Assembly (NCBI GenBank): GCA_963803975.1
Contig: CAWDOY010000005.1
Location: forward strand, 1-64,000
Direction of reading: 5' to 3'
DNA: 64,000 nt
From: an uncultured delta proteobacterium
GTDB taxonomy: Bacteria; Desulfobacterota; WTBG01; CAIYCZ01
The translations under genes were made by a program, and so were the position numbers. The notes beneath the pieces were generated by a model. That model ran no database searches and was not told the origin of the DNA. It saw only the letters and a list, made by a program, of their open reading frames with translations. Positions 1-64,000 of this stretch are shown here, one piece after another (the first letter of the stretch is position 1; every line of letters starts with the position of its first letter).

Positions 1-1610
1 CGCCCTCGGCCATCACGGCGTTCATGATCCGGTCCCGGTCCCATCCACCCTTCAAATGCTCTGGACTGACGAAGACGTAGTACTTGTAATAGGAATGTTG
101 CACAGTCTCCGGCGGTATTGTCACCCGCAACCCCGAAATGCGGGAAAACCCTCCGTCAGGATCGCCGCATTGCGCCTCCTGGCGGCCACCCAGTCCGGCA
201 GCTTTTTCAACTGCACCCTGCCGATCGCTGCCTGCATCTCCGTCATCCGTCCGTTTGTCCCGAAGGATTCATGAAGCCACCGAAATCCGGGGGGATGTTG
301 CCGTTGATAGACGGCATCGTAACTCTTCCCGTGGTCTTTGAACGCCCAGGCCTTTTCCCAGAGGGCATCGTCATCCGTTAAAAGTATGCCCCCTTCGCCA
401 CCCGTGGTCATAATCTTGTCCTGGCAGAAGGAGAAGGCCGCCATACGTCCCAGGCTTCCCGTCGGACGCGGGTAAAGGCGGACGTCGTCCCGTTCGATGG
501 GTGCGCCATCATGGTTCACGGCTTTATCCCGCCCCGGCCACCGGCTATAATATACTGCCCCGTGGCACGGCGCAGTCCTTGATCACCGTAAGACGATATT
601 TCTCGGCAATCTCTATGATCGAGTCCATGTCGCACGGCCACCCCGCCAAGTGAACGGCAATGATCGCCCGCGTTCGGGGGGTGATCGCCTTCCGGATCGA
701 TTCGGCAGTGATGTTCTGGCTGTCCGGATGCACATCTGCAAAAACCGGTTTCGCCCCCCGGAGAGCCACGCAGCTGGCCGAAGCGATAAACGACCGCGGG
801 GTGACAATCACCTCATCCCCAGGGACAATATTCAGGACGCAGAGAGCCAGATCCAGGGCCACCGAACCGTTCACCAGGGCGATGGCATGACGGACTCCAC
901 AGAAGTCTGCAAATTCCTTCTGGAATTTTTCCACCTCCTCGCCCGTCCACTGATTAATTTTCCCGGACCGCAGCACACGGGCAGCGGCAATAATCTCGTC
1001 ATCCTCGAAGTACGGCCAGGCGGCCTTCGCGGGCATGCTATCCGGGGGGACCCAACCGTCCTGCTGGGAGATCATCGCCAACTCCCGTACGAGCTTATCA
1101 ACCTGCGTATAGTCAGAGATAATGGGCACAAGGCGATACTGTTGGAAAAAAAAGGCCCAGATCAATCGGCTGGATAAGATCAGAAAAAAGATAAAAAGCC
1201 ACCCCGCAATCATCGTACTTCGGGGCATAAAGGTTCTTGTGGTGTAAATCCACAACAGATATAAAACAAAATGCCGTCAACACGGATTTGATTACCGCCA
1301 GCATCCGGCCCAAGTAAGGGGTATCCAGGGTTCTCTTGCCGTAGAGCCCAGTCACGACATAGGCAAAAAGGCAACAGACGGTCAGTACGGGGACATTGGC
1401 CAACCAAACCTTGGAGAATATCTCCTGGAAGAAAATCCGAGGCGTTACATTCTCAGTAAAAATCCAGATCCCCACCGTGGTAAGAATCCCCATAAAAAAA
1501 CCCAGGTGGCTCAGGAATAGATCCAGTGTTATCCGCAATACGAGCTCTCTCTCTCTGTAAAATACGTTTTCAGTATTTTCGTCCACCATTTGAGTAGCAT
1601 CATAAATCAC
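1..1610 (-). CDS. DegT/DnrJ/EryC1/StrS PLP-dependent sugar aminotransferase with N-terminal multi-TM domain (frameshifted; runs off window)
   Basis: ORFs 1113..1610, 545..1255 and 121..519 join through indels near 1260, 570 and 130. Motifs NGSVALDLAL, GDEVIVTPRSFIAS, AVHLAGWPCDM, FSFCQDKIMTTGGEGG, GTNGRMTEMQAA. Confidence 0.8.
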
Positions 1611-1690
1611 TCTCTCCCCTTGGGGCTGCTTTCCTTTAGCAATTATTCGGCAATGTGCACCGATCTCAGCCGCGCATGCTGCCCCGCACT

Positions 1691-1847
1691 CTAACAGGTT
1701 GTTGAAAAGTTGTTTTTCCAGGCTGGTTAAAAACTTCCAGATGCAAGGCGCGCGAAATCAAGAGGAATGCGTCGTGCTTTACAGTACGTCGCAATGACGA
1801 AGGATGAGCGCAACGAAGCAGATGGGTGTTTTTCAACAGCCTGCTAA
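1691..1847. mobile_element. MITE-like element (~149 bp) with terminal inverted repeats and CTAA target duplication
   Basis: Left end caggttgttgaaaa (1695-1708), right end ttttcaacagcctg (1830-1843), CTAA on both flanks (1691-1694, 1844-1847). No transposase. Confidence 0.7.
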
Positions 1848-2476
1848 GTAATAGAAGCTGAACAGAAGAGAGATAAAGCCGTAGATTACATTTTGCATAA
1901 AACGTATTAGGGATTCAAGGCCCCGGTAAAGAGCAGCAGGACCAGAATAAAAAAACCGTATGGTTCGAGCCGCGCCAGGTTTGTGAGCCTCTTGCGGCAG
2001 CAGGCTCATGAGGATTTTTGATTCTGTCAAGCGGCGGTATGGGAATTAGATTGAAAGGCCCCTAAGATGATATTGATGCGCACCAGTATCGTCAGCGGGG
2101 TGGAAAAAGCCGGGCTGGCACTCACCTCTTCAAACTGCAGCAAAAAAAGCGCGATGATCGCGATCAGTATGTTTGCCGCGCACCCTGCCAGTGAAACGCT
2201 CATCAGCGCGAGCCGGGAGTTTCCCAGTTTATAGTAATTTACCGGCACCGGTTTTGCCCAGCCGAACCCCACAATAAAAAGCATGAGCAGGCCCACCGGA
2301 TCAATGTGGGAGGCCGGGTTAAGCGTTAACCGGCCGTAATGTTTCGCCGTGTCATCTCCAAACAGGTTAGCCACCCATCCGTGCGCAACCTCGTGGGCAA
2401 TAACAGAATAGAGAAGCAATACAGCCAATACCAGAAACATACCCGGATTGCTGAACAGAAGAGAAATCAACCCCAT
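1833..2476 (-). CDS. Site-2 protease, M50 family (frameshifted 3' part)
   Basis: HEVAH motif, GRLTLNP, FGWAKPVPVN; FNLIPIPPLD appears in a shifted frame near 2050. Confidence 0.85.
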
Positions 2477-2679
2477 GCCACAACTCCTTTTTCCATGCTA
2501 ACTGACTGCTTTGTATGATTCACGCTTGTCAATTCTTCCATTTAACAGTAATCTAATATCTTCTGATGTGCAAGTGCATGGTTTGTTTTCATCCTCTTGC
2601 GTGTTAGCGTATATGTCTAACTGTTGCCGGCAGCAGCCTGCGGCCTGTTTACCAGCCAACCATTCAAGGAGATACCAGC

Positions 2680-3438
2680 GTGACAGCAGAAACTGATTTT
2701 TCATTTCCGAAAGAAGAATACCGCGCTTTGCTCAAAGCCTTCTACACTGAGATAAACGGCCCCGAATCCTTTGAGCCGTTGCTTGAATGGCAGGGAGAAA
2801 ACTGGTCATCCCGGGTTCTGCGCTCGCGGGGCGCGGTGCTTGAAAAAGCCGGATTCACCACCGTGAACATTGCAAACGGCATTGTCAATGACAGCCCCGG
2901 CAGTATCCGGCTGTTTGAAACGCTCGCCTATCCCGCCAGCCCCTGCATACCCGGCCTCATTATTATGACCAACATGAACAGGTCTGACGCCATGGGCGAA
3001 ATGGTAGTGTTCTACACTGACCTGATCATACAGGACGGCAGGGCCCATGTCGAGGAAAAGCAGCTTTTTTCCGCTGCCCTCAAGGCAATCTGCGACCGGC
3101 ACGGCAGAAGCTTCGAAGAATATAATGCTTTCGGGGCGGGCCAGGGCATACTGGGGGGCAATGCAGCAGAATGCGGGTTCCTGAACTTTTTTACAGAGGA
3201 GGACATTTCATTTTTAGATGACGTCATACATGGCGTTCTGCCTGCGTACCGCGCTATACTTACTAAGACTCCCGGCCCGCAGGCCACGCAGGACGATTTT
3301 ACGTCTATGTACCGGTCCCGGGCGCGGTTTGTTGAATGGTTTATTACGGAGAACATCGGCCACAGAATCGCTAAAGCAAATAACATCCCGCTTGAGACTA
3401 TTGAGGCCTACGGCTTCCCTCCGGTAATTAAATACTGA
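2680..3438 (+). CDS. Coproporphyrinogen III oxidase (HemF)-like protein, divergent
   Basis: SRVLRSRGAVLEKAG, RARFVEW and C-terminal FPPVIKY echo HemF motifs. AGGAG precedes the GTG start. Confidence 0.55.
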   Translation: MTAETDFSFPKEEYRALLKAFYTEINGPESFEPLLEWQGENWSSRVLRSRGAVLEKAGFTTVNIANGIVNDSPGSIRLFETLAYPASPCIPGLIIMTNMNRSDAMGEMVVFYTDLIIQDGRAHVEEKQLFSAALKAICDRHGRSFEEYNAFGAGQGILGGNAAECGFLNFFTEEDISFLDDVIHGVLPAYRAILTKTPGPQATQDDFTSMYRSRARFVEWFITENIGHRIAKANNIPLETIEAYGFPPVIKY

Positions 3439-3524
3439 TGCGCTGTTTTTTTTCGAGGATACTACTTGTCACTGCCGGCACTTTCTGATAGATTCGGCAA
3501 AACTGCGGCGCGGATAATAAAAAA

Positions 3525-3772
3525 ACCACAGAGGGCACCGAGGATATTCTCTGTGGTCTCTAAAAGAATGAACGGCAATGAAACACTCTCCGCTGTTCTA
3601 CAGCATAGAGGGGGTAGTGATACAAAAACTCTTGAACACGGTTGGAAGAAAAGGTAGTGTGTTGTATATAATGTACCGGGAAAAGGGAATACTTTAGAGG
3701 ACACAGAGGGGCAGCATAAAAACATCTGATAGCTGCCGGCTTTTTGTCTTTTCTCTGTGTACTCAGTGGTTA
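3525..3772. repeat. ACCACAGAG/CTCTGTGGT-type intergenic palindromic repeats
   Basis: accacagag (3525-3533) pairs with ctctgtggt (3549-3557); a second pair is gaggacacagag / tctctgtgtactcagtggtt. Confidence 0.45.
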
Positions 3773-3810
3773 ATTTTTAACAATACGACATCCAGCATAA
3801 GGAGACAAAA

Positions 3811-3918
3811 ATGAGCAAAGGCATGATCACTAAGAAGTCATCCAAGAAGGAACCGACCAAAACCTTGAAGGAAAAAAGGGCCGCGAAGCAGCTCAAGAAG
3901 GAAGAAAAGAATCGTTAG
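3811..3918 (+). CDS. Small lysine-rich protein (35 aa, MSKGMITKKSSKKEPTKTLKEKRAAKQLKKEEKNR)
   Basis: Strong RBS taaggag shortly before the ATG; clean ORF below the ORF-track cutoff. Confidence 0.7.
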   Translation: MSKGMITKKSSKKEPTKTLKEKRAAKQLKKEEKNR

Positions 3919-4031
3919 CAGGTGCGTTTAAACCACCCGTAACATTAAAAATCTCCACATTGATGCTGTCATAATGCGACGGTGTGGTGCCGGGAAGACG
4001 TGTATCTCAAAGCAAAAGGGTATGCAGAAAC

Positions 4032-4148
4032 ATGTGCATGCTGTTTTCCCGTCTCCGCCTGCGGGATGTTGAATTTAAAGATCGCATCTTTCTCTCGCCC
4101 CTGTGCCAGTATTCCAGTGAAGATGGTCTGCCGACCGAGTGGCTGGTA
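4032..4148 (+). pseudogene. N-terminal remnant of an Old Yellow Enzyme (NADH:flavin oxidoreductase, NamA-like)
   Basis: MLFSRLRLRDVEFKDRIFLSPLCQYSSEDGLPTEW resembles the OYE N-terminus (NRI..SPMCQYS..DG..T.WH); similarity ends after ~37 aa. Confidence 0.6.
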
Positions 4149-4162
4149 TACTCTCTATTTGT

Positions 4163-4462
4163 TTATTTCGATTCGTCATCGTTCAGTGACTCGGATGGGG
4201 TGGTATCTTTTAAAGCCTTTGATGACTCAGATGGAGTAGTGTCCTTTAATGCTTTGGATGATTCAGACGGGGTGGTGTCTTTTAATTCTTTTGATGATTC
4301 AGACGGGGTGCTGTCTTTTAATGCATTCGGGTTCGATGGCGGTGAATCGCTGTTTAATGACTCTCCTTCCAGGGCCAGGGCCACTCTTGTTTGAGGAGAC
4401 ACACTGCCGGCAAAGAATAGCAGGAAGACAATAATCATTACTTTATACATACTATTTTTCAT
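4163..4462 (-). CDS. Small secreted protein with 12-aa tandem repeats (LKDTTPSESSKA)
   Basis: GGAGG RBS, hydrophobic signal peptide, 36-bp repeats varying mostly at synonymous sites. Confidence 0.65.
   Translation of the reverse strand: MKNSMYKVMIIVFLLFFAGSVSPQTRVALALEGESLNSDSPPSNPNALKDSTPSESSKELKDTTPSESSKALKDTTPSESSKALKDTTPSESLNDDESK
4178..4357. repeat. 36-bp coding tandem repeat (4-5 units)
   Basis: tttaa recurs with period 36 (ending 4213, 4249, 4285, 4321, 4357). Confidence 0.8.
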
Positions 4463-4621
4463 AGCGTTACCTCCATTGCTGGGCATTATCTTAACCTCTA
4501 CACGCATTATGAAACATTAGAAGCGCAAAGTAAAGTTTTTCAAGGCGTGATTATTGCCCTGCGGGACGCTGTCGTCTGAAGAGTGCCTGCCAATGGGGCT
4601 GGTGAACTATTTTGAAAACAG

Positions 4622-7070
4622 CTATTTCATTTCTTTATTGGTAACGACCCGGTAACTCCTGCCATCAGTCTCCACCTGTATTGCCCCGTGTTTATCTGTC
4701 TGAAATATTTTTGCCCCTGCCTTTTGATATTCAGCTAAAATTTCAGGGTTGGGAAACGTGAGGGTGCCATACGACCGGCAGCTGAAAACCGCGACCTCCG
4801 GGGAAACGCATTTTATAAACTCCGCTGAACTGGTATTCAATCCGCCATGGTGCGGCGCTTTTATCACGGCAGCAGCGAGCGGGCCCCGCCGTGCAATTAG
4901 CTGCTGCTCTGTTTCCTGCAGGATATCTCCGCAGAACAGCACGCTCACCCTGTTGAAAGTGAGCTTCATCACCAGGGAGTTGTTGTTGGTGTCTGACTGG
5001 CTGCTGCCGCTGGAGTTTATGGCGCCCCGTACCGGGCTGAGAAAATCAATGAGCACCCCGTCGACAGTTTTTTGCGCAGACTGCTGCGAACAGACTACTT
5101 TTGCAATGTCATTATTTTCAGCTGCCTTCAGCAACCGCTGATACGATTCAAAAAAGCCCCGCTCGCCATTGAGCCACAGCTCCTGCACCTTGAAATTCTC
5201 GGCTATATACGGCAGCCCGCCGGCATGGTCCTTGTGCGGATGGCTGAGCACAGAGGAAATCAACGCGCCGTATTCCCCGGTAATAGAGAAACGGTGCAAT
5301 GACCGTTTCTCCCATATCAATGCTTTCATCCATGAACCCGCCGCCGTCAATGAGCATGGTATGGCCGCCGGGGAATTCAACCAGTGCGCAGTCTCCGGCC
5401 CCCACGTCAAGGAAGGTGACGTTGAGTGTGCCCCTGCCCTGCCGGTCATACCTGTAAAGTCCCGCCTCTATAAGAACCAGGCTGCATACACCTATAATAA
5501 AATAGCGCAGCAGCTTCTTCTCCACGCAATAGGAAAAACTAAAGACCAGCAGGTAGAAGGCTGCCAGCTCCCACAGGTGCGGCGTTGAAAGTTTAAGATC
5601 TCCGACGGGAATGCGTGACCATGCGGATGTGCAGTTGAGACATATATCGGTTAAAAATCCGGCAGCGCTGAATAACGGGGTGCTTAAGCCCGTGCTTATA
5701 AACACGGCGCCTGCTGCAAGCAGCGCCAGGGGGACGATGAGAAAGGTTACGAAGGGGATCATAATAATATTGGTAATGAAACCTGCACATGAGAAGTAGT
5801 GGAAGGTCATGGCAACGAGCGGCGCTGTGCCCAGAATTGCTGCTGCTGAAGAAAGAAGTGAGTCACGGAACATGCGCCGGCATCTTTCCAGAAAAAGATT
5901 TCTCTGCTCAAAGGGGTCCGGCTCTTTTTCCGGGAAAAGTGCCTGCCAGCGGGGAACAAGAATAATGATTGCCAGCACCGCGCTGAACGAAAGCTGAAAT
6001 GAGAGATCAAACAGGGACGCCGGCATGCAGACGAGCGTTATGAATGCCGCGAGGAACAGGGTGTGGAGCAGGTCTTCCCGCCGTCCCAGAAGAAGCGCGA
6101 CCAGGTAGCATATGACCATAATGGCTGAGCGCAGCGTGGGAATGTTAAACCCGGCAATACAGCAGTACAGGAGCACCGGGAATATCGAGAAAAAGAGCGC
6201 CAGCTTGAAAGCATTGACATAAAGCAGCATGCGGGAATACAGGCGAAAAAGGGACATGAACACAAAATATGAAAGCAGCGCAAACATGCTCACATGAAGC
6301 CCTGATATGGAGAGCAGATGCGACAGGCCGAGGCGCGAGAACTGCTCCCGTATGTCATCCGGTATGGTATCCTGCTCTCCTATGATGAGCGCCTTGAGAA
6401 CATCCCGCGACGGCGACGGCAGGGTTGCGTTCAGTTCATCTCTGATGCGGTCACGCATGCGCTCGACGAAAAGCAGAAACCGGCTGCCCTCCCCGGTCCG
6501 TATCGTTATAATGCCCCGGTCATCCTCGAGGAACGAAGTGGCGGCAATACCGCGATAGGCAAGATAGCGCACATAATCAAACCCGCCCGGGTTTTGAAAA
6601 TTCCGGGGCAGCCTGAGGGCGCAGAAAAATCTGATCCGGTCGCCATAGTGAAAACGGGTGCTCAGGCTTTTTATAGAGAGCAGTACCCGCCCGGTGAGCG
6701 CATACGAGCGCTCCCGTTCATGTATGTGGGTAACCGTGACATACAGCCTGGTGCGCGCGTCGGTGACTGCGGGGGTGCTGTCGATAACACCTTCCACGTT
6801 TACCCGTTGGCTGCCGGCATATTTCATGATATCTGATTGCAGGAGTACCGCTGGGGTATCAGGATAGAGCATAATAAATCCCAGAAGCAGGAATAAACCG
6901 AGTGCAGGGATGGTGGCAGGGATTCTTTTGCCGGCTATTACAGCGGCAAGGAATAAAACGAAGCTGAGGCCGCAGAGGAAAAGAACGGATCGCAGCGCTA
7001 AGATTTCATAATGCGCGGCAAGCAGGCCAAAGGCATAACAGATGACGATGGGAATAAGCGGCCGTTTCAT
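4622..7070 (-). CDS. comEC: DNA internalization competence protein ComEC/Rec2 (frameshift ~5250)
   Basis: NPGGFDY, HLLSISGLHV, SFQLSF, FLDVGAGD, LIDGGG, SHPHKDHAGG, NNNSLV, KAPHHG, TDKHGAI. Confidence 0.93.
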
Positions 7071-7165
7071 CCGTCTTGATATCCATCTGCTGATTATGGT
7101 ATGTTTTTTCTACTTCATGCTTCTCTAACATAAACACGCGGAAAAGGAAATCCACAAGAACCGTC

Positions 7166-7983
7166 ATGAGTATTAGAATCCTCATCTACTACCATACAGC
7201 CACCGGCAATACCGGCTGGCTCACCGGGGAGATCGCGCGCCGGCTGAGAGAAAAGGGGTGTGACGTAACGCTGCGCAACATCGCGCACCAGCGGGATACC
7301 TCTGATTGAGAGCTATGACCTCACCGGGTTTGGCTGCCCGGTGATGGGCTTCAGGCCGACCTTTTCCATGACTGACTTTATTGACAAACTGCCGGCGCAG
7401 CAGGGAAAAGCTGCGTTTATCTATGTGACGTGTGCCGGTATATGCGCCAGCAGCCTGTGGATACTGTCACAACTGCTCGGCGAAAAAGGCTATGGAGTGA
7501 TTGCCGCGGAGCAATTCCGCGGAGAGGTCAGCTGGCCGGTGGCACGCGTGCCCGGTATTATCCCGGACAAAGGACGGCCCGATGAGCGGGATCTTCAAGC
7601 AATCATGCAATTCAGCGCGTGTCTCTATGACGCAGTAAAACGCCGAGTGGAGAAAGGCCCGGCCGCACCTTTTGCTGTTCCCTTTGCATTCTTCAATCCG
7701 TTTTCCTACCTGGGCCGGACAAACAAGGCAGCATACCTGCGCTCCATCATGGGCACGAAGAAGGTGGACCAGTCGCGCTGCAACCGCTGCGGCCTGTGCG
7801 AGAAATACTGCGGCAGCAGGGCCATCTCCCTTGACCCCTGGCCTGTGTTCAGTGACGCCTGCTGCGGCTGCTGGGGCTGCTACAGCATCTGCCCGCAGCA
7901 AGGCTATCTCCACGTTTATTGCGCCGAAATGGCAATATAATACAAAGGCAAACTATCTCGATGCTCTTGCAGCAGGTGATTAA
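7166..7983 (+). CDS. EFR1-type flavodoxin + 2x[4Fe-4S] ferredoxin protein (frameshifts ~7310, ~7900)
   Basis: N-terminus IYYHTATGNT..L (from 7166), GFGCPV, CNRCGLCEKYC and CCGCWGCYSICP. Confidence 0.8.
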
Positions 7984-8005
7984 AAACGGTGATTGCAGCA
8001 CGCTT

Positions 8006-9076
8006 ATGAAAAGCACCCGGACTATAGATACCGCGTTAGTGCCGCAGATAAAAAAGCGCATTGAAAAAACCCTTGGCATATATATGCGGGAGATTGAACG
8101 GCTCTACGGCCTCAGCTCGTTCTCGCCCGTGCTCTGCAACAGCATCCGGGATTTTGTCCTGCGTGACGGCAAGCGCATCCGGCCGATTCTTTTTATTATC
8201 GGCTACTCAGGATTCGCTAAAAAAGCCGTTCCCGGCCTCTTCACCTGTGCCCTGTCATTTGAGCTGCTCCATGATTTCACCCTGATACATGACGACATTA
8301 TCGACAAGGCGGACATGCGCAGGGGTAAACCCTCGGTGCATACCATTCTCAACACGTATCTGCACCCGTATAAAAAGATAAAATTCAACGGGCAGGACCT
8401 GGCCCTGGTTATCGGCGATATCCTCTATGCCATTGCCATACAGGCCTTTCTTGCTATCAGGGAAAACACCCGAAGAAAAGAGCAGGCACTGAAAAAATTC
8501 ATTGAAACCGCCATCTACACCGGGGCCGGCGAATTCGGCGAACTGCTCTACGGTATCGAGGATATTGAAAAAATAACCAAGCAGGGCATCTACCGCATCT
8601 ATGACTTTAAAACCGCCTACTACTCGTTCGCTGCGCCGCTCATTACCGGCGCCACGCTGGCAGGAGCGCGGATCGAAGAGGTAAACCGGCTTTCTCAATA
8701 CGGCGTGTACCTGGGAAGGGCCTTTCAGATAAAAGACGATATTGCCGGCATGTTCGGGGATGAAGCAGCTATCGGCAAGTCAATACTCACCGATCTGCAG
8801 GAAGGGAAAAAGACGATTCTCGTTTGGTATGCCTATCGCCACGCAACGGAGCGTGACCGGCGCATCATCAAAAGGATTCTCGCGCAGCAGCGCATCCGCA
8901 CCGCTGACCTTTTGACCATGCGCAGGATTGTCACTGCTTCACGGGCCCTTGCGTTTGCAGAGAAGGAAATTTCTTCGCTGTTGCATAACGCCCGGCGCAT
9001 AACAGCAGAGCTCGCTATGAAGCAGAGTTTCAAGACAGTTCTCAACGCCTATTCTTCTGCGCTGCTCCAGGGGTAG
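8006..9076 (+). CDS. crtE: Geranylgeranyl diphosphate synthase (polyprenyl synthetase, IdsA/CrtE-like)
   Basis: GKRIRP, FTLIHDDIID..RRG, KTAYYSF, FQIKDD, DLQEGKKT; carotenoid gene context. Confidence 0.85.
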   Translation: MKSTRTIDTALVPQIKKRIEKTLGIYMREIERLYGLSSFSPVLCNSIRDFVLRDGKRIRPILFIIGYSGFAKKAVPGLFTCALSFELLHDFTLIHDDIIDKADMRRGKPSVHTILNTYLHPYKKIKFNGQDLALVIGDILYAIAIQAFLAIRENTRRKEQALKKFIETAIYTGAGEFGELLYGIEDIEKITKQGIYRIYDFKTAYYSFAAPLITGATLAGARIEEVNRLSQYGVYLGRAFQIKDDIAGMFGDEAAIGKSILTDLQEGKKTILVWYAYRHATERDRRIIKRILAQQRIRTADLLTMRRIVTASRALAFAEKEISSLLHNARRITAELAMKQSFKTVLNAYSSALLQG

Positions 9077-9368
9077 CGCGGTCCTTTTCCTTGAAATATT
9101 CCCAGAAGATGATGCTCATGGTGACCATGCTGAAGCCGAACAGAAAATCTTCCAGGGGGATGGTGCCGATCCGGTAGCCAAGGAACTGCTGCGGGTTATA
9201 CATGACGATCCAGCTCGTCAGATAGCCGTTAACAAAAAACTTGAAACAGAGAATGATGGCAAAAAAGAGATAGAATATCTTCCTGCGCAGCACGTCTATG
9301 CCGCTTATCCGGTCAAGCAGGATTGTTATGATTACTGAAAAACAGGCGAGCAGGGTGTACTCTTTCAT
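9042..9368 (-). CDS. crtYd: Heterodimeric lycopene beta-cyclase subunit (CrtYd-like)
   Basis: Small hydrophobic protein with GYRIGTIPLEDFLFGF motif. Confidence 0.8.
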   Translation of the reverse strand: MKEYTLLACFSVIITILLDRISGIDVLRRKIFYLFFAIILCFKFFVNGYLTSWIVMYNPQQFLGYRIGTIPLEDFLFGFSMVTMSIIFWEYFKEKDRATPGAAQKNRR

Positions 9369-9673
9369 GACCTTTTTTTGCCAAGGTAATTGACAACCTC
9401 CCAGGTGAAGATGCAGCAGAAGGGAATGACCACAAAAAAAAGTCCTTCCTCGACCGGCATGTTAAAAATGCGGGCTTGCCAGACTCCTTCCGGGTTAAAC
9501 CACCAGTGCCCCCGGTAAATGGCAACCACATCCCACAGCCAGAAGAGTATAACTATCAGGGTAATGCTGTACAGAAGCGCTTTTATATTGCGATAAAAGC
9601 GCAGCGGCGGCCAGAAGCTGGCGAGCACTGGTATGATGCCGGAAATGATAAGGACATACATATAGGCTGACAT
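9365..9673 (-). CDS. crtYc: Heterodimeric lycopene beta-cyclase subunit (CrtYc-like)
   Basis: WDVVAIYRGHWWFN and MPVEEGLFF motifs; ATGA overlap with the partner gene. Confidence 0.8.
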   Translation of the reverse strand: MSAYMYVLIISGIIPVLASFWPPLRFYRNIKALLYSITLIVILFWLWDVVAIYRGHWWFNPEGVWQARIFNMPVEEGLFFVVIPFCCIFTWEVVNYLGKKRS

Positions 9674-9729
9674 AGTGTATTTATTGTATATTGTTCACTC
9701 AGCATGTTCAACAAAAACCTGATAAAAAC

Positions 9730-10563
9730 ATGACCGTATCCGAAAGCACCCCCGACAGCCGGCTGGCACGCGGCTTTGCCATGGCCCGCTCCATTACCCG
9801 GGAGCACGGCAGAACATTTTATTTTGCCTCGCACCTGCTTCCGCCTGATAAGCGGGCTGCTGCCTATGCAGTATATGCCCTGTGCCGTATCAGCGATGAT
9901 ACGGTTGACCGGAACAACTCCATGGCAGTGCGGGAAGAGCTTGCGAAGGTGCGTGCTACCATACACGCTGCCTACAGTGGCGCGGCAACAGCAGATGACC
10001 TGCTGCTGGCATTTCAGGATACCATTCACCGCTATGCCATTCCCCGGCGCTGTTTTGACGAGCTGATCGAAGGCATGTACATGGATTTATCCATAAACTC
10101 CTATGAGACCTTTGATGAGCTGTACCAATACTGCTACCGGGTTGCCGGCGTGGTGGGGCTCATTATGCTAAAAATATTCGGGGCTGCCAGCCCTGCGGCT
10201 GAAGAGCGCGCCGTGGAGCTCGGTGTGGCCATGCAGCTCACTAATATTCTGCGCGATATCAGAGAGGATTACGAGCGGGGACGCGTCTATCTCCCCCGGG
10301 AGGAGCTGCGGCGGTTCGGGGTCAGCGATGATGGCTTGCGGAACGGCATTGTTGATGACAAATTTAAGGCGCTCATGGCCTTTCAGATCAGGCGCGCGCG
10401 TGACTACTACCAACAGTCATCCGCGGGCATCAGCATGATAGCAGACCGGAGGTCGCGTCTGGTCGTATGCGCCATGAAAGATATATACGGGGCAATTCTG
10501 CAGGCGATTGAAAAGAACAAATGCGATGTCTTTTCCGTCCGCGCGCGTGTTACGACCCCGTGA
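9730..10563 (+). CDS. crtB: Phytoene synthase (C-terminus probably continues to ~10642 via an indel)
   Basis: TFYFAS, YALCRISDDTVD, YCYRVAGVVG, AMQLTNILRDIREDYERGRVYLP. Confidence 0.92.
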   Translation: MTVSESTPDSRLARGFAMARSITREHGRTFYFASHLLPPDKRAAAYAVYALCRISDDTVDRNNSMAVREELAKVRATIHAAYSGAATADDLLLAFQDTIHRYAIPRRCFDELIEGMYMDLSINSYETFDELYQYCYRVAGVVGLIMLKIFGAASPAAEERAVELGVAMQLTNILRDIREDYERGRVYLPREELRRFGVSDDGLRNGIVDDKFKALMAFQIRRARDYYQQSSAGISMIADRRSRLVVCAMKDIYGAILQAIEKNKCDVFSVRARVTTP

Positions 10564-10752
10564 AAAACTGATGCTTCTGCTTGGCATCCTGCTGAAGGGT
10601 GAATGGGTGAGTCGGCCCCTCGACTATGCTCGGGGCAGGTGAATCGGTGAATGGTGCTTGGGGACCCTTGACTCAGACGGCAACAGGCACAAAGGTTCAC
10701 TGAATGGTGACGCTGACTGGCAATAGTTGATAGCTCGACTTGGAGATAACCT

Positions 10753-11595
10753 ATGAAAATTAATGTTGCCCGCTACGGGGGCTTCTGTTTCGGGGTGCGG
10801 CGTGCCATAACGCTTGCCATGAAAACTGCCGGTGCGGATACGAAAGTCTGCATGCTCGGGGATATTGTGCACAATGAGGATGTCATTAAACAGGTTGAGC
10901 AGGCGGGCATCAGGCGCATAAAACGTCTGGGAAAGGGAACCGAAAAAATACTGCTGCTGAGCGCCCACGGCACCCCCACGTCGGTCACCGGACAGGCCCG
11001 GCAGCGGGGCTACCGGATTGTTGACGCAACCTGCCCCATGGTGAAGGGCATCCATAAAGTTGCCCGGAAGATGGAGCAGCAGGGGTATGCCATTATTATA
11101 ATCGGCGACCGGGCCCACGACGAAGTGCATGGCATTGTCGGGCAGCTGCAAAAAAAGCCGATCGTTATTGACCGCATGGACGCGGTGCCGCATCGCAGGC
11201 TGCAAAAAATAAAAAAGGCCGCAGTGGTGGTGCAGTCCACCCAGAACGCCGAGAATGTTCTGAAAATAATCGATGTGATAAAAGAGGATGTCGGCGAGCT
11301 GCAGTTCTTTAATACCATCTGCCAGCCGACCAGAATCCGCCAGGCGGAAATAAGGACCATGCCCCTGGAAAATGATGTGATGGTGATAATCGGCTCCCGC
11401 ACCAGCGCCAACACGCAGCGCCTGTGTGAAATATCCCATTCCTTGAACAGCAGGACGCACTGCGTTGAATCAAAGCGCGATCTGAAACGCGCATGGTTCA
11501 AGGGAGTGCGCAGCGTGGGAGTGGCATCCGGCGCATCAACGCCTGATGCGTCCATACAGGACGTTGTCGACTATCTGCGCAAACTCAGTAAATAG
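10753..11595 (+). CDS. ispH: 4-hydroxy-3-methylbut-2-enyl diphosphate reductase
   Basis: GFCFGV, IVHN, AHG, DATCPMV, HDEV, NTIC, GSRTSANT, SGASTP. Confidence 0.95.
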   Translation: MKINVARYGGFCFGVRRAITLAMKTAGADTKVCMLGDIVHNEDVIKQVEQAGIRRIKRLGKGTEKILLLSAHGTPTSVTGQARQRGYRIVDATCPMVKGIHKVARKMEQQGYAIIIIGDRAHDEVHGIVGQLQKKPIVIDRMDAVPHRRLQKIKKAAVVVQSTQNAENVLKIIDVIKEDVGELQFFNTICQPTRIRQAEIRTMPLENDVMVIIGSRTSANTQRLCEISHSLNSRTHCVESKRDLKRAWFKGVRSVGVASGASTPDASIQDVVDYLRKLSK

Positions 11596-13042
11596 GTCTG
11601 TTCTTGTTGCTGACAAGGTCTGCGACAATCCGGGAGCTTGCGATAACAACCGGCAAGCCGCCTCCCGGCTGCGTGCTGCCCCCGGCATAATAAAGCCCCG
11701 GCAGGTCCGGGTCGATGTTGGGAGGCCGGAAAAACGCGCTCTGCATGAGGGTGTGGGACAGGCCGAAGGTAGCGCCATGGAGCAGGTTATAGCGGGTGGT
11801 GAAGTCCTGCGGGTAAAAAATGTGCTCCACCTCTATTAATTCTTCCAGGTTGATTCCCGTCATCCGGTAAATCTTTTCAAAAACAATCTTCCTCAACCGC
11901 TGCTCGTGCTGATAAAAATCCTCTTTCGGATTATCGAGGTTCGGCAGCGGCACCAGCAGATACACGATGTCCCTGCCCGCGGGAGCAAGCGACGGGTCGG
12001 TAACGGTCGGCACATGGATGTAGAGCGAGGGGTCATCGGGTATTATTTTATCCGTGAAAATCTGTTGGACGTTTTTTTTCAAATCCTGCGCGAACAGCAG
12101 ATTATGGTGGCTCAGCCCCGCTACCTTTGTTTTAAGGCCGAGATACATGAGGTAGGTAGAGCAGGAATAGTCATACCGGGGAATGCTTCGCGATAAGAGC
12201 TTGTTCTGCGCGTACGGGTAATCCGCATTGACCACGATGGTATCATAGTGCAGATCGTTTCCGGCCGCGCTGAGCTGCAATCCATTGCTGTTGCGCCCGA
12301 TTTTCTGCACCTCGCAGTCATAGTGAAAGGTCGCCCCGAACTTCCTGCAGAGCTTCTCCAGCGCGAGCGGTATCTGATACATGCCGCCGCGGGGGTGAAA
12401 GATCTTCTGCACATGGTCGGCGTACGTTATGACGCTGTAAAACGCCGGCGCGTCAAACGGTGACACGCCGATGAACATTGATTCAAAGGTAAAAGCATAG
12501 CAGAGCTTGTCGCTTGAGAAAAACCGTTTGGCGAATTTCCAGTACGACTCCAGGGCTCTTAATTTTTTAATCAGCAGCCAGTACTGGGGATTGATGAGCG
12601 CTTTTTTGGTATAGCAGTTATTCATGAGCGGCCGCACGGTGTCATAAATGCGGGCGGTCTCTGCTATGAAGGCATCAAACGCGCGGCTGCTGCCTTTTTC
12701 TATCTTCTCCAGTTCCTGCTTTGTTTTTTCGCTGTCCCGGTACACGGTAAAGGCCGTGCCGTCCGGATAAAATATCTTGTAGTGCTCGTCCAACGGCATG
12801 AAGTCAAGGTAGTCCGCAAGCTTCTCTCCGCAGAAAGTAAACAGCTCTTCAAAGAAATCGGGCATGAGCACAAACGAGGGCCCGGTATCAAACAGAAAGC
12901 CCCGGTCTTCTATGATATTGTTGCGCCCGCCGCAGCGCGAGAGCTTTTCAAAAACTTCCACATCATTGCCGAGATATGCCAGCCGCGCTGCTGTTGCCAG
13001 CCCTCCCACTCCCGCACCCACAATGGCCGTCTTTTTTTTCAT
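11585..13042 (-). CDS. crtI: Phytoene desaturase
   Basis: GAGVGGLA FAD motif, FDTGPSFVLMP, PRGGMY, GATFGL..QSAFFRP, GGSTQPGGGLP. Confidence 0.92.
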   Translation of the reverse strand: MKKKTAIVGAGVGGLATAARLAYLGNDVEVFEKLSRCGGRNNIIEDRGFLFDTGPSFVLMPDFFEELFTFCGEKLADYLDFMPLDEHYKIFYPDGTAFTVYRDSEKTKQELEKIEKGSSRAFDAFIAETARIYDTVRPLMNNCYTKKALINPQYWLLIKKLRALESYWKFAKRFFSSDKLCYAFTFESMFIGVSPFDAPAFYSVITYADHVQKIFHPRGGMYQIPLALEKLCRKFGATFHYDCEVQKIGRNSNGLQLSAAGNDLHYDTIVVNADYPYAQNKLLSRSIPRYDYSCSTYLMYLGLKTKVAGLSHHNLLFAQDLKKNVQQIFTDKIIPDDPSLYIHVPTVTDPSLAPAGRDIVYLLVPLPNLDNPKEDFYQHEQRLRKIVFEKIYRMTGINLEELIEVEHIFYPQDFTTRYNLLHGATFGLSHTLMQSAFFRPPNIDPDLPGLYYAGGSTQPGGGLPVVIASSRIVADLVSNKNRPIY

Positions 13043-13144
13043 GGCAGTGCTCCTTCTGCACGGTTTAAAGCGTTGTTATTATGGTATAAACGAGCTCCCC
13101 TGCTGCTGTCAATAACCGTTAAATCGCTGCCCGGATGAACGGGT

Positions 13145-13597
13145 TTATTTCAACTCTATTGCTATGGTCATCTGTGGGGCATTGAGCGTGAAAGCAGCTC
13201 TGGCAAAAGACGGCGGCCCGAACCGCCCCCGCGCATTGTTCGAGAACCCGTACAGCTCAACCGGCATGCCGGCAAAATTGGTATCCAGTTTTGAGTTTTC
13301 ATTTTCATCATGGAAAGCCTTGATGCTGTATTTGCCGTACGGCATGTTTTTAAATACCCATTCAGCCTTTTTGCTTTTTAGTTCAGCCGCGGCAGTGCAG
13401 AACTCTTTCATTTTGCCGGTATATTCATCCTCAGAACGGCACGCACAGAGCTTTACCGTGCCCTGATCATTCTTAACTCCCGTCAGCTGCACCGTAATGC
13501 TTCCTGTTTGATTATTTAATATATGAGCATCCTCTGCATGAGAAGTTTCAATCGACAAAAAGACTATTAAAAAAAACAGTGCGATAGCGTGTCTCAT
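13145..13597 (-). CDS. DUF2141 family secreted protein
   Basis: Signal peptide; YSIKAFHDENENSKLDTNFAGMPVELYGFSNN..FGPPSF. Confidence 0.85.
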   Translation of the reverse strand: MRHAIALFFLIVFLSIETSHAEDAHILNNQTGSITVQLTGVKNDQGTVKLCACRSEDEYTGKMKEFCTAAAELKSKKAEWVFKNMPYGKYSIKAFHDENENSKLDTNFAGMPVELYGFSNNARGRFGPPSFARAAFTLNAPQMTIAIELK

Positions 13598-13636
13598 GAT
13601 TATTTTCCCCGTCTGGTTGAATATAAAAGCATGGTT

Positions 13637-14866
13637 TTAGCCCACGGTTTTCTCAAGAAAGCGGTTAAACCGTTCAACAACATTATACCTGCTGAATATA
13701 TATTTCATTTTCTGCGCTGCTTCACGATAGGCTGATTCCTCAATCAGCATCTTCACCGCCTGCCGGACTTTCTCTGCGCTAAGGCTCCCGCTGCGCAGCA
13801 GAATACCGCAGCCCGCTTTTTCAATGGCGGTCATCGCCAGATACTGGTCAAAATTTGTCGGAATGCCGAGCACCGGCGCCCCTTCACTCAGGGCCTGGTA
13901 TGCCGTGCCGGCTCCGCCATTGCAAATAACCATCGCGGAGCGCCTGGCGGCGATGTCACCCGGAACAAATTCACCGGCATGGACGTGCTCATCCTTTACT
14001 GTTGTATCATATCTCCCGGCTGTGGCAGCCAGGATTGTTACCGGGAGGTCACGGAGACCTTTTAATATTGCAGGGAGCAGTGTTACTTTTCCCGATGAAC
14101 CCATGTTTACATAAATAAGCGGGCGCGATCCATCAATTTCATTCCACCTTGAAGGCGTCGCCATGTCCGGTGACCACAGAATCGGGCCGAGAAAAATATG
14201 CGTGTCAGGATAATTCTTCAGCGGTATAAGCTCCGCTGCGTCAGCATACAGGGTAAAATCCCCCCAGGTGAGCATTTCAGGCAGACTGCCAATCGCCGGC
14301 AGCCCGAATTCCCGGCGCACCCGGTTAAGCGGTTGCGTAAACCGCGAGAAAAAGGCGGGAAGCGCCTTCGGGAAATAGCGCGCCGCAATCTTTTCCCCCA
14401 GCAGCCGCACCATAAAGTGGTCCGGCAGGGGAAAGGAATCACGCACGGCAAACGGGCTCCAGTAGGCATTAATCAGCGCGGCATAGGGCACCTGGCAGAC
14501 CGGCGCACTCACCGCAAGGGAAAACCGCGCATCACCGATGATAATATCCGGTTTCACTGCCTCTATTAATTGCCGGTCTGCTGCAACATACCGCCGCAGC
14601 AGCTTTTCAGTATAAAATGATTTCCCCTTTTCAGCAGCTGACAAGAACGTTTTCTTATCCATCGTGAAAAGCTGCCATTGCTGAAAGGATGTCCGGCCGA
14701 AGATTATCGGGTCAAATTCAGAGCAGGCAAAATGCACCTCGTACTTCTGTCGATCCAGGCCCCGTGCCAGCACCAGCAGGCGCACCAACTGCGAGAGGGT
14801 GGTGTTCTCTACAACAAACAAAATGCGTTTCAGCTGCCTTGATGGTCCTTCTGCCACACTATTCAT
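13637..14866 (-). CDS. GT1/MGT-family glycosyltransferase (similar to mycobacterial PGL/p-HBAD type); candidate carotenoid glycosyltransferase
   Basis: RILFV.E..TL, NAYWSP, GPILWSP, IYVNMGSSG, ICNGGAGT.YQAL..G.P, NFDQ. Confidence 0.75.
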   Translation of the reverse strand: MNSVAEGPSRQLKRILFVVENTTLSQLVRLLVLARGLDRQKYEVHFACSEFDPIIFGRTSFQQWQLFTMDKKTFLSAAEKGKSFYTEKLLRRYVAADRQLIEAVKPDIIIGDARFSLAVSAPVCQVPYAALINAYWSPFAVRDSFPLPDHFMVRLLGEKIAARYFPKALPAFFSRFTQPLNRVRREFGLPAIGSLPEMLTWGDFTLYADAAELIPLKNYPDTHIFLGPILWSPDMATPSRWNEIDGSRPLIYVNMGSSGKVTLLPAILKGLRDLPVTILAATAGRYDTTVKDEHVHAGEFVPGDIAARRSAMVICNGGAGTAYQALSEGAPVLGIPTNFDQYLAMTAIEKAGCGILLRSGSLSAEKVRQAVKMLIEESAYREAAQKMKYIFSRYNVVERFNRFLEKTVG

Positions 14867-14895
14867 GCGAAAGATTTATAAAGCGTGCCATTATT

Positions 14896-15345
14896 CTAAT
14901 CAGCATCATATCTGCTGCTGGCAAATAAAAAGCCGAATGCCACTTCCTGCTGCTGATAGAATTTCTGGTGATGCGTAGCGTGGGCATTGATAATACGCTG
15001 CAGATATCTTGTCCCGGGTTTCAATTTCAGGAATTTTATTCTTCTATGAAACATGACATCGTGAAACAAAAAATAGCAAACACCGTACAGCGTGACGCCT
15101 ATGCCAGCGACAAGCACCAGCGGCATCGCATAGGTTGTCCCATAATATATTAGTACAATTGCGATCGAGCTGAAAAACAGGGTGAATATATCATTTTTTT
15201 CCAGCCAGCGTTCATGATAGCGGTGATGATCCTCGTGCAGAATCCACAGAAACCCGTGCATGACATACTTGTGCATGAACCAGGCAAAGAATTCCATAAA
15301 CATAAAGGCACCGGTTATAACCATTGCAAATAATACTATCTTCAT
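14896..15345 (-). CDS. crtZ: Beta-carotene 3-hydroxylase
   Basis: MEFFAWFMHKYVMHGFLWILHEDHH, EKND, FHDVMFHRR, HATHH, FGFL His boxes. Confidence 0.9.
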   Translation of the reverse strand: MKIVLFAMVITGAFMFMEFFAWFMHKYVMHGFLWILHEDHHRYHERWLEKNDIFTLFFSSIAIVLIYYGTTYAMPLVLVAGIGVTLYGVCYFLFHDVMFHRRIKFLKLKPGTRYLQRIINAHATHHQKFYQQQEVAFGFLFASSRYDAD

Positions 15346-15608
15346 GGCATTCCTTTCATCTCATACTGTTGGAGATATATTTATTTTATATGCTTTTTAT
15401 ATCGTCAATACCAAGCAATAAAGAGCTGTGCTATGGAAGATGTCATCCTTTTTTTATATTAATTACATTTGGGTTTTACTGTTAATACATGCCGGCTAAT
15501 GGTATATTTAAAAATATAGCTTATACTATATGGCTCTGATATAATCAATTCCTTGAAAAATTACACGAAGTTAATTTGTGCATACCTCCTGGAGCATAGA
15601 GTGCCGCC

Positions 15609-16940
15609 ATGGAAAACAGGCTCATATACACCGTTTCTGAATTAACCGCTCAGATAAAAGACTCCCTTGAAACTCTTTTTCCCAACATCTGGGTTGAAGG
15701 TGAGGTGTCAAACCTGCGCATCCCCTCCTCCGGCCACTACTATTTCACCCTGAAAGACCCCCAGTGCCAGATGCGTGCCGTCATGTTCCGCTCCCAGCAG
15801 CGTTCGCTGCAGTTCACGCTCGAAGACGGCATGGCGGTTGCCTGCCGGGGCAGGGTTAATGTCTATGAGCCGCGCGGTGAATACCAGCTGCTCATTGAAG
15901 CCCTGGAGCCGAAAGGCAAAGGCGCTCTCCAGGTCGCCTTTGAACAGCTGAAAAAAAAGCTGCAGGAAGAGGGCCTGTTTGACGCTGCCCGCAAGAAGCC
16001 CCTGCCGCTGCTCCCCGCACTAATTGCCCTCATCACGTCCCCGACCGGCGCGGCAGTGCGCGATATTCTGAATATCCTGAACCGGAGATTTCCCAATCTT
16101 GAGATTCTGATTGTACCGGTAAACGTGCAGGGAGAAGAAGCCCCAGGTGAAATCGTCGAGGCGCTGAAGCTGGTAAATGCCGAGCAGGCAGCGGATGTTA
16201 TCATCGTGACCCGGGGCGGCGGATCGCTTGAAGACTTATGGGCCTTTAATACTGAACAGGTGGCCCGGGCGATCTATAATTCCCGCATCCCGGTTGTTTC
16301 GGCCGTCGGTCATGAAATAGATTTTACCATTGCCGATTTTGTTGCTGACCTGCGCGCTCCTACTCCATCAGCGGCCGCCGAGCTCGTGGTAAAAGATAAA
16401 AAAGATCTCGTGCAGCTGCTCTCGCACTACCGCCTACGCCTGCGCAAATCCCTGTCCCACTGCGTGCAGCAGGAGAAAGCGAGAATGCGCTATTTTGCCC
16501 TGCGCCTCCAGTCCCCGGGAAAGCGGCTGGTGCAGCCCCGGATTCAGTGTGACGACTTGCACGCGCGTCTGGCAACGGCCATGCTGAACCAATACCGGGA
16601 GAACCGGGCCCTGGTCCGCCATCGTCACGATACCATACTCCTGCGCTCTCCGCAGCGGCTGCTTGAAAATAACCGGAGCACGCTTCGCTTTCTGGAGAAA
16701 GCGCTGAAACAGCTTCCGCACGCTCTTTCAGATCAATGCAGGAGCAGGTTGAAAAATGCCATTGAAAAGTTGAACGTCCTCAGTCCCTTGAATATTCTCG
16801 AGCGCGGCTACTCTATCACCCGGCTCGCAGCTTCCGGAGCCATTGTAAAAAGCGCCCGGCAGCTTCATGCCGGAGACAGCCTGGATATAAAGCTCAAGAC
16901 CGGGGAAGCTTATTGCATTGTGGATAAGGTCGTACTATAA
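15609..16940 (+). CDS. xseA: Exodeoxyribonuclease VII large subunit
   Basis: WVEGEVSN, SGHYYFTLKD, ITSPTGAA, RGGGSLEDLWAFN, GHEIDFT, APTPSAAAE. Confidence 0.97.
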   Translation: MENRLIYTVSELTAQIKDSLETLFPNIWVEGEVSNLRIPSSGHYYFTLKDPQCQMRAVMFRSQQRSLQFTLEDGMAVACRGRVNVYEPRGEYQLLIEALEPKGKGALQVAFEQLKKKLQEEGLFDAARKKPLPLLPALIALITSPTGAAVRDILNILNRRFPNLEILIVPVNVQGEEAPGEIVEALKLVNAEQAADVIIVTRGGGSLEDLWAFNTEQVARAIYNSRIPVVSAVGHEIDFTIADFVADLRAPTPSAAAELVVKDKKDLVQLLSHYRLRLRKSLSHCVQQEKARMRYFALRLQSPGKRLVQPRIQCDDLHARLATAMLNQYRENRALVRHRHDTILLRSPQRLLENNRSTLRFLEKALKQLPHALSDQCRSRLKNAIEKLNVLSPLNILERGYSITRLAASGAIVKSARQLHAGDSLDIKLKTGEAYCIVDKVVL

Positions 16941-16948
16941 TCAATTAT

Positions 16949-17096
16949 TAACCGCGAAGGCCGCCGAGATAGATAATGTATTTTGCTCGTAGAGAGCCTG
17001 CATAAATCATACAATGCATTTTTAATTATTTTCTCTGCGACCTCTGCCATTCGGCCCCGAGTTGCTCATGGCCGAGGGGCTATCTCTGCGGTAAAT
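16949..17096. repeat. Intergenic palindromic repeat (aaccgc...ctctgcggtaaa) with nested hairpin
   Basis: ctctgcgacctctgc...tctctgcggt flanks gccccgag...cgaggggc. Confidence 0.4.
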
Positions 17097-17116
17097 TACT
17101 TTTAAGGTAAAAAACA

Positions 17117-17359
17117 ATGGCAAAAAAACGATTTGAAGAAGCGCTGCAGGAGCTTGAATCCATTGTGCAGCGGCTCGAGGATGGCAATCTGTCCCTGGAT
17201 GATTCGCTGGCGCTGTTTGAAGAGGGGATTAAGCTCTCACGGCTTTGTGCTCAGCGACTTGATGAAGCTGAGAAAAAAATAGAGCTGCTCTTAAAAGATG
17301 AAACCGGCGCCCTGTACCGGCAGCCCTTTACCCCGGAGGATGAAAACGCTGATACCTGA
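17117..17359 (+). CDS. xseB: Exodeoxyribonuclease VII small subunit
   Basis: FEEALQELESIVQRLEDGNLSLDDSLALFEEG. Confidence 0.96.
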   Translation: MAKKRFEEALQELESIVQRLEDGNLSLDDSLALFEEGIKLSRLCAQRLDEAEKKIELLLKDETGALYRQPFTPEDENADT

Positions 17360-17409
17360 GATGATTGTGTGCGCGCAGGCGCGCTGTTCAGGTTGTCTCC
17401 TGTTACTCG

Positions 17410-18299
17410 ATGGACTTGCAGAAATATCTTGCTGAAAAAAAGGCCGCTGTTGATCAGGCGCTTGAAACCGTAATCGCTCCTGAATCAACATACCCTGTCA
17501 GTATCCACAAAGCCATGCGCTACTGCCTCTTTGCCGGGGGCAAGCGGCTGCGGCCGATACTTGCCCTTGCCGCAGCCGAGGCGGTCGGGGGGGACGGGCG
17601 GACCATTCTCAGGGAAGCATGCGCTCTTGAGCTTGTCCACACCTATTCTCTGGTGCATGATGACCTGCCGGCAATGGACAACGATGACTATCGGAGAGGT
17701 GTTCCGACAACGCATACCGTGTTCGGCGAAGCGCTGGCAATTCTTGCCGGTGACGCACTGCTTACAGAAGCCTTTAAGCTCCTTGCAGGCGGGAGGAACT
17801 CCGGGCAGCATACAGCAGCGCAGCTTCTATCCATAATAGAGCTTCTTGCCGAGGCCTGCGGTTCACGGGGGCTCATCGGCGGACAGGTCGTAGACCTCGA
17901 GTCAGAGGGCAAGGCCATTGACGCGAGCGTTCTTGATTATATCCATAGCCAAAAAACCGGGAAGCTCATCATCGTATCGGTGGATCTGGAGCACGGCTTG
18001 CCGGCGGCTCTCCGAATCAGGTCGAGTGCCTGCGAAGCTACGGCGCTGCCATAGGCCTTGCGTTCCAGATCGCTGATGATATCCTGGATGTGACAGGCTC
18101 AAGCGCTGTCCTGGGGAAAAAAACAGGCAGCGATCAGAAACAGCAAAAGGCCACCTATCCGGCACTCTGCGGCCTGGAGGAAGCGAGAAGGCGGCAGCGC
18201 GCCCTCTGCGAGGATGCGGTGGCAGCGCTTAAAGCATTTGATGAAAAGGCCGATCCGCTGCGCTCCATTGCCCGCTATATTATAGAGCGGGATTCATAG
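17410..18299 (+). CDS. ispA: Farnesyl diphosphate synthase (frameshift ~17985)
   Basis: GKRLRP, YSLVHDDLPAMDNDDYRRG, GGQVVDL; second frame has FQIADDILDV and KATYP. Confidence 0.92.
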
Positions 18300-18318
18300 G
18301 GAAAGGGATGCATCCGTT

Positions 18319-20238
18319 ATGGAACGATTGCTCGACCGGATCAATACCCCGCAGGATCTGAAAAAACTGAATTTAAAGCAGCTCACCCCGCTGGCTGAAG
18401 AAATCCGCGAGCTCATGGTTGACACCATATCCCGGACCGGGGGCCATCTTGCCGCAAGTCTGGGGGTGGTTGAACTCACCATCGCACTGCATTATGTTTT
18501 CGATACTCCCACTGACAAGCTGGTCTGGGATGTCGGCCATCAGACCTATGCCCATAAGATTCTCACGGGCAGGAAAGAATCCTTTCCCACCATCCGCCAG
18601 CATGGCGGTATTTCCGGCTTCCCCAAACGGGAAGAAAGCCCCTTTGACAACTTCGGCACCGGACACAGCAGTACGTCCATATCTGCGGCGCTGGGCATGG
18701 CGGAAACGTGCGCGCTCTCCGGTGAGGAGCACAAAGTTATCGCCGTCATCGGTGATGGTTCTCTCATGTCCGGTATTGCCTTTGAGGGCTTAAACCAGGC
18801 CGGCCATCTGAAACGGGACTTCATTGTCGTCTTAAATGACAATGAGATGTCCATTTCGCCCAACGTGGGAGCGCTCTCATCATACCTGTCACGGCTCATC
18901 TCCGGCCAGACCTACAATACCTTCCGGGAGGAGGTGAAGACCATCCTGCAGCGCATTCCCGGTATAGGAAAATCAATGTACCGCCTGGCCAAGCATTCCG
19001 AGGAGTTTGTCAAAAGTATCTTTGTGCCCGGCCTTATCTTTGAGGAGCTTGGCTTTAAGTATATAGGTCCCATTCTCGGTCACCGCATAGACCATCTTGT
19101 TGATACCTTCAGAAACATAAAAAAGCTGCACGGCCCCCTGCTGGTGCACATCATCACGAAAAAGGGCAAAGGGTACAAGCCGGCTGAAACCGATCCGGTG
19201 CTGTTTCACGGGCTCGGGCCCTTTCAAAAAGAGACCGGACAGCCTCTGTCAGTCAAGACCGGCGGCCCTTCATATACTAAAGTATTTGGCGATACTCTTA
19301 CCAGGATCGCCCGGGAGGACAGCCGCATCATTGCACTTACCGCAGGCATGACCGGCGGTACCGGGCTGGATCAGTTTGCCCGGGAATTTCCTGATCGTTT
19401 TTATGACGTGGGGATCGCAGAACAGCATGCCATAACCTTTGCCGCGGGCATGAGCATTGACGGTTACCGCCCGGTGGTCGCCATCTATTCAACGTTTCTG
19501 CAGAGGGCCTATGATCAGATAGTGCATGACGTGTGTCTGCAGAACCTGCCGGTCATTTTCATGCTGGACCGGGCCGGCATTGTGGGTGAAGACGGCCCCA
19601 CCCATCACGGCCTGTTCGATATTTCTTACCTCCGGCACATACCCAACATGGTCCTGATGGCGCCCAAAGATGAAAATGAGCTGCAGCACATGATCTATAC
19701 CGCGGTACATCTGAAGTCGCCGGTTGCCATCCGCTATCCGCGCGGCAACGGGACCAATGTGCCGCTTGATGACTCCTTCCAAAAGCTCTCCGTTGGCAAA
19801 GCAGAGCTGCTCAGAGATGGGGCTGCAGCAACAATCTGGGCGATCGGTAACACCGTCCACCCGGCGCTGCGTGCAGCAGAACTTCTGGAAGAAGAAGGCA
19901 TTTCCTGCAGCGTGATAAACGCCCGTTTTGTCAAACCCCTTGATGAGGAGCTGCTCTGCAGCCTTGCTGAAAAGAGAGCGCCGCTCATCACGGTTGAAGA
20001 AAACGTCCTGCATGGAGGGTTCGGCTCGGCAGTACTTGAAGCCCTCCAGCGCCATAACCTCACGCAGGTAAAGGTCTCCTGTCTGGGCATACCGGATGAG
20101 TTTGTGGAGCAGGGGCCGCAGGCAGTACTGCGCGCGCACCATGGCATTGACGCCGAAGGCATTCGCGCGGCCGTAAAAAAATTGCTCTACGGAGAAGACT
20201 CTCACCTTGGCCAGTACAAAAAAACAGCCCTTGGATGA
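18319..20238 (+). CDS. dxs: 1-deoxy-D-xylulose-5-phosphate synthase
   Basis: GGHLAASLG, WDVGHQ, GHSSTS, IGDG..NDN, DVGIAEQHA, DGPTHHG. Confidence 0.98.
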   Translation: MERLLDRINTPQDLKKLNLKQLTPLAEEIRELMVDTISRTGGHLAASLGVVELTIALHYVFDTPTDKLVWDVGHQTYAHKILTGRKESFPTIRQHGGISGFPKREESPFDNFGTGHSSTSISAALGMAETCALSGEEHKVIAVIGDGSLMSGIAFEGLNQAGHLKRDFIVVLNDNEMSISPNVGALSSYLSRLISGQTYNTFREEVKTILQRIPGIGKSMYRLAKHSEEFVKSIFVPGLIFEELGFKYIGPILGHRIDHLVDTFRNIKKLHGPLLVHIITKKGKGYKPAETDPVLFHGLGPFQKETGQPLSVKTGGPSYTKVFGDTLTRIAREDSRIIALTAGMTGGTGLDQFAREFPDRFYDVGIAEQHAITFAAGMSIDGYRPVVAIYSTFLQRAYDQIVHDVCLQNLPVIFMLDRAGIVGEDGPTHHGLFDISYLRHIPNMVLMAPKDENELQHMIYTAVHLKSPVAIRYPRGNGTNVPLDDSFQKLSVGKAELLRDGAAATIWAIGNTVHPALRAAELLEEEGISCSVINARFVKPLDEELLCSLAEKRAPLITVEENVLHGGFGSAVLEALQRHNLTQVKVSCLGIPDEFVEQGPQAVLRAHHGIDAEGIRAAVKKLLYGEDSHLGQYKKTALG

Positions 20239-20953
20239 GCTGCTCGTGAAACAGGGGCTTGCGCTCTCCCTTACCCAGGCCCGCGCGCTTATCATGGCCG
20301 GAAAGGTTGTGGTCGATGATCACGCCATTGACAAACCCGGAACATTGGTCGCGCTCGCCGCTCAAATCCGCCTTAAAAGCCGCCCCGACCGCTATGTAAG
20401 CAGAGGCGGAACCAAGCTTGAAAAACCCCTCGACACCTTTAACATTGACGTTACCGGTAAAGTCGTAATGGATGTGGGTGCTTCCACCGGCGGCTTTACC
20501 GACTGCCTCCTGCAACGGGGTGCTCGAACCGTTTATGCAATCGATGTGGGCTATGGCCAGCTTGCCTGGAAGCTCAGAGAAGACCCTCGCGTGATACCAC
20601 TTGAGCGAACCAATATCTGCAACCTTACCGCGCAGGATATTCCTGCCCCGCCTGATCTCGCGGTCATTGACGTATCATTTACCTCGCTGAAAAAAATCTG
20701 GCCGCCGGTCATCGCCCTTCTGAAGCCGCAGGGAGAGCTGCTGAGCCTGGTGAAGCCGCAGTTTGAGGCAAATAAAAAGGATGTTGAGGCAGGGGGATTG
20801 ATACGAAGCATAAAAAAATATCAGGAAGTCATGCAGACCATGGTCGAGACCGCGTGCGCCCTGTCACTGCATGTCGTCGGCATCATGGAGTCGCCCGTTA
20901 GGGGGCAGAAAGGAAACCGGGAATTCTTTTTGTGCGCGGTAAAGAAGGCTTAA
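20207..20953 (+). CDS. tlyA: TlyA family rRNA methyltransferase
   Basis: S4 domain, YVSRGGTKL, DVGASTGGFTD, DVSFTSL, KPQFE, GNREF. Confidence 0.95.
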   Translation: MASTKKQPLDELLVKQGLALSLTQARALIMAGKVVVDDHAIDKPGTLVALAAQIRLKSRPDRYVSRGGTKLEKPLDTFNIDVTGKVVMDVGASTGGFTDCLLQRGARTVYAIDVGYGQLAWKLREDPRVIPLERTNICNLTAQDIPAPPDLAVIDVSFTSLKKIWPPVIALLKPQGELLSLVKPQFEANKKDVEAGGLIRSIKKYQEVMQTMVETACALSLHVVGIMESPVRGQKGNREFFLCAVKKA

Positions 20954-21434
20954 CCTTTGGACGCAGCTGGCCGCAGATTTACAGGATTATCTTTTGTCTC
21001 TCATCTGTGTTCTGTTAATATCTTTTCACCTTCCACTCCCTGCACCTCCATTCCGCATTCCAAAATCAGTAATCCGCATTTGTAACACTCTGCACTCAAC
21101 CTTTTTTCCCCTGTCCCGAATAAGGTTGAGGTGTCGAACCTAATGTTTGTATTGACACATCTAACCAACCTGCCTATTTTTTAAATGGAAAATGGGGATT
21201 TATTTTTTATGTTGCCCTTCTATGGAATTGAAGGCTCATTATAGCAACACTTTTTGAGTATTATGCCCGCAATGACAGTTTTTTTGGCTTTTTACGCGAC
21301 CATCAATCTTACAGTATTAAAAATAATACCACTCTCATTTTAGTCGCGTCGGAAATTATCTCCTAAAGCTATTTATCTGTCTGAATTTACATGCTTTTAT
21401 TTTTTATTAAATTCTTCAATACAGGAATAATCTT

Positions 21435-21449
21435 TGGTATATTTTTCGC
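21435..21449 (+). promoter_or_regulatory. Putative sigma54 (-24/-12) promoter
   Basis: TGGTATATTTTTCGC = GG-N10-GC, about 90 nt upstream of the riboswitch. Confidence 0.4.
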
Positions 21450-21541
21450 AATCTAAATTGATGTGCTTATATCAACACTTTTTATAAAACAATAATATCT
21501 TATTGTTTAAATGGTCATTGTTAGTGACCCATACAGTTATT

Positions 21542-21630
21542 AACCGAAAAAGGCAAACTATCTGAAAAGGTAGGACGCAAAGCCACTGGCCTAAGTCCGT
21601 TTCTAAAGGATATGGCAGCAGGGTTGCCGG
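21542..21630 (+). ncRNA. Cyclic di-GMP-I (GEMM) riboswitch
   Basis: GGCAAAC-stem with GAAA loop-GGACGCAAAGCC...GGCCTAA...ATGGCAGC.GGGTTGCC pattern in a 5' UTR. Confidence 0.9.
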
Positions 21631-21687
21631 GCGAATACAGTACCTCTCAGGAATGTGTTTCGCACGGAAACACTCTTGGAGGGTACT

Positions 21688-23082
21688 GTGAAAACATCAT
21701 CAGACATACAAGCTAATACTGCGACATCCTTATCTGCACGCATATCCTGCAGCATCCCCCTTTTTTTGGTAATCCCATTATTTCTTATTATTTGCGTTAC
21801 TCACGCGTATGCTGATCAGGTAACCTTAGGCTGGGATCAAAATACAGAACCAGACCTTGCGGGCTATAAAATCTACTATGGTACTTCGTCAGGAAATTAT
21901 ACTGAAAGCGTTAATATAACATCCGGGAATATTACTACTTGTACTATTTCTGATTTAATAGAAGGACAGACATATTATTTTGCTGCAACTGCGTATAACA
22001 GCAGCCTGGTGGAAAGCAATTATTCTGCAGAAGTTTATTATACCATTGACACTGCAACTACCACCTCGACCGTGATTGAGACGACTACCACGACCACGGT
22101 GAAACCGACAACGTCTACCACTATCTCGGCAGGTGGTGGTGGTGGAGGTGGTGGTGGCTCAACCCCATTAAACACTATGCCCGTCGCTGAGGCTGGAAAT
22201 GATCAGGAGGCAAATGAAGGAGATCTGATTAGCCTTTATGGTTCAGAAAGTTATGACAATGATGGCGATTCTCTTACCTATCAATGGACACAGATTTCAG
22301 GACCAACAGTCTCCTTGTCTGGTTCCACTGCTGCACAACCTGAATTCTATGCTCCCAGTGTAGGTACATTTACTTTCACCCTGGTTGTCAACGATGGTGA
22401 ATTGGATAGCACTGCTGATACTGTTAAAGTGATAGTTCATCCGCTAAATCACAGACCGATTGCTCAGGCAGGAAATGACCTCAATGTTCAAATAGGTGAC
22501 AAGGTTTTATTAGATGGTATAGCAAGTTATGATCCTGATGGAAATCAACTTGCCTATAATTGGATTCAGGTATCCGGCCCTGCAGTTAGTCTCACCAACG
22601 CAAATTCTCCAACACCATACTTCATGTCTTCTGTAGAGGGTATCTATCAATTTGATCTAACCGTATTTGATGGAAAACTGTGGAGTCTTACTGATTCAGT
22701 AGTTATGACGGTAAAAACCCCTGTTATTAATCTTATTAGTCCAGCAAACGGGGCAAAGATTGCCGGTTCTGTGCGTTTAGACTGGGAGGGTAAGGGGTTT
22801 GTAACCTTCAGGGTACTCGTATCGAAAGATGGTAAGGTTTTTAAAAGCTTAGGTGAAACAACTGAACAATACTATACAATATCAGATTTAACGACGCTCA
22901 TGTTAAGTACACGCAAAGCTAAATCGGTTCCTATTTACTGGAAAATTCAAGGCAAGAAAGCTATGGGGGACAACTACGGGGTGGCAAGTGAAATAAGAAA
23001 ATTTTATACCGCACCAAATCTTAAAGTTTATCAAAATGCTTTAAGAGAGTTGCTAGCAAGAATTCAAGAAAAGAAAAGTTAA
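21688..23082 (+). CDS. Secreted/surface protein: FN3 domain, Thr/Gly linker, two PKD/K319-like domains
   Basis: Signal peptide ending AYA-DQV, WDQNTEPDLAGYKIYYG, two PxAxAGxD..SYD.DG..L.Y.W.Q.SGP repeats. Start uncertain (21655 or 21688). Confidence 0.8.
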   Translation: MKTSSDIQANTATSLSARISCSIPLFLVIPLFLIICVTHAYADQVTLGWDQNTEPDLAGYKIYYGTSSGNYTESVNITSGNITTCTISDLIEGQTYYFAATAYNSSLVESNYSAEVYYTIDTATTTSTVIETTTTTTVKPTTSTTISAGGGGGGGGGSTPLNTMPVAEAGNDQEANEGDLISLYGSESYDNDGDSLTYQWTQISGPTVSLSGSTAAQPEFYAPSVGTFTFTLVVNDGELDSTADTVKVIVHPLNHRPIAQAGNDLNVQIGDKVLLDGIASYDPDGNQLAYNWIQVSGPAVSLTNANSPTPYFMSSVEGIYQFDLTVFDGKLWSLTDSVVMTVKTPVINLISPANGAKIAGSVRLDWEGKGFVTFRVLVSKDGKVFKSLGETTEQYYTISDLTTLMLSTRKAKSVPIYWKIQGKKAMGDNYGVASEIRKFYTAPNLKVYQNALRELLARIQEKKS

Positions 23083-23230
23083 ATTGGAGGGAACAGAATT
23101 ATCTACACGTCCAGAGTTTCTTCTGATCATTCCGAATTCCGCAACCTGAGCCTGTGCTGGTGCCCCCTATACATCTTTATCTATACCAGCAAAACAAGTG
23201 AATCCGTAGTGGATGGTGAGCGTAGAGAGT

Positions 23231-24493
23231 TTACGGGATGAATAAGAACTTTTTGGGCAGGTCTTTTTCTCTGAGCGGTCCCAGGAAGGTATAATTGACG
23301 AACTTTTGATTGAACATCATGCGCGCCAGCTCCTGCACGGCGTCGCTGGTCACCGCGTCAATTTCTGCTACCACATCTTCAATCGGTATATAGCTGTTAT
23401 AGTAGATTTCGCTTTTTGCCAGCCGGCTCATGCGGTTATCCGTGCTTTCGGTGGAGAGCAGCAAATTCCCCTTGAGCTGCTCCTTGGAACTGCTCAGTTC
23501 CTCTGCGCTGATTTTTTCATCCTTTAATTTTTCAATTTCGCGCAGAACAATGGCAATCGCCTGCTGGGCCAGCTCTTTTTTCACCCCCATATAAATGCCG
23601 AAAACGCCGGTGTCAACATATGCTGAGGCAAAGGAATATACTGAATAGGCCAGCCCCTGCTGCTCCCGTATCTCCTGAAACAGCCGTGAGCTCATGCTCC
23701 CCCCGAACAAGGCATTGAGGACATAGAGCGCATAGCGCTGCGGATCAAGCTGGGACAGCCCGACAGTGCCCATACAGACGTGCACCTGTTCCAGCTTGCG
23801 GTAGTGGAAAAGAACGCGCTGCTGCGGCGCAAAAGAGTCGCCCGCGAGCTGGTCCTGCGCCAGCGCGAGGCCGGCAAAAGACCCGCTCAGCTCCTGTAAC
23901 AGCTGTTCATGCGTAAGATCCCCGGCGGCAGCAATGATGATCCGCTGGGGCTGCAGATACTCGCTGGTAAAAAAGCTGACCAGGCTGTTTCTGTCCATAT
24001 CCTGAATGGTCGCCGCTTCTCCCTGAATAGGGTAGCCGAGCGGATGGTCAAAGAAATATGATTCATTAAAGAGATCCTGGATGTAGTCATCCGGAGTATC
24101 TTTAATCATGTGGATCTCCTGCATGATCACACTTCGTTCCTTCTCTATGTCATCGGGGGCAAAAAGAGAATTGAGAAAAATATCGGTGAGCAGTTCAACC
24201 GCAAGGGAGAGGTGCTGTTTTAATATTTTCACATAAAAGCAGGTGTATTCCTTCCCCGTGAACGCATTGATAATGCCGCCGACGGAATCAATGCGCCGGG
24301 CTATCTCAACCGCCTTATGCCGCGGGGTACCTTTGAAAAGCATGTGTTCTATGAAATGGCAAATCCCCTGCTGTTCACTGGTTTCAAAGCGTGACCCGGT
24401 TTTGACCCAGATGCCGATGCAAACCGAGTGAACATGGGCAATCTGTTCCGTTACTACTTTGATACCGTTAGGAAGAAGCGTTGTGTGAACCAT
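23231..24493 (-). CDS. M16 family zinc peptidase
   Basis: HFIEHMLFKG inverted zinc motif, NAFT, SSRLFQEIRE..GLAYS; follows pnp. Confidence 0.93.
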   Translation of the reverse strand: MVHTTLLPNGIKVVTEQIAHVHSVCIGIWVKTGSRFETSEQQGICHFIEHMLFKGTPRHKAVEIARRIDSVGGIINAFTGKEYTCFYVKILKQHLSLAVELLTDIFLNSLFAPDDIEKERSVIMQEIHMIKDTPDDYIQDLFNESYFFDHPLGYPIQGEAATIQDMDRNSLVSFFTSEYLQPQRIIIAAAGDLTHEQLLQELSGSFAGLALAQDQLAGDSFAPQQRVLFHYRKLEQVHVCMGTVGLSQLDPQRYALYVLNALFGGSMSSRLFQEIREQQGLAYSVYSFASAYVDTGVFGIYMGVKKELAQQAIAIVLREIEKLKDEKISAEELSSSKEQLKGNLLLSTESTDNRMSRLAKSEIYYNSYIPIEDVVAEIDAVTSDAVQELARMMFNQKFVNYTFLGPLREKDLPKKFLFIP

Positions 24494-24606
24494 GTGCATG
24501 ACAGTACAAAGCTCCCTGCCCGGGGGCGAGGGAGCCTGCATAAAGAGTTATCGAAAAATTATCCGGAGGCAGGGCCCGCACTGAATGCGGACCGCTCAGC
24601 CGGCGT

Positions 24607-26706
24607 CTACTTATTGACGGGGGTTTGATTGCCCTTCATTGCCTCTTTCCGGCTCAGCTTGATCTTGCCCTGCTGGTCAATGTCCAGTACCTTCACCAGC
24701 ACCTCATCACCCTCATTGAGAACATCCCGCACATTCTTTACATGGGTATCATCAAGCTGGGAAATATGCACGAGGCCATCCACGCCGGGGAGAATTTCGA
24801 CAAATGCCCCGAAATCCATTATCTTTCTAACTTTACCCAGGTAAACCTGGTTTATTTCTGCCTCCTGAACCAGCTCCTTAATCATTGCCATCGCTTTTTC
24901 CAGCGATGCGCTGTCAGCTGAGGCGATGTTTACTTTCCCGTCGTCCTCAACATCAATTTTTGCTCCGGTCTGGGCAATAATATTGCGGATGTTCTTCCCC
25001 CCCGGTCCGATAACATCTCTCACCTTGTCCGGCCTCACCTGCATGGTAACAATCTTTGGCGCGCGGGCAGACAGAGCTGGACGCGGCTCTTTCAGGGTTT
25101 GCTGCATGATCTCCAGAATAAACAGGCGGCCTTCCCGGGCCTGATTCAATGCCGAGGAGAGGATATCCCTGGTAAGCCCGGTGATTTTTATATCCATCTG
25201 AATTGCCGTGATTCCCTGATCGGGTTCCCGCGACTTTAAAATCCATATCGCCGATATGGTCCTCGTCGCCCAGAATATCGGAAAGAATAATAAAATCATT
25301 TCCCTCCTTGATGAGCCCCATGGCTATGCCCGCAACCGGCATGGTGATAGGCACACCGGCATCCATTAATGAAAGAGCGCTGCCGCATACCGTGGCCATA
25401 GAGGATGAGCCATTGGATTCCAGTATTTCAGAAACAATGCGAATGGTATAGGGGAAGTCTTCAGCGCGCGGCAATACCTTGGCAATGGCCCGCTCTGCCA
25501 GTGCGCCATGCCCGATGTCCCGACGCGACGGTGAGCGCAGAGGGCGCGCTTCACCAACCGAGAAGGGCGGAAAGTTATAATGCAGCATAAAGGATTTTTT
25601 CATCTCACCGATCAGGGCATCGATGCGCTGCTCATCTGCTGAAGTGCCCAGTGTCGTTGACACCAGGGCCTGCGTTTCACCGCGGGTGAAAAGCGCGGAG
25701 CCGTGCGTCCGGGGAAGAACGTCAACGTCGCAGCTTATCGATCTGATATCAGTAAAGGAACGCCCGTCAATGCGTTTCTTGTCCCGGGTTATCTGTTCCC
25801 GGATAATGCGTTTCTCGATGCTGTCAAGAATACTGCGTATCTGGCCCTTCTTTTCCTCATGCTCCGGCAGCAGGCTCTCAATGGTTTCAGCAACAACATC
25901 ATGCAGCGTGTTGTTGCGCTCCTGCTTGGCGGCAATGGCGAGCGCGGCGCGCATCCTGTCCGCGGCACGCTGTTCGACCTGTGCCGCCAGGTCGGAATCG
26001 ATACTCTCTTCGGGCACCACGATCTTGGTCTTGCCGACCCGCTTCCGGAGTTCCTTTTGGAGCGCTATGACCTCCTGCATGCTGCGGTGACCGAACATGA
26101 TCGCCTCCAGCACCTCATCTTCCGGCAGGATATTTGCGCCTCCTTCAACCATCACCACCGCTTCTTCGCTGCCGGCGACAATGATCTCCAGGTCGCTGTC
26201 TTTCATGCTCTCAAACGACGGGTTGATGGTCAGCTGCCCGTTAATGCGCCCCACCCGCGTGCCGGCAATCGGGCCGTAAAAGGGGATATCGGAAATCTCC
26301 AGCGCCGCTGAAGCGCCGATAATGGCCAGGATGTCAGGATTATTTTCGCTGTCAGCGGAAAGCACGGTGGCGATAATCTGCACATCGTTGAAATAATTTT
26401 TCGGGAACAGCGGCCGCAGCGGCCGGTCGATAAAGCGTGAGGTGAGGACCTCTTTTTCGCTCGGCCGCCCCTCCCGCTTGAAAAAACCACCCGGTATTTT
26501 CCCTGCTGCATAGGTCATTTCCTGGTAATCAACGGTCAGGGGAAAAAATCTCTTCCCTCCCGCGGTGTTCTTGACGTAACTGCGGAAACCAGCACCACAC
26601 TTTCGCCATAGGTCACCAGCACGGCACCATTAGCCTGTTTTGCCAGGCGGCCAGTCTCTAAAGTGAGCGTTCGTCCTCCCCATGTAATAGTAACTCGTTC
26701 AGTCAT
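24607..26706 (-). CDS. pnp: Polyribonucleotide nucleotidyltransferase (frameshifts ~26550, ~25220)
   Basis: [50 protein letters not shown] and S1 domains. Confidence 0.96.
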
Positions 26707-26812
26707 ATCTATCTACCTCTATGCAAAATTTCTGCTGTAAAGCTATGGATCGGTGAAGTCCTCAGCCATAGCGCAATGACACGATACTCCCGCTGGTGCG
26801 GGAAGCAGGCGC

Positions 26813-27082
26813 CTATTTTCTCAGACGTAACCCTTCAATAACCTGTCTGTAGCGGTCGGTATCTTTGCGTTTAAGATAATCCAGGAGCTTGCGCCGCTGG
26901 TTTACCATCTTCAGGAGCCCCCGGCGGGAATGGTGGTCCTTCTTGTGCATCTTGAAATGCTCCGTCAGATAATTAATCCGCTCTGTGAGCAGTGCAATCT
27001 GCACAGCCGGAGACCCGCTGTCCTTTTCATGAAGTTTAAATTTACCGATCAGTTCCTGTTTCTTTTCTGCCTGTAAAACCAT
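26813..27082 (-). CDS. rpsO: 30S ribosomal protein S15
   Basis: [24 protein letters not shown]. Confidence 0.98.
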
Positions 27083-27140
27083 AAAATCCCCTTACTCTTG
27101 GTTGTTTCATTGTTACTCAATGTGCTTGTGCGTTATGCCG

Positions 27141-28076
27141 TTAGTTCATAAAAGTACGAAGGGTCTTCCATACCGGTAGCTGCAGCGCATCAGCGTCAGC
27201 AGTGTCACGGTCAATGGAGCATTCAACAACAGCAATCAGCCTGCCATCAGCGGACACGATTTTTGCCGTTTGTCCTGCAGTGAGGTGCGGAAGCGCACTT
27301 TCCTCGATATCCCGCATCCGCATCTGCAGGCCCTGTCTGATTTTTGTTATGAGGGGCTGCGCCACCACCATTTCCGGCATCCCGGTTAACGCCTCGTTCA
27401 ACGGGATGATATGTTTGTTCAGGCAGTCGTTGCCGGCGTCCGCCCGTACGTCTTCTAACTCCAGGGCTTCGTTAATATGAAAAGCCCCGTTCCGCACCCG
27501 CTGGAGCGCTACCATGTGAGCGCCGCAGGACAGGCGCTTACCGATATCGTCACACAGCGTCCGGATATAGGTTCCGTGGGAGCAGCGAACCGCAAAGGTG
27601 ATAAAGGGCACGGCACAGGTGAGCACCTCAATGCTGAAAATAGTAATCTCCCGGGGTTGTCGCGGTACCGAGCCGCCCTTTCGTGCTATGCGGTACAGCG
27701 GGGTGCCCTTGTATTTGAGCGCCGAAAACATCGGGGGAGTCTGCAGCACGGGGCCCTGAAACTCGCTGAAAACATCCCGGATCTGTTCCTGGTCGTGGGG
27801 AATCATCTCTGTCTGCCGTACTATGGTTCCCTCCTGGTCCTGGGTATCTGTTTCAATGCCCAGCCGGAGCGTTGCAATATACTCCTTCTCGCAGTGCAGG
27901 AAAAAAGGCGCCAGCTTTGTCCCCTCATTAATACACAGAGGCAGCACGCCGGTTGCCATCGGGTCTAAGGTCCCGATATGCCCGACCTTGCGCGCACCCA
28001 GTATGCGTTTTACCCTGAGCACAACTCCGCTGGAGGTTACTCCCGCGGGCTTATTGATAACAATAACGCCATCCAT
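27141..28076 (-). CDS. truB: tRNA pseudouridine(55) synthase
   Basis: KVGHIGTLDP, PPMFSALK, CSHGTYIR. Confidence 0.96.
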   Translation of the reverse strand: MDGVIVINKPAGVTSSGVVLRVKRILGARKVGHIGTLDPMATGVLPLCINEGTKLAPFFLHCEKEYIATLRLGIETDTQDQEGTIVRQTEMIPHDQEQIRDVFSEFQGPVLQTPPMFSALKYKGTPLYRIARKGGSVPRQPREITIFSIEVLTCAVPFITFAVRCSHGTYIRTLCDDIGKRLSCGAHMVALQRVRNGAFHINEALELEDVRADAGNDCLNKHIIPLNEALTGMPEMVVAQPLITKIRQGLQMRMRDIEESALPHLTAGQTAKIVSADGRLIAVVECSIDRDTADADALQLPVWKTLRTFMN

Positions 28077-28078
28077 GG

Positions 28079-28453
28079 CTATTCAGTGTGTTCGGTGTGC
28101 TCTTGCTTTTCTTCCAGTTCCCGAAAAATCTGATCCATATGCGCTGCCTGTATTAATGAATCGTCAAACAGAAACGAAAGGTGCGGCACATAGCGAAGAT
28201 GCACTCGCTCAGCCAGCTGCCGCTGCACAAAACCAGCCGCGCGCTCCAGACCGGTGATCGTGTCTGTCAGCTCCTGCCCCGTTTTCATGGTACTGAAAAA
28301 AACTTTGGCCTGCTTGAGGTCACCGGTAACCGCCGCATGGGTAATGGTGACCATGGCGACGCGCGGATCCTTTACCTCACGAAGAAGAATCTCGGAAACT
28401 TCCCGTTTAATCAGATCTGCAAGACGATCAAGCCGTGAGTGGGTGCTCTTCAT
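28079..28453 (-). CDS. rbfA: Ribosome-binding factor A
   Basis: KDPR, DLKQAKVF, LRYVPHLSF..D. Confidence 0.93.
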   Translation of the reverse strand: MKSTHSRLDRLADLIKREVSEILLREVKDPRVAMVTITHAAVTGDLKQAKVFFSTMKTGQELTDTITGLERAAGFVQRQLAERVHLRYVPHLSFLFDDSLIQAAHMDQIFRELEEKQEHTEHTE

Positions 28454-28520
28454 ACAACCCTGGGACTCCTGGAAAAGCTCCCTGCCGGTCCGGCGGACAT
28501 GGCACTGCATGAATCAGCAG

Positions 28521-28808
28521 CTACAGGGTAATAATTTCAATATGGGAAACATTTACTTCCGCTAAACACAGGTTTTCAATAAAATTTATTACTTTATCTA
28601 TTGTCGCATGAACGACCTGCTGTTCATTGCTCACCATGCAAAATCCGATCAGAGAGCTTTGCCACAGATCATGGTCACCAACTTCTGCTATGGATACCGG
28701 GAACCGGTTGCGCACCCGCTCCAGTATGCTTTTAAGAACACGCCGCTTTTCCTTCAGGGAAAGTGTGTCCTGAATAATCAGTTTAATCTGACAGATGCCA
28801 ACGACCAT
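28521..28808 (-). CDS. DUF503 (YlxP-like) protein
   Basis: SLKEKRRVLKS, VSIAEV..HDLWQ; lies between infB and rbfA. Confidence 0.9.
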   Translation of the reverse strand: MVVGICQIKLIIQDTLSLKEKRRVLKSILERVRNRFPVSIAEVGDHDLWQSSLIGFCMVSNEQQVVHATIDKVINFIENLCLAEVNVSHIEIITL

Positions 28809-28809
28809 G

Positions 28810-31425
28810 TTACCGAAGTTTGGTGGCCACTTCCTCTAACGTGATGCACTCAATGCTATCTCCCGGCTGTATATCTTTCGGATCGCCGAAAGATATACCG
28901 CATTCCTGGCTGGTAAGGGCTTCCCGTGCTTCCTCTTTAAACCGTTTGAGCGATGTAATATTCGCTTCGTAGATTACTTTCTGGTTCCGGACCAGCCGCC
29001 CGAGTGATCCTTTGATAATTTTCCCCTCGGTCACGATACAGCCGGCGATGGTGCCCACTTTCGATACGGTAAATACCTGCCGTACTTCCGCCTTGCCGTT
29101 CAGCCGTTCAACAATGGTCGGCTCCAGCATGCCGGCCATGGCCTTTTCCACATCGGTAATAACCTCATAAATAATATTGTATAAGCGGATGGCAACTGCA
29201 GTCTGTTCTGCTTCTTCCACAACTTTTGGTTCGGTCTTGACATTGAATCCGATGATGATGGCGTTTGAGGCAGAGGCCAGCATCACATCGGAAAGGCTGA
29301 TAGAGCCTACTGAAGCGTGAATGATAGCAACCTTTACCGCTTCGGTATTTAAATCGGTGAGCGCTTTGCGCAGTGCTTCCCCAGAGCCCTGCACGTCTGC
29401 CTTAATGATGATATTCAGCTCTTTGACGGCGCCTTCCTTCAGGCTGCTGTAAAAGCTTTCCAGGGATATCCGGGCATCCTTCTGCAGGGTTTCTTCGCGC
29501 TGTTTCTGCTGCCAGTAGAGGCTGGCCTGCCGCGCTTTCTTTTCTTCATCAACCACCAGAAAAATATCGCCGGCATTGGGCACCCCGGAAAACCCCAGCA
29601 CTTCAACCGGCGTGGCGGGGCCTGCCTCCTGCATGGGGCGGCCTTTGTCATCAATCAGGGCGCGGACCTTGCCGAAATTAAACTTCGACACAAACGAGTC
29701 CCCCATATGCAGGGTCCCCTCCTGAACTAAGACAGTGGCAATCGGTCCGCGGCCTCTATCTACTTTTGCCTCGATAATAACCCCTTTTGCCGCTTTACGG
29801 GGGTTTGCCTTGAGTTCCATAATTTCTGCCTGCAGCAGTATTAATTCAAGCAGCTTTTCAATACCGATCTTTTTTTTAGCAGAGATCTCCGCGTATATCG
29901 TATCTCCGCCCCACTCTTCCGGCACCAGCCCGTATTCGGAAAGAGCCTGTTTAACCCGCTCGGGGTTGGCTTCTGGTTTGTCGATTTTATTAATTGCCAC
30001 CAGTATCGGAACCTGTGCTGCCTTGGCATGATTGATGGCCTCAATGGTCTGGGGCTTGGCCCCTTCCTCGGCGGCAACTACCAGCACCACAATGTCGGTC
30101 GCCTGTGCGCCCCGGGCCCTCATTGAGGTAAACGCCTCATGGCCCGGCGTATCGATAAAGACCACATCGCCGCCCGTGGTCGAAACTTTATAGGCACCGA
30201 TGTGCTGCGTAATGCCGCCTTTTTCAGCGTCAGCGACATTGCTTTCCCTGATGGCATCAAGGAGTGAGGTTTTACCGTGATCCACATGACCCATGACGGT
30301 CACAATGGGGCAGCGGAACTGGCGATCTTCCGTTTTATCTTCCCGGGTGTCAAAAATTTTCTCTTCTTCGTTGGTCACCTGTTCAATCTCATAGCCAAAC
30401 TCCTGGGCAACCAGCATAGCCGTATCCACATCAATGGGCTGGTTTATGGTGGTCATTAATCCGAGTCCGACTGCTTTCTTCATGACCCCGGCTACTTTTA
30501 TGCCCATTCTCCTGGCAAGTTCTCCGACGCTGATGCTTTCCTGTATCCGTATCTTTCTCTTGATTGCCTTTGGAACAGTGATCTCCGGCTTGCGGGCCTC
30601 AACCACCGCCAAGCGCTTTTTCTGGAAAGAAGACGCCGGCACCACCTGCAGCTTTTTTCTCTTAACCCCGATTACTTCACGCACCTTGCGGGGCAGATGT
30701 TCAGCCCCCGGCAGAGGCAGACCCTCAAGTTCAGTATCATCATAGAGCGTTTCTTTAGAACGCCTGGTTTTCCATTTTTTAGGTTTCCCTGCAGCCGCTC
30801 CTCCCTCTGTTTCCTCTGCGGGGGGGAGGGGCTTTATCAACTGCTTATCCTTAGATTTTTCTTCTTCGACGGGCAGCGGTGGGGGGGCTTGCTTTTTCTC
30901 TTCTACTACAACCGCCGGCTTGGGTTCCACTCGTTGAACGATGCGGGCAGGTACTTCCTTTTTCAGCTTTTTAGATTTTTTAACGGCTGGCGCAGAAGGC
31001 GTTGATTTCTGTTCAGCAGGAATTTTTTTTACCGGAGTGACCTGATCCTGTTGTGCCTCCTCAAGCGGCGGGGCTGGCGCAGTTTGCTCGCCCGTGGCAA
31101 CCGGTGCCGCTTCAACCCCCTGACCATCTTCAGGCATCTCCGGTCCTGCGACAGGCTTTTGTTTGACCGGCGGCGCGGGAAGCTGCTCCTGCGGAGCAGG
31201 CTCAATCACTTCAACTTTTTTCCTTCTGCGGATTACGGTTGGCATCACCCGCTGCTCAACAATGCTCTCTTTGAAAATTTTTACCAGGCGTTCTTTGATT
31301 TTCTCCACCTGATCATCATTCAAGGCGCACATGTGGTTCTTCGCCTCAATGCCCATGTCTTTGAGCTTGAGCATGAATTCTTTATTATCCAACCGCAGTT
31401 CTTTGGCTAACTCGTGAACCCTCAT
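28810..31425 (-). CDS. infB: Translation initiation factor IF-2
   Basis: [26 protein letters not shown]. Confidence 0.98.
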
Positions 31426-31486
31426 AGGCCTTTAGGAATAATTATGCTTATACGTTGTGTAGCAGGCCTTCCTGCTTGAAACCCGG

Positions 31487-32725
31487 CTATGCTTTTTGCA
31501 ATGCCTGTTCTGCTGATTCCCTGATCTTTTTTGCTTTTTTTTCGCCGATGCCGGGTATGGCTGTTAAATCTTCCAGTTTAGCTGAAGCCACATCCTGTAT
31601 CGTGGCATAGTTTGCCTTATACAATATTTCTGCAGTCAATTTCCCGATCCCGGGAATTTCCAGAAGCTGCGCGTACGGCTCCGGCGCTGCACTCTCATCC
31701 TTTACTTTGCTTTTAATATCAATTTTCCAATTAATCAGTTTGGCAGCCAGCCTGACATTCTGCCCCTTCTTGCCGATTGCTAAGGAAAGCTGGTTATCCT
31801 CTACGAACACTTCCATGCTGTGGGCATCTTCATCAACCATAATCTCCGATATTTCTGCAGGGGCCAGTGCACTGCAGGCAAACCGCGCAGTATCCTGAGT
31901 CCACGGTATGATATCAATTTTTTCTCCGCGCAGCTCATGAACAACATTCTGGACTCTGTTCCCCCGGTTGCCGACACAGGCACCGACCGGATCAACCCGC
32001 GGATCTGACGACTCTACTGCAATTTTAGCCCGGCTGCCCGGCTCCCTGGCAACACAGCGTATCTTTACAATCCCTTCGCTGACTTCCGGCACCTCCAACT
32101 CAAACAGTTTGATAAGAAGCCCCGGATGGGTACGTGAAAGCAGAACCTGGGGGCCCTTGGTGCTCTTCCGCACCTCAACAATATAGGCCTTTACCCGCTC
32201 TCTGAGGCTGAATGACTCTTTCGGTATCTGCTCCTGGACCGGCAAAATGGCCTCACTTTTACCCAGGGTCACTATCACATCTCCCTTCTCAAAGCGCTGT
32301 ACTATGCCGGTAACCAGGTCGCCTTTTTTATCCTTGAATTCCTGAAATACATTTTCCCGCTCTGCTTCCCGTATGGTCTGCATGATTACCTGTTTGGCGG
32401 TCTGGGCCGCTATTCTGCCAAACAGGGAAGTATCCATTTTTTCGCCCTGACTGTCACCCAGTTCAGCCTCAGGGTCTTTCTTCTTTGCCTCTTCAAGGGA
32501 AACTTCTTTTCCCCGATTGCTCACGCTTTCCACTACTGTTCTAAAGCGGAACAGTTCAACTTCGCCCGACTCCTCGTTATAGGTTGCTTCTATCTCCGAG
32601 TTTTGACCGCATTTGTTTTTTGCCACTTTGAGGAGGGCTTCTTCCAGCGCACTAATAATTACCTGCTTGTTAATACCCTTCTCTTTACCAAGCTCTTCTA
32701 TGACTCTTCCTAATTCTGTAAACAT
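31487..32725 (-). CDS. nusA: Transcription termination/antitermination factor NusA
   Basis: FGRIAAQTAKQ, AREPGSRAK, AIGKKGQNVRLA. Confidence 0.97.
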   Translation of the reverse strand: MFTELGRVIEELGKEKGINKQVIISALEEALLKVAKNKCGQNSEIEATYNEESGEVELFRFRTVVESVSNRGKEVSLEEAKKKDPEAELGDSQGEKMDTSLFGRIAAQTAKQVIMQTIREAERENVFQEFKDKKGDLVTGIVQRFEKGDVIVTLGKSEAILPVQEQIPKESFSLRERVKAYIVEVRKSTKGPQVLLSRTHPGLLIKLFELEVPEVSEGIVKIRCVAREPGSRAKIAVESSDPRVDPVGACVGNRGNRVQNVVHELRGEKIDIIPWTQDTARFACSALAPAEISEIMVDEDAHSMEVFVEDNQLSLAIGKKGQNVRLAAKLINWKIDIKSKVKDESAAPEPYAQLLEIPGIGKLTAEILYKANYATIQDVASAKLEDLTAIPGIGEKKAKKIRESAEQALQKA

Positions 32726-32882
32726 TTCACTTCCCTTTTATTTAAAAGGCATTACTGACAATCTGTACCATGGCAGATGATACCGGTGTGCCGGGAGGAG
32801 CATTATTGCTATTATGAGTCGGTAATATTATAATATTATAGTTGCCGACTATTAACATGTTCATTAATCGATACTACTTACC

Positions 32883-33353
32883 TTATAATGGAATATCTAA
32901 GTTTGCCTTTTCTATTACGCCATAGGGAATAGTATATTCTTTTCCTTCAACCTCCACTAAGACAGTATCCTGCTGATAGCCCATGAGCTTTCCCTTGAAG
33001 GTCTTCCTGTTGTCTATCAAACAACTGGTTTTTATGGTAACGCACTCTCCGATATACCGTTTATAATCAGATTCTTTCTTCAGCGGTCTTCTTACTCCCG
33101 GTGATGAAACTTCTAACGTATAGGGATGGTGAATAATATCTTTCACGTCCAGCAGATCACTCACCTGCCGGCTTATGGTGCTGCAGTCATCGATTGTAAC
33201 CCCGTCTGATTTATCAATCAGAACCCGCAGCACCCATCCCAGTGATTCCCTTCTAAATTGCACCTCTACTAATTCCATCTGTTCATGCTTAAGGAGCGTT
33301 TCAACCAGATGGCTGATTTCCTGTATAACTGAATCCTGATTCTCAATCTTCAT
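32883..33353 (-). CDS. rimP: Ribosome maturation factor RimP
   Basis: GVTIDDC, YTLEVSSPG. Confidence 0.95.
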   Translation of the reverse strand: MKIENQDSVIQEISHLVETLLKHEQMELVEVQFRRESLGWVLRVLIDKSDGVTIDDCSTISRQVSDLLDVKDIIHHPYTLEVSSPGVRRPLKKESDYKRYIGECVTIKTSCLIDNRKTFKGKLMGYQQDTVLVEVEGKEYTIPYGVIEKANLDIPL

Positions 33354-33374
33354 CGCGCAGATTTATGATTTAAT

Positions 33375-33399
33375 AAAAAAAGTGGGCAGAGCCCACTTT
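33375..33399 (-). terminator. rimP leader hairpin/terminator
   Basis: aaagtgggc-tct-gcccacttt followed by a T-run on the minus strand, just upstream of rimP. Confidence 0.65.
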
Positions 33400-33475
33400 C
33401 CTTAAACCACAAGAATTAAGAATATAGCACAGGATTATAAGAATAAAAAGAAAATAATCCTGTGTTAATTACCCG

Positions 33476-33551
33476 TGGAGCGGGCAACGGGATTCGAACC
33501 CGCGACACCAAGCTTGGGAAGCTTGTACTCTACCAACTGAGCTATGCCCGC
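33476..33551 (-). tRNA. tRNA-Gly (CCC)
   Basis: gcgggcatagctcagttggtagag...caagc-ttcccaa-gcttg...ggttcgaatccc...ccgctcca; 76 nt, encoded CCA. Confidence 0.97.
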
Positions 33552-33562
33552 CTTTAAATAGA

Positions 33563-33590
33563 ATTATACTTCGTGTTTGCAGGGTGTCAA
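33563..33590 (-). promoter_or_regulatory. Sigma70 promoter of tRNA-Gly
   Basis: TTGACA-16 nt-TATAAT on the minus strand. Confidence 0.8.
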
Positions 33591-33746
33591 TCTTTTTTTA
33601 GCTCCTTAACCGCGCACACTACCCCCGGATGGTACTATGCATATTGTTAATTGCCCTTCCCTGCGCTATTCTTTTTTTCATATTTTTGTAAAAATATGCT
33701 ATAGGTACATGCTTGTTTTTCTACCATAGAACCAATAGGGACCATA

Positions 33747-34403
33747 ATGAAAACAAAAAAACAGAACAGGAAACTGCTGTCAGGCAGCTTTTTCCAGGGA
33801 ATAGTGAGCCGGGAAAATATAGAGGCCATTGTTATTGCTGTGGTACTGGCACTCTTTATAAGAACGTTTGTAGTCCAGGCATTTAAAATACCTTCCGGTT
33901 CCATGGAACCTACCCTGTTAATCGGGGATCACATCCTGGTAAATAAATTTATGTACGGTATTACCATCCCCTTCACTGAAAAAAAGATTTTTCAATTTAG
34001 AAAGCCCTCTCGTGGTGATGTAGTTGTTTTTATTTTCCCCGAGGACCCCAGCAAGGATTTCATCAAGCGGGTTATTGCGGTTGAAGGCGATCAACTTGCT
34101 ATTAAGGATAAAAAGATTTTTATTAATGCTCAGCCGGTCAATGACCCGTATGGTGTTTACCGGGACCCTTATATTATCCAGGGACGGGGGAGCGAAATGA
34201 ACCGCGACAATTTTGGACCGGTGACCGTTCCGCCCCATGCTCTCTTTGTCATGGGGGATAACCGGGATAAAAGCTATGACAGCCGCTTCTGGGGGTATGT
34301 AGATCTCAATAAGGTAAAGGGGAAAGCGTTTCTTATTTACTGGTCATGGGGTGGTCTTTTCCAGGACATACGCTGGAATCGTATCGGCAAGATTATTCAT
34401 TAA
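33747..34403 (+). CDS. lepB: Signal peptidase I
   Basis: IPSGSMEPTL, FIKRVI, MGDNRDKSYDSR. Confidence 0.96.
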   Translation: MKTKKQNRKLLSGSFFQGIVSRENIEAIVIAVVLALFIRTFVVQAFKIPSGSMEPTLLIGDHILVNKFMYGITIPFTEKKIFQFRKPSRGDVVVFIFPEDPSKDFIKRVIAVEGDQLAIKDKKIFINAQPVNDPYGVYRDPYIIQGRGSEMNRDNFGPVTVPPHALFVMGDNRDKSYDSRFWGYVDLNKVKGKAFLIYWSWGGLFQDIRWNRIGKIIH

Positions 34404-34459
34404 GCACCAGCACCTGGTGTGCAGATAAAAAATCTCATTGATGGCTATCAGTTTTGAAT

Positions 34460-34508
34460 ATATAAAAAGGCAGGAGTTTAATAATGTGACCCCTGCCTTT
34501 TTTATATA
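34460..34508. terminator. Bidirectional terminator between lepB and pilY1 copy A
   Basis: aaaaaggcagg...cctgcctttttt inverted repeat. Confidence 0.6.
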
Positions 34509-34580
34509 CATGTAACCCACACATCTTTTGACAGTATGAAGGACTCTGCAGCCAGGTCAGAATTCCCTGATATGCCGGGT

Positions 34581-37500
34581 CTATTTTCCTTCTTTCCAAT
34601 ACTGCGTACCGCTTTTTACGGCAATCGCCGGCGTCACATCAATCTGCACTATTTGCCCGGTGCTTAATTGACTGATGACCGTTCCGGTCTGGCCTTCCTT
34701 CTTGCCCACATGAATGGCTGGACTCGATGCAAGGCCGGCACCCATATCCTGAGTAAACTTAATTTCTGCCGAGTTATCCTGATTTTTGAAAACCGGTTTT
34801 TTGTATGCAGTACCTGTTATATAATAAAGACCATATAAACGGCTGTTTCCTCCTGACAGGCAGAGATTTGAATCAGGGGTAAAAGTGGGAAACAGTGCAA
34901 TCCCGCCAAAGGCAGCAGGTTTATTGACCACGCGCTCGGAAGGGCTGCCTGTGGTTACCGCAAGTCTCCGGTACCAGCCCTGATAGATCTCAACGCCCTG
35001 ATTATCTTTTTTCTGCACGCCTTCTTTCACAAAGTTATCAAAGGTTTTTCCTCTCAGCACATCGGAGGTGTTTGCGGTGTCAATGGTGCTGTCTGCTTTA
35101 ACCGCGTAGGACGTAGCATCAAAGAGATCTGCAATGCCTATGGTACAGCCGGAAGGATTATAATTATGCAGGCAGGACGGAAGCTGCGCGTCACCCTCAG
35201 CTTTGCCCCGCGAGTTATAAAAAGGATCCTTTAGGCCGAACAGGTAATTTTGATTTTCATCGGTCTTGTCTGCTGTTGTTATATATCTTCCGGTACCAAG
35301 AAAAATCCATGCATTGTCTTTATTGTCAACGCTCACGGTAAAGGGGGCGGAGAAATATCCCGGCTGCGGCAAATCAGAAAAATCTGCCAGCGGCACCCAC
35401 TTCCAGTTCGCCGGTTGATCATCGTATGCTAACGGATCATAGACACTATTCGTTTGCTGTGGAATCGCAATTTTGTATACTTTTGCTTTCCAGTTTGACG
35501 GAGACCCCCCCTTATATGATTCTCCCACATAGATAGCGGCCACGCTGTAATTCATGTTTTTATCAAGAGCAATTGGTGAATTCATAACCGCGTTGTTTTC
35601 GCTTGTTTCAAGACCGGAGGGAAAGGTCCGCAGCAGAGTGCCGCTCGCCAGATCAGCGATATACACCCGGCCGGGATTGGTGCTGGTGCCGTCATAATCA
35701 GTGGGGCCGGAAGTTGCGACAAGGAACCACGCATCATTGACCTTGACAATACAGGGGGTGTTCGTGCTGTACCCCATGCCGCTGAAGCTCTTTTCCCAGA
35801 GCAGGGTCGGCAGCTGTGACGGGTCGGTTATGTCAAGAACCACATAGCTTGAGGAAAACGATTTAGCCCCTCCGGAGAAAGCGGCATCAGTCACGGTAAC
35901 TGCCGGTCCGCCCATGTTCATGCCGCAGATGAGAAGCGTTCCCCAGCCATTGGGATGGGTTGCATCGGGAGTAAATATTTTCGCATCAACCACCTTGGGT
36001 TTTAAATCCACATAGCTTAAATGGCTGTAGCTCGTCGATGCCAGCCACTTCAGGTGCGGCAGCAGGCACTGAGGAACATAGGCCCACAGTTCCTCTCCGA
36101 TACCAACGGTCGAACCTGATTCAAACTTCTTTTCCTCTACATTGTATTGCCCGGCACTGAACGCATGGATCATGCCGTCATTGGCCCCGACATAGACCAC
36201 GGTCTCGCGGTTCTTGTAGGCATCATAAAACTGCTTATACGAAGTCATCGTCGTAGAGCAGCCCGTACAGCTCCACTGGTTTTGATATGGATACCGGTGT
36301 GGAATAAACAATATCACCAAGCACCCAGGAGTGGGTCTCTCCATCTATGGTTATATTCCGCTTGCGCAGCGTCGGACTCCCCGCATAGAGCGTAGAGTTG
36401 TCATCAGCGCCGCGGATAAAATTAATGATATTTGCCGCCCGGTTATTCTGCGTTGCGCCCAGTTTTTCGTAGACCGCATCGCTCGTAACCTCAAAATACG
36501 GCTTCAGCGTGTCTGCATTATCCGCGGTAAAAGGTATAACACTATCCGCGTAGGTATAAATCCTTCGGTCTGCGGGATCTCCCGCCCACAGCTTTTTCCC
36601 TGCCTCCCATACCGACTGTATGTTATCTAATGCAATGTATTCTGGCGTAGTGTTTTTGTCATAGGGGTGCATGGTGTCAACCGGATAGCGTTTTACCTTT
36701 GTATCTCCGGTATCGGGGTCCTGAAAGTATTCGATAATTTTATCTTCTGTGACATTCAGCTTGTAGTCGTGAACCGTGTCCTCGCGAATATTGCCATAGG
36801 CGTCTACCCACAGACACTGCAGATATCCGGCCCAGGTAATATCATGGAGGCCGGTTTCATCCGTAACCTTTGGCTTGAAATAGGCCTGTATCAGGGTTCC
36901 CTCCCCTTCTCCCTTGGTTGCAAGAACCGATACCGCAGACCCTGAAGCTGCTTTTCTAAGTATCGCGGAGAAGGACTTATTGAGCTGTTCTTCAAGCCTC
37001 AGCGGGTTTTGGACGTAAAAATAGTTGTCAGGCACCCCGTCATTATCAGTATCCCATTCCCGGGGATCATCGGGGATGTTGTTGTTATTAATATCCTCAA
37101 ATCCGCCCCACTTCGCTGCGTACCAGAGGGGGTTCTGCAGCAGTGATGCGCCCGAGGTTGTGCCCGAGGTAAATGTTATTGAGTTGGTTAACGGTAATGC
37201 TGCGCCCGCATGCTGCGGGGTGTCGAGGTAATAATTGACATCAGAGCCTTCCGCAGTATCCATGTCACGTACCACCAGATAGGTTCCGTCTGCGGTAGTT
37301 CCGGATATGATATAGCCCATGTGCTGTATAATACAACCGGCAGCATATTCTGATGAATCAACCGTTATCATTACCGTGTTACCCACCACCTGGTACTCAT
37401 AGAACGCTATCGCATCCATATCGTGATCCGCGCCCTGCTCCACGTCTTCATAGTTGATGCGGAACCGGCCGTAGCCGGGGGTGAGCGCTTCTACATAAAA

Positions 37501-39767
37501 GTCAACGATCTGATTTGTGGGCTGAAACGCCCCCTGGGTACCGTCAATCCCGTAGCACCCGCCCACTGATTTGGCAAACGGCACCATGGTCACGGTTGTA
37601 TCTCCTACCGGAATTTCAATCCGCGGCAGCGGTGAAGAGAGCGCTACGGCAAAGGTTGATATTTTCTGCGCGTTTTGCGCGGTCGTATTCACATCATTTA
37701 TATGTCCGAAATATGCCACTGATGCGGAATAAAAACTCCCCTGTTTGGTCGGTTCCTCCGGGCACTGCCCGCGGACACTGCCAAAACCGGTTACACTCTT
37801 TGGCGTGCAGGCTCCATCATACGTTGAGCCGGCCTGCCCGATGTAAAATGACCCGCTCACCCCCTCCTCCGTGCTGATGGTATTGGCTAACGTTGCTGCG
37901 TCCAGCCCGGTCACGTCCCCTGAAAAAGAGCCGAAGGCAGTCCCCGGCACCTGGTTGGAATCATAGTTCGGAATGACGTCACTCAGAACCAGCATGAAGG
38001 GTTTTGCGCAGTAGCTGAAACCATCGGTGGTATTATACGGGTTTTTCCATGTTGCCTTTGGCAGGCCCAGGGTGCTGTCATCAGTTGTGCCGGAATAATC
38101 AAAGACCTGATGTCGGCGCGGCTTTACCGGCAAAATAGCGCAGCGCCTCATACATCATCTCGCCGATGGGGTTGCCCCACATCCGGCATTCTCCTTCATT
38201 TAGCGTACGGGTGGTAATCCATCCGCAGTTCTGATTATAGGAATAGTCCCCGTAGTTAAACCCGACGATCCGCAGCTTGTTCAGCGTGCTGATAATACCG
38301 TTCACCGAGGTGAATTTACCGGTATTCGAATCAATCTCATCCTTAATTGACCCGATGTTTTTCCGCAGCACCCCGCCTGATTCATTTTTCGCATAGGTGC
38401 CGGTGACAAGGCCGAAATACATGCGGTCTGATTCACCGTAGCGCTGCAGCAGCCCGGTCGGCTTATACCCATTGGAGGGATATTTCTTGCAGTTGGATTC
38501 GGGCATGGAGTCAACGCCCACCTTTACCCGCACTACATAGTCAGTCATGGCGGATGTCGGTGTGGTCTTCTGCCAGTAGAGATAGTAGTTGTCACCTCCG
38601 GTCTTTTCCTGGTGACGGAAGGTAATGGCGTGCGTACCAGCAGAGAGGGAAATGCTGCCGCTGTGCGTGGTGCACGAACACTTTCCATGAGCACCATACC
38701 ATGACGCAACGACGGTTCCGTCAATAATCAGTTCTACCGCATCATCACCATCTACGGCAAAGGTCCAGGTGCCGGTTGTGGGCACGACGATGTTTCCCTG
38801 AAAAATGGTCAAATAATAATCCTGCTGAGCATTAAAAGGGTTTCCCGTGCCGTTTATGTAGCCTACAGAGCCAGTGCCGAACCGATTCGCAACAGTGGCA
38901 TAATTATTAACCAGTGTTTCAAAATCTGCATTATTTGCCGGAAAGGATGTATAGCCGGTCGTATTATACGTGGCCCTGGTCAGGTTTTGAAACGCGCTCT
39001 GCGGCACTATCTCCCACGTGGTACCGCCGGCATGAGCACAATTAGGCCCTGATCCGCCATTGAGGCATTTGGTGCCTGCCACCGGCCGCTCGATTGATAC
39101 CCACTCCCAGATCCGGTAACTGCTGTTGTCCAGCACGCGCAAAAGCGGGTTGCCGTTATCACTCAAGCGTGGTGCTGGCAAACAAATGCCGGGTGCCGGC
39201 AGCAGGAAGAGCCAGCGGCGTGTACTCCCTGATATCATACCCGTCACGCGCTATACTCTCATATTCTTTTCCCCATGAATGGGCATCCTGGGGGATGTAT
39301 GCCCGCTGCAGGACTGTTTCCGTATCCGTGTCCGTCGAGCGGTATCCGCCGTAGAGCACCTTTCTCAGGCAATCCATGCGCGACATGGTCAGGTAATTGA
39401 GAAAATCGCCGCTCCAGTGTCCTGAGCATTTTTTATTGCTGGTCGTGGCTACCGGCTCGAAACGGCTGTTAGCGCTGCTGTAGTCATAGCACTTATAGCT
39501 ATCAAAATAGCCGTAGTAGTCAATGGCGGGGTTATACCCGACATCCAGAACGCCGTCGCCGTTAAGGTCAGAGGCATCATTGTATGCTTCATAATAGAGC
39601 TTGTGATCCCGCTCCATGACCAGCATCACCAGCGGCGGCACTTCCCCGTTTAAAAAAAGAGGCGCCGGCTGATTCGGCTGCGTATCACCGCACAAGCCGT
39701 TTACACAGGACAGGCTGATAAGCATAACAATAACAGCACAATTTAACACAACTCTGTTTTTTTTCAT
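34581..39767 (-). CDS. pilY1: PilY1/PilC-type pilus tip adhesin, copy A, with PA14 domain (frameshifts ~39165, ~38105, ~36240)
   Basis: Four overlapping ORFs colinear with copy B; LGDIVYSTP, VYVGANDGMIHAF, ELWAYVP, PLWYAAKWGGF, DGDD (PA14). Confidence 0.88.
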
Positions 39768-39797
39768 CTTACACCTCATAAATTTTCCACGGCGGAA

Positions 39798-40439
39798 TTA
39801 CCGCGGCACATAGCGAAAGCCAAGAAATATCTCGGATTGGGGAACATGCGGATTTATAGTATTATCCGCCAGGCGCAGAGTCCTTGCGGGCAACGTTCCG
39901 ATGCAGTCCATATTATATATTACCTTGTGCGAGGACACGCCCGCTCCTTCGGCACCCGAGCCGAACTCTGCCCCGCTTCCGGCAATATGGCGGACATCGA
40001 CTTTATCGACATCCACATCACCATTAAACTGGTTTGTTAATCTTATTGACACATCGGGGACTGCGTCTTCCACCGTGTCATTCTGATAATCCTTCTTCCA
40101 GGTACTGCCGGGCCAGGGATTCACGTCTTTTGCTTCCAATAAAAATGCCCCGTCGTTTATTTGTATGTAGCCATGTAAACCAAGGTCTGCAAATTTCTCA
40201 TTATCTGACCATGTACCATAGGCATCCTTTTCCAGCAGTGCCTCAGCAGCTGCTGCAGAACCTGCTTCAGCCTGATAAAACGTCTCCTTATGAACCCGTT
40301 CATTGCCCGCAATATCCAGCTCAATGGTGCTGGTTGACATGGCAGCCATGCCGATCATGGTGCAGATCGTTAACATAAAAAGGGCCAATACCAATACAAA
40401 GCCTTGTTCATTGTTATCCGATGATATGGTATGTTTCAT
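39798..40439 (-). CDS. pilX: PilX-like minor pilin, copy A
   Basis: G|FVLVLAL without E5; IAGNER..TFYQAEAG. Confidence 0.82.
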   Translation of the reverse strand: MKHTISSDNNEQGFVLVLALFMLTICTMIGMAAMSTSTIELDIAGNERVHKETFYQAEAGSAAAAEALLEKDAYGTWSDNEKFADLGLHGYIQINDGAFLLEAKDVNPWPGSTWKKDYQNDTVEDAVPDVSIRLTNQFNGDVDVDKVDVRHIAGSGAEFGSGAEGAGVSSHKVIYNMDCIGTLPARTLRLADNTINPHVPQSEIFLGFRYVPR

Positions 40440-40476
40440 ACAAACATTCCTCATGCTTTTTAGCGTTAATCCTGCC

Positions 40477-40993
40477 CTATCTGTGCGGCGACACCATAAA
40501 CCGCAGTGAGAGCGGCTTGGTAATGGAGCTCTGATTATCTGCCTTTTCCAAACGGGCGATTGTTACCGTGGTTTCTATTTCCACCGTGGTAGTGTTTTCA
40601 ACGCGGAGAGTTGGCGGTTATACGCCATCTGGTGTTACACCCCCGGCCTATTGCATTCGGCAACTGTGCCTGCGAAAAAGTACCTAACCCCCATTCCTGG
40701 AACTTTTCAATTACTGTTTCGTTGCTGTCCGGCAGCTGACGCTCCGTAGGCTGCGTGTCCAGAACATTTGCGTCAAGGGCCGCGACCTTGTCATAGGGCT
40801 GATTCATAAGCCATTCCATCCAGGCTTCACCGAGGGTGCTTCCTGCCGTATATCTTCCGGCTGATACATTGTACTGTATGGCCTTGGTCTGCATCGCCGC
40901 AACACCAAGCAGGCCCACCACCAGCACGACTATGGCGATCATCACCTCCATAATGGAAAACCCCGTTTCATTGTCTCTTGCCAGTATCTTCAT
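40477..40993 (-). CDS. pilV: PilV-like minor pilin, copy A (frameshift ~40600)
   Basis: G|FSIMEVMIAIVVLVVGLLGVAAMQ; tail ENTTTVEIET matches copy B. Confidence 0.8.
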
Positions 40994-41000
40994 GGTTGCG

Positions 41001-41750
41001 TTACTCCACTCCTATGTTCCGGCATTTAATCTGGGTTATTAATAACCGTCGCTGATACGGGTCATTAAACGGTCCCCATACTTTTTTCCCAACCCCTGTT
41101 TCGTGGTCTGGATTTGAAGCGGGGAAATAGGTTGACGTGTCGGTATATCCTTTTATCTGCTCGCCGGTTCTCACCAGCAGGGAAACATCCATGGTGCGTA
41201 TTTCTGAAGGGCTGGCAGGGCTGGCGGTAATGGTGCCGTCAGCAAGATGATATAATAACTCTATGGCATCCACATTATCAGCCACGGACTCAAGTCCGCT
41301 GTTGTCTGGCGGGATACCGGTCTCTCTGCCTAAATGGCAGGGTAAGCCGTTTGTCAGGCCATCCCGGCTGGAATCATTAATGCTGTTGCTGCCATCATTG
41401 GTTAACGCATACCGGATGTATTCAGTATTTTGAATCACCCCATCTTCATTATCATCATACGCAAACCTGCATTCCGCAACCCGCGCTATATTATTGCTGT
41501 CGAGCGTTGCCTCGGCCCGTTCGCTGGGGTCAAACCCTGCCTTTTTTAAATCCCGCGTGATGAAAAACAGTGCTGCCCGGAGATTCTGCTGCATGTCAGC
41601 CACCTGCTCCTGGGTAAGATAGGAGTTCTGCTGCTGTTGATAGGTGGCATACATCGCCGCAGAAACGATACCAAAAATAGCGATGGCAATCATCAGCTCA
41701 ACCAGGGTAAAACCTGCGTTGTTAAATTTTTTTAAAACTCCTGTTCTCAT
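41001..41750 (-). CDS. pilW: PilW-like minor pilin, copy A
   Basis: G|FTLVELMIAIAI, MQQNLRAA..AG, C-terminal RRLLIT..CRN. Confidence 0.85.
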   Translation of the reverse strand: MRTGVLKKFNNAGFTLVELMIAIAIFGIVSAAMYATYQQQQNSYLTQEQVADMQQNLRAALFFITRDLKKAGFDPSERAEATLDSNNIARVAECRFAYDDNEDGVIQNTEYIRYALTNDGSNSINDSSRDGLTNGLPCHLGRETGIPPDNSGLESVADNVDAIELLYHLADGTITASPASPSEIRTMDVSLLVRTGEQIKGYTDTSTYFPASNPDHETGVGKKVWGPFNDPYQRRLLITQIKCRNIGVE

Positions 41751-41804
41751 ATGGTATCCGCCTCTTGCTGAATGGGTTGTCAGCCCTTCATGCGCATGGT
41801 TATC

Positions 41805-42299
41805 TTATTTCCACTCTGACTGGGCCCACTGTTTTAAAACAATCCTTCCTGAAGCCAGAGCGCCGATGGCAAATGTCTCGTTTTTACTGTTCTGAAGATA
41901 CACGTAGCCCGGCGTGCTCAATCCCTGCGTGTTGATCGTCGCCCTGTCGTCGGCAAAGGAAATACCGTCCGATGGTATGGGGGCCCCTGTTTCTGCCGCA
42001 GTGACCGATGCCCTGCCGTGTCCAAAGGTAATGCCATCGGCCAGGGCTATGGGCTTGTCATTGCCTATGGTGTAGGTCCTGCCTGCGATGTTGAACTGTA
42101 CCATGATGTCCCGGTTCTGTTTTACCGCAGTTGATCGTGCCCTGCGGATGTTTGAGCACAGGTCTGCTGCAGAGTTGCGTAAGCGGTAGCTGGGAAGTGC
42201 GGTTACGACATTGGGCACGGCAACTAACCCCAGTATTCCCATGATGGTGACGACAACCATAAGTTCAGTCAAAGAAAAACCTTTTTGTTTTGTAATCAT
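41805..42299 (-). CDS. fimT: FimT/FimU (GspH-like) minor pilin, copy A
   Basis: G|FSLTELMVVV, ARSTAVKQNR. Confidence 0.82.
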   Translation of the reverse strand: MITKQKGFSLTELMVVVTIMGILGLVAVPNVVTALPSYRLRNSAADLCSNIRRARSTAVKQNRDIMVQFNIAGRTYTIGNDKPIALADGITFGHGRASVTAAETGAPIPSDGISFADDRATINTQGLSTPGYVYLQNSKNETFAIGALASGRIVLKQWAQSEWK

Positions 42300-42342
42300 T
42301 GCTTATCACCTCATCCTGGTTTCATCCTGTACCTACCCTATC

Positions 42343-42357
42343 GCACAAACCATTCCA
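42343..42357 (-). promoter_or_regulatory. Putative sigma54 promoter of cassette A
   Basis: TGGAATGGTTTGTGC (GG-N10-GC), 44 nt from the fimT start; motif and distance conserved in cassette B. Confidence 0.6.
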
Positions 42358-42668
42358 TGCTACGACCATCACCCGGAAGAGCTGCTAAAATTAACGAAAC
42401 TATTCGATTTTAGATGCATTTTTGTTTCGCCAGTATGATTTTTATTGTTAAACATCGGGCCCCCAATTAATTAACTTTATTAAATAATTTATTAATTATT
42501 GTCCTTATTCATACCCGGTTACTCTTCAGTGTAAATGCTGGTAGATGCTCTGTTGAAGAGTGCTATACGAGAAGGGAACTATAGTGCGGGCAACAAACGG
42601 AGAATACGTCCTTCTGCAAGTAAAAACAGCTATGGCAGCGCCATGCAGAGATTGATCAGAAAAATAAT

Positions 42669-42718
42669 AAAAAAGCCCTCTGCTGTGTTACCTGAAGCTA
42701 TTACACAGCGGAGGGCTA
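42669..42718 (-). terminator. Intrinsic terminator after pilY1 copy B
   Basis: agccctccgctgtgt...acacagcagagggct followed by tttttt on the minus strand. Confidence 0.7.
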
Positions 42719-42769
42719 TAGAATAAAGACCTGATGATTGGTTGTCAGGTATGCGGGCACATCGATCCG

Positions 42770-45700
42770 TTACTTACGATCCCACCCCTCTCTCCAGTAC
42801 ACCGTACCGCTCTTTACATTGACTGCCGGGATAACCGGAACTTCAACAATCACTCCGGTGCTCTGCTGGCCGTACAGGGTTCCTCCCGGTTGCTTGCCGG
42901 TGAGGATTCCAAGGGAAGAAGAAACCCCTGCACCCAGTTCCATTTTGTCAGCTATGTAGGTTTCCTGATTAAGCGCCGGGTTGACCAGTACGGATTTTTT
43001 ATACGCAGTACCCGTTTCAAAATAGAGTGCATAGAGCGTACTGCTTCCGATCGAAACGCATACCTCAGTATCCGGGGTAAACGCAGGGAAAAGTGCTATA
43101 CCGCCAAACACTGCGGGTTTATTGATCATGCGCTCTGACAGAGCACCTGGCGAAAGCAGTCTATACCAGCCGTCTTTTGCCTGTGCTTTTTCTATCAGCT
43201 CATCAAATGATATCTCTCCACCCCCTGGTAATTCAACCTTCCCATTTGCCTTGACTTTATAGTCGTCAGCAGGCAGGAGATTGTCCATGGTGAGCTTACA
43301 CGGCGCATTGTCGCCGTATTTATGGTAGCATTTTTTAACTTCACTTTTTTCATCATAGGTACTGTTGTAAAAGGGATCCTTAATGCCAAAAAGATAATTC
43401 TGCTGCTTGGCACTATCACTTTTAGGGTCCTTATCACCCGGAAATAAAAACTGACCGGTGCCTGCATAGACCCAGACATTATCCCTGGCATCAATGCTCA
43501 GCGCAAACGGCGCAGAGAACGGGGCCGGAGAATCAAACAGCGCTGTCCATGTCCAGGTGGCTGGATCAAGGCTATATGAGGCCTTGAGCCCTTCCGTATA
43601 GGTCGTGTTTTCTATTTTTACACCGATTTTATAAATTTTCCCCTTTCTGCTGCCGTCACTGTCAAGATACGATGCGCCCGACATACACAGCATCGACGCT
43701 ATAGTTAAGGGATTTGTCCAGGGATACCGGTGAATTCATGAAGGCATTATTTTCAACGGTCTCAAACCATCCGGGAAACTTTGCCGGGGTATATAATTCG
43801 CCGGATAATAAATCGACAATATACACACGCCCCGGTTGAAAGCTTGCGCCGGCATAATCGGTTGGCCCGGAACCAATAACGCAAAGCCATTTTTCATCTG
43901 CTGTTTTTCCCTCCGCTGTTTTCTTTGCCACCTTTATCACACCCGGGGTTGAGGTGGTAAACCCCAGCCCCGGAAAGCTCTTCTCCCACAACAATTTCGG
44001 ACGTGTCGGGTCAGTTACATCAAGGGCAAAATAGCTTGAGCTGAAGGTCCTGGTCTCTGTAGCTGTGCCGTTAAAGGCATTGGTTACCGCTATAGGGTAC
44101 CCTCCCATATTCATGCCGCCGATGATAATAGTGCCCCAGCCGTTGATATGCGTTGCATCAGGAGTAAAAATTTTCGCATCAGCTGCTTTCGGCTTTAAAT
44201 CAACATAGCTCAGGTGACTATAGTTGGGTAACGCGAGCCACTTCAGATGCGGCAGCAGGTTCCTGGGAATATATGCCCAGAGCTCCTCACCAATTCCAGC
44301 CGTGGCTCCCGGTGTAAATTTTTTCTCAGCAGAGTTATACTTCCCTGCGGCAAACGCGTGGAGCATTCCGTCATTGGCCCCCACATACACCACGGTTTCT
44401 CGAGGATTCGTAACCGTATAAAAATTGTAAAACTCCCGGTATGATTCATCATCATAGAGGAGGCCATACTGTTCCACTGGCTTGGATATGGTGACCGGCG
44501 TAGAGTACACGATATCACCCAGTTTCCACGGATGCGTCTCAGCACCGAGAGTAAAATCTTTTTTGCGCAGGGTCGGATTCCCGGTATAAGCGGGAGATTC
44601 ATCATTCACCCCGCGAATAAAGTTTATGATATTAGACACACGGTCCGCCTGAGCAGCCCCGAGGCTTTTGTAGGCACTGTCATCTGTAACATCCAGATAG
44701 GGCCGTAACGTTTCTGCTTTGTCAGTGGTGAAGGGGGTGAATTCCGTGCCGGTATCTGTATAGGTGAAAATCACCCGCTCCGAAGGGGAGCGTTTCCAGA
44801 GCTTGTTCCCGGCCTCCCAGATGGGCAGTATCTGTTCCAAGGGCAGGTACTCAGGGTCGCCCTTTTTCTGGTACGGGTTATTGTCGTCAATAGGGTAACG
44901 CTTTACTTTCGTATCCCCGGTTTTTGTATCATAAAAATATTCAATAATTCTATCCTCGGTAATACCCAGTGCCTTGTCCTGATTGGTATCCTCACGGATA
45001 TTACCATAGGAGTCTACCCACAGACACTGCAGGTATCCGGCCCAGGTGATATCATGCTCACCCTTCTCGTCAGTGACCCGCGGTTTAAAATAGGCCTGCA
45101 CCACGGTTCCCTCTCCTTCACCCTTGGCGGCAAACACCGACACCGCAGAACCCGAGGCTGATTTTCCGATCATAGCAGCAAAAGACTTGTTAAGCTGCTC
45201 GTCGAGTTTAAGCGGGTTGACTACATAAAAGTAATTGTCAGGCACCCCGTCACTATCCGCGTCCCATTCACGGGGATCATCGGGGATGTTGTTGTTATTA
45301 ATATCGTCAAATCCGCCCCACTTTGCTGCATACCAGAGCGGGGGCTGCAGGATGTTTGCCCCGGAATTTGTCCCCGGAGTAAAGGTCTTGGTGTAAATAA
45401 GCGGCAGCGCACTGTCCGGATGCTGCGGGGTATCAAGATAGTAATTCACATCCGATCCCGCATCAGTATCCACATCCCGCACTACCAGGTAGGTGCCGTC
45501 TTCAGTAGTACCTGATAGTATGAATCCCATGTGCTGGATGATGCAGCTTGACGCAAATTCAGAGGAATCAACAGTAATGATTACGGTATTGCCGGTCACC
45601 TGGTACGTATAAGAGGCAATGGCATCCATGTCATAGTCTGCGCCCTGTTCCTGGTCTTCAAAATTAATGCGAAAACGGCCATAATCAGACGCAAGGGATT

Positions 45701-47969
45701 CAACATATAAATGTACGATCTGATTCGTGGGCTGAAAAGCTCCCGGTGCGCCATTAATTCCCCGACAGCCGCCAACTGACTTGGCAAATGGAACCAGGGT
45801 TATGGTTTTGCCGCCGACCGGGATTTCAATTCTCGGAAGAGGAGAAGACAGGCCAACTACATATGCTGTTACCTTCTGCTCTTTATCCGCCGGGTTCAGG
45901 TCAGTTGTGTGTCCGTAATATGCCGCAGCAGCAGAATAAAACCCGCCCTGTTTGGTCGGCTCTTCAGGACAGAGCCCCCGGACATCTCCAAAGCTGCTTA
46001 CATTTTTGGGGGTGCACGCCCCATTGTTGGATGAGCCTGCCTGCCCGATAAAATAAGAGCCGGCGATGCCTTCCGCGATGCTGATTTTGCTGGCAACTTC
46101 CTGCGCGCTGAAACCGCTTAAATCACCGGTAAAGGAATTGAAAGCACTTCCCGGTACCTGATCGGTATCGTAATTCGGCGCTATATCACTCAGGACCAGC
46201 ATGAACGGCTTGGCGCAATAACCGAATCCATTCACCGTGTCATACGGGTCATTCCATGCGGGCTGTGCAAGCCCCAGGGTGCTGTCATCAGTTGTCCCTG
46301 AATAATCAAAAGCAGGGGTAGGCGCTTTTTTGCCGGAAAAATACCGCAGCGCTTCATACATCATCTCACCGATGGGGTTTCCCCACATGCGGCACTCGCC
46401 TTCCTGCAAGGGTCGGCTGGATATCCATCCGCAGTTTTGATTATAGGAGTTATCCGTGTAGCTATAACCAAAGATCCGCATTTTATTGATCGTCTGAATA
46501 ATACCATTTACCGTTGTCAACTGGCCGGACCTGGGATCAATTTCATCTTTAATTGACCCTATGTTTTTTCGCAACACCCCTCCTGATAAATTTTTCGCAT
46601 CGGTGCCGGTTGTGAGGCCGAAATACATCCGGTCAGACTCGCCGTACCGATGCAGAAGCCCGGTTGGTTTATATGCTCCGGAGGGGTATTTCTTACAGTT
46701 GGGCTCAGGCATCGAAGCTACACCCACCTGCACCCTTACTGCGTAATCTGTCATTGTCGAGGCGGGCACCGTTTTCTCCCAATAGAGAAAATAGCTGCTT
46801 GATCCGGTTTGCTGCTGCTGGCGAAAGATAATAGTGTGCGTGCCGGCGGTAAGAGCAATGCTGCCGATATGGGTCTTACACGAGCAGCTGGTGTGTGTTT
46901 CGTACCAGCCGGTGACCACTGTTCCGTCAATAATAAGTTCAACCGCGTCGTCCCCATCCACCGCAAAAGTCCAGGTGCCGTTTGAGGGGATTACAATCTG
47001 CCCCTCAAAAACAGTCAAATAATAATTCTGCTGGGCACTGAACGGATTGCCGTTGCCGTTTATGTCTGCAGCAGGGGCAGAACCGATCCGTTGCGCCGCT
47101 GTTGCATAGGTGGCGGCCAGTGTCTCATAAGCCCCATGATTTGCCGGGGAGGTGGTATAGCCGGCAGTATCATAAATAGTTTGCGTCAAATTTTGAAAAG
47201 CGCTTTGCGGAACAATCTCCCATAGGGGGCCCGCAGCATGAGCGCAGTTCGGGCCGCTTACCCCATTACGGCATTTCGTCCCCCCGTTTATCTTCTCAAT
47301 GGAAACCCATTCCCATATCCGGTAGCTGCTGTTATCAAGCACGCGCAAAAGCGGGGTCCCGTTATCGCTCAGGGTGGTGTTTGCAAAAAGGTGCCGGGTG
47401 CCCTGCACCGGGAGGTCGAGCGGCGTATACTGCCGGATGTCGTAGCCATCATGTTCTATGCTTGCATATTCTTTTCCCCAGGTATGCGCATCTTGGGGAA
47501 TATAGGCCCGCTGTAATACTGTTGCAGAAGTTGTATCAGTAGCCCGATACCCGCCATATAAAACTTTTCGCAGGCAATCCATGCGCGACATGGTCAGGTA
47601 ATTGAGAAAATCGCCGCTCCAGTGTCCTGAGCATTTTTTATTGCTGGTCGCGGCTATTGGCTCGAAACGGCTGTTAGCGCTGCTGTAGTCATAGCACTTA
47701 TAACTATCAAAATAGCCGTAGTAGTCAATGGCGGGGTTATACCCGACATCCAGAACGCCGTCGCCGTTAAGATCAGAGGCATCATTGTATGCTTCATAAT
47801 AGAGCTTGTGATCCCGCTCCATGACCAGCATCACCAGCGGCGGCACATCCCCGCTTAAGAAAATCGGGGATGGTTGACTGGGAGGAGTAGTAGCACCAAT
47901 ACCCTCCGAGCATACACAGACGATAGTGAAGCCAACCCACAGTAGATACGCCAACAGGTGTTTTGTCAT
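42770..47969 (-). CDS. pilY1: PilY1/PilC-type pilus tip adhesin, copy B, with PA14 domain (frameshift ~43680)
   Basis: ORFs 43662..48092 (likely start 47969) and 42770..43693; KLGDIVYSTP, VYVGANDGMLHAF, ELWAYIP, C-terminal YWRE. Confidence 0.9.
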
Positions 47970-48021
47970 GGTAGCCCGTGCTCCTTGGTGCAGGTATTTA
48001 CCGTCATGCAGGTATGGTGCA

Positions 48022-48723
48022 TCAGCGCGGTATAAACCCGTAGCCGACAATAACTTCTGAAAATGGGGTCGCGGGGTCTGTTCCCCCTCCATCCAGGCGA
48101 AGCTTTCTCGAAAATGTATTTTGTTTAGCGTCCCATGCTGGCAGGGTTCCGAGGCAATCCATATTATAAATAATTTTATGCATGCTCACTCCCATGCCCT
48201 CACTTCCCGAGGCAAACTCCACGCCGCCTCCGGCAATATATTTTACATCTATTTTATCCACATCCACATCAATGTTGAACCGGTCTTTGACTCGAATTTC
48301 TATGTCAGCTGCCTTCTCAACGCTGTCACGCTGTTTATTCTTATTCCAGACGCCGGACCCGGCAGGATAATCCTCTCTTCCTTCTAACAGCACGTTACCA
48401 TCTTTAATAGTTATGGTTTCGTTTTCGCCCAGGCTTGCCATAATCTCATTGTCTTCCCAAATGCCATATCCCTCTTTATTCCGTATAGCCTCGGCACCAA
48501 ACACATAGCCCGCCTCTGCCTGGTAAACGGTCTGCTTGTGGGCCCGTTCGTTGCCTGCAATATCAACCTCCGTGGTACTGGTCAGCATCGCGGCAACACC
48601 GATTATGCTGCATATGGACAGCATAAACATGGTAAGCACCAGTATAAAGCCTTGTTCACCGTACAGCAGAGCATGGTTATGCTTCATGGATGCGGTCCTC
48701 TTACTACATTGTTTTTTATTCAT
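48022..48723 (-). CDS. pilX: PilX-like minor pilin, copy B
   Basis: G|FILVLTM; IAGNER..YQAEAG. Confidence 0.82.
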   Translation of the reverse strand: MNKKQCSKRTASMKHNHALLYGEQGFILVLTMFMLSICSIIGVAAMLTSTTEVDIAGNERAHKQTVYQAEAGYVFGAEAIRNKEGYGIWEDNEIMASLGENETITIKDGNVLLEGREDYPAGSGVWNKNKQRDSVEKAADIEIRVKDRFNIDVDVDKIDVKYIAGGGVEFASGSEGMGVSMHKIIYNMDCLGTLPAWDAKQNTFSRKLRLDGGGTDPATPFSEVIVGYGFIPR

Positions 48724-48725
48724 AG

Positions 48726-49250
48726 TTACATGGCGGGGGAAACCAGAAAAATTAACGAAACCGCGCGTCCGCCTTCCATGGTCTCTACTCTGATGGTGGT
48801 TGTATTCTCCAGTGGGGAATTTGCGTCTATGTACCAGGTCACGCTGTAGCTTTTTCCCGGCAGTTTCGGCAGCTGGGAATCATCAAAACGCTCAGCGTTA
48901 GGCGGCCTAAGTCCCCATGCCTGCAAATCATTCTTTAGTGCTTCCCTATCATTACACACCAGTGTCTTGCGGGTTAAACTTCCAACTGCGGGATTTTTAT
49001 CAAGGGCTGCAAGCCGCTCGTATCCGTTATAGTTATCACCGCCGATTTTATAGTTCTGCCTGCTGAAATTAATAAGCCATTCCATCCACTCTTCTGCCAC
49101 CGAGGTTTTCTCTGTCAACACACCGGCAAAATAATTGCTGTGAATCGCCTTGGTCTGCATTGCCGCAACGCCCAAAAGCCCGATTGCCAGAACTGCAATG
49201 GAAACGATCACCTCCAGAATGGTAAAGCCTGATTCATTGAACTGTTTCAT
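48726..49250 (-). CDS. pilV: PilV-like minor pilin, copy B
   Basis: G|FTILEVIVSIAVLAIGLLGVAAMQ. Confidence 0.82.
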   Translation of the reverse strand: MKQFNESGFTILEVIVSIAVLAIGLLGVAAMQTKAIHSNYFAGVLTEKTSVAEEWMEWLINFSRQNYKIGGDNYNGYERLAALDKNPAVGSLTRKTLVCNDREALKNDLQAWGLRPPNAERFDDSQLPKLPGKSYSVTWYIDANSPLENTTTIRVETMEGGRAVSLIFLVSPAM

Positions 49251-49299
49251 GGCAGTACTCCTGCATGTAACCATGGGTTTTCCGCATATGGCGCTGTCA

Positions 49300-50016
49300 T
49301 CATTTCAAGCCCAGATTTCTGCATCGAATGTTAGTGATCAGCAGCTTGCGCCGGAATCCGTCATTAAACGGGCCCCACACCGTATTTTCTTTACCGGTTT
49401 CATCTTTCGAGTATGAGGCAGGGAGATACCGGATCGTATCAGTATGCCCTTTTATCGGGTATTGCGTGCGCACCAGCAGCGATACATCAACTGATCGAAC
49501 ATCTGCGGGATTTGCAGGGTCCGTTGCAGTGGTACCATCCGCAAGATGGTAAAAAAACTCCAGCGCTTCAACATTTTCAGCTAACGGTTGTAAGCCGCCG
49601 GAACCGTCTTCCCGTCCTACATTGCAGGGGAACGTGTCTGCACGGCCATCCTTATTTGCATCCTTTGATAAAGCATAGCGGATTATTTCTTTACTGATAA
49701 TCTTGCCATCTCTATCCTCATCAACTGCAAATTTAAACTCGGCTTTTTTTACTGAGTTTGCTTTATGCGCGGCAGCCCCGGCCTTTTCCGTTGGATCATA
49801 TCCCGCCATTTTGATGCCGCGGGTTAAAAAATAGATACCTGCCCGCAGGTTCTGCTGCATATCAGCAACCTGTTCCTGAATAAGGTATGAGTCCTGCTGG
49901 TGCTGATACGTTGCGTAGATGGCTGCAGAGGCAATCCCAAAAATAGCTATTGCTATCATTAACTCGAGAAGGGTAAAACCCCTGCTGCATGAATGTGAGG
50001 GAAGCAGCTTGCTCAT
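49300..50016 (-). CDS. pilW: PilW-like minor pilin, copy B
   Basis: G|FTLLELMIAIAI, MQQNLRAG..MAGY, CRNLG. Confidence 0.85.
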   Translation of the reverse strand: MSKLLPSHSCSRGFTLLELMIAIAIFGIASAAIYATYQHQQDSYLIQEQVADMQQNLRAGIYFLTRGIKMAGYDPTEKAGAAAHKANSVKKAEFKFAVDEDRDGKIISKEIIRYALSKDANKDGRADTFPCNVGREDGSGGLQPLAENVEALEFFYHLADGTTATDPANPADVRSVDVSLLVRTQYPIKGHTDTIRYLPASYSKDETGKENTVWGPFNDGFRRKLLITNIRCRNLGLK

Positions 50017-50086
50017 GTTGCTTTAGTCTGTCTTTTTAATATAAAATAGTCGGGTGCTGACACATGCTACTGTGTATGGGCCTATT

Positions 50087-50581
50087 TCATTTCCAGTCAT
50101 TGCCTGCCCATTGACTCATCATTATACTGCCGGAAGTTGTTGCCCTAATAGCATATGCCTGCCCTTTTGCATTCTGCAGGTAAACATAGCCACTACCACC
50201 GCTAAAACCCTGGGTAGTAAAAGTCACTTTATCATCAACAAATGATATACCGTCAGATGGTAAAGATGCTGCACTTCCCGCCGGCTTCGTTGCATTTCCA
50301 TGTCCAAAAGAGATACCGTCAGGCAACTCCGCAGGGGTGCCGCCATCTATAGAGTAGGTTTTAGTAGCAGCATTGAATTCTATACTCACGCTGCGGTTCT
50401 GTTTGACGGCAAGGGAGCGGGCTTTGCGCATATTGGAGCATAAATCTTTGGCACTACTCTTAAGCCGGTAACCGGGGAGCGCGGTTACAAGGGTTGGCAC
50501 TGCAATCATTCCCATGATACCTATAACAGCAACCACCACCATCAATTCTGTGAGACTAAAACCACGTTGATTTTTAATCAT
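50087..50581 (-). CDS. fimT: FimT/FimU (GspH-like) minor pilin, copy B
   Basis: G|FSLTELMVVV, ARSLAVKQNR. Confidence 0.82.
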   Translation of the reverse strand: MIKNQRGFSLTELMVVVAVIGIMGMIAVPTLVTALPGYRLKSSAKDLCSNMRKARSLAVKQNRSVSIEFNAATKTYSIDGGTPAELPDGISFGHGNATKPAGSAASLPSDGISFVDDKVTFTTQGFSGGSGYVYLQNAKGQAYAIRATTSGSIMMSQWAGNDWK

Positions 50582-50624
50582 TTATTATAATCCCTTCTAT
50601 GTTAATTATAGGTAATATTTAAAG

Positions 50625-50639
50625 GCACAAAACATTCCT
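50625..50639 (-). promoter_or_regulatory. Putative sigma54 promoter of cassette B
   Basis: AGGAATGTTTTGTGC, 44 nt from the fimT start. Confidence 0.6.
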
Positions 50640-51077
50640 TTAGTTAAAAAACTATTACTAAATAATTTTATTATTTCAATGTCTCGATTTAACTTTTATT
50701 ATTATATTCAGGAGAAATAATTATAAACACTGTCTGTTATAAGGTTAACCAGGATTATATAAAAACAATTAATAAAATTCTATAGTTATTTTAGGATTTT
50801 GCTTGGCATCGTCTCAATACCCATTAATAAAGCAATGAGCACTACGTAATTTATTATAATTTCTTGACACTGGAAATGAGCTATGTTAATTTTTTTTCAC
50901 GACCTTGGTCATATAAAAATATCTTCATCCTGCCCCCCTAAACAGTAACCACAAAATCATTTTGGTACCTTAGTGCCCATACTATATCCTGTCAGGTGTC
51001 AGGAAATAAATCTAAACATATTTCCCTGGACAGGATTTAGAGTCACAGAAATTGATTGATTTGCTAATGAGGCTGCC

Positions 51078-52253
51078 ATGAGAGATATTGTTATTGTTAG
51101 TGCTGTACGAACACCGATTGGGAATTTTGACGGTGCCTTAAAAGAACTTTCTGCGTTAGACCTGGGAAGTATTGCAATAAAAGAAGCGGTAAAGCGGGCC
51201 GGTATTGATCCTGCAGACGTTGATGAGGTTATCATGGGCAACGTGCTGCCTTCCGGCTTGGGCCAGAATCCTGCCCGCCAGGCAATGATTCGCGCTTGCC
51301 TGCCCATGACAGCAGGAGCCCTCACGGTCAATAAAGTCTGCGGCTCAGGGCTCAAAGCCGTAATGCTTGCAGCACAGGCTATTGCCTGCGGCGATGCTGA
51401 AGTGGTTGTGGCCGGCGGCATGGAGAGCATGAACAATGCCCCCTATTATCTGGAAAAAGCCCGCTTCGGTTACCGGATGGGAAACAGCCCCCTGATTGAC
51501 GGGATGGTACACGACGGGCTGCTTGATATAGTTAATAATTATCACATGGGTTATACCGCTGAACTGGTGGCCAAAAAATTTGCTGTCAGCCGGGACGATA
51601 TGGACCGGTTCGCCTTCCTCTCCAACAAGAGAGCCATGGAAAGCATTAATACCGGACTGTTTCAGGAAGAGATTATTCCGCTGACGGTCAAAAAAAAGGG
51701 TGGTGAATCTGTCGTGGATACCGACGAAGGCCCCCGGGCAACAACCATGGAAATTCTGGCAGCCTTAAAACCGGCTTTTAATAAAGACGGTGTAGTGACC
51801 GCCGGAAATGCTTCTAAGATAAGCGATGGCGCTGCCGCCATGGTGCTCATGGAGCGGGAAAAAGCCCGGTCACTCGGCATCCAGCCCATGGCACGGGTTG
51901 GGGCTCAGGGAGCAGCGGGCGTACCATTGGAAGACGTGCTGGTCGCGCCGATAGCATCAATCCCCAAGGTCTTGAAAAAAGCGCGGCTGACAATCGGCGA
52001 TATTGATCTCCATGAAGTTAATGAGGCCTTTGCTGCCTCAACCATTGCCGTTATGAGGGAACTGGGCATCCCCGAAGAAAAACTGAATGTGCACGGCGGG
52101 GCCATTGCCCTCGGCCATCCCATCGGAGCAAGCGGCGCCCGGGTGCTGGTGACGCTGCTCTACGCCATGAAAAAACGCAATGCCCGGCGCGCAATGGCAT
52201 CGCTCTGCCTGGGTGGCGCCGAAGCAGTGAGCCTTATCGTGGAACAGGAGTAA
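51078..52253 (+). CDS. Acetyl-CoA C-acetyltransferase (thiolase)
   Basis: [33 protein letters not shown]. Confidence 0.95.
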
Positions 52254-52259
52254 CCGGTA

Positions 52260-53039
52260 ATGCAGTACCATAACTTATTAGTTGAGATTAAAGACACCAT
52301 CGCTATTGTCACCTTTAATCGCCCTGCAGTGCTCAATGCCATGAATACTGAAACGGTCACTGAGCTCGGAGATGCGGTAACGGCATTAGAGGGAAATGCA
52401 CAGGTGCGCGTTATTATCCTTACCGGTACCGGGAAGGCTTTTGTAGCAGGTGCTGACATTGCGGAAATGAGCACCAAGACACCGGCGCAGGCGCGCGCCT
52501 ATTCTGAACTCGGACACCGGGTCATGAATACCATCCAGACCCTGAAAAAACCGGTTATTGCCGCGGTCAACGGCTACGCCCTGGGCGGCGGTACTGAAGT
52601 GGTGCTGAGCTGTGATATCTGCATAGCTTCGGAACTGGCTAAATTCGGGCTGCCGGAGACAATCCTTGGGATCATCCCCGGCTGGGGAGCAACACAACGG
52701 GCCGCCCGCCTCATAGGAGCTGCTCATACAAAAGAGCTGATTTTCACCGGTGAGCTTATCGACGCGCGCAAAGCCTGTGAGATCGGTCTCATCAACCGGG
52801 TAGTCCCCCATGAGCAGCTCATGGACGCTGTCATGCTGTTAGCACAAAAACTAGGCGAACAAAGTCCACTGGCATTGTCCATGGCAAAAAAAATCATCCA
52901 TGAAGGCCTGGATCAAAGCCTGTCCGGGGGATGCAGGCTGGAGACAGAAGTTTTCTGCAGCTTGTTTGGCACTGATGATCAGAAGGAAGGGATGAAGGCG
53001 TTTCTGGAAAAACGAAAACCGCAGTTTTCGGGAAGATGA
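52260..53039 (+). CDS. Enoyl-CoA hydratase (crotonase)
   Basis: AFVAGADI, NGYALGGG.E, FGLPE..LGIIPG. Confidence 0.93.
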   Translation: MQYHNLLVEIKDTIAIVTFNRPAVLNAMNTETVTELGDAVTALEGNAQVRVIILTGTGKAFVAGADIAEMSTKTPAQARAYSELGHRVMNTIQTLKKPVIAAVNGYALGGGTEVVLSCDICIASELAKFGLPETILGIIPGWGATQRAARLIGAAHTKELIFTGELIDARKACEIGLINRVVPHEQLMDAVMLLAQKLGEQSPLALSMAKKIIHEGLDQSLSGGCRLETEVFCSLFGTDDQKEGMKAFLEKRKPQFSGR

Positions 53040-53060
53040 AAATCATATAAGGAGTACGCT

Positions 53061-53546
53061 ATGCATGCAGATGATGACGAGAGGGAGCGACCGAGCTGGC
53101 GGGACCGTGACCGGAAAAAAGACCGCAGCAGGCATCTGTCCCAGGACCAGCCGGCATACCGGCCAAAGTCAGCAAAAGCAGTGTGGGCGCAGAAACAGTA
53201 TCTCAAGGAAGTAGAAAACCTTTTCAAGGGGAAAAAGGCTTCCAAGGAGCATGCTGTCGCCCATGAAGAAATACACAAGTGTGCGGGAACAAAAAAATTC
53301 AATACTGCGGTTAAAAAATACCTTGCCGAGTATGATCTGCCGGATGACTGGAGCACGCTGTTCATCCTGCTGGACTATAAAGACCTTACGGTTGTCACGC
53401 GGGCTATTGCCGTTCTGAAGGATATGGCTCATGATGAGCCGCTCAATATACAGGAGGGCCTTAAAAGCAAACTGCGGATCATTGCTATGACCACTGCAGA
53501 CAGTGACCTGAGGGAATCTGCCGAAGAGGCGTTACAGGCTTTATGA
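53061..53546 (+). CDS. Hypothetical charged protein
   Basis: taaggag RBS; co-oriented downstream of crotonase. Confidence 0.7.
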   Translation: MHADDDERERPSWRDRDRKKDRSRHLSQDQPAYRPKSAKAVWAQKQYLKEVENLFKGKKASKEHAVAHEEIHKCAGTKKFNTAVKKYLAEYDLPDDWSTLFILLDYKDLTVVTRAIAVLKDMAHDEPLNIQEGLKSKLRIIAMTTADSDLRESAEEALQAL

Positions 53547-53576
53547 ACGGCCGGGCAGGACCGCAGTATGCGTGCA

Positions 53577-55253
53577 TCAATCTTCAAAGGTAATGCGATC
53601 CACCTCTTCCAGGGTGGTAAGACCCCTGAGAACCTTTGACAGCCCGTCTTCCCGCAATGATTTCATCTTCTGGGAACGCCGGGCAGCGTCACGGATAGCA
53701 GTTGTTGACGCATTTTCAAGAATCAGTTTCCGTATCTCTTCATTAATGGCTATCAGTTCGTAAATCCCGCTGCGCCCCCGGTAGCCGGTGTTGCGACACG
53801 CTTTGCAGCCTTTCCCTCGGTAGAATTCCCGCGCCGTGTCTTCCTTCAGATTAAATCCCTGCAGTAACTTCGGCGATGGCGTATAGGGCGCCCTGCAATT
53901 TGGACAAATGGCCCTTACCAGGCGCTGCGCCAGAACCGCAATCGTAGATGAAGCAACGAGAAACGGCTCGATTCCCAGGTGCAGCAGCCGGGCAAGCGCT
54001 CCTGCCGCGTCATTGGTATGCAGGGTACTGAACACCAGGTGCCCGGTCAGCGCTGCCTCAAAGGCCATTTCCGCTGTCTCCACATCACGCATTTCGCCCA
54101 CCATGATAACATCGGGGTCCTGGCGCAATATGGAGCGCATGCCGCTGGCAAATGTTATTCCTGCTTTCGGATTGACCTGCGTCTGCCTGATATGCGGGAG
54201 CCGGTACTCAACCGGGTCTTCGATGGTGATAAAATTTTTATCGATACTGTTTATGGAATTAAGCGCGGCATAGAGTGTCGTGGTCTTGCCGCTCCCCGTC
54301 GGGCCGGTCACCAGTATTATGCCGTAGGGGCTGGCCAGGAGTTTCTGATACCGCTCAAGGATGTCGGGCGAAAATCCCAGGTCCTCAAGACTCAGGACAC
54401 TCTTTGACTGGTCCAAAATGCGCAGCACAATATTTTCCCCGTAAATGGTGGGAAAGCTTGAAACGCGAAACTCAATGGCCCGGCCATCAGCGTTTATCTG
54501 AAACCCGCCGTCCTGCGGTGCCCGCGTTTCCGCAATATCCATGTTTGCCATTATCTTGACGCGGGAAATCAGTGCCGCCTGCAGGTGCTTGGGAGGTGAG
54601 ACGGTCTCATGCAGTATGCCGTCGATGCGGTAGCGGACCCCCAGTTTGTGCTCGTCAGGCTCAAAGTGAATATCACTGGCATTGTCACGCACTGCCTGAA
54701 AAATGATGAGGTTGGCAAGGCGGATAATGGGCGCCTCTAAACCCGCCTCCATCCCGGCCCCTTCCACGGTTACCTTCAGGTCACCTTCAAGGGCCTCTTT
54801 GACAATATCTTCAATAGATGATGAAAGGCCGAAATAGCTGTCAATGGCCCGTCTGATCTGCTCCTCGGAAGACACTGCCATATCCACCTCACAGCCGGCG
54901 GTCCTGCGTGCCTCATCTATTGCTTTGACATTGAGGGGATCAGCCATGGCAATGGTAAGGGTCGAGCCGATTTTAAACAGCGGGATGATGAGGCTGGAGC
55001 GGGCCAGGCTTTCGGGAATCAGGCTTATCACTTTCGGGTCAATGATGTAATTATCCAGGTTGACATAGGGAATCCCTGCCTGATCACCAAGGGTGGCTAT
55101 AATCCCTTCCTCCGTGACCAGCCCCATGCGTATCAGTAACTGACCAAGACGCAGGCCGGACTGTTTCTGCTGCACGATTGCCTTGTTGAGCTGCTCAGCA
55201 GTAATCAGCCCCTCATCAATGAGCATTTCCCCGAGTAGTTTTCTTTTTTCCAC
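53577..55253 (-). CDS. GspE/PilB/MshE-family assembly ATPase with N-terminal MshEN domain
   Basis: ASDIHFEP, GPTGSGKTTT, LRQDPD, TGHLVFSTLHTN, two CxxC; tandem LGxxL..G motifs at the N-terminus. Confidence 0.93.
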   Translation of the reverse strand: MEKRKLLGEMLIDEGLITAEQLNKAIVQQKQSGLRLGQLLIRMGLVTEEGIIATLGDQAGIPYVNLDNYIIDPKVISLIPESLARSSLIIPLFKIGSTLTIAMADPLNVKAIDEARRTAGCEVDMAVSSEEQIRRAIDSYFGLSSSIEDIVKEALEGDLKVTVEGAGMEAGLEAPIIRLANLIIFQAVRDNASDIHFEPDEHKLGVRYRIDGILHETVSPPKHLQAALISRVKIMANMDIAETRAPQDGGFQINADGRAIEFRVSSFPTIYGENIVLRILDQSKSVLSLEDLGFSPDILERYQKLLASPYGIILVTGPTGSGKTTTLYAALNSINSIDKNFITIEDPVEYRLPHIRQTQVNPKAGITFASGMRSILRQDPDVIMVGEMRDVETAEMAFEAALTGHLVFSTLHTNDAAGALARLLHLGIEPFLVASSTIAVLAQRLVRAICPNCRAPYTPSPKLLQGFNLKEDTAREFYRGKGCKACRNTGYRGRSGIYELIAINEEIRKLILENASTTAIRDAARRSQKMKSLREDGLSKVLRGLTTLEEVDRITFED

Positions 55254-55269
55254 AAACAGATCCTTTGTA

Positions 55270-56424
55270 TTACTGTTTCTTTACCGTAGAAGCCTGCAGA
55301 TACATTCTCACGCTATCTGCGACACCTTGTAAATGCGGCGGAGCGGTTTTTAAAAACTGCTCGAAACAGATGCGGGATTTCTCCTGCTGCCCCATGTCCT
55401 TCAGCAGCAAGCCATAGTTATACAGGGTCTCAGGATGTGCCGGGTTAAGCGTAAGTGCTTTTTGAAATACCTCCGCTGCCTGGGTAAAGTCCCTCCTGCT
55501 GCGCAGAGCAATGCCCATATTAACACACGTCTCAATATTGCCCGGATTGACCTTCACGGCACGCTCATAATAGTTGAGCGCTTCCGCTGTCCGTCCCTGG
55601 GCATACAGGCTCAGCCCCATGTTATTAAGCGCCTTCTCATGGTCAGGTGCGAGCTTCAGCGCCTTTTCAAAATAGTCCCGGGCCTGCGCGGCAGCTCCCT
55701 GTTCAAGGAGCAGAACCCCCTGATTATTTAATGAATCGGCGTTTTCTGCGTCACTCTGAAGCAGATTTGCAGCGCGTGCAGTAACGTCAGGCCGCGGCGT
55801 TTTTGCTGCGCTCCTTTGCTTCTGAGCGGCACCTGCTGTTGGCACTGCCGGTACCGTCCGGGCGGCTGGCTGCTGCATCGCCGGAGCATCTTGAGGCAGG
55901 GGCTTTGCAGGCGCAGGGGGTATGCGTTTGCTTGTCAGTCTGTCGGCATCTTCCTGCACAGCGGGAGAAGCCGGGGGTAGCAATACCTCGGGCTGCACAC
56001 CAGCGGCCATTGGCTGCTGTTGGTTTATGCTCCTGGCGCCGCCACTATTTTCGTCTTTTTGCGCTTGCTGAGCAACACCCGTCTCTACCGCCGGAACGCT
56101 GCCAATGGCAGGAGCGACCGTGACCGGCACGGCTTTAAGCTTTGGTGCCGGGGCTGCCGGTGAAGGTGCTTTCAGCGCCCCCTGCTGCATATACCATCCT
56201 GCTGCTGCTCCGAGTCCGAGCACAACCACCATGCCTGCTATAAGGCGCCTTTTCCCCGGGCGTGGCTCCTCGTGTTCTTCATTAAAAAATTCTGCGGGAG
56301 CATCATCCGCTTTTTCATAGACCTCTTCTGCGGCAACGGGCTGCGGCATTCCGGGGTGAGCGCCATAGCTGACGGTCTGCTTATCTTTTTCTAACTGCCT
56401 GAGAGCCTTTTCAATGAGGCTCAT
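55270..56424 (-). CDS. TPR protein (MshN/GspB-like N-terminus, TM, Pro/Ala linker)
   Basis: MSLIEKALRQLE, one TM segment, about four C-terminal TPRs. Confidence 0.75.
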   Translation of the reverse strand: MSLIEKALRQLEKDKQTVSYGAHPGMPQPVAAEEVYEKADDAPAEFFNEEHEEPRPGKRRLIAGMVVVLGLGAAAGWYMQQGALKAPSPAAPAPKLKAVPVTVAPAIGSVPAVETGVAQQAQKDENSGGARSINQQQPMAAGVQPEVLLPPASPAVQEDADRLTSKRIPPAPAKPLPQDAPAMQQPAARTVPAVPTAGAAQKQRSAAKTPRPDVTARAANLLQSDAENADSLNNQGVLLLEQGAAAQARDYFEKALKLAPDHEKALNNMGLSLYAQGRTAEALNYYERAVKVNPGNIETCVNMGIALRSRRDFTQAAEVFQKALTLNPAHPETLYNYGLLLKDMGQQEKSRICFEQFLKTAPPHLQGVADSVRMYLQASTVKKQ

Positions 56425-56448
56425 AAGTAGCTCCTCGCTCGATTTTCT

Positions 56449-58188
56449 TCACATTTCAAGATGCGGCACTTGATCACCATAAACCATGCGGTAGAATACC
56501 ATTCTGGTATTGCAGCCAATAATACCGTCTACCTTGAGGCCGTATTGTGTCTGAAGTGCTTTGACCGCTTTTTCCATCTGGCTGTCAAAAACATCAGTAA
56601 AAGGCTCATGCAGGGAAAAGTTGTTTGCGTTCAATGTTTCTTTCAGCAGGATAACCTGCTGGTGCACATCCCCGCGCTGCAGCCGCGACGGCAGGCTCAT
56701 AAACTCTTGCCATACATAAAAAGCTTTTCCTGTCCATTGTTCATGAAGCTTCTCAAGCGCAAGAGATACTCTGCCGTGCCGGGGATCAAGCAGGATGGCC
56801 TGATCATTTTTAATGCCGGCAAGAACCACATAGCGATACGCGGGATCACTCACCGGAATAATACAGGGGTAATCAAGCCGCTTGACCTGATCAAGCGTTA
56901 TATCAAGAGAAGTTACCGCGAGGCCGAAGACCTGCGCCACATCACTAAAGCTGAATGACGCAGATGTGCTGCGTTTTTGCAGCTCCTGCATCAGCTTTTC
57001 CTGCGGAACATCCCAGAGCCCGAGCAGGGTAGCAAGTGCTTCCGGAGCACATTCACTGACCCGGTCCTGGCGCAGGACCCCATCACTGTCAAACGCGCCG
57101 CTGCGGGGAGCACTCACCTGCTTGACAGTCGTTTCCGGCACCGGGACTGCTGCGGGCGCCGGTTTTGGGGCAGCTGCCGGAGGGGCAGCGGCGAGCAGTG
57201 CATCAGGCAGCTTTGCCCGTGCATAATGAAACCCGGCGCGGGCATCCCAGGTGAATTGCCCTATCCATCTCTGCGGAAGATCCAGTTTTAAAGGTGCCAG
57301 CATTCCCAGAAAAAGTGCGCTGATGATAATCCCAAGGATAAGCGTATAGACCGCATTGACTCTCATTGACACGGCAGGCACTCGTTCTACAGAAGAATTT
57401 TTTATAGCCTCCTGCACCATCCTGCCGGTAATTTTTTTTTTCTGCGCAACATACCCGGCCAGCAGCGCCTTATCGCAGATGAGGTTAATGGTGCGCGGGA
57501 GCCCGCCGGAAGAATGGGAGATCTTATCCAGGGACCGGCGGGTAAAGGTTATGCTGCCGTTGGCCCCGGCTTTCACCAGACGGTGGTAGATGTAATGACT
57601 GACATCTTTTCTGGTGAGGGGCTTCAAATAAGCCCATATCGCAATGCGCTGGTACAGCTGCCGCAGGGTTGTTTTTGAGAGTTTTTTAAGCAGCTCCGGC
57701 TGGCCGGAGAGAATAATCTGCAGCAGCTTTTCTTTTTCGGTTTCCAGGTTTGAGAGCAGCCGTATTTCTTCCAGAACCTCAGAAGAAAGGTTCTGGGCTT
57801 CATCGATGATAATAACGACCCCCCGGCCGCGGGCAGAGCTCTGCAGCAGACAGGTATTGAGGCTGTCAAGCAGTTCTTTTTTTGATACACCGGATGCCTG
57901 CTGACCCAGATCCTGCAGTATGGTCTTGAGCAGTGCGGTGGCGGTGTCCGGCGGGTTAAAAATAAGGGCTGTTTCCATCTGCCCTTCGAGCGCGTGGAGA
58001 AGAGACCGGCACAGCGTTGTTTTACCCGTTCCCACATCCCCCACCAGTGCCATAAAGCCCTGTTTTGCATGGACCCCGTAGAGAAGCTGATTATAGGCAT
58101 CGAGATATTGTCTGCTTTTGAACAGAAAGGTGGTATCCGGGACGTTGGAAAAGGGCCGTTCACTGAGGCCATAAAATTGCATGTACAT
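56449..58188 (-). CDS. ExeA/GspA/MshM-type AAA ATPase with C39-like and peptidoglycan-binding domains
   Basis: FYGLSERPF, GDVGTGKTT, IIDEAQNL, GQPEL, GLPRTIN, GLKVDGIIG. Confidence 0.9.
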   Translation of the reverse strand: MYMQFYGLSERPFSNVPDTTFLFKSRQYLDAYNQLLYGVHAKQGFMALVGDVGTGKTTLCRSLLHALEGQMETALIFNPPDTATALLKTILQDLGQQASGVSKKELLDSLNTCLLQSSARGRGVVIIIDEAQNLSSEVLEEIRLLSNLETEKEKLLQIILSGQPELLKKLSKTTLRQLYQRIAIWAYLKPLTRKDVSHYIYHRLVKAGANGSITFTRRSLDKISHSSGGLPRTINLICDKALLAGYVAQKKKITGRMVQEAIKNSSVERVPAVSMRVNAVYTLILGIIISALFLGMLAPLKLDLPQRWIGQFTWDARAGFHYARAKLPDALLAAAPPAAAPKPAPAAVPVPETTVKQVSAPRSGAFDSDGVLRQDRVSECAPEALATLLGLWDVPQEKLMQELQKRSTSASFSFSDVAQVFGLAVTSLDITLDQVKRLDYPCIIPVSDPAYRYVVLAGIKNDQAILLDPRHGRVSLALEKLHEQWTGKAFYVWQEFMSLPSRLQRGDVHQQVILLKETLNANNFSLHEPFTDVFDSQMEKAVKALQTQYGLKVDGIIGCNTRMVFYRMVYGDQVPHLEM

Positions 58189-58201
58189 GAACAGACACCC
58201 T

Positions 58202-58242
58202 TAAAGAGTTTGAGAGTTGCGGAGTTAAGGAGTTAAAAAAGT
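58202..58242. repeat. Degenerate octamer tandem repeat (..GAGT)
   Basis: taaagagt ttgagagt tgcggagt taaggagt taaaaaagt. Confidence 0.5.
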
Positions 58243-58295
58243 TACTGGTTTAGTGCTGCACATTATTTTGCCTTAACGGCTCAACGAATACATGG

Positions 58296-59969
58296 CTATT
58301 GAGAAGTTGATTGTTTCAATTTTTCAAGCCGCTGCTGCTCCGGAGCTGCTATCTCGCGCATATTCTCGCTGGTAACAACCTTGGGGGTGAGCATGATCAC
58401 CAGCTCTGTCTTCCGCACCTCGCGGGAGGTATGCTTGAACAGATACCCGAGCCAGGGGATTTCACTAACCAGCGGCACTGCGATTACATCTTCCGTCACT
58501 TTGTTCTGCATCAGGCCGGCAAAAAGAATGGTCTGCCGGTCATTGACACGCACCACCGTGTCTGTCTCACGCACATCAACAATCGGCACCTTGTCACCCT
58601 GCACTGATGTTGCCTCTCCCACCTTATCAGTAACACTGGGATGAATAGTGAGAGTAATAGTGCCGTCCGAGCCTATCTGGGGTGTTACCGCCAGAACCAC
58701 TCCGATACTTATAAAATTTACCTCCGTGGTGGTGTTTGATTCACCATACACTGTCTGGCGCGTGGTCTGGAAATAGGGGTCTTCACGGGCAACCTTGATG
58801 ATTGCCGGCTGATTGTTGAGGGTTGAAATTTTCGGGCTGGAGATAATGTTCACATCGCCCTGGGTGGAAAGAGCTTCAATAATATCATTCAGCGCCACAA
58901 TCTGGTCAGCCCCGCCGATGCGGAAAACCCCGCCGAACGGCTTTACCATCCAAGCGCCGGGAATCGACTGAGTTTGGCTGCCGGTTCCGGAGCCCCCGCC
59001 CTGATTGGTGTTGCTTGAGCCGGTGTATCCCAGCCAGGGGCTCGCGCCATTGGTTGCAAGGCCCCAGGACAGATTACTCATCTGGGGCAAACTCTGGATA
59101 TAGCCCCAGTCAATACCTGCCTGAAAGCTGTCTTGCAGATACACTTCAATAATTTGCGCCTCAATCAGTACCTGCCGCTGTACAGATCCGGTCACCATTT
59201 CCAGGTACTGCGCGATTCTTCTTAGTTGTGCCGGGTAGTCTTTTACCAGCACGGTGTTGGATGTCTTATGAACTATAATTGTTCCATCCGGTGATTTGAG
59301 GCTCTGCAGCCCCTTGTCTATTTCCTTCCACAGATCAGATTCATCCGCGGTGCTCACTTCGCTGTAACCGGTACTTGCCTGATCGCTGCCGGCCCCGGCT
59401 GAACCCTGTCCCTGTGTTCCTGTTGAAGTTCTCCCGCCAATGCCGCCGGAAGCGAGCCCTTTTCCTTTTCTCACGGTGGTAATATAGTCAAGGTAAAAAA
59501 TGCGCGTATCCAGGGACGGTTTGAACACCTTGATTAAGTTGCCCTCACGCCGGTATTCAAGATTTAATTGACCGCAGACCACATCAAGCACCTGCTCCAG
59601 GGTAACGCCCTTCAGGTCAATGGTAACCCTGCCGGATATTTTCGGGTCCACGACAATATTGGCATTAATCTCCCGGGAAAAAGCCAGCAGCAGGTCCTGA
59701 ATATCTGCGTCCCGCATCTGCAGGGTATAGGTTTTCTGCGAAGAAACCAGGGTCGCCCCTTTCTGCGGCATCACTATTTCTTTGAGATCAGGCTTTAACG
59801 TCTCTGCTTGTGGCCCCGGCGTCGAAGGTTTCTCCGCTTTTTTCGGGGGAGTTACACAGCTGCAGAGAAAAAGCATGAGCACTGAGAAAATAATTATCCC
59901 GGTATGCTGATGACCTATATGCAAAAATGTTTTTGCAGGTATTAGCGGGGTGCTTTGTGGGTTCCCCAT
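58296..59969 (-). CDS. Secretin, MshL/GspD type (lipoprotein)
   Basis: Lipobox-like LCSC, QVLIEAQIIEV, GIDW, SSPKISTLNNQPA, KTELVIMLTP. Confidence 0.9.
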   Translation of the reverse strand: MGNPQSTPLIPAKTFLHIGHQHTGIIIFSVLMLFLCSCVTPPKKAEKPSTPGPQAETLKPDLKEIVMPQKGATLVSSQKTYTLQMRDADIQDLLLAFSREINANIVVDPKISGRVTIDLKGVTLEQVLDVVCGQLNLEYRREGNLIKVFKPSLDTRIFYLDYITTVRKGKGLASGGIGGRTSTGTQGQGSAGAGSDQASTGYSEVSTADESDLWKEIDKGLQSLKSPDGTIIVHKTSNTVLVKDYPAQLRRIAQYLEMVTGSVQRQVLIEAQIIEVYLQDSFQAGIDWGYIQSLPQMSNLSWGLATNGASPWLGYTGSSNTNQGGGSGTGSQTQSIPGAWMVKPFGGVFRIGGADQIVALNDIIEALSTQGDVNIISSPKISTLNNQPAIIKVAREDPYFQTTRQTVYGESNTTTEVNFISIGVVLAVTPQIGSDGTITLTIHPSVTDKVGEATSVQGDKVPIVDVRETDTVVRVNDRQTILFAGLMQNKVTEDVIAVPLVSEIPWLGYLFKHTSREVRKTELVIMLTPKVVTSENMREIAAPEQQRLEKLKQSTSQ

Positions 59970-60000
59970 TTTTTATTCTCCTCTACAATAATTTCTTTAT

Positions 60001-60498
60001 TTAAAATTGAACAACGCTCTTCGGCAATACCAGCAGGCGGCGCGTCCCATTCTTTTCCAGGACCACCGCATCGCGTTTAATGCTGACTATTTTCTCGTCC
60101 CTGACCATGTCGCCTTCCCGGTAGATCTTATGGTTAATGGCGACTATTTTTTTTGTTTCGCTCATCAAAATCAGGGTCACCGTGAGTTCCTCCCCGCTCA
60201 TATCGGAAGAAACCGCTCTTGCGGCCTGACTTTCCTGCTGCAGCCACGAAGAGGCAAACGGGTCCCTGCCCCATCCGCTGACCGTTACTTTCTCTTCGGG
60301 CTGAAAACCCGGAGGGCGGGCATTCACCCCTTTCTTTTCATGAATGCCCGGCAGTGCCTGCAGAGCGCCGATCTGCGGGGGAGCTGAAAAACCGGCCTTG
60401 CTTCTCAGGGGAATGGTGAAAATGCTGATGCTCACCAGTATCACAAACAGCGCGGTGAAGATTCCAAGAATTATTGAATTTTCCTGTTTCAGCGTCAT
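60001..60498 (-). CDS. MshK/PilP-like protein
   Basis: TM segment, GRDPF, AINHKIYREGD; position before the secretin. Confidence 0.6.
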   Translation of the reverse strand: MTLKQENSIILGIFTALFVILVSISIFTIPLRSKAGFSAPPQIGALQALPGIHEKKGVNARPPGFQPEEKVTVSGWGRDPFASSWLQQESQAARAVSSDMSGEELTVTLILMSETKKIVAINHKIYREGDMVRDEKIVSIKRDAVVLEKNGTRRLLVLPKSVVQF

Positions 60499-60529
60499 GG
60501 TACTGTTTCCATGAAAACCTTGTTTTATT

Positions 60530-61081
60530 TCAAGAAATAAGTGTTTTTAATACCAGGTGGCAGGTAACCACCGGCATTTTTTCATCTCTTCGTATCTCAA
60601 GCTGATGGACGATCGTGAAAATAGGAAGTTTTTCCAATGCTCGTATAAAGAGCACCAGGGTCCGGAAATCGCTGCGCAATTGCATATCAATAACAACCTG
60701 CCGGTATTGCGTATGGCCGGCTGCTGCCGGCAGTGTTTGTTCTTCCTGCGGCTTAAGGGAAATAACTTCCATATTGAACTTTTGACACTGCAGCGCGAGC
60801 TGTTCCAGAAACTGGACAAAGCTTTCTCTGGTTGAAAATTTCTCTTCATAGAAGGAAAGCTTTTTCTCCAGCCTGCTGACGTCGGAAGCGACCTGCGTGC
60901 CGCCCGTTAAAAACGCTGCGGTCTCCTGCAGTTTCTGGTCAAGAGACGCAAGCTCTGTTGTTACGGTGGCATGCTCGCTGAGTTTCGGGCTGTAGAGAAA
61001 AAAGTCGAACAAAAAGTAGAGCACCACCAGCAAAGAAGTGAACGAGATGATTGTTTCGCGCGGCGAAAGTTTAATTTTCAT
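60530..61081 (-). CDS. PilO/MshJ-like protein
   Basis: LSPRE, TM, coiled coil, DFRTLVLFIRALEKLP. Confidence 0.75.
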   Translation of the reverse strand: MKIKLSPRETIISFTSLLVVLYFLFDFFLYSPKLSEHATVTTELASLDQKLQETAAFLTGGTQVASDVSRLEKKLSFYEEKFSTRESFVQFLEQLALQCQKFNMEVISLKPQEEQTLPAAAGHTQYRQVVIDMQLRSDFRTLVLFIRALEKLPIFTIVHQLEIRRDEKMPVVTCHLVLKTLIS

Positions 61082-61245
61082 TATTGATGCTCTTGTAAAA
61101 AGTAGAAAAACCTCCCTCTCCCTTTACGGGAGAGGGTTGGGGTGAGGGGGACAAACAAGTAATTACAGTATATTATTGCTCCCCCTCCCCTTAATCCCCT
61201 CCCACCAGGGGAGGGGAAATTGCCTTTTTACGGCTTCGTCATTAT
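61081..61245. mobile_element. MITE-like element with internal GC-rich hairpins and TTAT target duplication
   Basis: Ends tgatgctcttgtaaaaag and ctttttacggcttcgtca; cattattga on both flanks; internal ccctctccc..gggagaggg and cccctccc..gggagggg. Confidence 0.65.
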
Positions 61246-61258
61246 TGAACCCGCCGGT

Positions 61259-62983
61259 TTAAAATGTGCCAGCGTCCAGCGGACATGAAAACACAAACCG
61301 TGAAGCTGGTTTCCCCAAATCAGTAACCTTTTCCGTTGAGACGAGCATTACCTTCTTAAAGTAGGCGCTGTTTTCCAACCCGCTGGTTATCTGCACCACG
61401 GTTGTCAGCACCTGGGAATCATCGCCAAACACAACGCCCTCCAGCCTGAGCTTCATGACTAATTCCTTATCAGCTGGAGCTGGTGCTGCGGCGGAAACTG
61501 ATGGGGAGCCTGTTTCCAGCGCAATGCTTTGCAGCACCGTGTTCTCCGGCAGGATGCGCGTGAGAGAACTGAGGATTTCCGAGAACTGGGGCTGCTCAAA
61601 AGAAAAGTCAGGAACCTGGGAGAGCCGCTGTTTTAAATTTTCTTTTTTTTCATTAAGACGAAGCATCTCTTCCATATAGGACTTAAGCGAGGAGAACTGG
61701 GATTTTTTAGTGTTCAGCTCTTCCCGTGAAACCGCAACCGAGCGGTATGAATAGAGATACATTGTCGCGAGGGAGGAGAAGAATATAATTAAAAGCAGCA
61801 GCGGAAGCCAGTTGCGGAGCTGGGCCGTTTCCAGCATACCGGGGCGCGGCGGAAGAAAATTTATATCCCTGCAGCGGCCCGCCGACAAACCCAGCGCCAC
61901 TGAGAGGCGGGGCTTGTGCTGCTGAAACGCAGTGTCGTTTTGCAGATGCCCGGGAACAGGCAGTGCTGCAAACGGGTCCATGACTGACACGTCGATGCCC
62001 AGTCCACTGGAGAGAAATGCTGCGAGATTTTTAAAACCGGCACCGCCGCCGCAGAGAAGAATCGTATCGACACGCTTCTCACGCCCCTGGGCTTTGTAAA
62101 CATCAAATGACCTGAGCGCTTCAGTGCTGAGGCGCTCAAGCACCGGACGGATTATAAACATAATTCTGGAGAGCGGAAGACCTGCAGGGGTTACCTCCTG
62201 GCCGCCGCCCATGGGGATGCCGTACTTTTTTTTGATTGCTTCAGCCTCTTCAACGCTTAAGGCAAACTGCTTTCCTTCAACAGCAACCGGCTCCATAAGA
62301 GCCCGGGTAAAATCATTGCCGCCGGTTGCGATCTCCCGGGCAAATTGCAGCTCTCCTGCCTTGAGAATGGCAATGGTTGTCCCTTCGGCACCGATATCAA
62401 GCACGGCAACGGTCTTGCCACGATACCTGTCCCCGGTGAGCTGAAAGGCGTATTGCAGCGAGAAGGGGACCGCATCGATACCCGCTGCTGAATAGCCTGC
62501 CTGCTCCAGTAAAGAAAGCTCCTGGTCCATGAATTTATTCAGCACTGCTGCGGTTATAAGATCAAGGTCAGGGGTTTCTGCAGAGATACCGGCAATTTTT
62601 TTATAGACGACCCGGGCCTCGTCCAAGGGGAAGGGGAAATATTTTTTACCCTGCCAGCGAATTGCCGCCAGCATCTCCTGGTCAGGCATGGGTGGCAGTT
62701 TTATGCGCTGCAGGTTGACCGAGGGACCGGAAAAGGAAAGATAAATATCTGCGGAGGAGCTGCTGCAGCGGGCCAGCAGTTGTTTAATTAACGGAGCAAT
62801 GGAGGCTGCATCCCGTGAGGCTTTGCCTTGCAGTGCGGAGGGTATCTCAACAATACCATACTGTAACAGCTGCACTTTCCCGCCGGACACACGGGTCTCA
62901 ACCATCTTTAGGGTATGGCTCCCGAGCTCGATCCCTATCGAGTGTGCAGCTTTTTTTGAAAATGAAAACAGTTTAGCAGCCAT
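61259..62983 (-). CDS. PilM-PilN fusion (MshI-like)
   Basis: IGIELGSH.LK, LDIGA, GGNDFT, LCGGGA, then INFLP + TM + coiled coil + LEGV..LENS.YF. Confidence 0.85.
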   Translation of the reverse strand: MAAKLFSFSKKAAHSIGIELGSHTLKMVETRVSGGKVQLLQYGIVEIPSALQGKASRDAASIAPLIKQLLARCSSSSADIYLSFSGPSVNLQRIKLPPMPDQEMLAAIRWQGKKYFPFPLDEARVVYKKIAGISAETPDLDLITAAVLNKFMDQELSLLEQAGYSAAGIDAVPFSLQYAFQLTGDRYRGKTVAVLDIGAEGTTIAILKAGELQFAREIATGGNDFTRALMEPVAVEGKQFALSVEEAEAIKKKYGIPMGGGQEVTPAGLPLSRIMFIIRPVLERLSTEALRSFDVYKAQGREKRVDTILLCGGGAGFKNLAAFLSSGLGIDVSVMDPFAALPVPGHLQNDTAFQQHKPRLSVALGLSAGRCRDINFLPPRPGMLETAQLRNWLPLLLLIIFFSSLATMYLYSYRSVAVSREELNTKKSQFSSLKSYMEEMLRLNEKKENLKQRLSQVPDFSFEQPQFSEILSSLTRILPENTVLQSIALETGSPSVSAAAPAPADKELVMKLRLEGVVFGDDSQVLTTVVQITSGLENSAYFKKVMLVSTEKVTDLGKPASRFVFSCPLDAGTF

Positions 62984-63065
62984 GCAATAAATCTCAGCCT
63001 ATATGTATCTACTATTGCCTATTTGCCTTGCTTGCCTGTTCGCCGTAGCCTTGTGCGAAGGCGGG

Positions 63066-63254
63066 TTACCCATGACTTGTTACTGTGCGTATCAAAGTTT
63101 TCAGGCTATCGACCTTATAAAGGCGATAGCCATTGATGGGATGCCGCACTGCTTTGAGCTTCCCGAGTTTGTCCCAGCGCCTGAGTGTCGCCTCACATAC
63201 CCCGAGCATCTTTGCAGCTTCCCGTATGGTGATGTAATTGTTGAAATTTTCCAC
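63066..63254 (-). CDS. Small MerR/excisionase-like HTH protein (BldC-like)
   Basis: ITIREAAKMLGVCEATLRRWDKLGKL..RHPINGYRLY. Confidence 0.85.
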   Translation of the reverse strand: MENFNNYITIREAAKMLGVCEATLRRWDKLGKLKAVRHPINGYRLYKVDSLKTLIRTVTSHG

Positions 63255-63426
63255 AAAAACCCTTTATATGGTTATTAAACCTTATACAAGCCTATATATA
63301 GGCCACTATATTTTGTCAAGAAAAAAAATACCTTTTTATGAAAATCTTTAAGGGAATATATAGATTATTACATAGATAAATCTGGGAATTTTGCTCTCAG
63401 ACTATTACATAGACATGGGATTTTGT

Positions 63427-63501
63427 TGTAGGAGTGGCTTTAGCCGCGAAACCATCCCTTCGGCTGCGCTCAGGACAGGCGCGCATAAATGCGCTCCTAC
63501 A
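63427..63501. repeat. GTAG-type REP-like doublet with nested 24-nt element
   Basis: tgtaggagtggctttagccgcga ... gcgcataaatgcgctcctaca. Confidence 0.65.
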
Positions 63502-63553
63502 GAAATTTCAAATATATTTGGTTTGATTTGCGGGAAAAATGTAATGGCAGGCT

Positions 63554-64000
63554 TTAGGGAACAAGTTCTTTCCAGTAATTGAGCGTAAGGGCTCCGGATG
63601 TGATAGTAAACGTGCCGTCATCTTCAAACACTCTTTTGGTCTATGCGGTAGGCATTCTGGACTTTGCCGGTACTGGTAACAGAATAGACAGGCGAGCTGT
63701 AACAAAACTCTGTGGTGGTAACATTACTGCCGGTCCAGCTTGTGGTCTGGGTGGGATTATATAAGGATGCATCACAGTTTTCTTGAACGTAACTTATCTC
63801 CGTGGCAGTTAGGTAGGCTGGTCTGCGTATCCAGAAAACGCGCAAAGCTCGAGCTGGTATCCGCAGGATTGGAACTGATCATGGAAGAAAACGGTGTTGT
63901 TGCCCTGCGGGTTATAATCGCACTTGCCAGCGTAGCAGGGTCTCGTTGCCCCAAGGCCCAGCGGGTCAAAGACTGCTTGCAGTACCTGCAGGGGAGCGGT
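63554..64000 (-). CDS. 3' part of a GspK/PilX-like minor pseudopilin (partial, frameshifted)
   Basis: Stitched frames give TAPLQVLQAVF..LASAIITRRATTPFSS..YSVTSTGKV..LNYWKE-stop. Confidence 0.5.

Follow-up and report, generated by a model that had tools for sequence, protein, structure and literature searches.

We consider it rather probable that the gene cluster described here is an old, family-wide locus that yields beta-carotene without oxygen and, when oxygen is present, likely zeaxanthin and a zeaxanthin glycoside, that its pigment protects the membrane, and that it holds the sole ispH of its host. This host is an uncultured, largely anaerobic sediment bacterium. In the proposed pathway, Dxs, encoded in a flanking operon, and IspH would provide IPP and DMAPP, with the native flank supplying both the entry to the MEP pathway and FPP; GGPP synthase would form the C20 precursor, CrtB would convert it to phytoene and CrtI would convert phytoene to lycopene, on which CrtYc/CrtYd would form beta-rings. 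CrtZ would then add hydroxyl groups at positions 3 and 3' using O2 and ferredoxin, possibly the EFR1 protein, and the GT1 glycosyltransferase, aided by the DUF2141 protein, would attach a sugar, giving a pigment that may protect the membrane at sediment surfaces exposed to light and oxygen. The products, the number of desaturation steps, the ring type, the sugar acceptor and the electron donor are all predicted here, as are the oxygen-conditional step and the protective role.

Gene layout and assembly

All ten genes that a sequence-only reading had named within about 8 kb of the window (the whole stretch of DNA analysed, 64,000 nucleotides) were confirmed by profile matches and motifs (Table 1). 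The same reading had proposed that CrtE-B-I-Yc/Yd-Z leads to zeaxanthin, a pathway logic that the sequences support as a prediction.

Table 1. Features of the carotenoid cluster (7166-15345) and its flanks
Feature	Position	Strand	Evidence and remarks
comEC, left flank	4622..7070	-	split at about 5252; cluster border
EFR1-family flavodoxin-ferredoxin	7166..7940	+	NF038196 E 3e-17; frame split near 7306-7310
Polyprenyl synthase, predicted GGPP synthase (CrtE/IdsA type)	8006..9076	+	PF00348; best NCBIfam matches GGPP/IdsA models, all below cut-off
crtYd, heterodimeric lycopene cyclase subunit	9042..9368	-	PF18916 E 7e-17; TIGR03462 over cut-off
crtYc, heterodimeric lycopene cyclase subunit	9365..9673	-	PF18916 E 9e-11; TIGR03462 over cut-off
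crtB, phytoene synthase	9691..10563 as assembled, probably to 10642	+	PF00494 E 8e-83
ispH	10753..11595	+	TIGR00216 over cut-off
crtI, phytoene desaturase	11585..13042	-	TIGR02734 419 bits vs cut-off 238
DUF2141 protein, probably exported	13145..13597	-	PF09912
GT1 glycosyltransferase	13637..14866	-	PF06722 over cut-off
crtZ, non-heme di-iron beta-carotene 3-hydroxylase (predicted)	14896..15345	-	His motifs; 40% to Pantoea hydroxylase
Native xseA-xseB-ispA-dxs-tlyA operon, right flank	15609..20953	+	cluster border

Contigs of close relatives lack the indels found at 5252 (comEC), 7306-7310 (EFR1), 10556 (crtB tail) and 17987 (ispA), and the crtB tail, read in the next frame, matches the tails of relatives; these breaks are therefore probably assembly errors, most plausibly of two bases in EFR1 and of one base in crtB. 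Since the gene order is repeated in independent contigs, namely L130 (83-97% identity) and L135, the cluster is not chimeric. Its borders also recur, with xseA adjoining the cluster in L130 and in genome G001 (locus L003, where DUF2141 directly adjoins xseA), and comEC in L013, L014 and L135. Chimeric contig edges, one objection that the sequence-only reading had raised against itself, can thus be set aside.

Core carotenoid genes

The predicted GGPP synthase, which is 48-58% identical to its counterparts in Omnitrophota-type loci, has the first aspartate motif FTLIH-DDIID, a pattern that we take to be the signature of type-I GGPP synthases. CrtB carries both aspartate motifs of a phytoene synthase, DDTVD and NILRDIRED. 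Identities to the Pantoea enzymes are 33% for CrtB, 29% for CrtI and 40% for CrtZ; with CrtI at only 29%, the number of desaturation steps is not fixed. The runner-up model for CrtI was the bifunctional CrtI/CrtD (379 bits vs a cut-off of 640), and no second CrtI-family gene was found in the host genome, all other matches having E-values of at least 8e-8.

Two adjacent PF18916/TIGR03462 genes identify a lycopene cyclase, the beta type of its rings being a prediction; an acyclic, cyclase-free product is not expected for this host, PF18916 being present. The Atlas clusters nearest to crtYc likewise carry PF18916, and a search of plasmids found no characterised relative of CrtYc. Among the 42 genomes of the class, 16 have heterodimeric or fused cyclases with PF18916, vs none of 19 genomes outside it, which makes cyclic carotenoids likely in the class. 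No lycopene elongase (UbiA family; C50 pathway) was found in the cluster and no elongase-like UbiA in the host, whose two UbiA loci (a decaprenyl-phosphate phosphoribosyltransferase and one without a name) were not matched by a sister-family UbiA that lies next to the cyclase; on this result, the cluster does not match the C50 pathway (CrtEb/LyeJ with CrtYe/Yf). Besides crtZ, the cluster contains no other ring- or end-group-modifying gene.

Accessory genes

While searches of Pfam and NCBIfam gave no FA_hydroxylase match for crtZ, its product shares 40% identity with the hydroxylase of the Pantoea crt cluster across 138 aa, and many of its homologues are named beta-carotene 3-hydroxylase. The four histidine motifs by which the available text of PMC2288588 defines CrtZ are present, H25/H30, H37/H40/H41, H95/H100 and H122/H126 being invariant in an alignment of 27 sequences; according to the same text, CrtZ-type enzymes require O2 and ferredoxin. 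Two of the four family genomes (G000 and G003) have both crtZ and GT1, neither gene being found in G001 and G002; the two genes are accessory and are kept or lost jointly. In L130, L131, L132 and L135, crtZ lies upstream of GT1.

The GT1 aligns with the glycosyltransferase of the Pantoea crt cluster over its C-terminal 215 aa only, at 24%, and was thus rejected as a CrtX orthologue; no Pantoea plasmid is among the top GT1 matches listed or tallied, though crtZ occurs on 95. Glycosylation, which the sequence-only reading had proposed, is therefore argued from gene context. In that context, distant GT1 homologues adjoin crtI/B/Y in 31 of 72 loci, and in 22 of the 34 loci that span 6 kb or more; DUF2141, a recurrent partner, occurs in 28 of the 72 and, in 10 of the best 120 matches, forms one protein with the GT1 homologue. 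The GT1 thus belongs to a subfamily that is often found in carotenoid clusters and often fused to DUF2141. Its acceptor may differ, given that crtZ occurs in none of the 72 distant loci and that two close homologues (L133 and L134; 74-75%) sit outside any crt cluster. Clusters with the same GT1 that lack crtZ hold a 190-aa histidine-rich membrane protein.

The EFR1 protein, a candidate electron donor for both IspH and CrtZ, has an intact 287-aa homologue at L014 and is retained at L013, where crtZ is missing. In two RNA libraries, contigs span portions of GT1, crtZ and crtI, although contigs cannot show transcription.

Single-copy ispH

The ispH of the cluster is the single IspH match in the host genome, and the ancestral cmk-ispH-rpsA slot (contig C25) is empty of ispH; the sequence-only reading had overlooked this single-copy status. 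In the tree, the gene groups with the ispH copies that accompany the Omnitrophota-type crt module. Each of the three other family genomes has one ispH (70-77% identity), and 16 of 17 sister-family genomes keep the same type, with the adjoining crt genes mostly gone from the site. The essential gene may hold the locus in place, tying an accessory pathway to it.

Age and origin

CrtI, IspH and both cyclase subunits are encoded in all four family genomes; the three other than the host each have a crtI orthologue (76-92%) and two PF18916 matches, and the identities of cluster genes track kinship. Where dS is unsaturated, dN/dS is 0.08-0.50 for nine cluster genes (0.14-0.19 for GT1; 0.10-0.27 for crtZ), which indicates purifying selection. 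GC3 of the core genes is 0.62-0.69 vs a genome median of 0.60, with lower values in crtZ (0.52) and DUF2141 (0.50). The closest outside relatives are Omnitrophota-labelled (25 of 32 outside loci), and the crtI and ispH trees place the cluster in the same clades as the Omnitrophota loci. The sequence-only reading had called the pathway mosaic and probably acquired; mosaic origin stands, and the sequences argue for an acquisition that is old and family-wide, not a fresh island. It had also called CrtYc/Yd typical of Actinobacteria and some other phyla; no Actinobacteria are among the 40 loci compared.

Host lineage and oxygen

A Desulfobacterota-like host, as previously proposed, is supported, and its gene content fits Ca. 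"Anaeropigmentia": comA, comB, comD and comE (archaeal-type CoM genes) lie side by side on contig C37, ACS alpha/beta on contig C54 indicate a Wood-Ljungdahl pathway, and a cbb3 oxidase is encoded with an ACIII-like complex, recognised as Qrc/Act-like homologues scoring below cut-offs, along with cytochrome bd. ComA occurs in 4/4, 16/17 and 8/11 genomes of families f1, f2 and f4, and above cut-off in none of the 29 remaining genomes.

The cbb3 and bd oxidases speak against reading the host, a presumed anaerobe in the sequence-only reading, as a strict one, although neither was found in its three family relatives; both types are rare in the class (heme-copper oxidase in 4 and bd in 6 of 42 genomes). 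G003 (98% complete) has both crtZ and GT1 although neither type of oxidase was found in it, so that regular contact with O2 is only a possibility for the family.

With regard to light, the host encodes a class II photolyase, and photolyase occurs in 8 of the 10 class genomes that encode two cyclase subunits vs 6 of the other 32, counts in which kin are not independent. As the sequence-only reading had observed for the window, photosynthesis and CarH genes are missing: type I and II reaction centres (PF00124 and PF00223) were not found in the 98% complete genome in a search whose controls were detected, and no CarH/LitR (MerR-B12 photoreceptor) was found, the three PF02607 matches being two corrinoid proteins and a transporter fusion and a CarH query matching only an N-terminal MerR stretch. 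Rhodopsin (PF01036; 0 of 42 class genomes) and blh (PF15461; none in the host) were also not found, in a search whose controls stayed silent. The best DNA match is a cave metagenome (pieces about 99% identical), which argues against light being essential.

Discussion

An unlikely alternative to the zeaxanthin reading is that a carotene (beta- or gamma-) serves as a dark membrane modulator, that CrtZ rarely acts, and that GT1 and DUF2141 glycosylate another lipid or small molecule. That G001, G002 and each of the 32 Omnitrophota-type loci show the core but neither crtZ nor GT1 fits this, as do the oxidase-free relatives, the cave metagenome, and a GT1 that is not a CrtX and also occurs outside crt clusters; purifying selection on crtZ, its joint retention or loss with GT1, and the crt genes present in the majority of the longer GT1-subfamily loci weigh against it. 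Since the CrtI/CrtYc/CrtYd clade is uncharacterised, the product might also be a different glycosylated xanthophyll, e.g., a monocyclic 3-hydroxy-gamma-carotene glycoside or one with a more desaturated backbone. To this we give a somewhat smaller chance: the distance of CrtI from Pantoea CrtI, its second-ranking CrtI/CrtD model and the lack of a characterised CrtYc relative on plasmids leave room for it, but no second CrtI-family gene was found in the genome, and the cluster has no further ring- or end-group modifier.

That the locus persists because of its ispH and the supply of prenyl units, with the pigment genes as departing passengers, is very improbable. Although the single-copy ispH, its retention in the sister family after most adjoining crt genes were lost, and stops that interrupt one cyclase subunit in G028 would suit such a history, dN/dS well below 1 for all crt genes in close and distant relatives largely refutes it for the family, and several independent contigs preserve the order of the genes. 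There is practically no chance that the cluster is a recent island or an assembly chimera; the lower GC3 of crtZ and DUF2141 and the many indels might suggest one, but synteny in L003, L130 and L135, with recurring comEC and xseA borders, refutes it, and identities follow kinship while core GC3 matches the host.

Beyond the zeaxanthin reading, a fuller scenario, which is unlikely as a whole, would have CrtZ act as an O2-triggered switch in a mostly oxidase-lacking lineage, beta-carotene stored in anoxia being converted on the arrival of O2 to a xanthophyll glycoside that spans the membrane, via an undescribed GT subfamily with DUF2141; the locus would have come from Omnitrophota and been fixed as its ispH replaced the native gene, and the 190-aa protein would act as a carotenoid hydroxylase or hydratase that had gone unrecognised.

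The chemistry as such is probably familiar, and pigmentation had been predicted for the lineage; the prediction is extended here to a cyclic product and an embedded sole ispH. If the host belongs to Ca. "Anaeropigmentia", the picture of that class shifts from acyclic lycopene to cyclic carotenoids, with hydroxylated and probably glycosylated carotenoids in one family. Beta-carotene and zeaxanthin are read as phototroph markers in sediments, and a non-phototrophic, largely anaerobic source, as predicted here, bears on that use. With its sole ispH, the locus also clearly exemplifies the coupling of an accessory pathway with an essential gene, and a non-CrtX carotenoid glycosyltransferase, DUF2141 and a non-CrtZ ring-modifying enzyme are candidates open to tests in E. 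coli.

Comparison with known systems

The predicted pathway logic is that of the Pantoea crtEXYIBZ locus (L209), which we take to be the zeaxanthin-diglucoside cluster. The host differs in its heterodimeric CrtYc/Yd in place of CrtY, type-I-like GGPP synthase, non-CrtX GT1 with DUF2141, embedded ispH and largely anaerobic life. Omnitrophota loci have the order crtI-ispH-crtB-crtYc-crtYd-[TPR]-GGPPS-[UbiA]; the six-gene order and orientation of the host core are matched in 19 of 32 Omnitrophota-type loci, at best-segment identities of 43-69% except for one ispH fragment (36%). The host lacks their TPR and MenA-like UbiA genes, and EFR1, DUF2141, GT1 and crtZ, found in none of the 32, are its additions.

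As far as the available texts describe them, Myxococcus xanthus (PMC9304148) and Brevibacterium linens (PMC9229179) share the CrtYc/CrtYd cyclase type with the host, and myxobacterial clusters also include a possible glycosyltransferase (PMC9304148); in contrast to these two, the host cluster lacks CarH/CarA, crtC, crtD and crtU and has crtZ. In Sphingomonadales, DUF2141 lies beside crtG, a co-location with a carotenoid gene already noted, with function unknown, in the accessible part of PMC5989583; in the host, it pairs not with crtG but with GT1, to which it is fused in relatives. Finally, in the portion available, Murphy et al. (10.1101/2021.03.22.436540) predicted carotenoid capacity for the Desulfobacterota class Ca. 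"Anaeropigmentia" and, finding no CrtY/L, inferred acyclic lycopene. The host shares with these 3.96 +/- 0.74 Mb genomes crtB, crtI, archaeal-type com genes, the Wood-Ljungdahl pathway, ACIII, cbb3, bd and the lack of a reaction centre; unlike that prediction, its heterodimeric cyclase, crtZ and GT1 point to a cyclic, hydroxylated and possibly glycosylated product.

Results

All ten genes listed in the sequence-only reading, i.e., those for an EFR1 flavodoxin-ferredoxin, GGPP synthase, CrtYd, CrtYc, CrtB, IspH, CrtI, DUF2141, the glycosyltransferase GT1, and CrtZ, are present in the cluster, which is bordered by comEC on one side and by the native xseA-xseB-ispA-dxs-tlyA operon on the other. 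Identification of crtZ relies on His motifs that are invariant or nearly so in an alignment of 27 homologues and on 40% identity to the Pantoea hydroxylase; a family-model search gave no match of its own. Since contigs of close relatives lack them, the breaks that interrupt comEC, EFR1, the crtB tail, and ispA are probably assembly errors. Borders common to relatives, identities that track kinship, and core-gene GC3 resembling that of the host rule out a recent island or a chimeric join. Values of dN/dS were 0.08-0.50 for nine genes against three other loci (L130, L135, and L013), using only comparisons with unsaturated dS and the gene present. Judged from sequence, the cluster is real, old and maintained, and is probably functional. 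A promoter scan found 17 sites, with 9.4 expected, and identified no regulator box. Contigs from RNA libraries of relatives span parts of the cluster, but contigs cannot show transcription.

Coordinates of features in the window, in the host genome (G000), and in related genomes and loci
Location	Positions	Strand	Feature
Window	7166-15345		carotenoid cluster
Window	34581-50016	-	some ten long ORFs (one encoding 1476 aa); no NCBIfam match at E 1e-15; upstream of the pilus/T2SS-like genes
Window	53577-62983		pilus/T2SS-like genes
G000:C1	160122-161153		further squalene/phytoene-synthase-like gene, distant from crtB (27%)
G000:C14	213894-223001		ACIII/Qrc-like complex, then ccoN and fused ccoO-cytochrome c near contig end
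G029:C1 (f3)	1333045-1340303		tandem crtI-family genes beside photolyase; separate carotenoid locus, same class
G037:C40 (f3)			as in G029
L130	449-3692		nikR and cbiMQO in xseA-crtZ gap
L064 (G003)	7636-8046		nikR and chelatase in xseA-crtZ gap
L135	13-7952		CobN/BchH chelatase before crtZ; MMPL, LolA-like, DUF1302, U32-family protein between crtZ and GT1
L064, L123			as in L135
L138	9203-9775	+	190-aa membrane protein

Across 61 genomes (42 of the host's class and 19 outer genomes), crtI orthologues were found in all three other genomes of the host family, f1 (76-92%), and in 4 of 11 genomes of family f4 (62-64%), and a more distant CrtI (about 35% identity) in 14 of 17 genomes of the sister family, f2. 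PF18916 cyclases occur in 16 of the 61, every one inside the class (f1 4/4, f2 8/17, f4 4/11). The accessory tail is far rarer: crtZ (2/61) and the GT1 orthologue (2/42) are confined to the same pair, G000 and G003, and neither was found in G001 and G002 (91% and 89% complete); in G001 (locus L003), DUF2141 directly adjoins xseA. Four of eight close metagenome loci carry crtZ before GT1, and two start inside GT1 and run on into DUF2141-crtI. In the other two, L133 and L134, GT1 homologues at 74-75% identity stand without crt genes, with a TIGR00267 neighbour in the latter. The gap between xseA and crtZ is a hot spot for insertions. U32 proteins, one of which lies between crtZ and GT1 in some loci and may bear on the carotenoid, include O2-independent hydroxylases.

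GT1 is not CrtX, to which it has 24% identity over the C-terminal part only. Among the best 80 of 452 confirmed metagenome loci with GT1, 72 are distant (44-53% identity, median GC 67%); crtI, crtB, or crtY lies beside GT1 in 31 of these 72 and in 22 of the 34 that reach 6 kb or more. DUF2141 is present in 28 of the 72, CarH in 14, and crtZ in none. Ten GT1-DUF2141 fusions occur among the top 120 protein homologues. Together, these data support, without proving, a carotenoid as acceptor of GT1. A passage of an earlier paper noted DUF2141, of unknown function, beside crtG (PMC5989583).

Within the same best 80 of 452, a 190-aa protein is encoded in L138 and 23 further loci among L137-L208; it is found in 19 of the 20 distant GT1 loci with crtB, and crtZ in 0 of these 20. 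Its invariant residues are D74, H78, H95, E138, H141, E154, H158, and H165, it is modelled with confidence as a bundle of membrane helices (pLDDT 89), and its closest Atlas cluster is mostly Myxococcota. It has no Pfam, NCBIfam, CrtZ profile, or PDB sequence match and is a candidate hydroxylase or hydratase distinct from CrtZ.

In G000, no ispH other than that of the cluster was found. An outer-phylum genome (G043) has the order aroA-cmk-ispH-rpsA; on G000 contig C25 the same genes are adjacent without ispH, with only ~170 bp from cmk to rpsA. In 27 of 42 class genomes (f1 4, f2 16, f4 7), no ispH but the cluster type (at least 49% identity) was found, and matches at 29-37% occur in families f3, f5, and f6, in G004 and G039, and in 18 of 19 outer genomes. 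The two types split with 100/99 support in a tree of 54 rows, of which only 4 are native-type and from which de-duplication dropped G000 and G002. IspH catalyzes the last MEP step, and since the sole ispH lies inside it, the carotenoid locus likely cannot be lost whole; f2 has kept ispH with most neighbouring genes gone. An ispH may also lie within the Algoriphagus crt cluster, which a passage of a paper did not confirm.

The host genome (4.25 Mb, 57 contigs, 50% GC, 98% complete, 2% contaminated) encodes acetyl-CoA synthase, adjacent comA, comB, comD, and comE, a cbb3 oxidase adjoining an ACIII/Qrc-like complex, cytochrome bd, and a class II photolyase. That the host is a sulfate reducer was considered and rejected; dsrA was not found in G000. 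ComA was found in f1 (4/4), f2 (16/17), and f4 (8/11), and exceeded the cut-off in 0 of the 29 remaining genomes. The sequence-only reading saw no photosynthesis, rhodopsin, or CarH/LitR gene in the window. Type I and type II reaction centres (with responsive controls) and CarH were not found in G000; rhodopsin and blh searches gave no match, but their controls were silent too.

Discussion

The predicted route runs from IPP/DMAPP through GGPP, phytoene, lycopene, beta-carotene, and zeaxanthin to a glycoside. Up to beta-carotene, O2 would not be needed as a substrate if CrtI can hand electrons to quinone. EFR1, which stays in loci without crtZ, is a plausible electron donor to CrtZ, and the simplest reading would be that hydroxylation is conditional on O2 exposure; a passage on CrtZ-type enzymes gives O2, iron, and ferredoxin as required (PMC2288588). 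The host had been presumed an anaerobe; G000 is predicted to be able to respire or scavenge O2, and neither heme-copper nor bd oxidases were found in G001-G003. Heme-copper oxidases occur in 4 and bd oxidases in 6 of 42 class genomes; within the host's order, the former were not found outside G000 (20 further genomes). Oxidases are ruled out as a family-wide explanation for CrtZ, as G003 carries crtZ without either type. Photolyase accompanies the two-subunit cyclase (8 of 10 genomes vs 6 of 32 others, kin not being independent), and in f4 crt genes adjoin photolyase, DUF523/DUF1722, msrAB, and lipocalin genes, pointing to light and oxidative stress; near-identical pieces in a cave metagenome count against this reading.

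With regard to origin, a named-genome scan with crtI gave 40 loci, of which 32 were used; the eight left out are a distant Anaerolineales locus and seven that carry the label Thermodesulfobacteriota, delta proteobacterium, or Proteobacteria. The 32 are labelled Omnitrophota (25), Planctomycetales (5), Patescibacteria (1), and unnamed (1); in 19, the full six-gene core matches the window in order and orientation, and crtZ, GT1, DUF2141, and EFR1 were found in none of the 32. In both trees, the Planctomycetales-labelled loci and the Patescibacteria-labelled one among L015-L052 are scattered between those of Omnitrophota, whose synteny they share, and these labels may be wrong. The crtI of f1 and f4 nests within the Omnitrophota-type clade (support 100). 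The mosaic origin put forward in the sequence-only reading is supported, with an old acquisition. The tree places crtI of f1 and f4 apart, which may reflect two transfers into the class, but a single shared origin is not rejected (AU test, p 0.196). Omnitrophota are the likely donor, the direction being only moderately supported because the module is rare in the phylum of the Omnitrophota genome G064 (crtI orthologue 3/81 genomes, ispH at 45% or more 12/81, both including G064); a phylum-wide crt module is unsupported, this being a minority trait, and a third donor is possible.

In the Omnitrophota loci, a TPR protein gene separates crtYd from the GGPP synthase gene. A C50 pathway, prompted by UbiA in these loci, was rejected: that UbiA is MenA-like (NCBIfam), lies beyond GGPP synthase, and has no host counterpart. 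Six f2 loci (L103, L107, L108, L109, L111, and L112) each pair a UbiA prenyltransferase, ~30% identical to that of Omnitrophota, with a lone protein of 235-270 aa that bears one cyclase domain. The pair may belong to a route to elongated (C45/C50) carotenoids, or the UbiA may be a quinone prenyltransferase.

The carotenoid chemistry is of a known kind. Literature searches, with most subscription journals outside coverage, found nothing joining Desulfobacterota and crtZ and, by title or abstract start among the matches listed, nothing on this crt module in Omnitrophota. New as far as searched are the relationship to the Omnitrophota loci, the replacement of the native ispH, the GT1-DUF2141 pairing, and the putative cyclic, hydroxylated, probably glycosylated variant. 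Host gene content, rather than a tree, matches the description of Ca. "Anaeropigmentia", a lineage whose pigmentation was predicted in 2021; in an excerpt of that paper (10.1101/2021.03.22.436540), lycopene is predicted from crtB and crtI and taken as acyclic since CrtY/L is missing. If the host class is the published class, that conclusion probably stems from a search that missed heterodimeric cyclases. While acyclic lycopene was predicted there, the cluster described here is predicted to yield a cyclic, hydroxylated, and probably glycosylated product.
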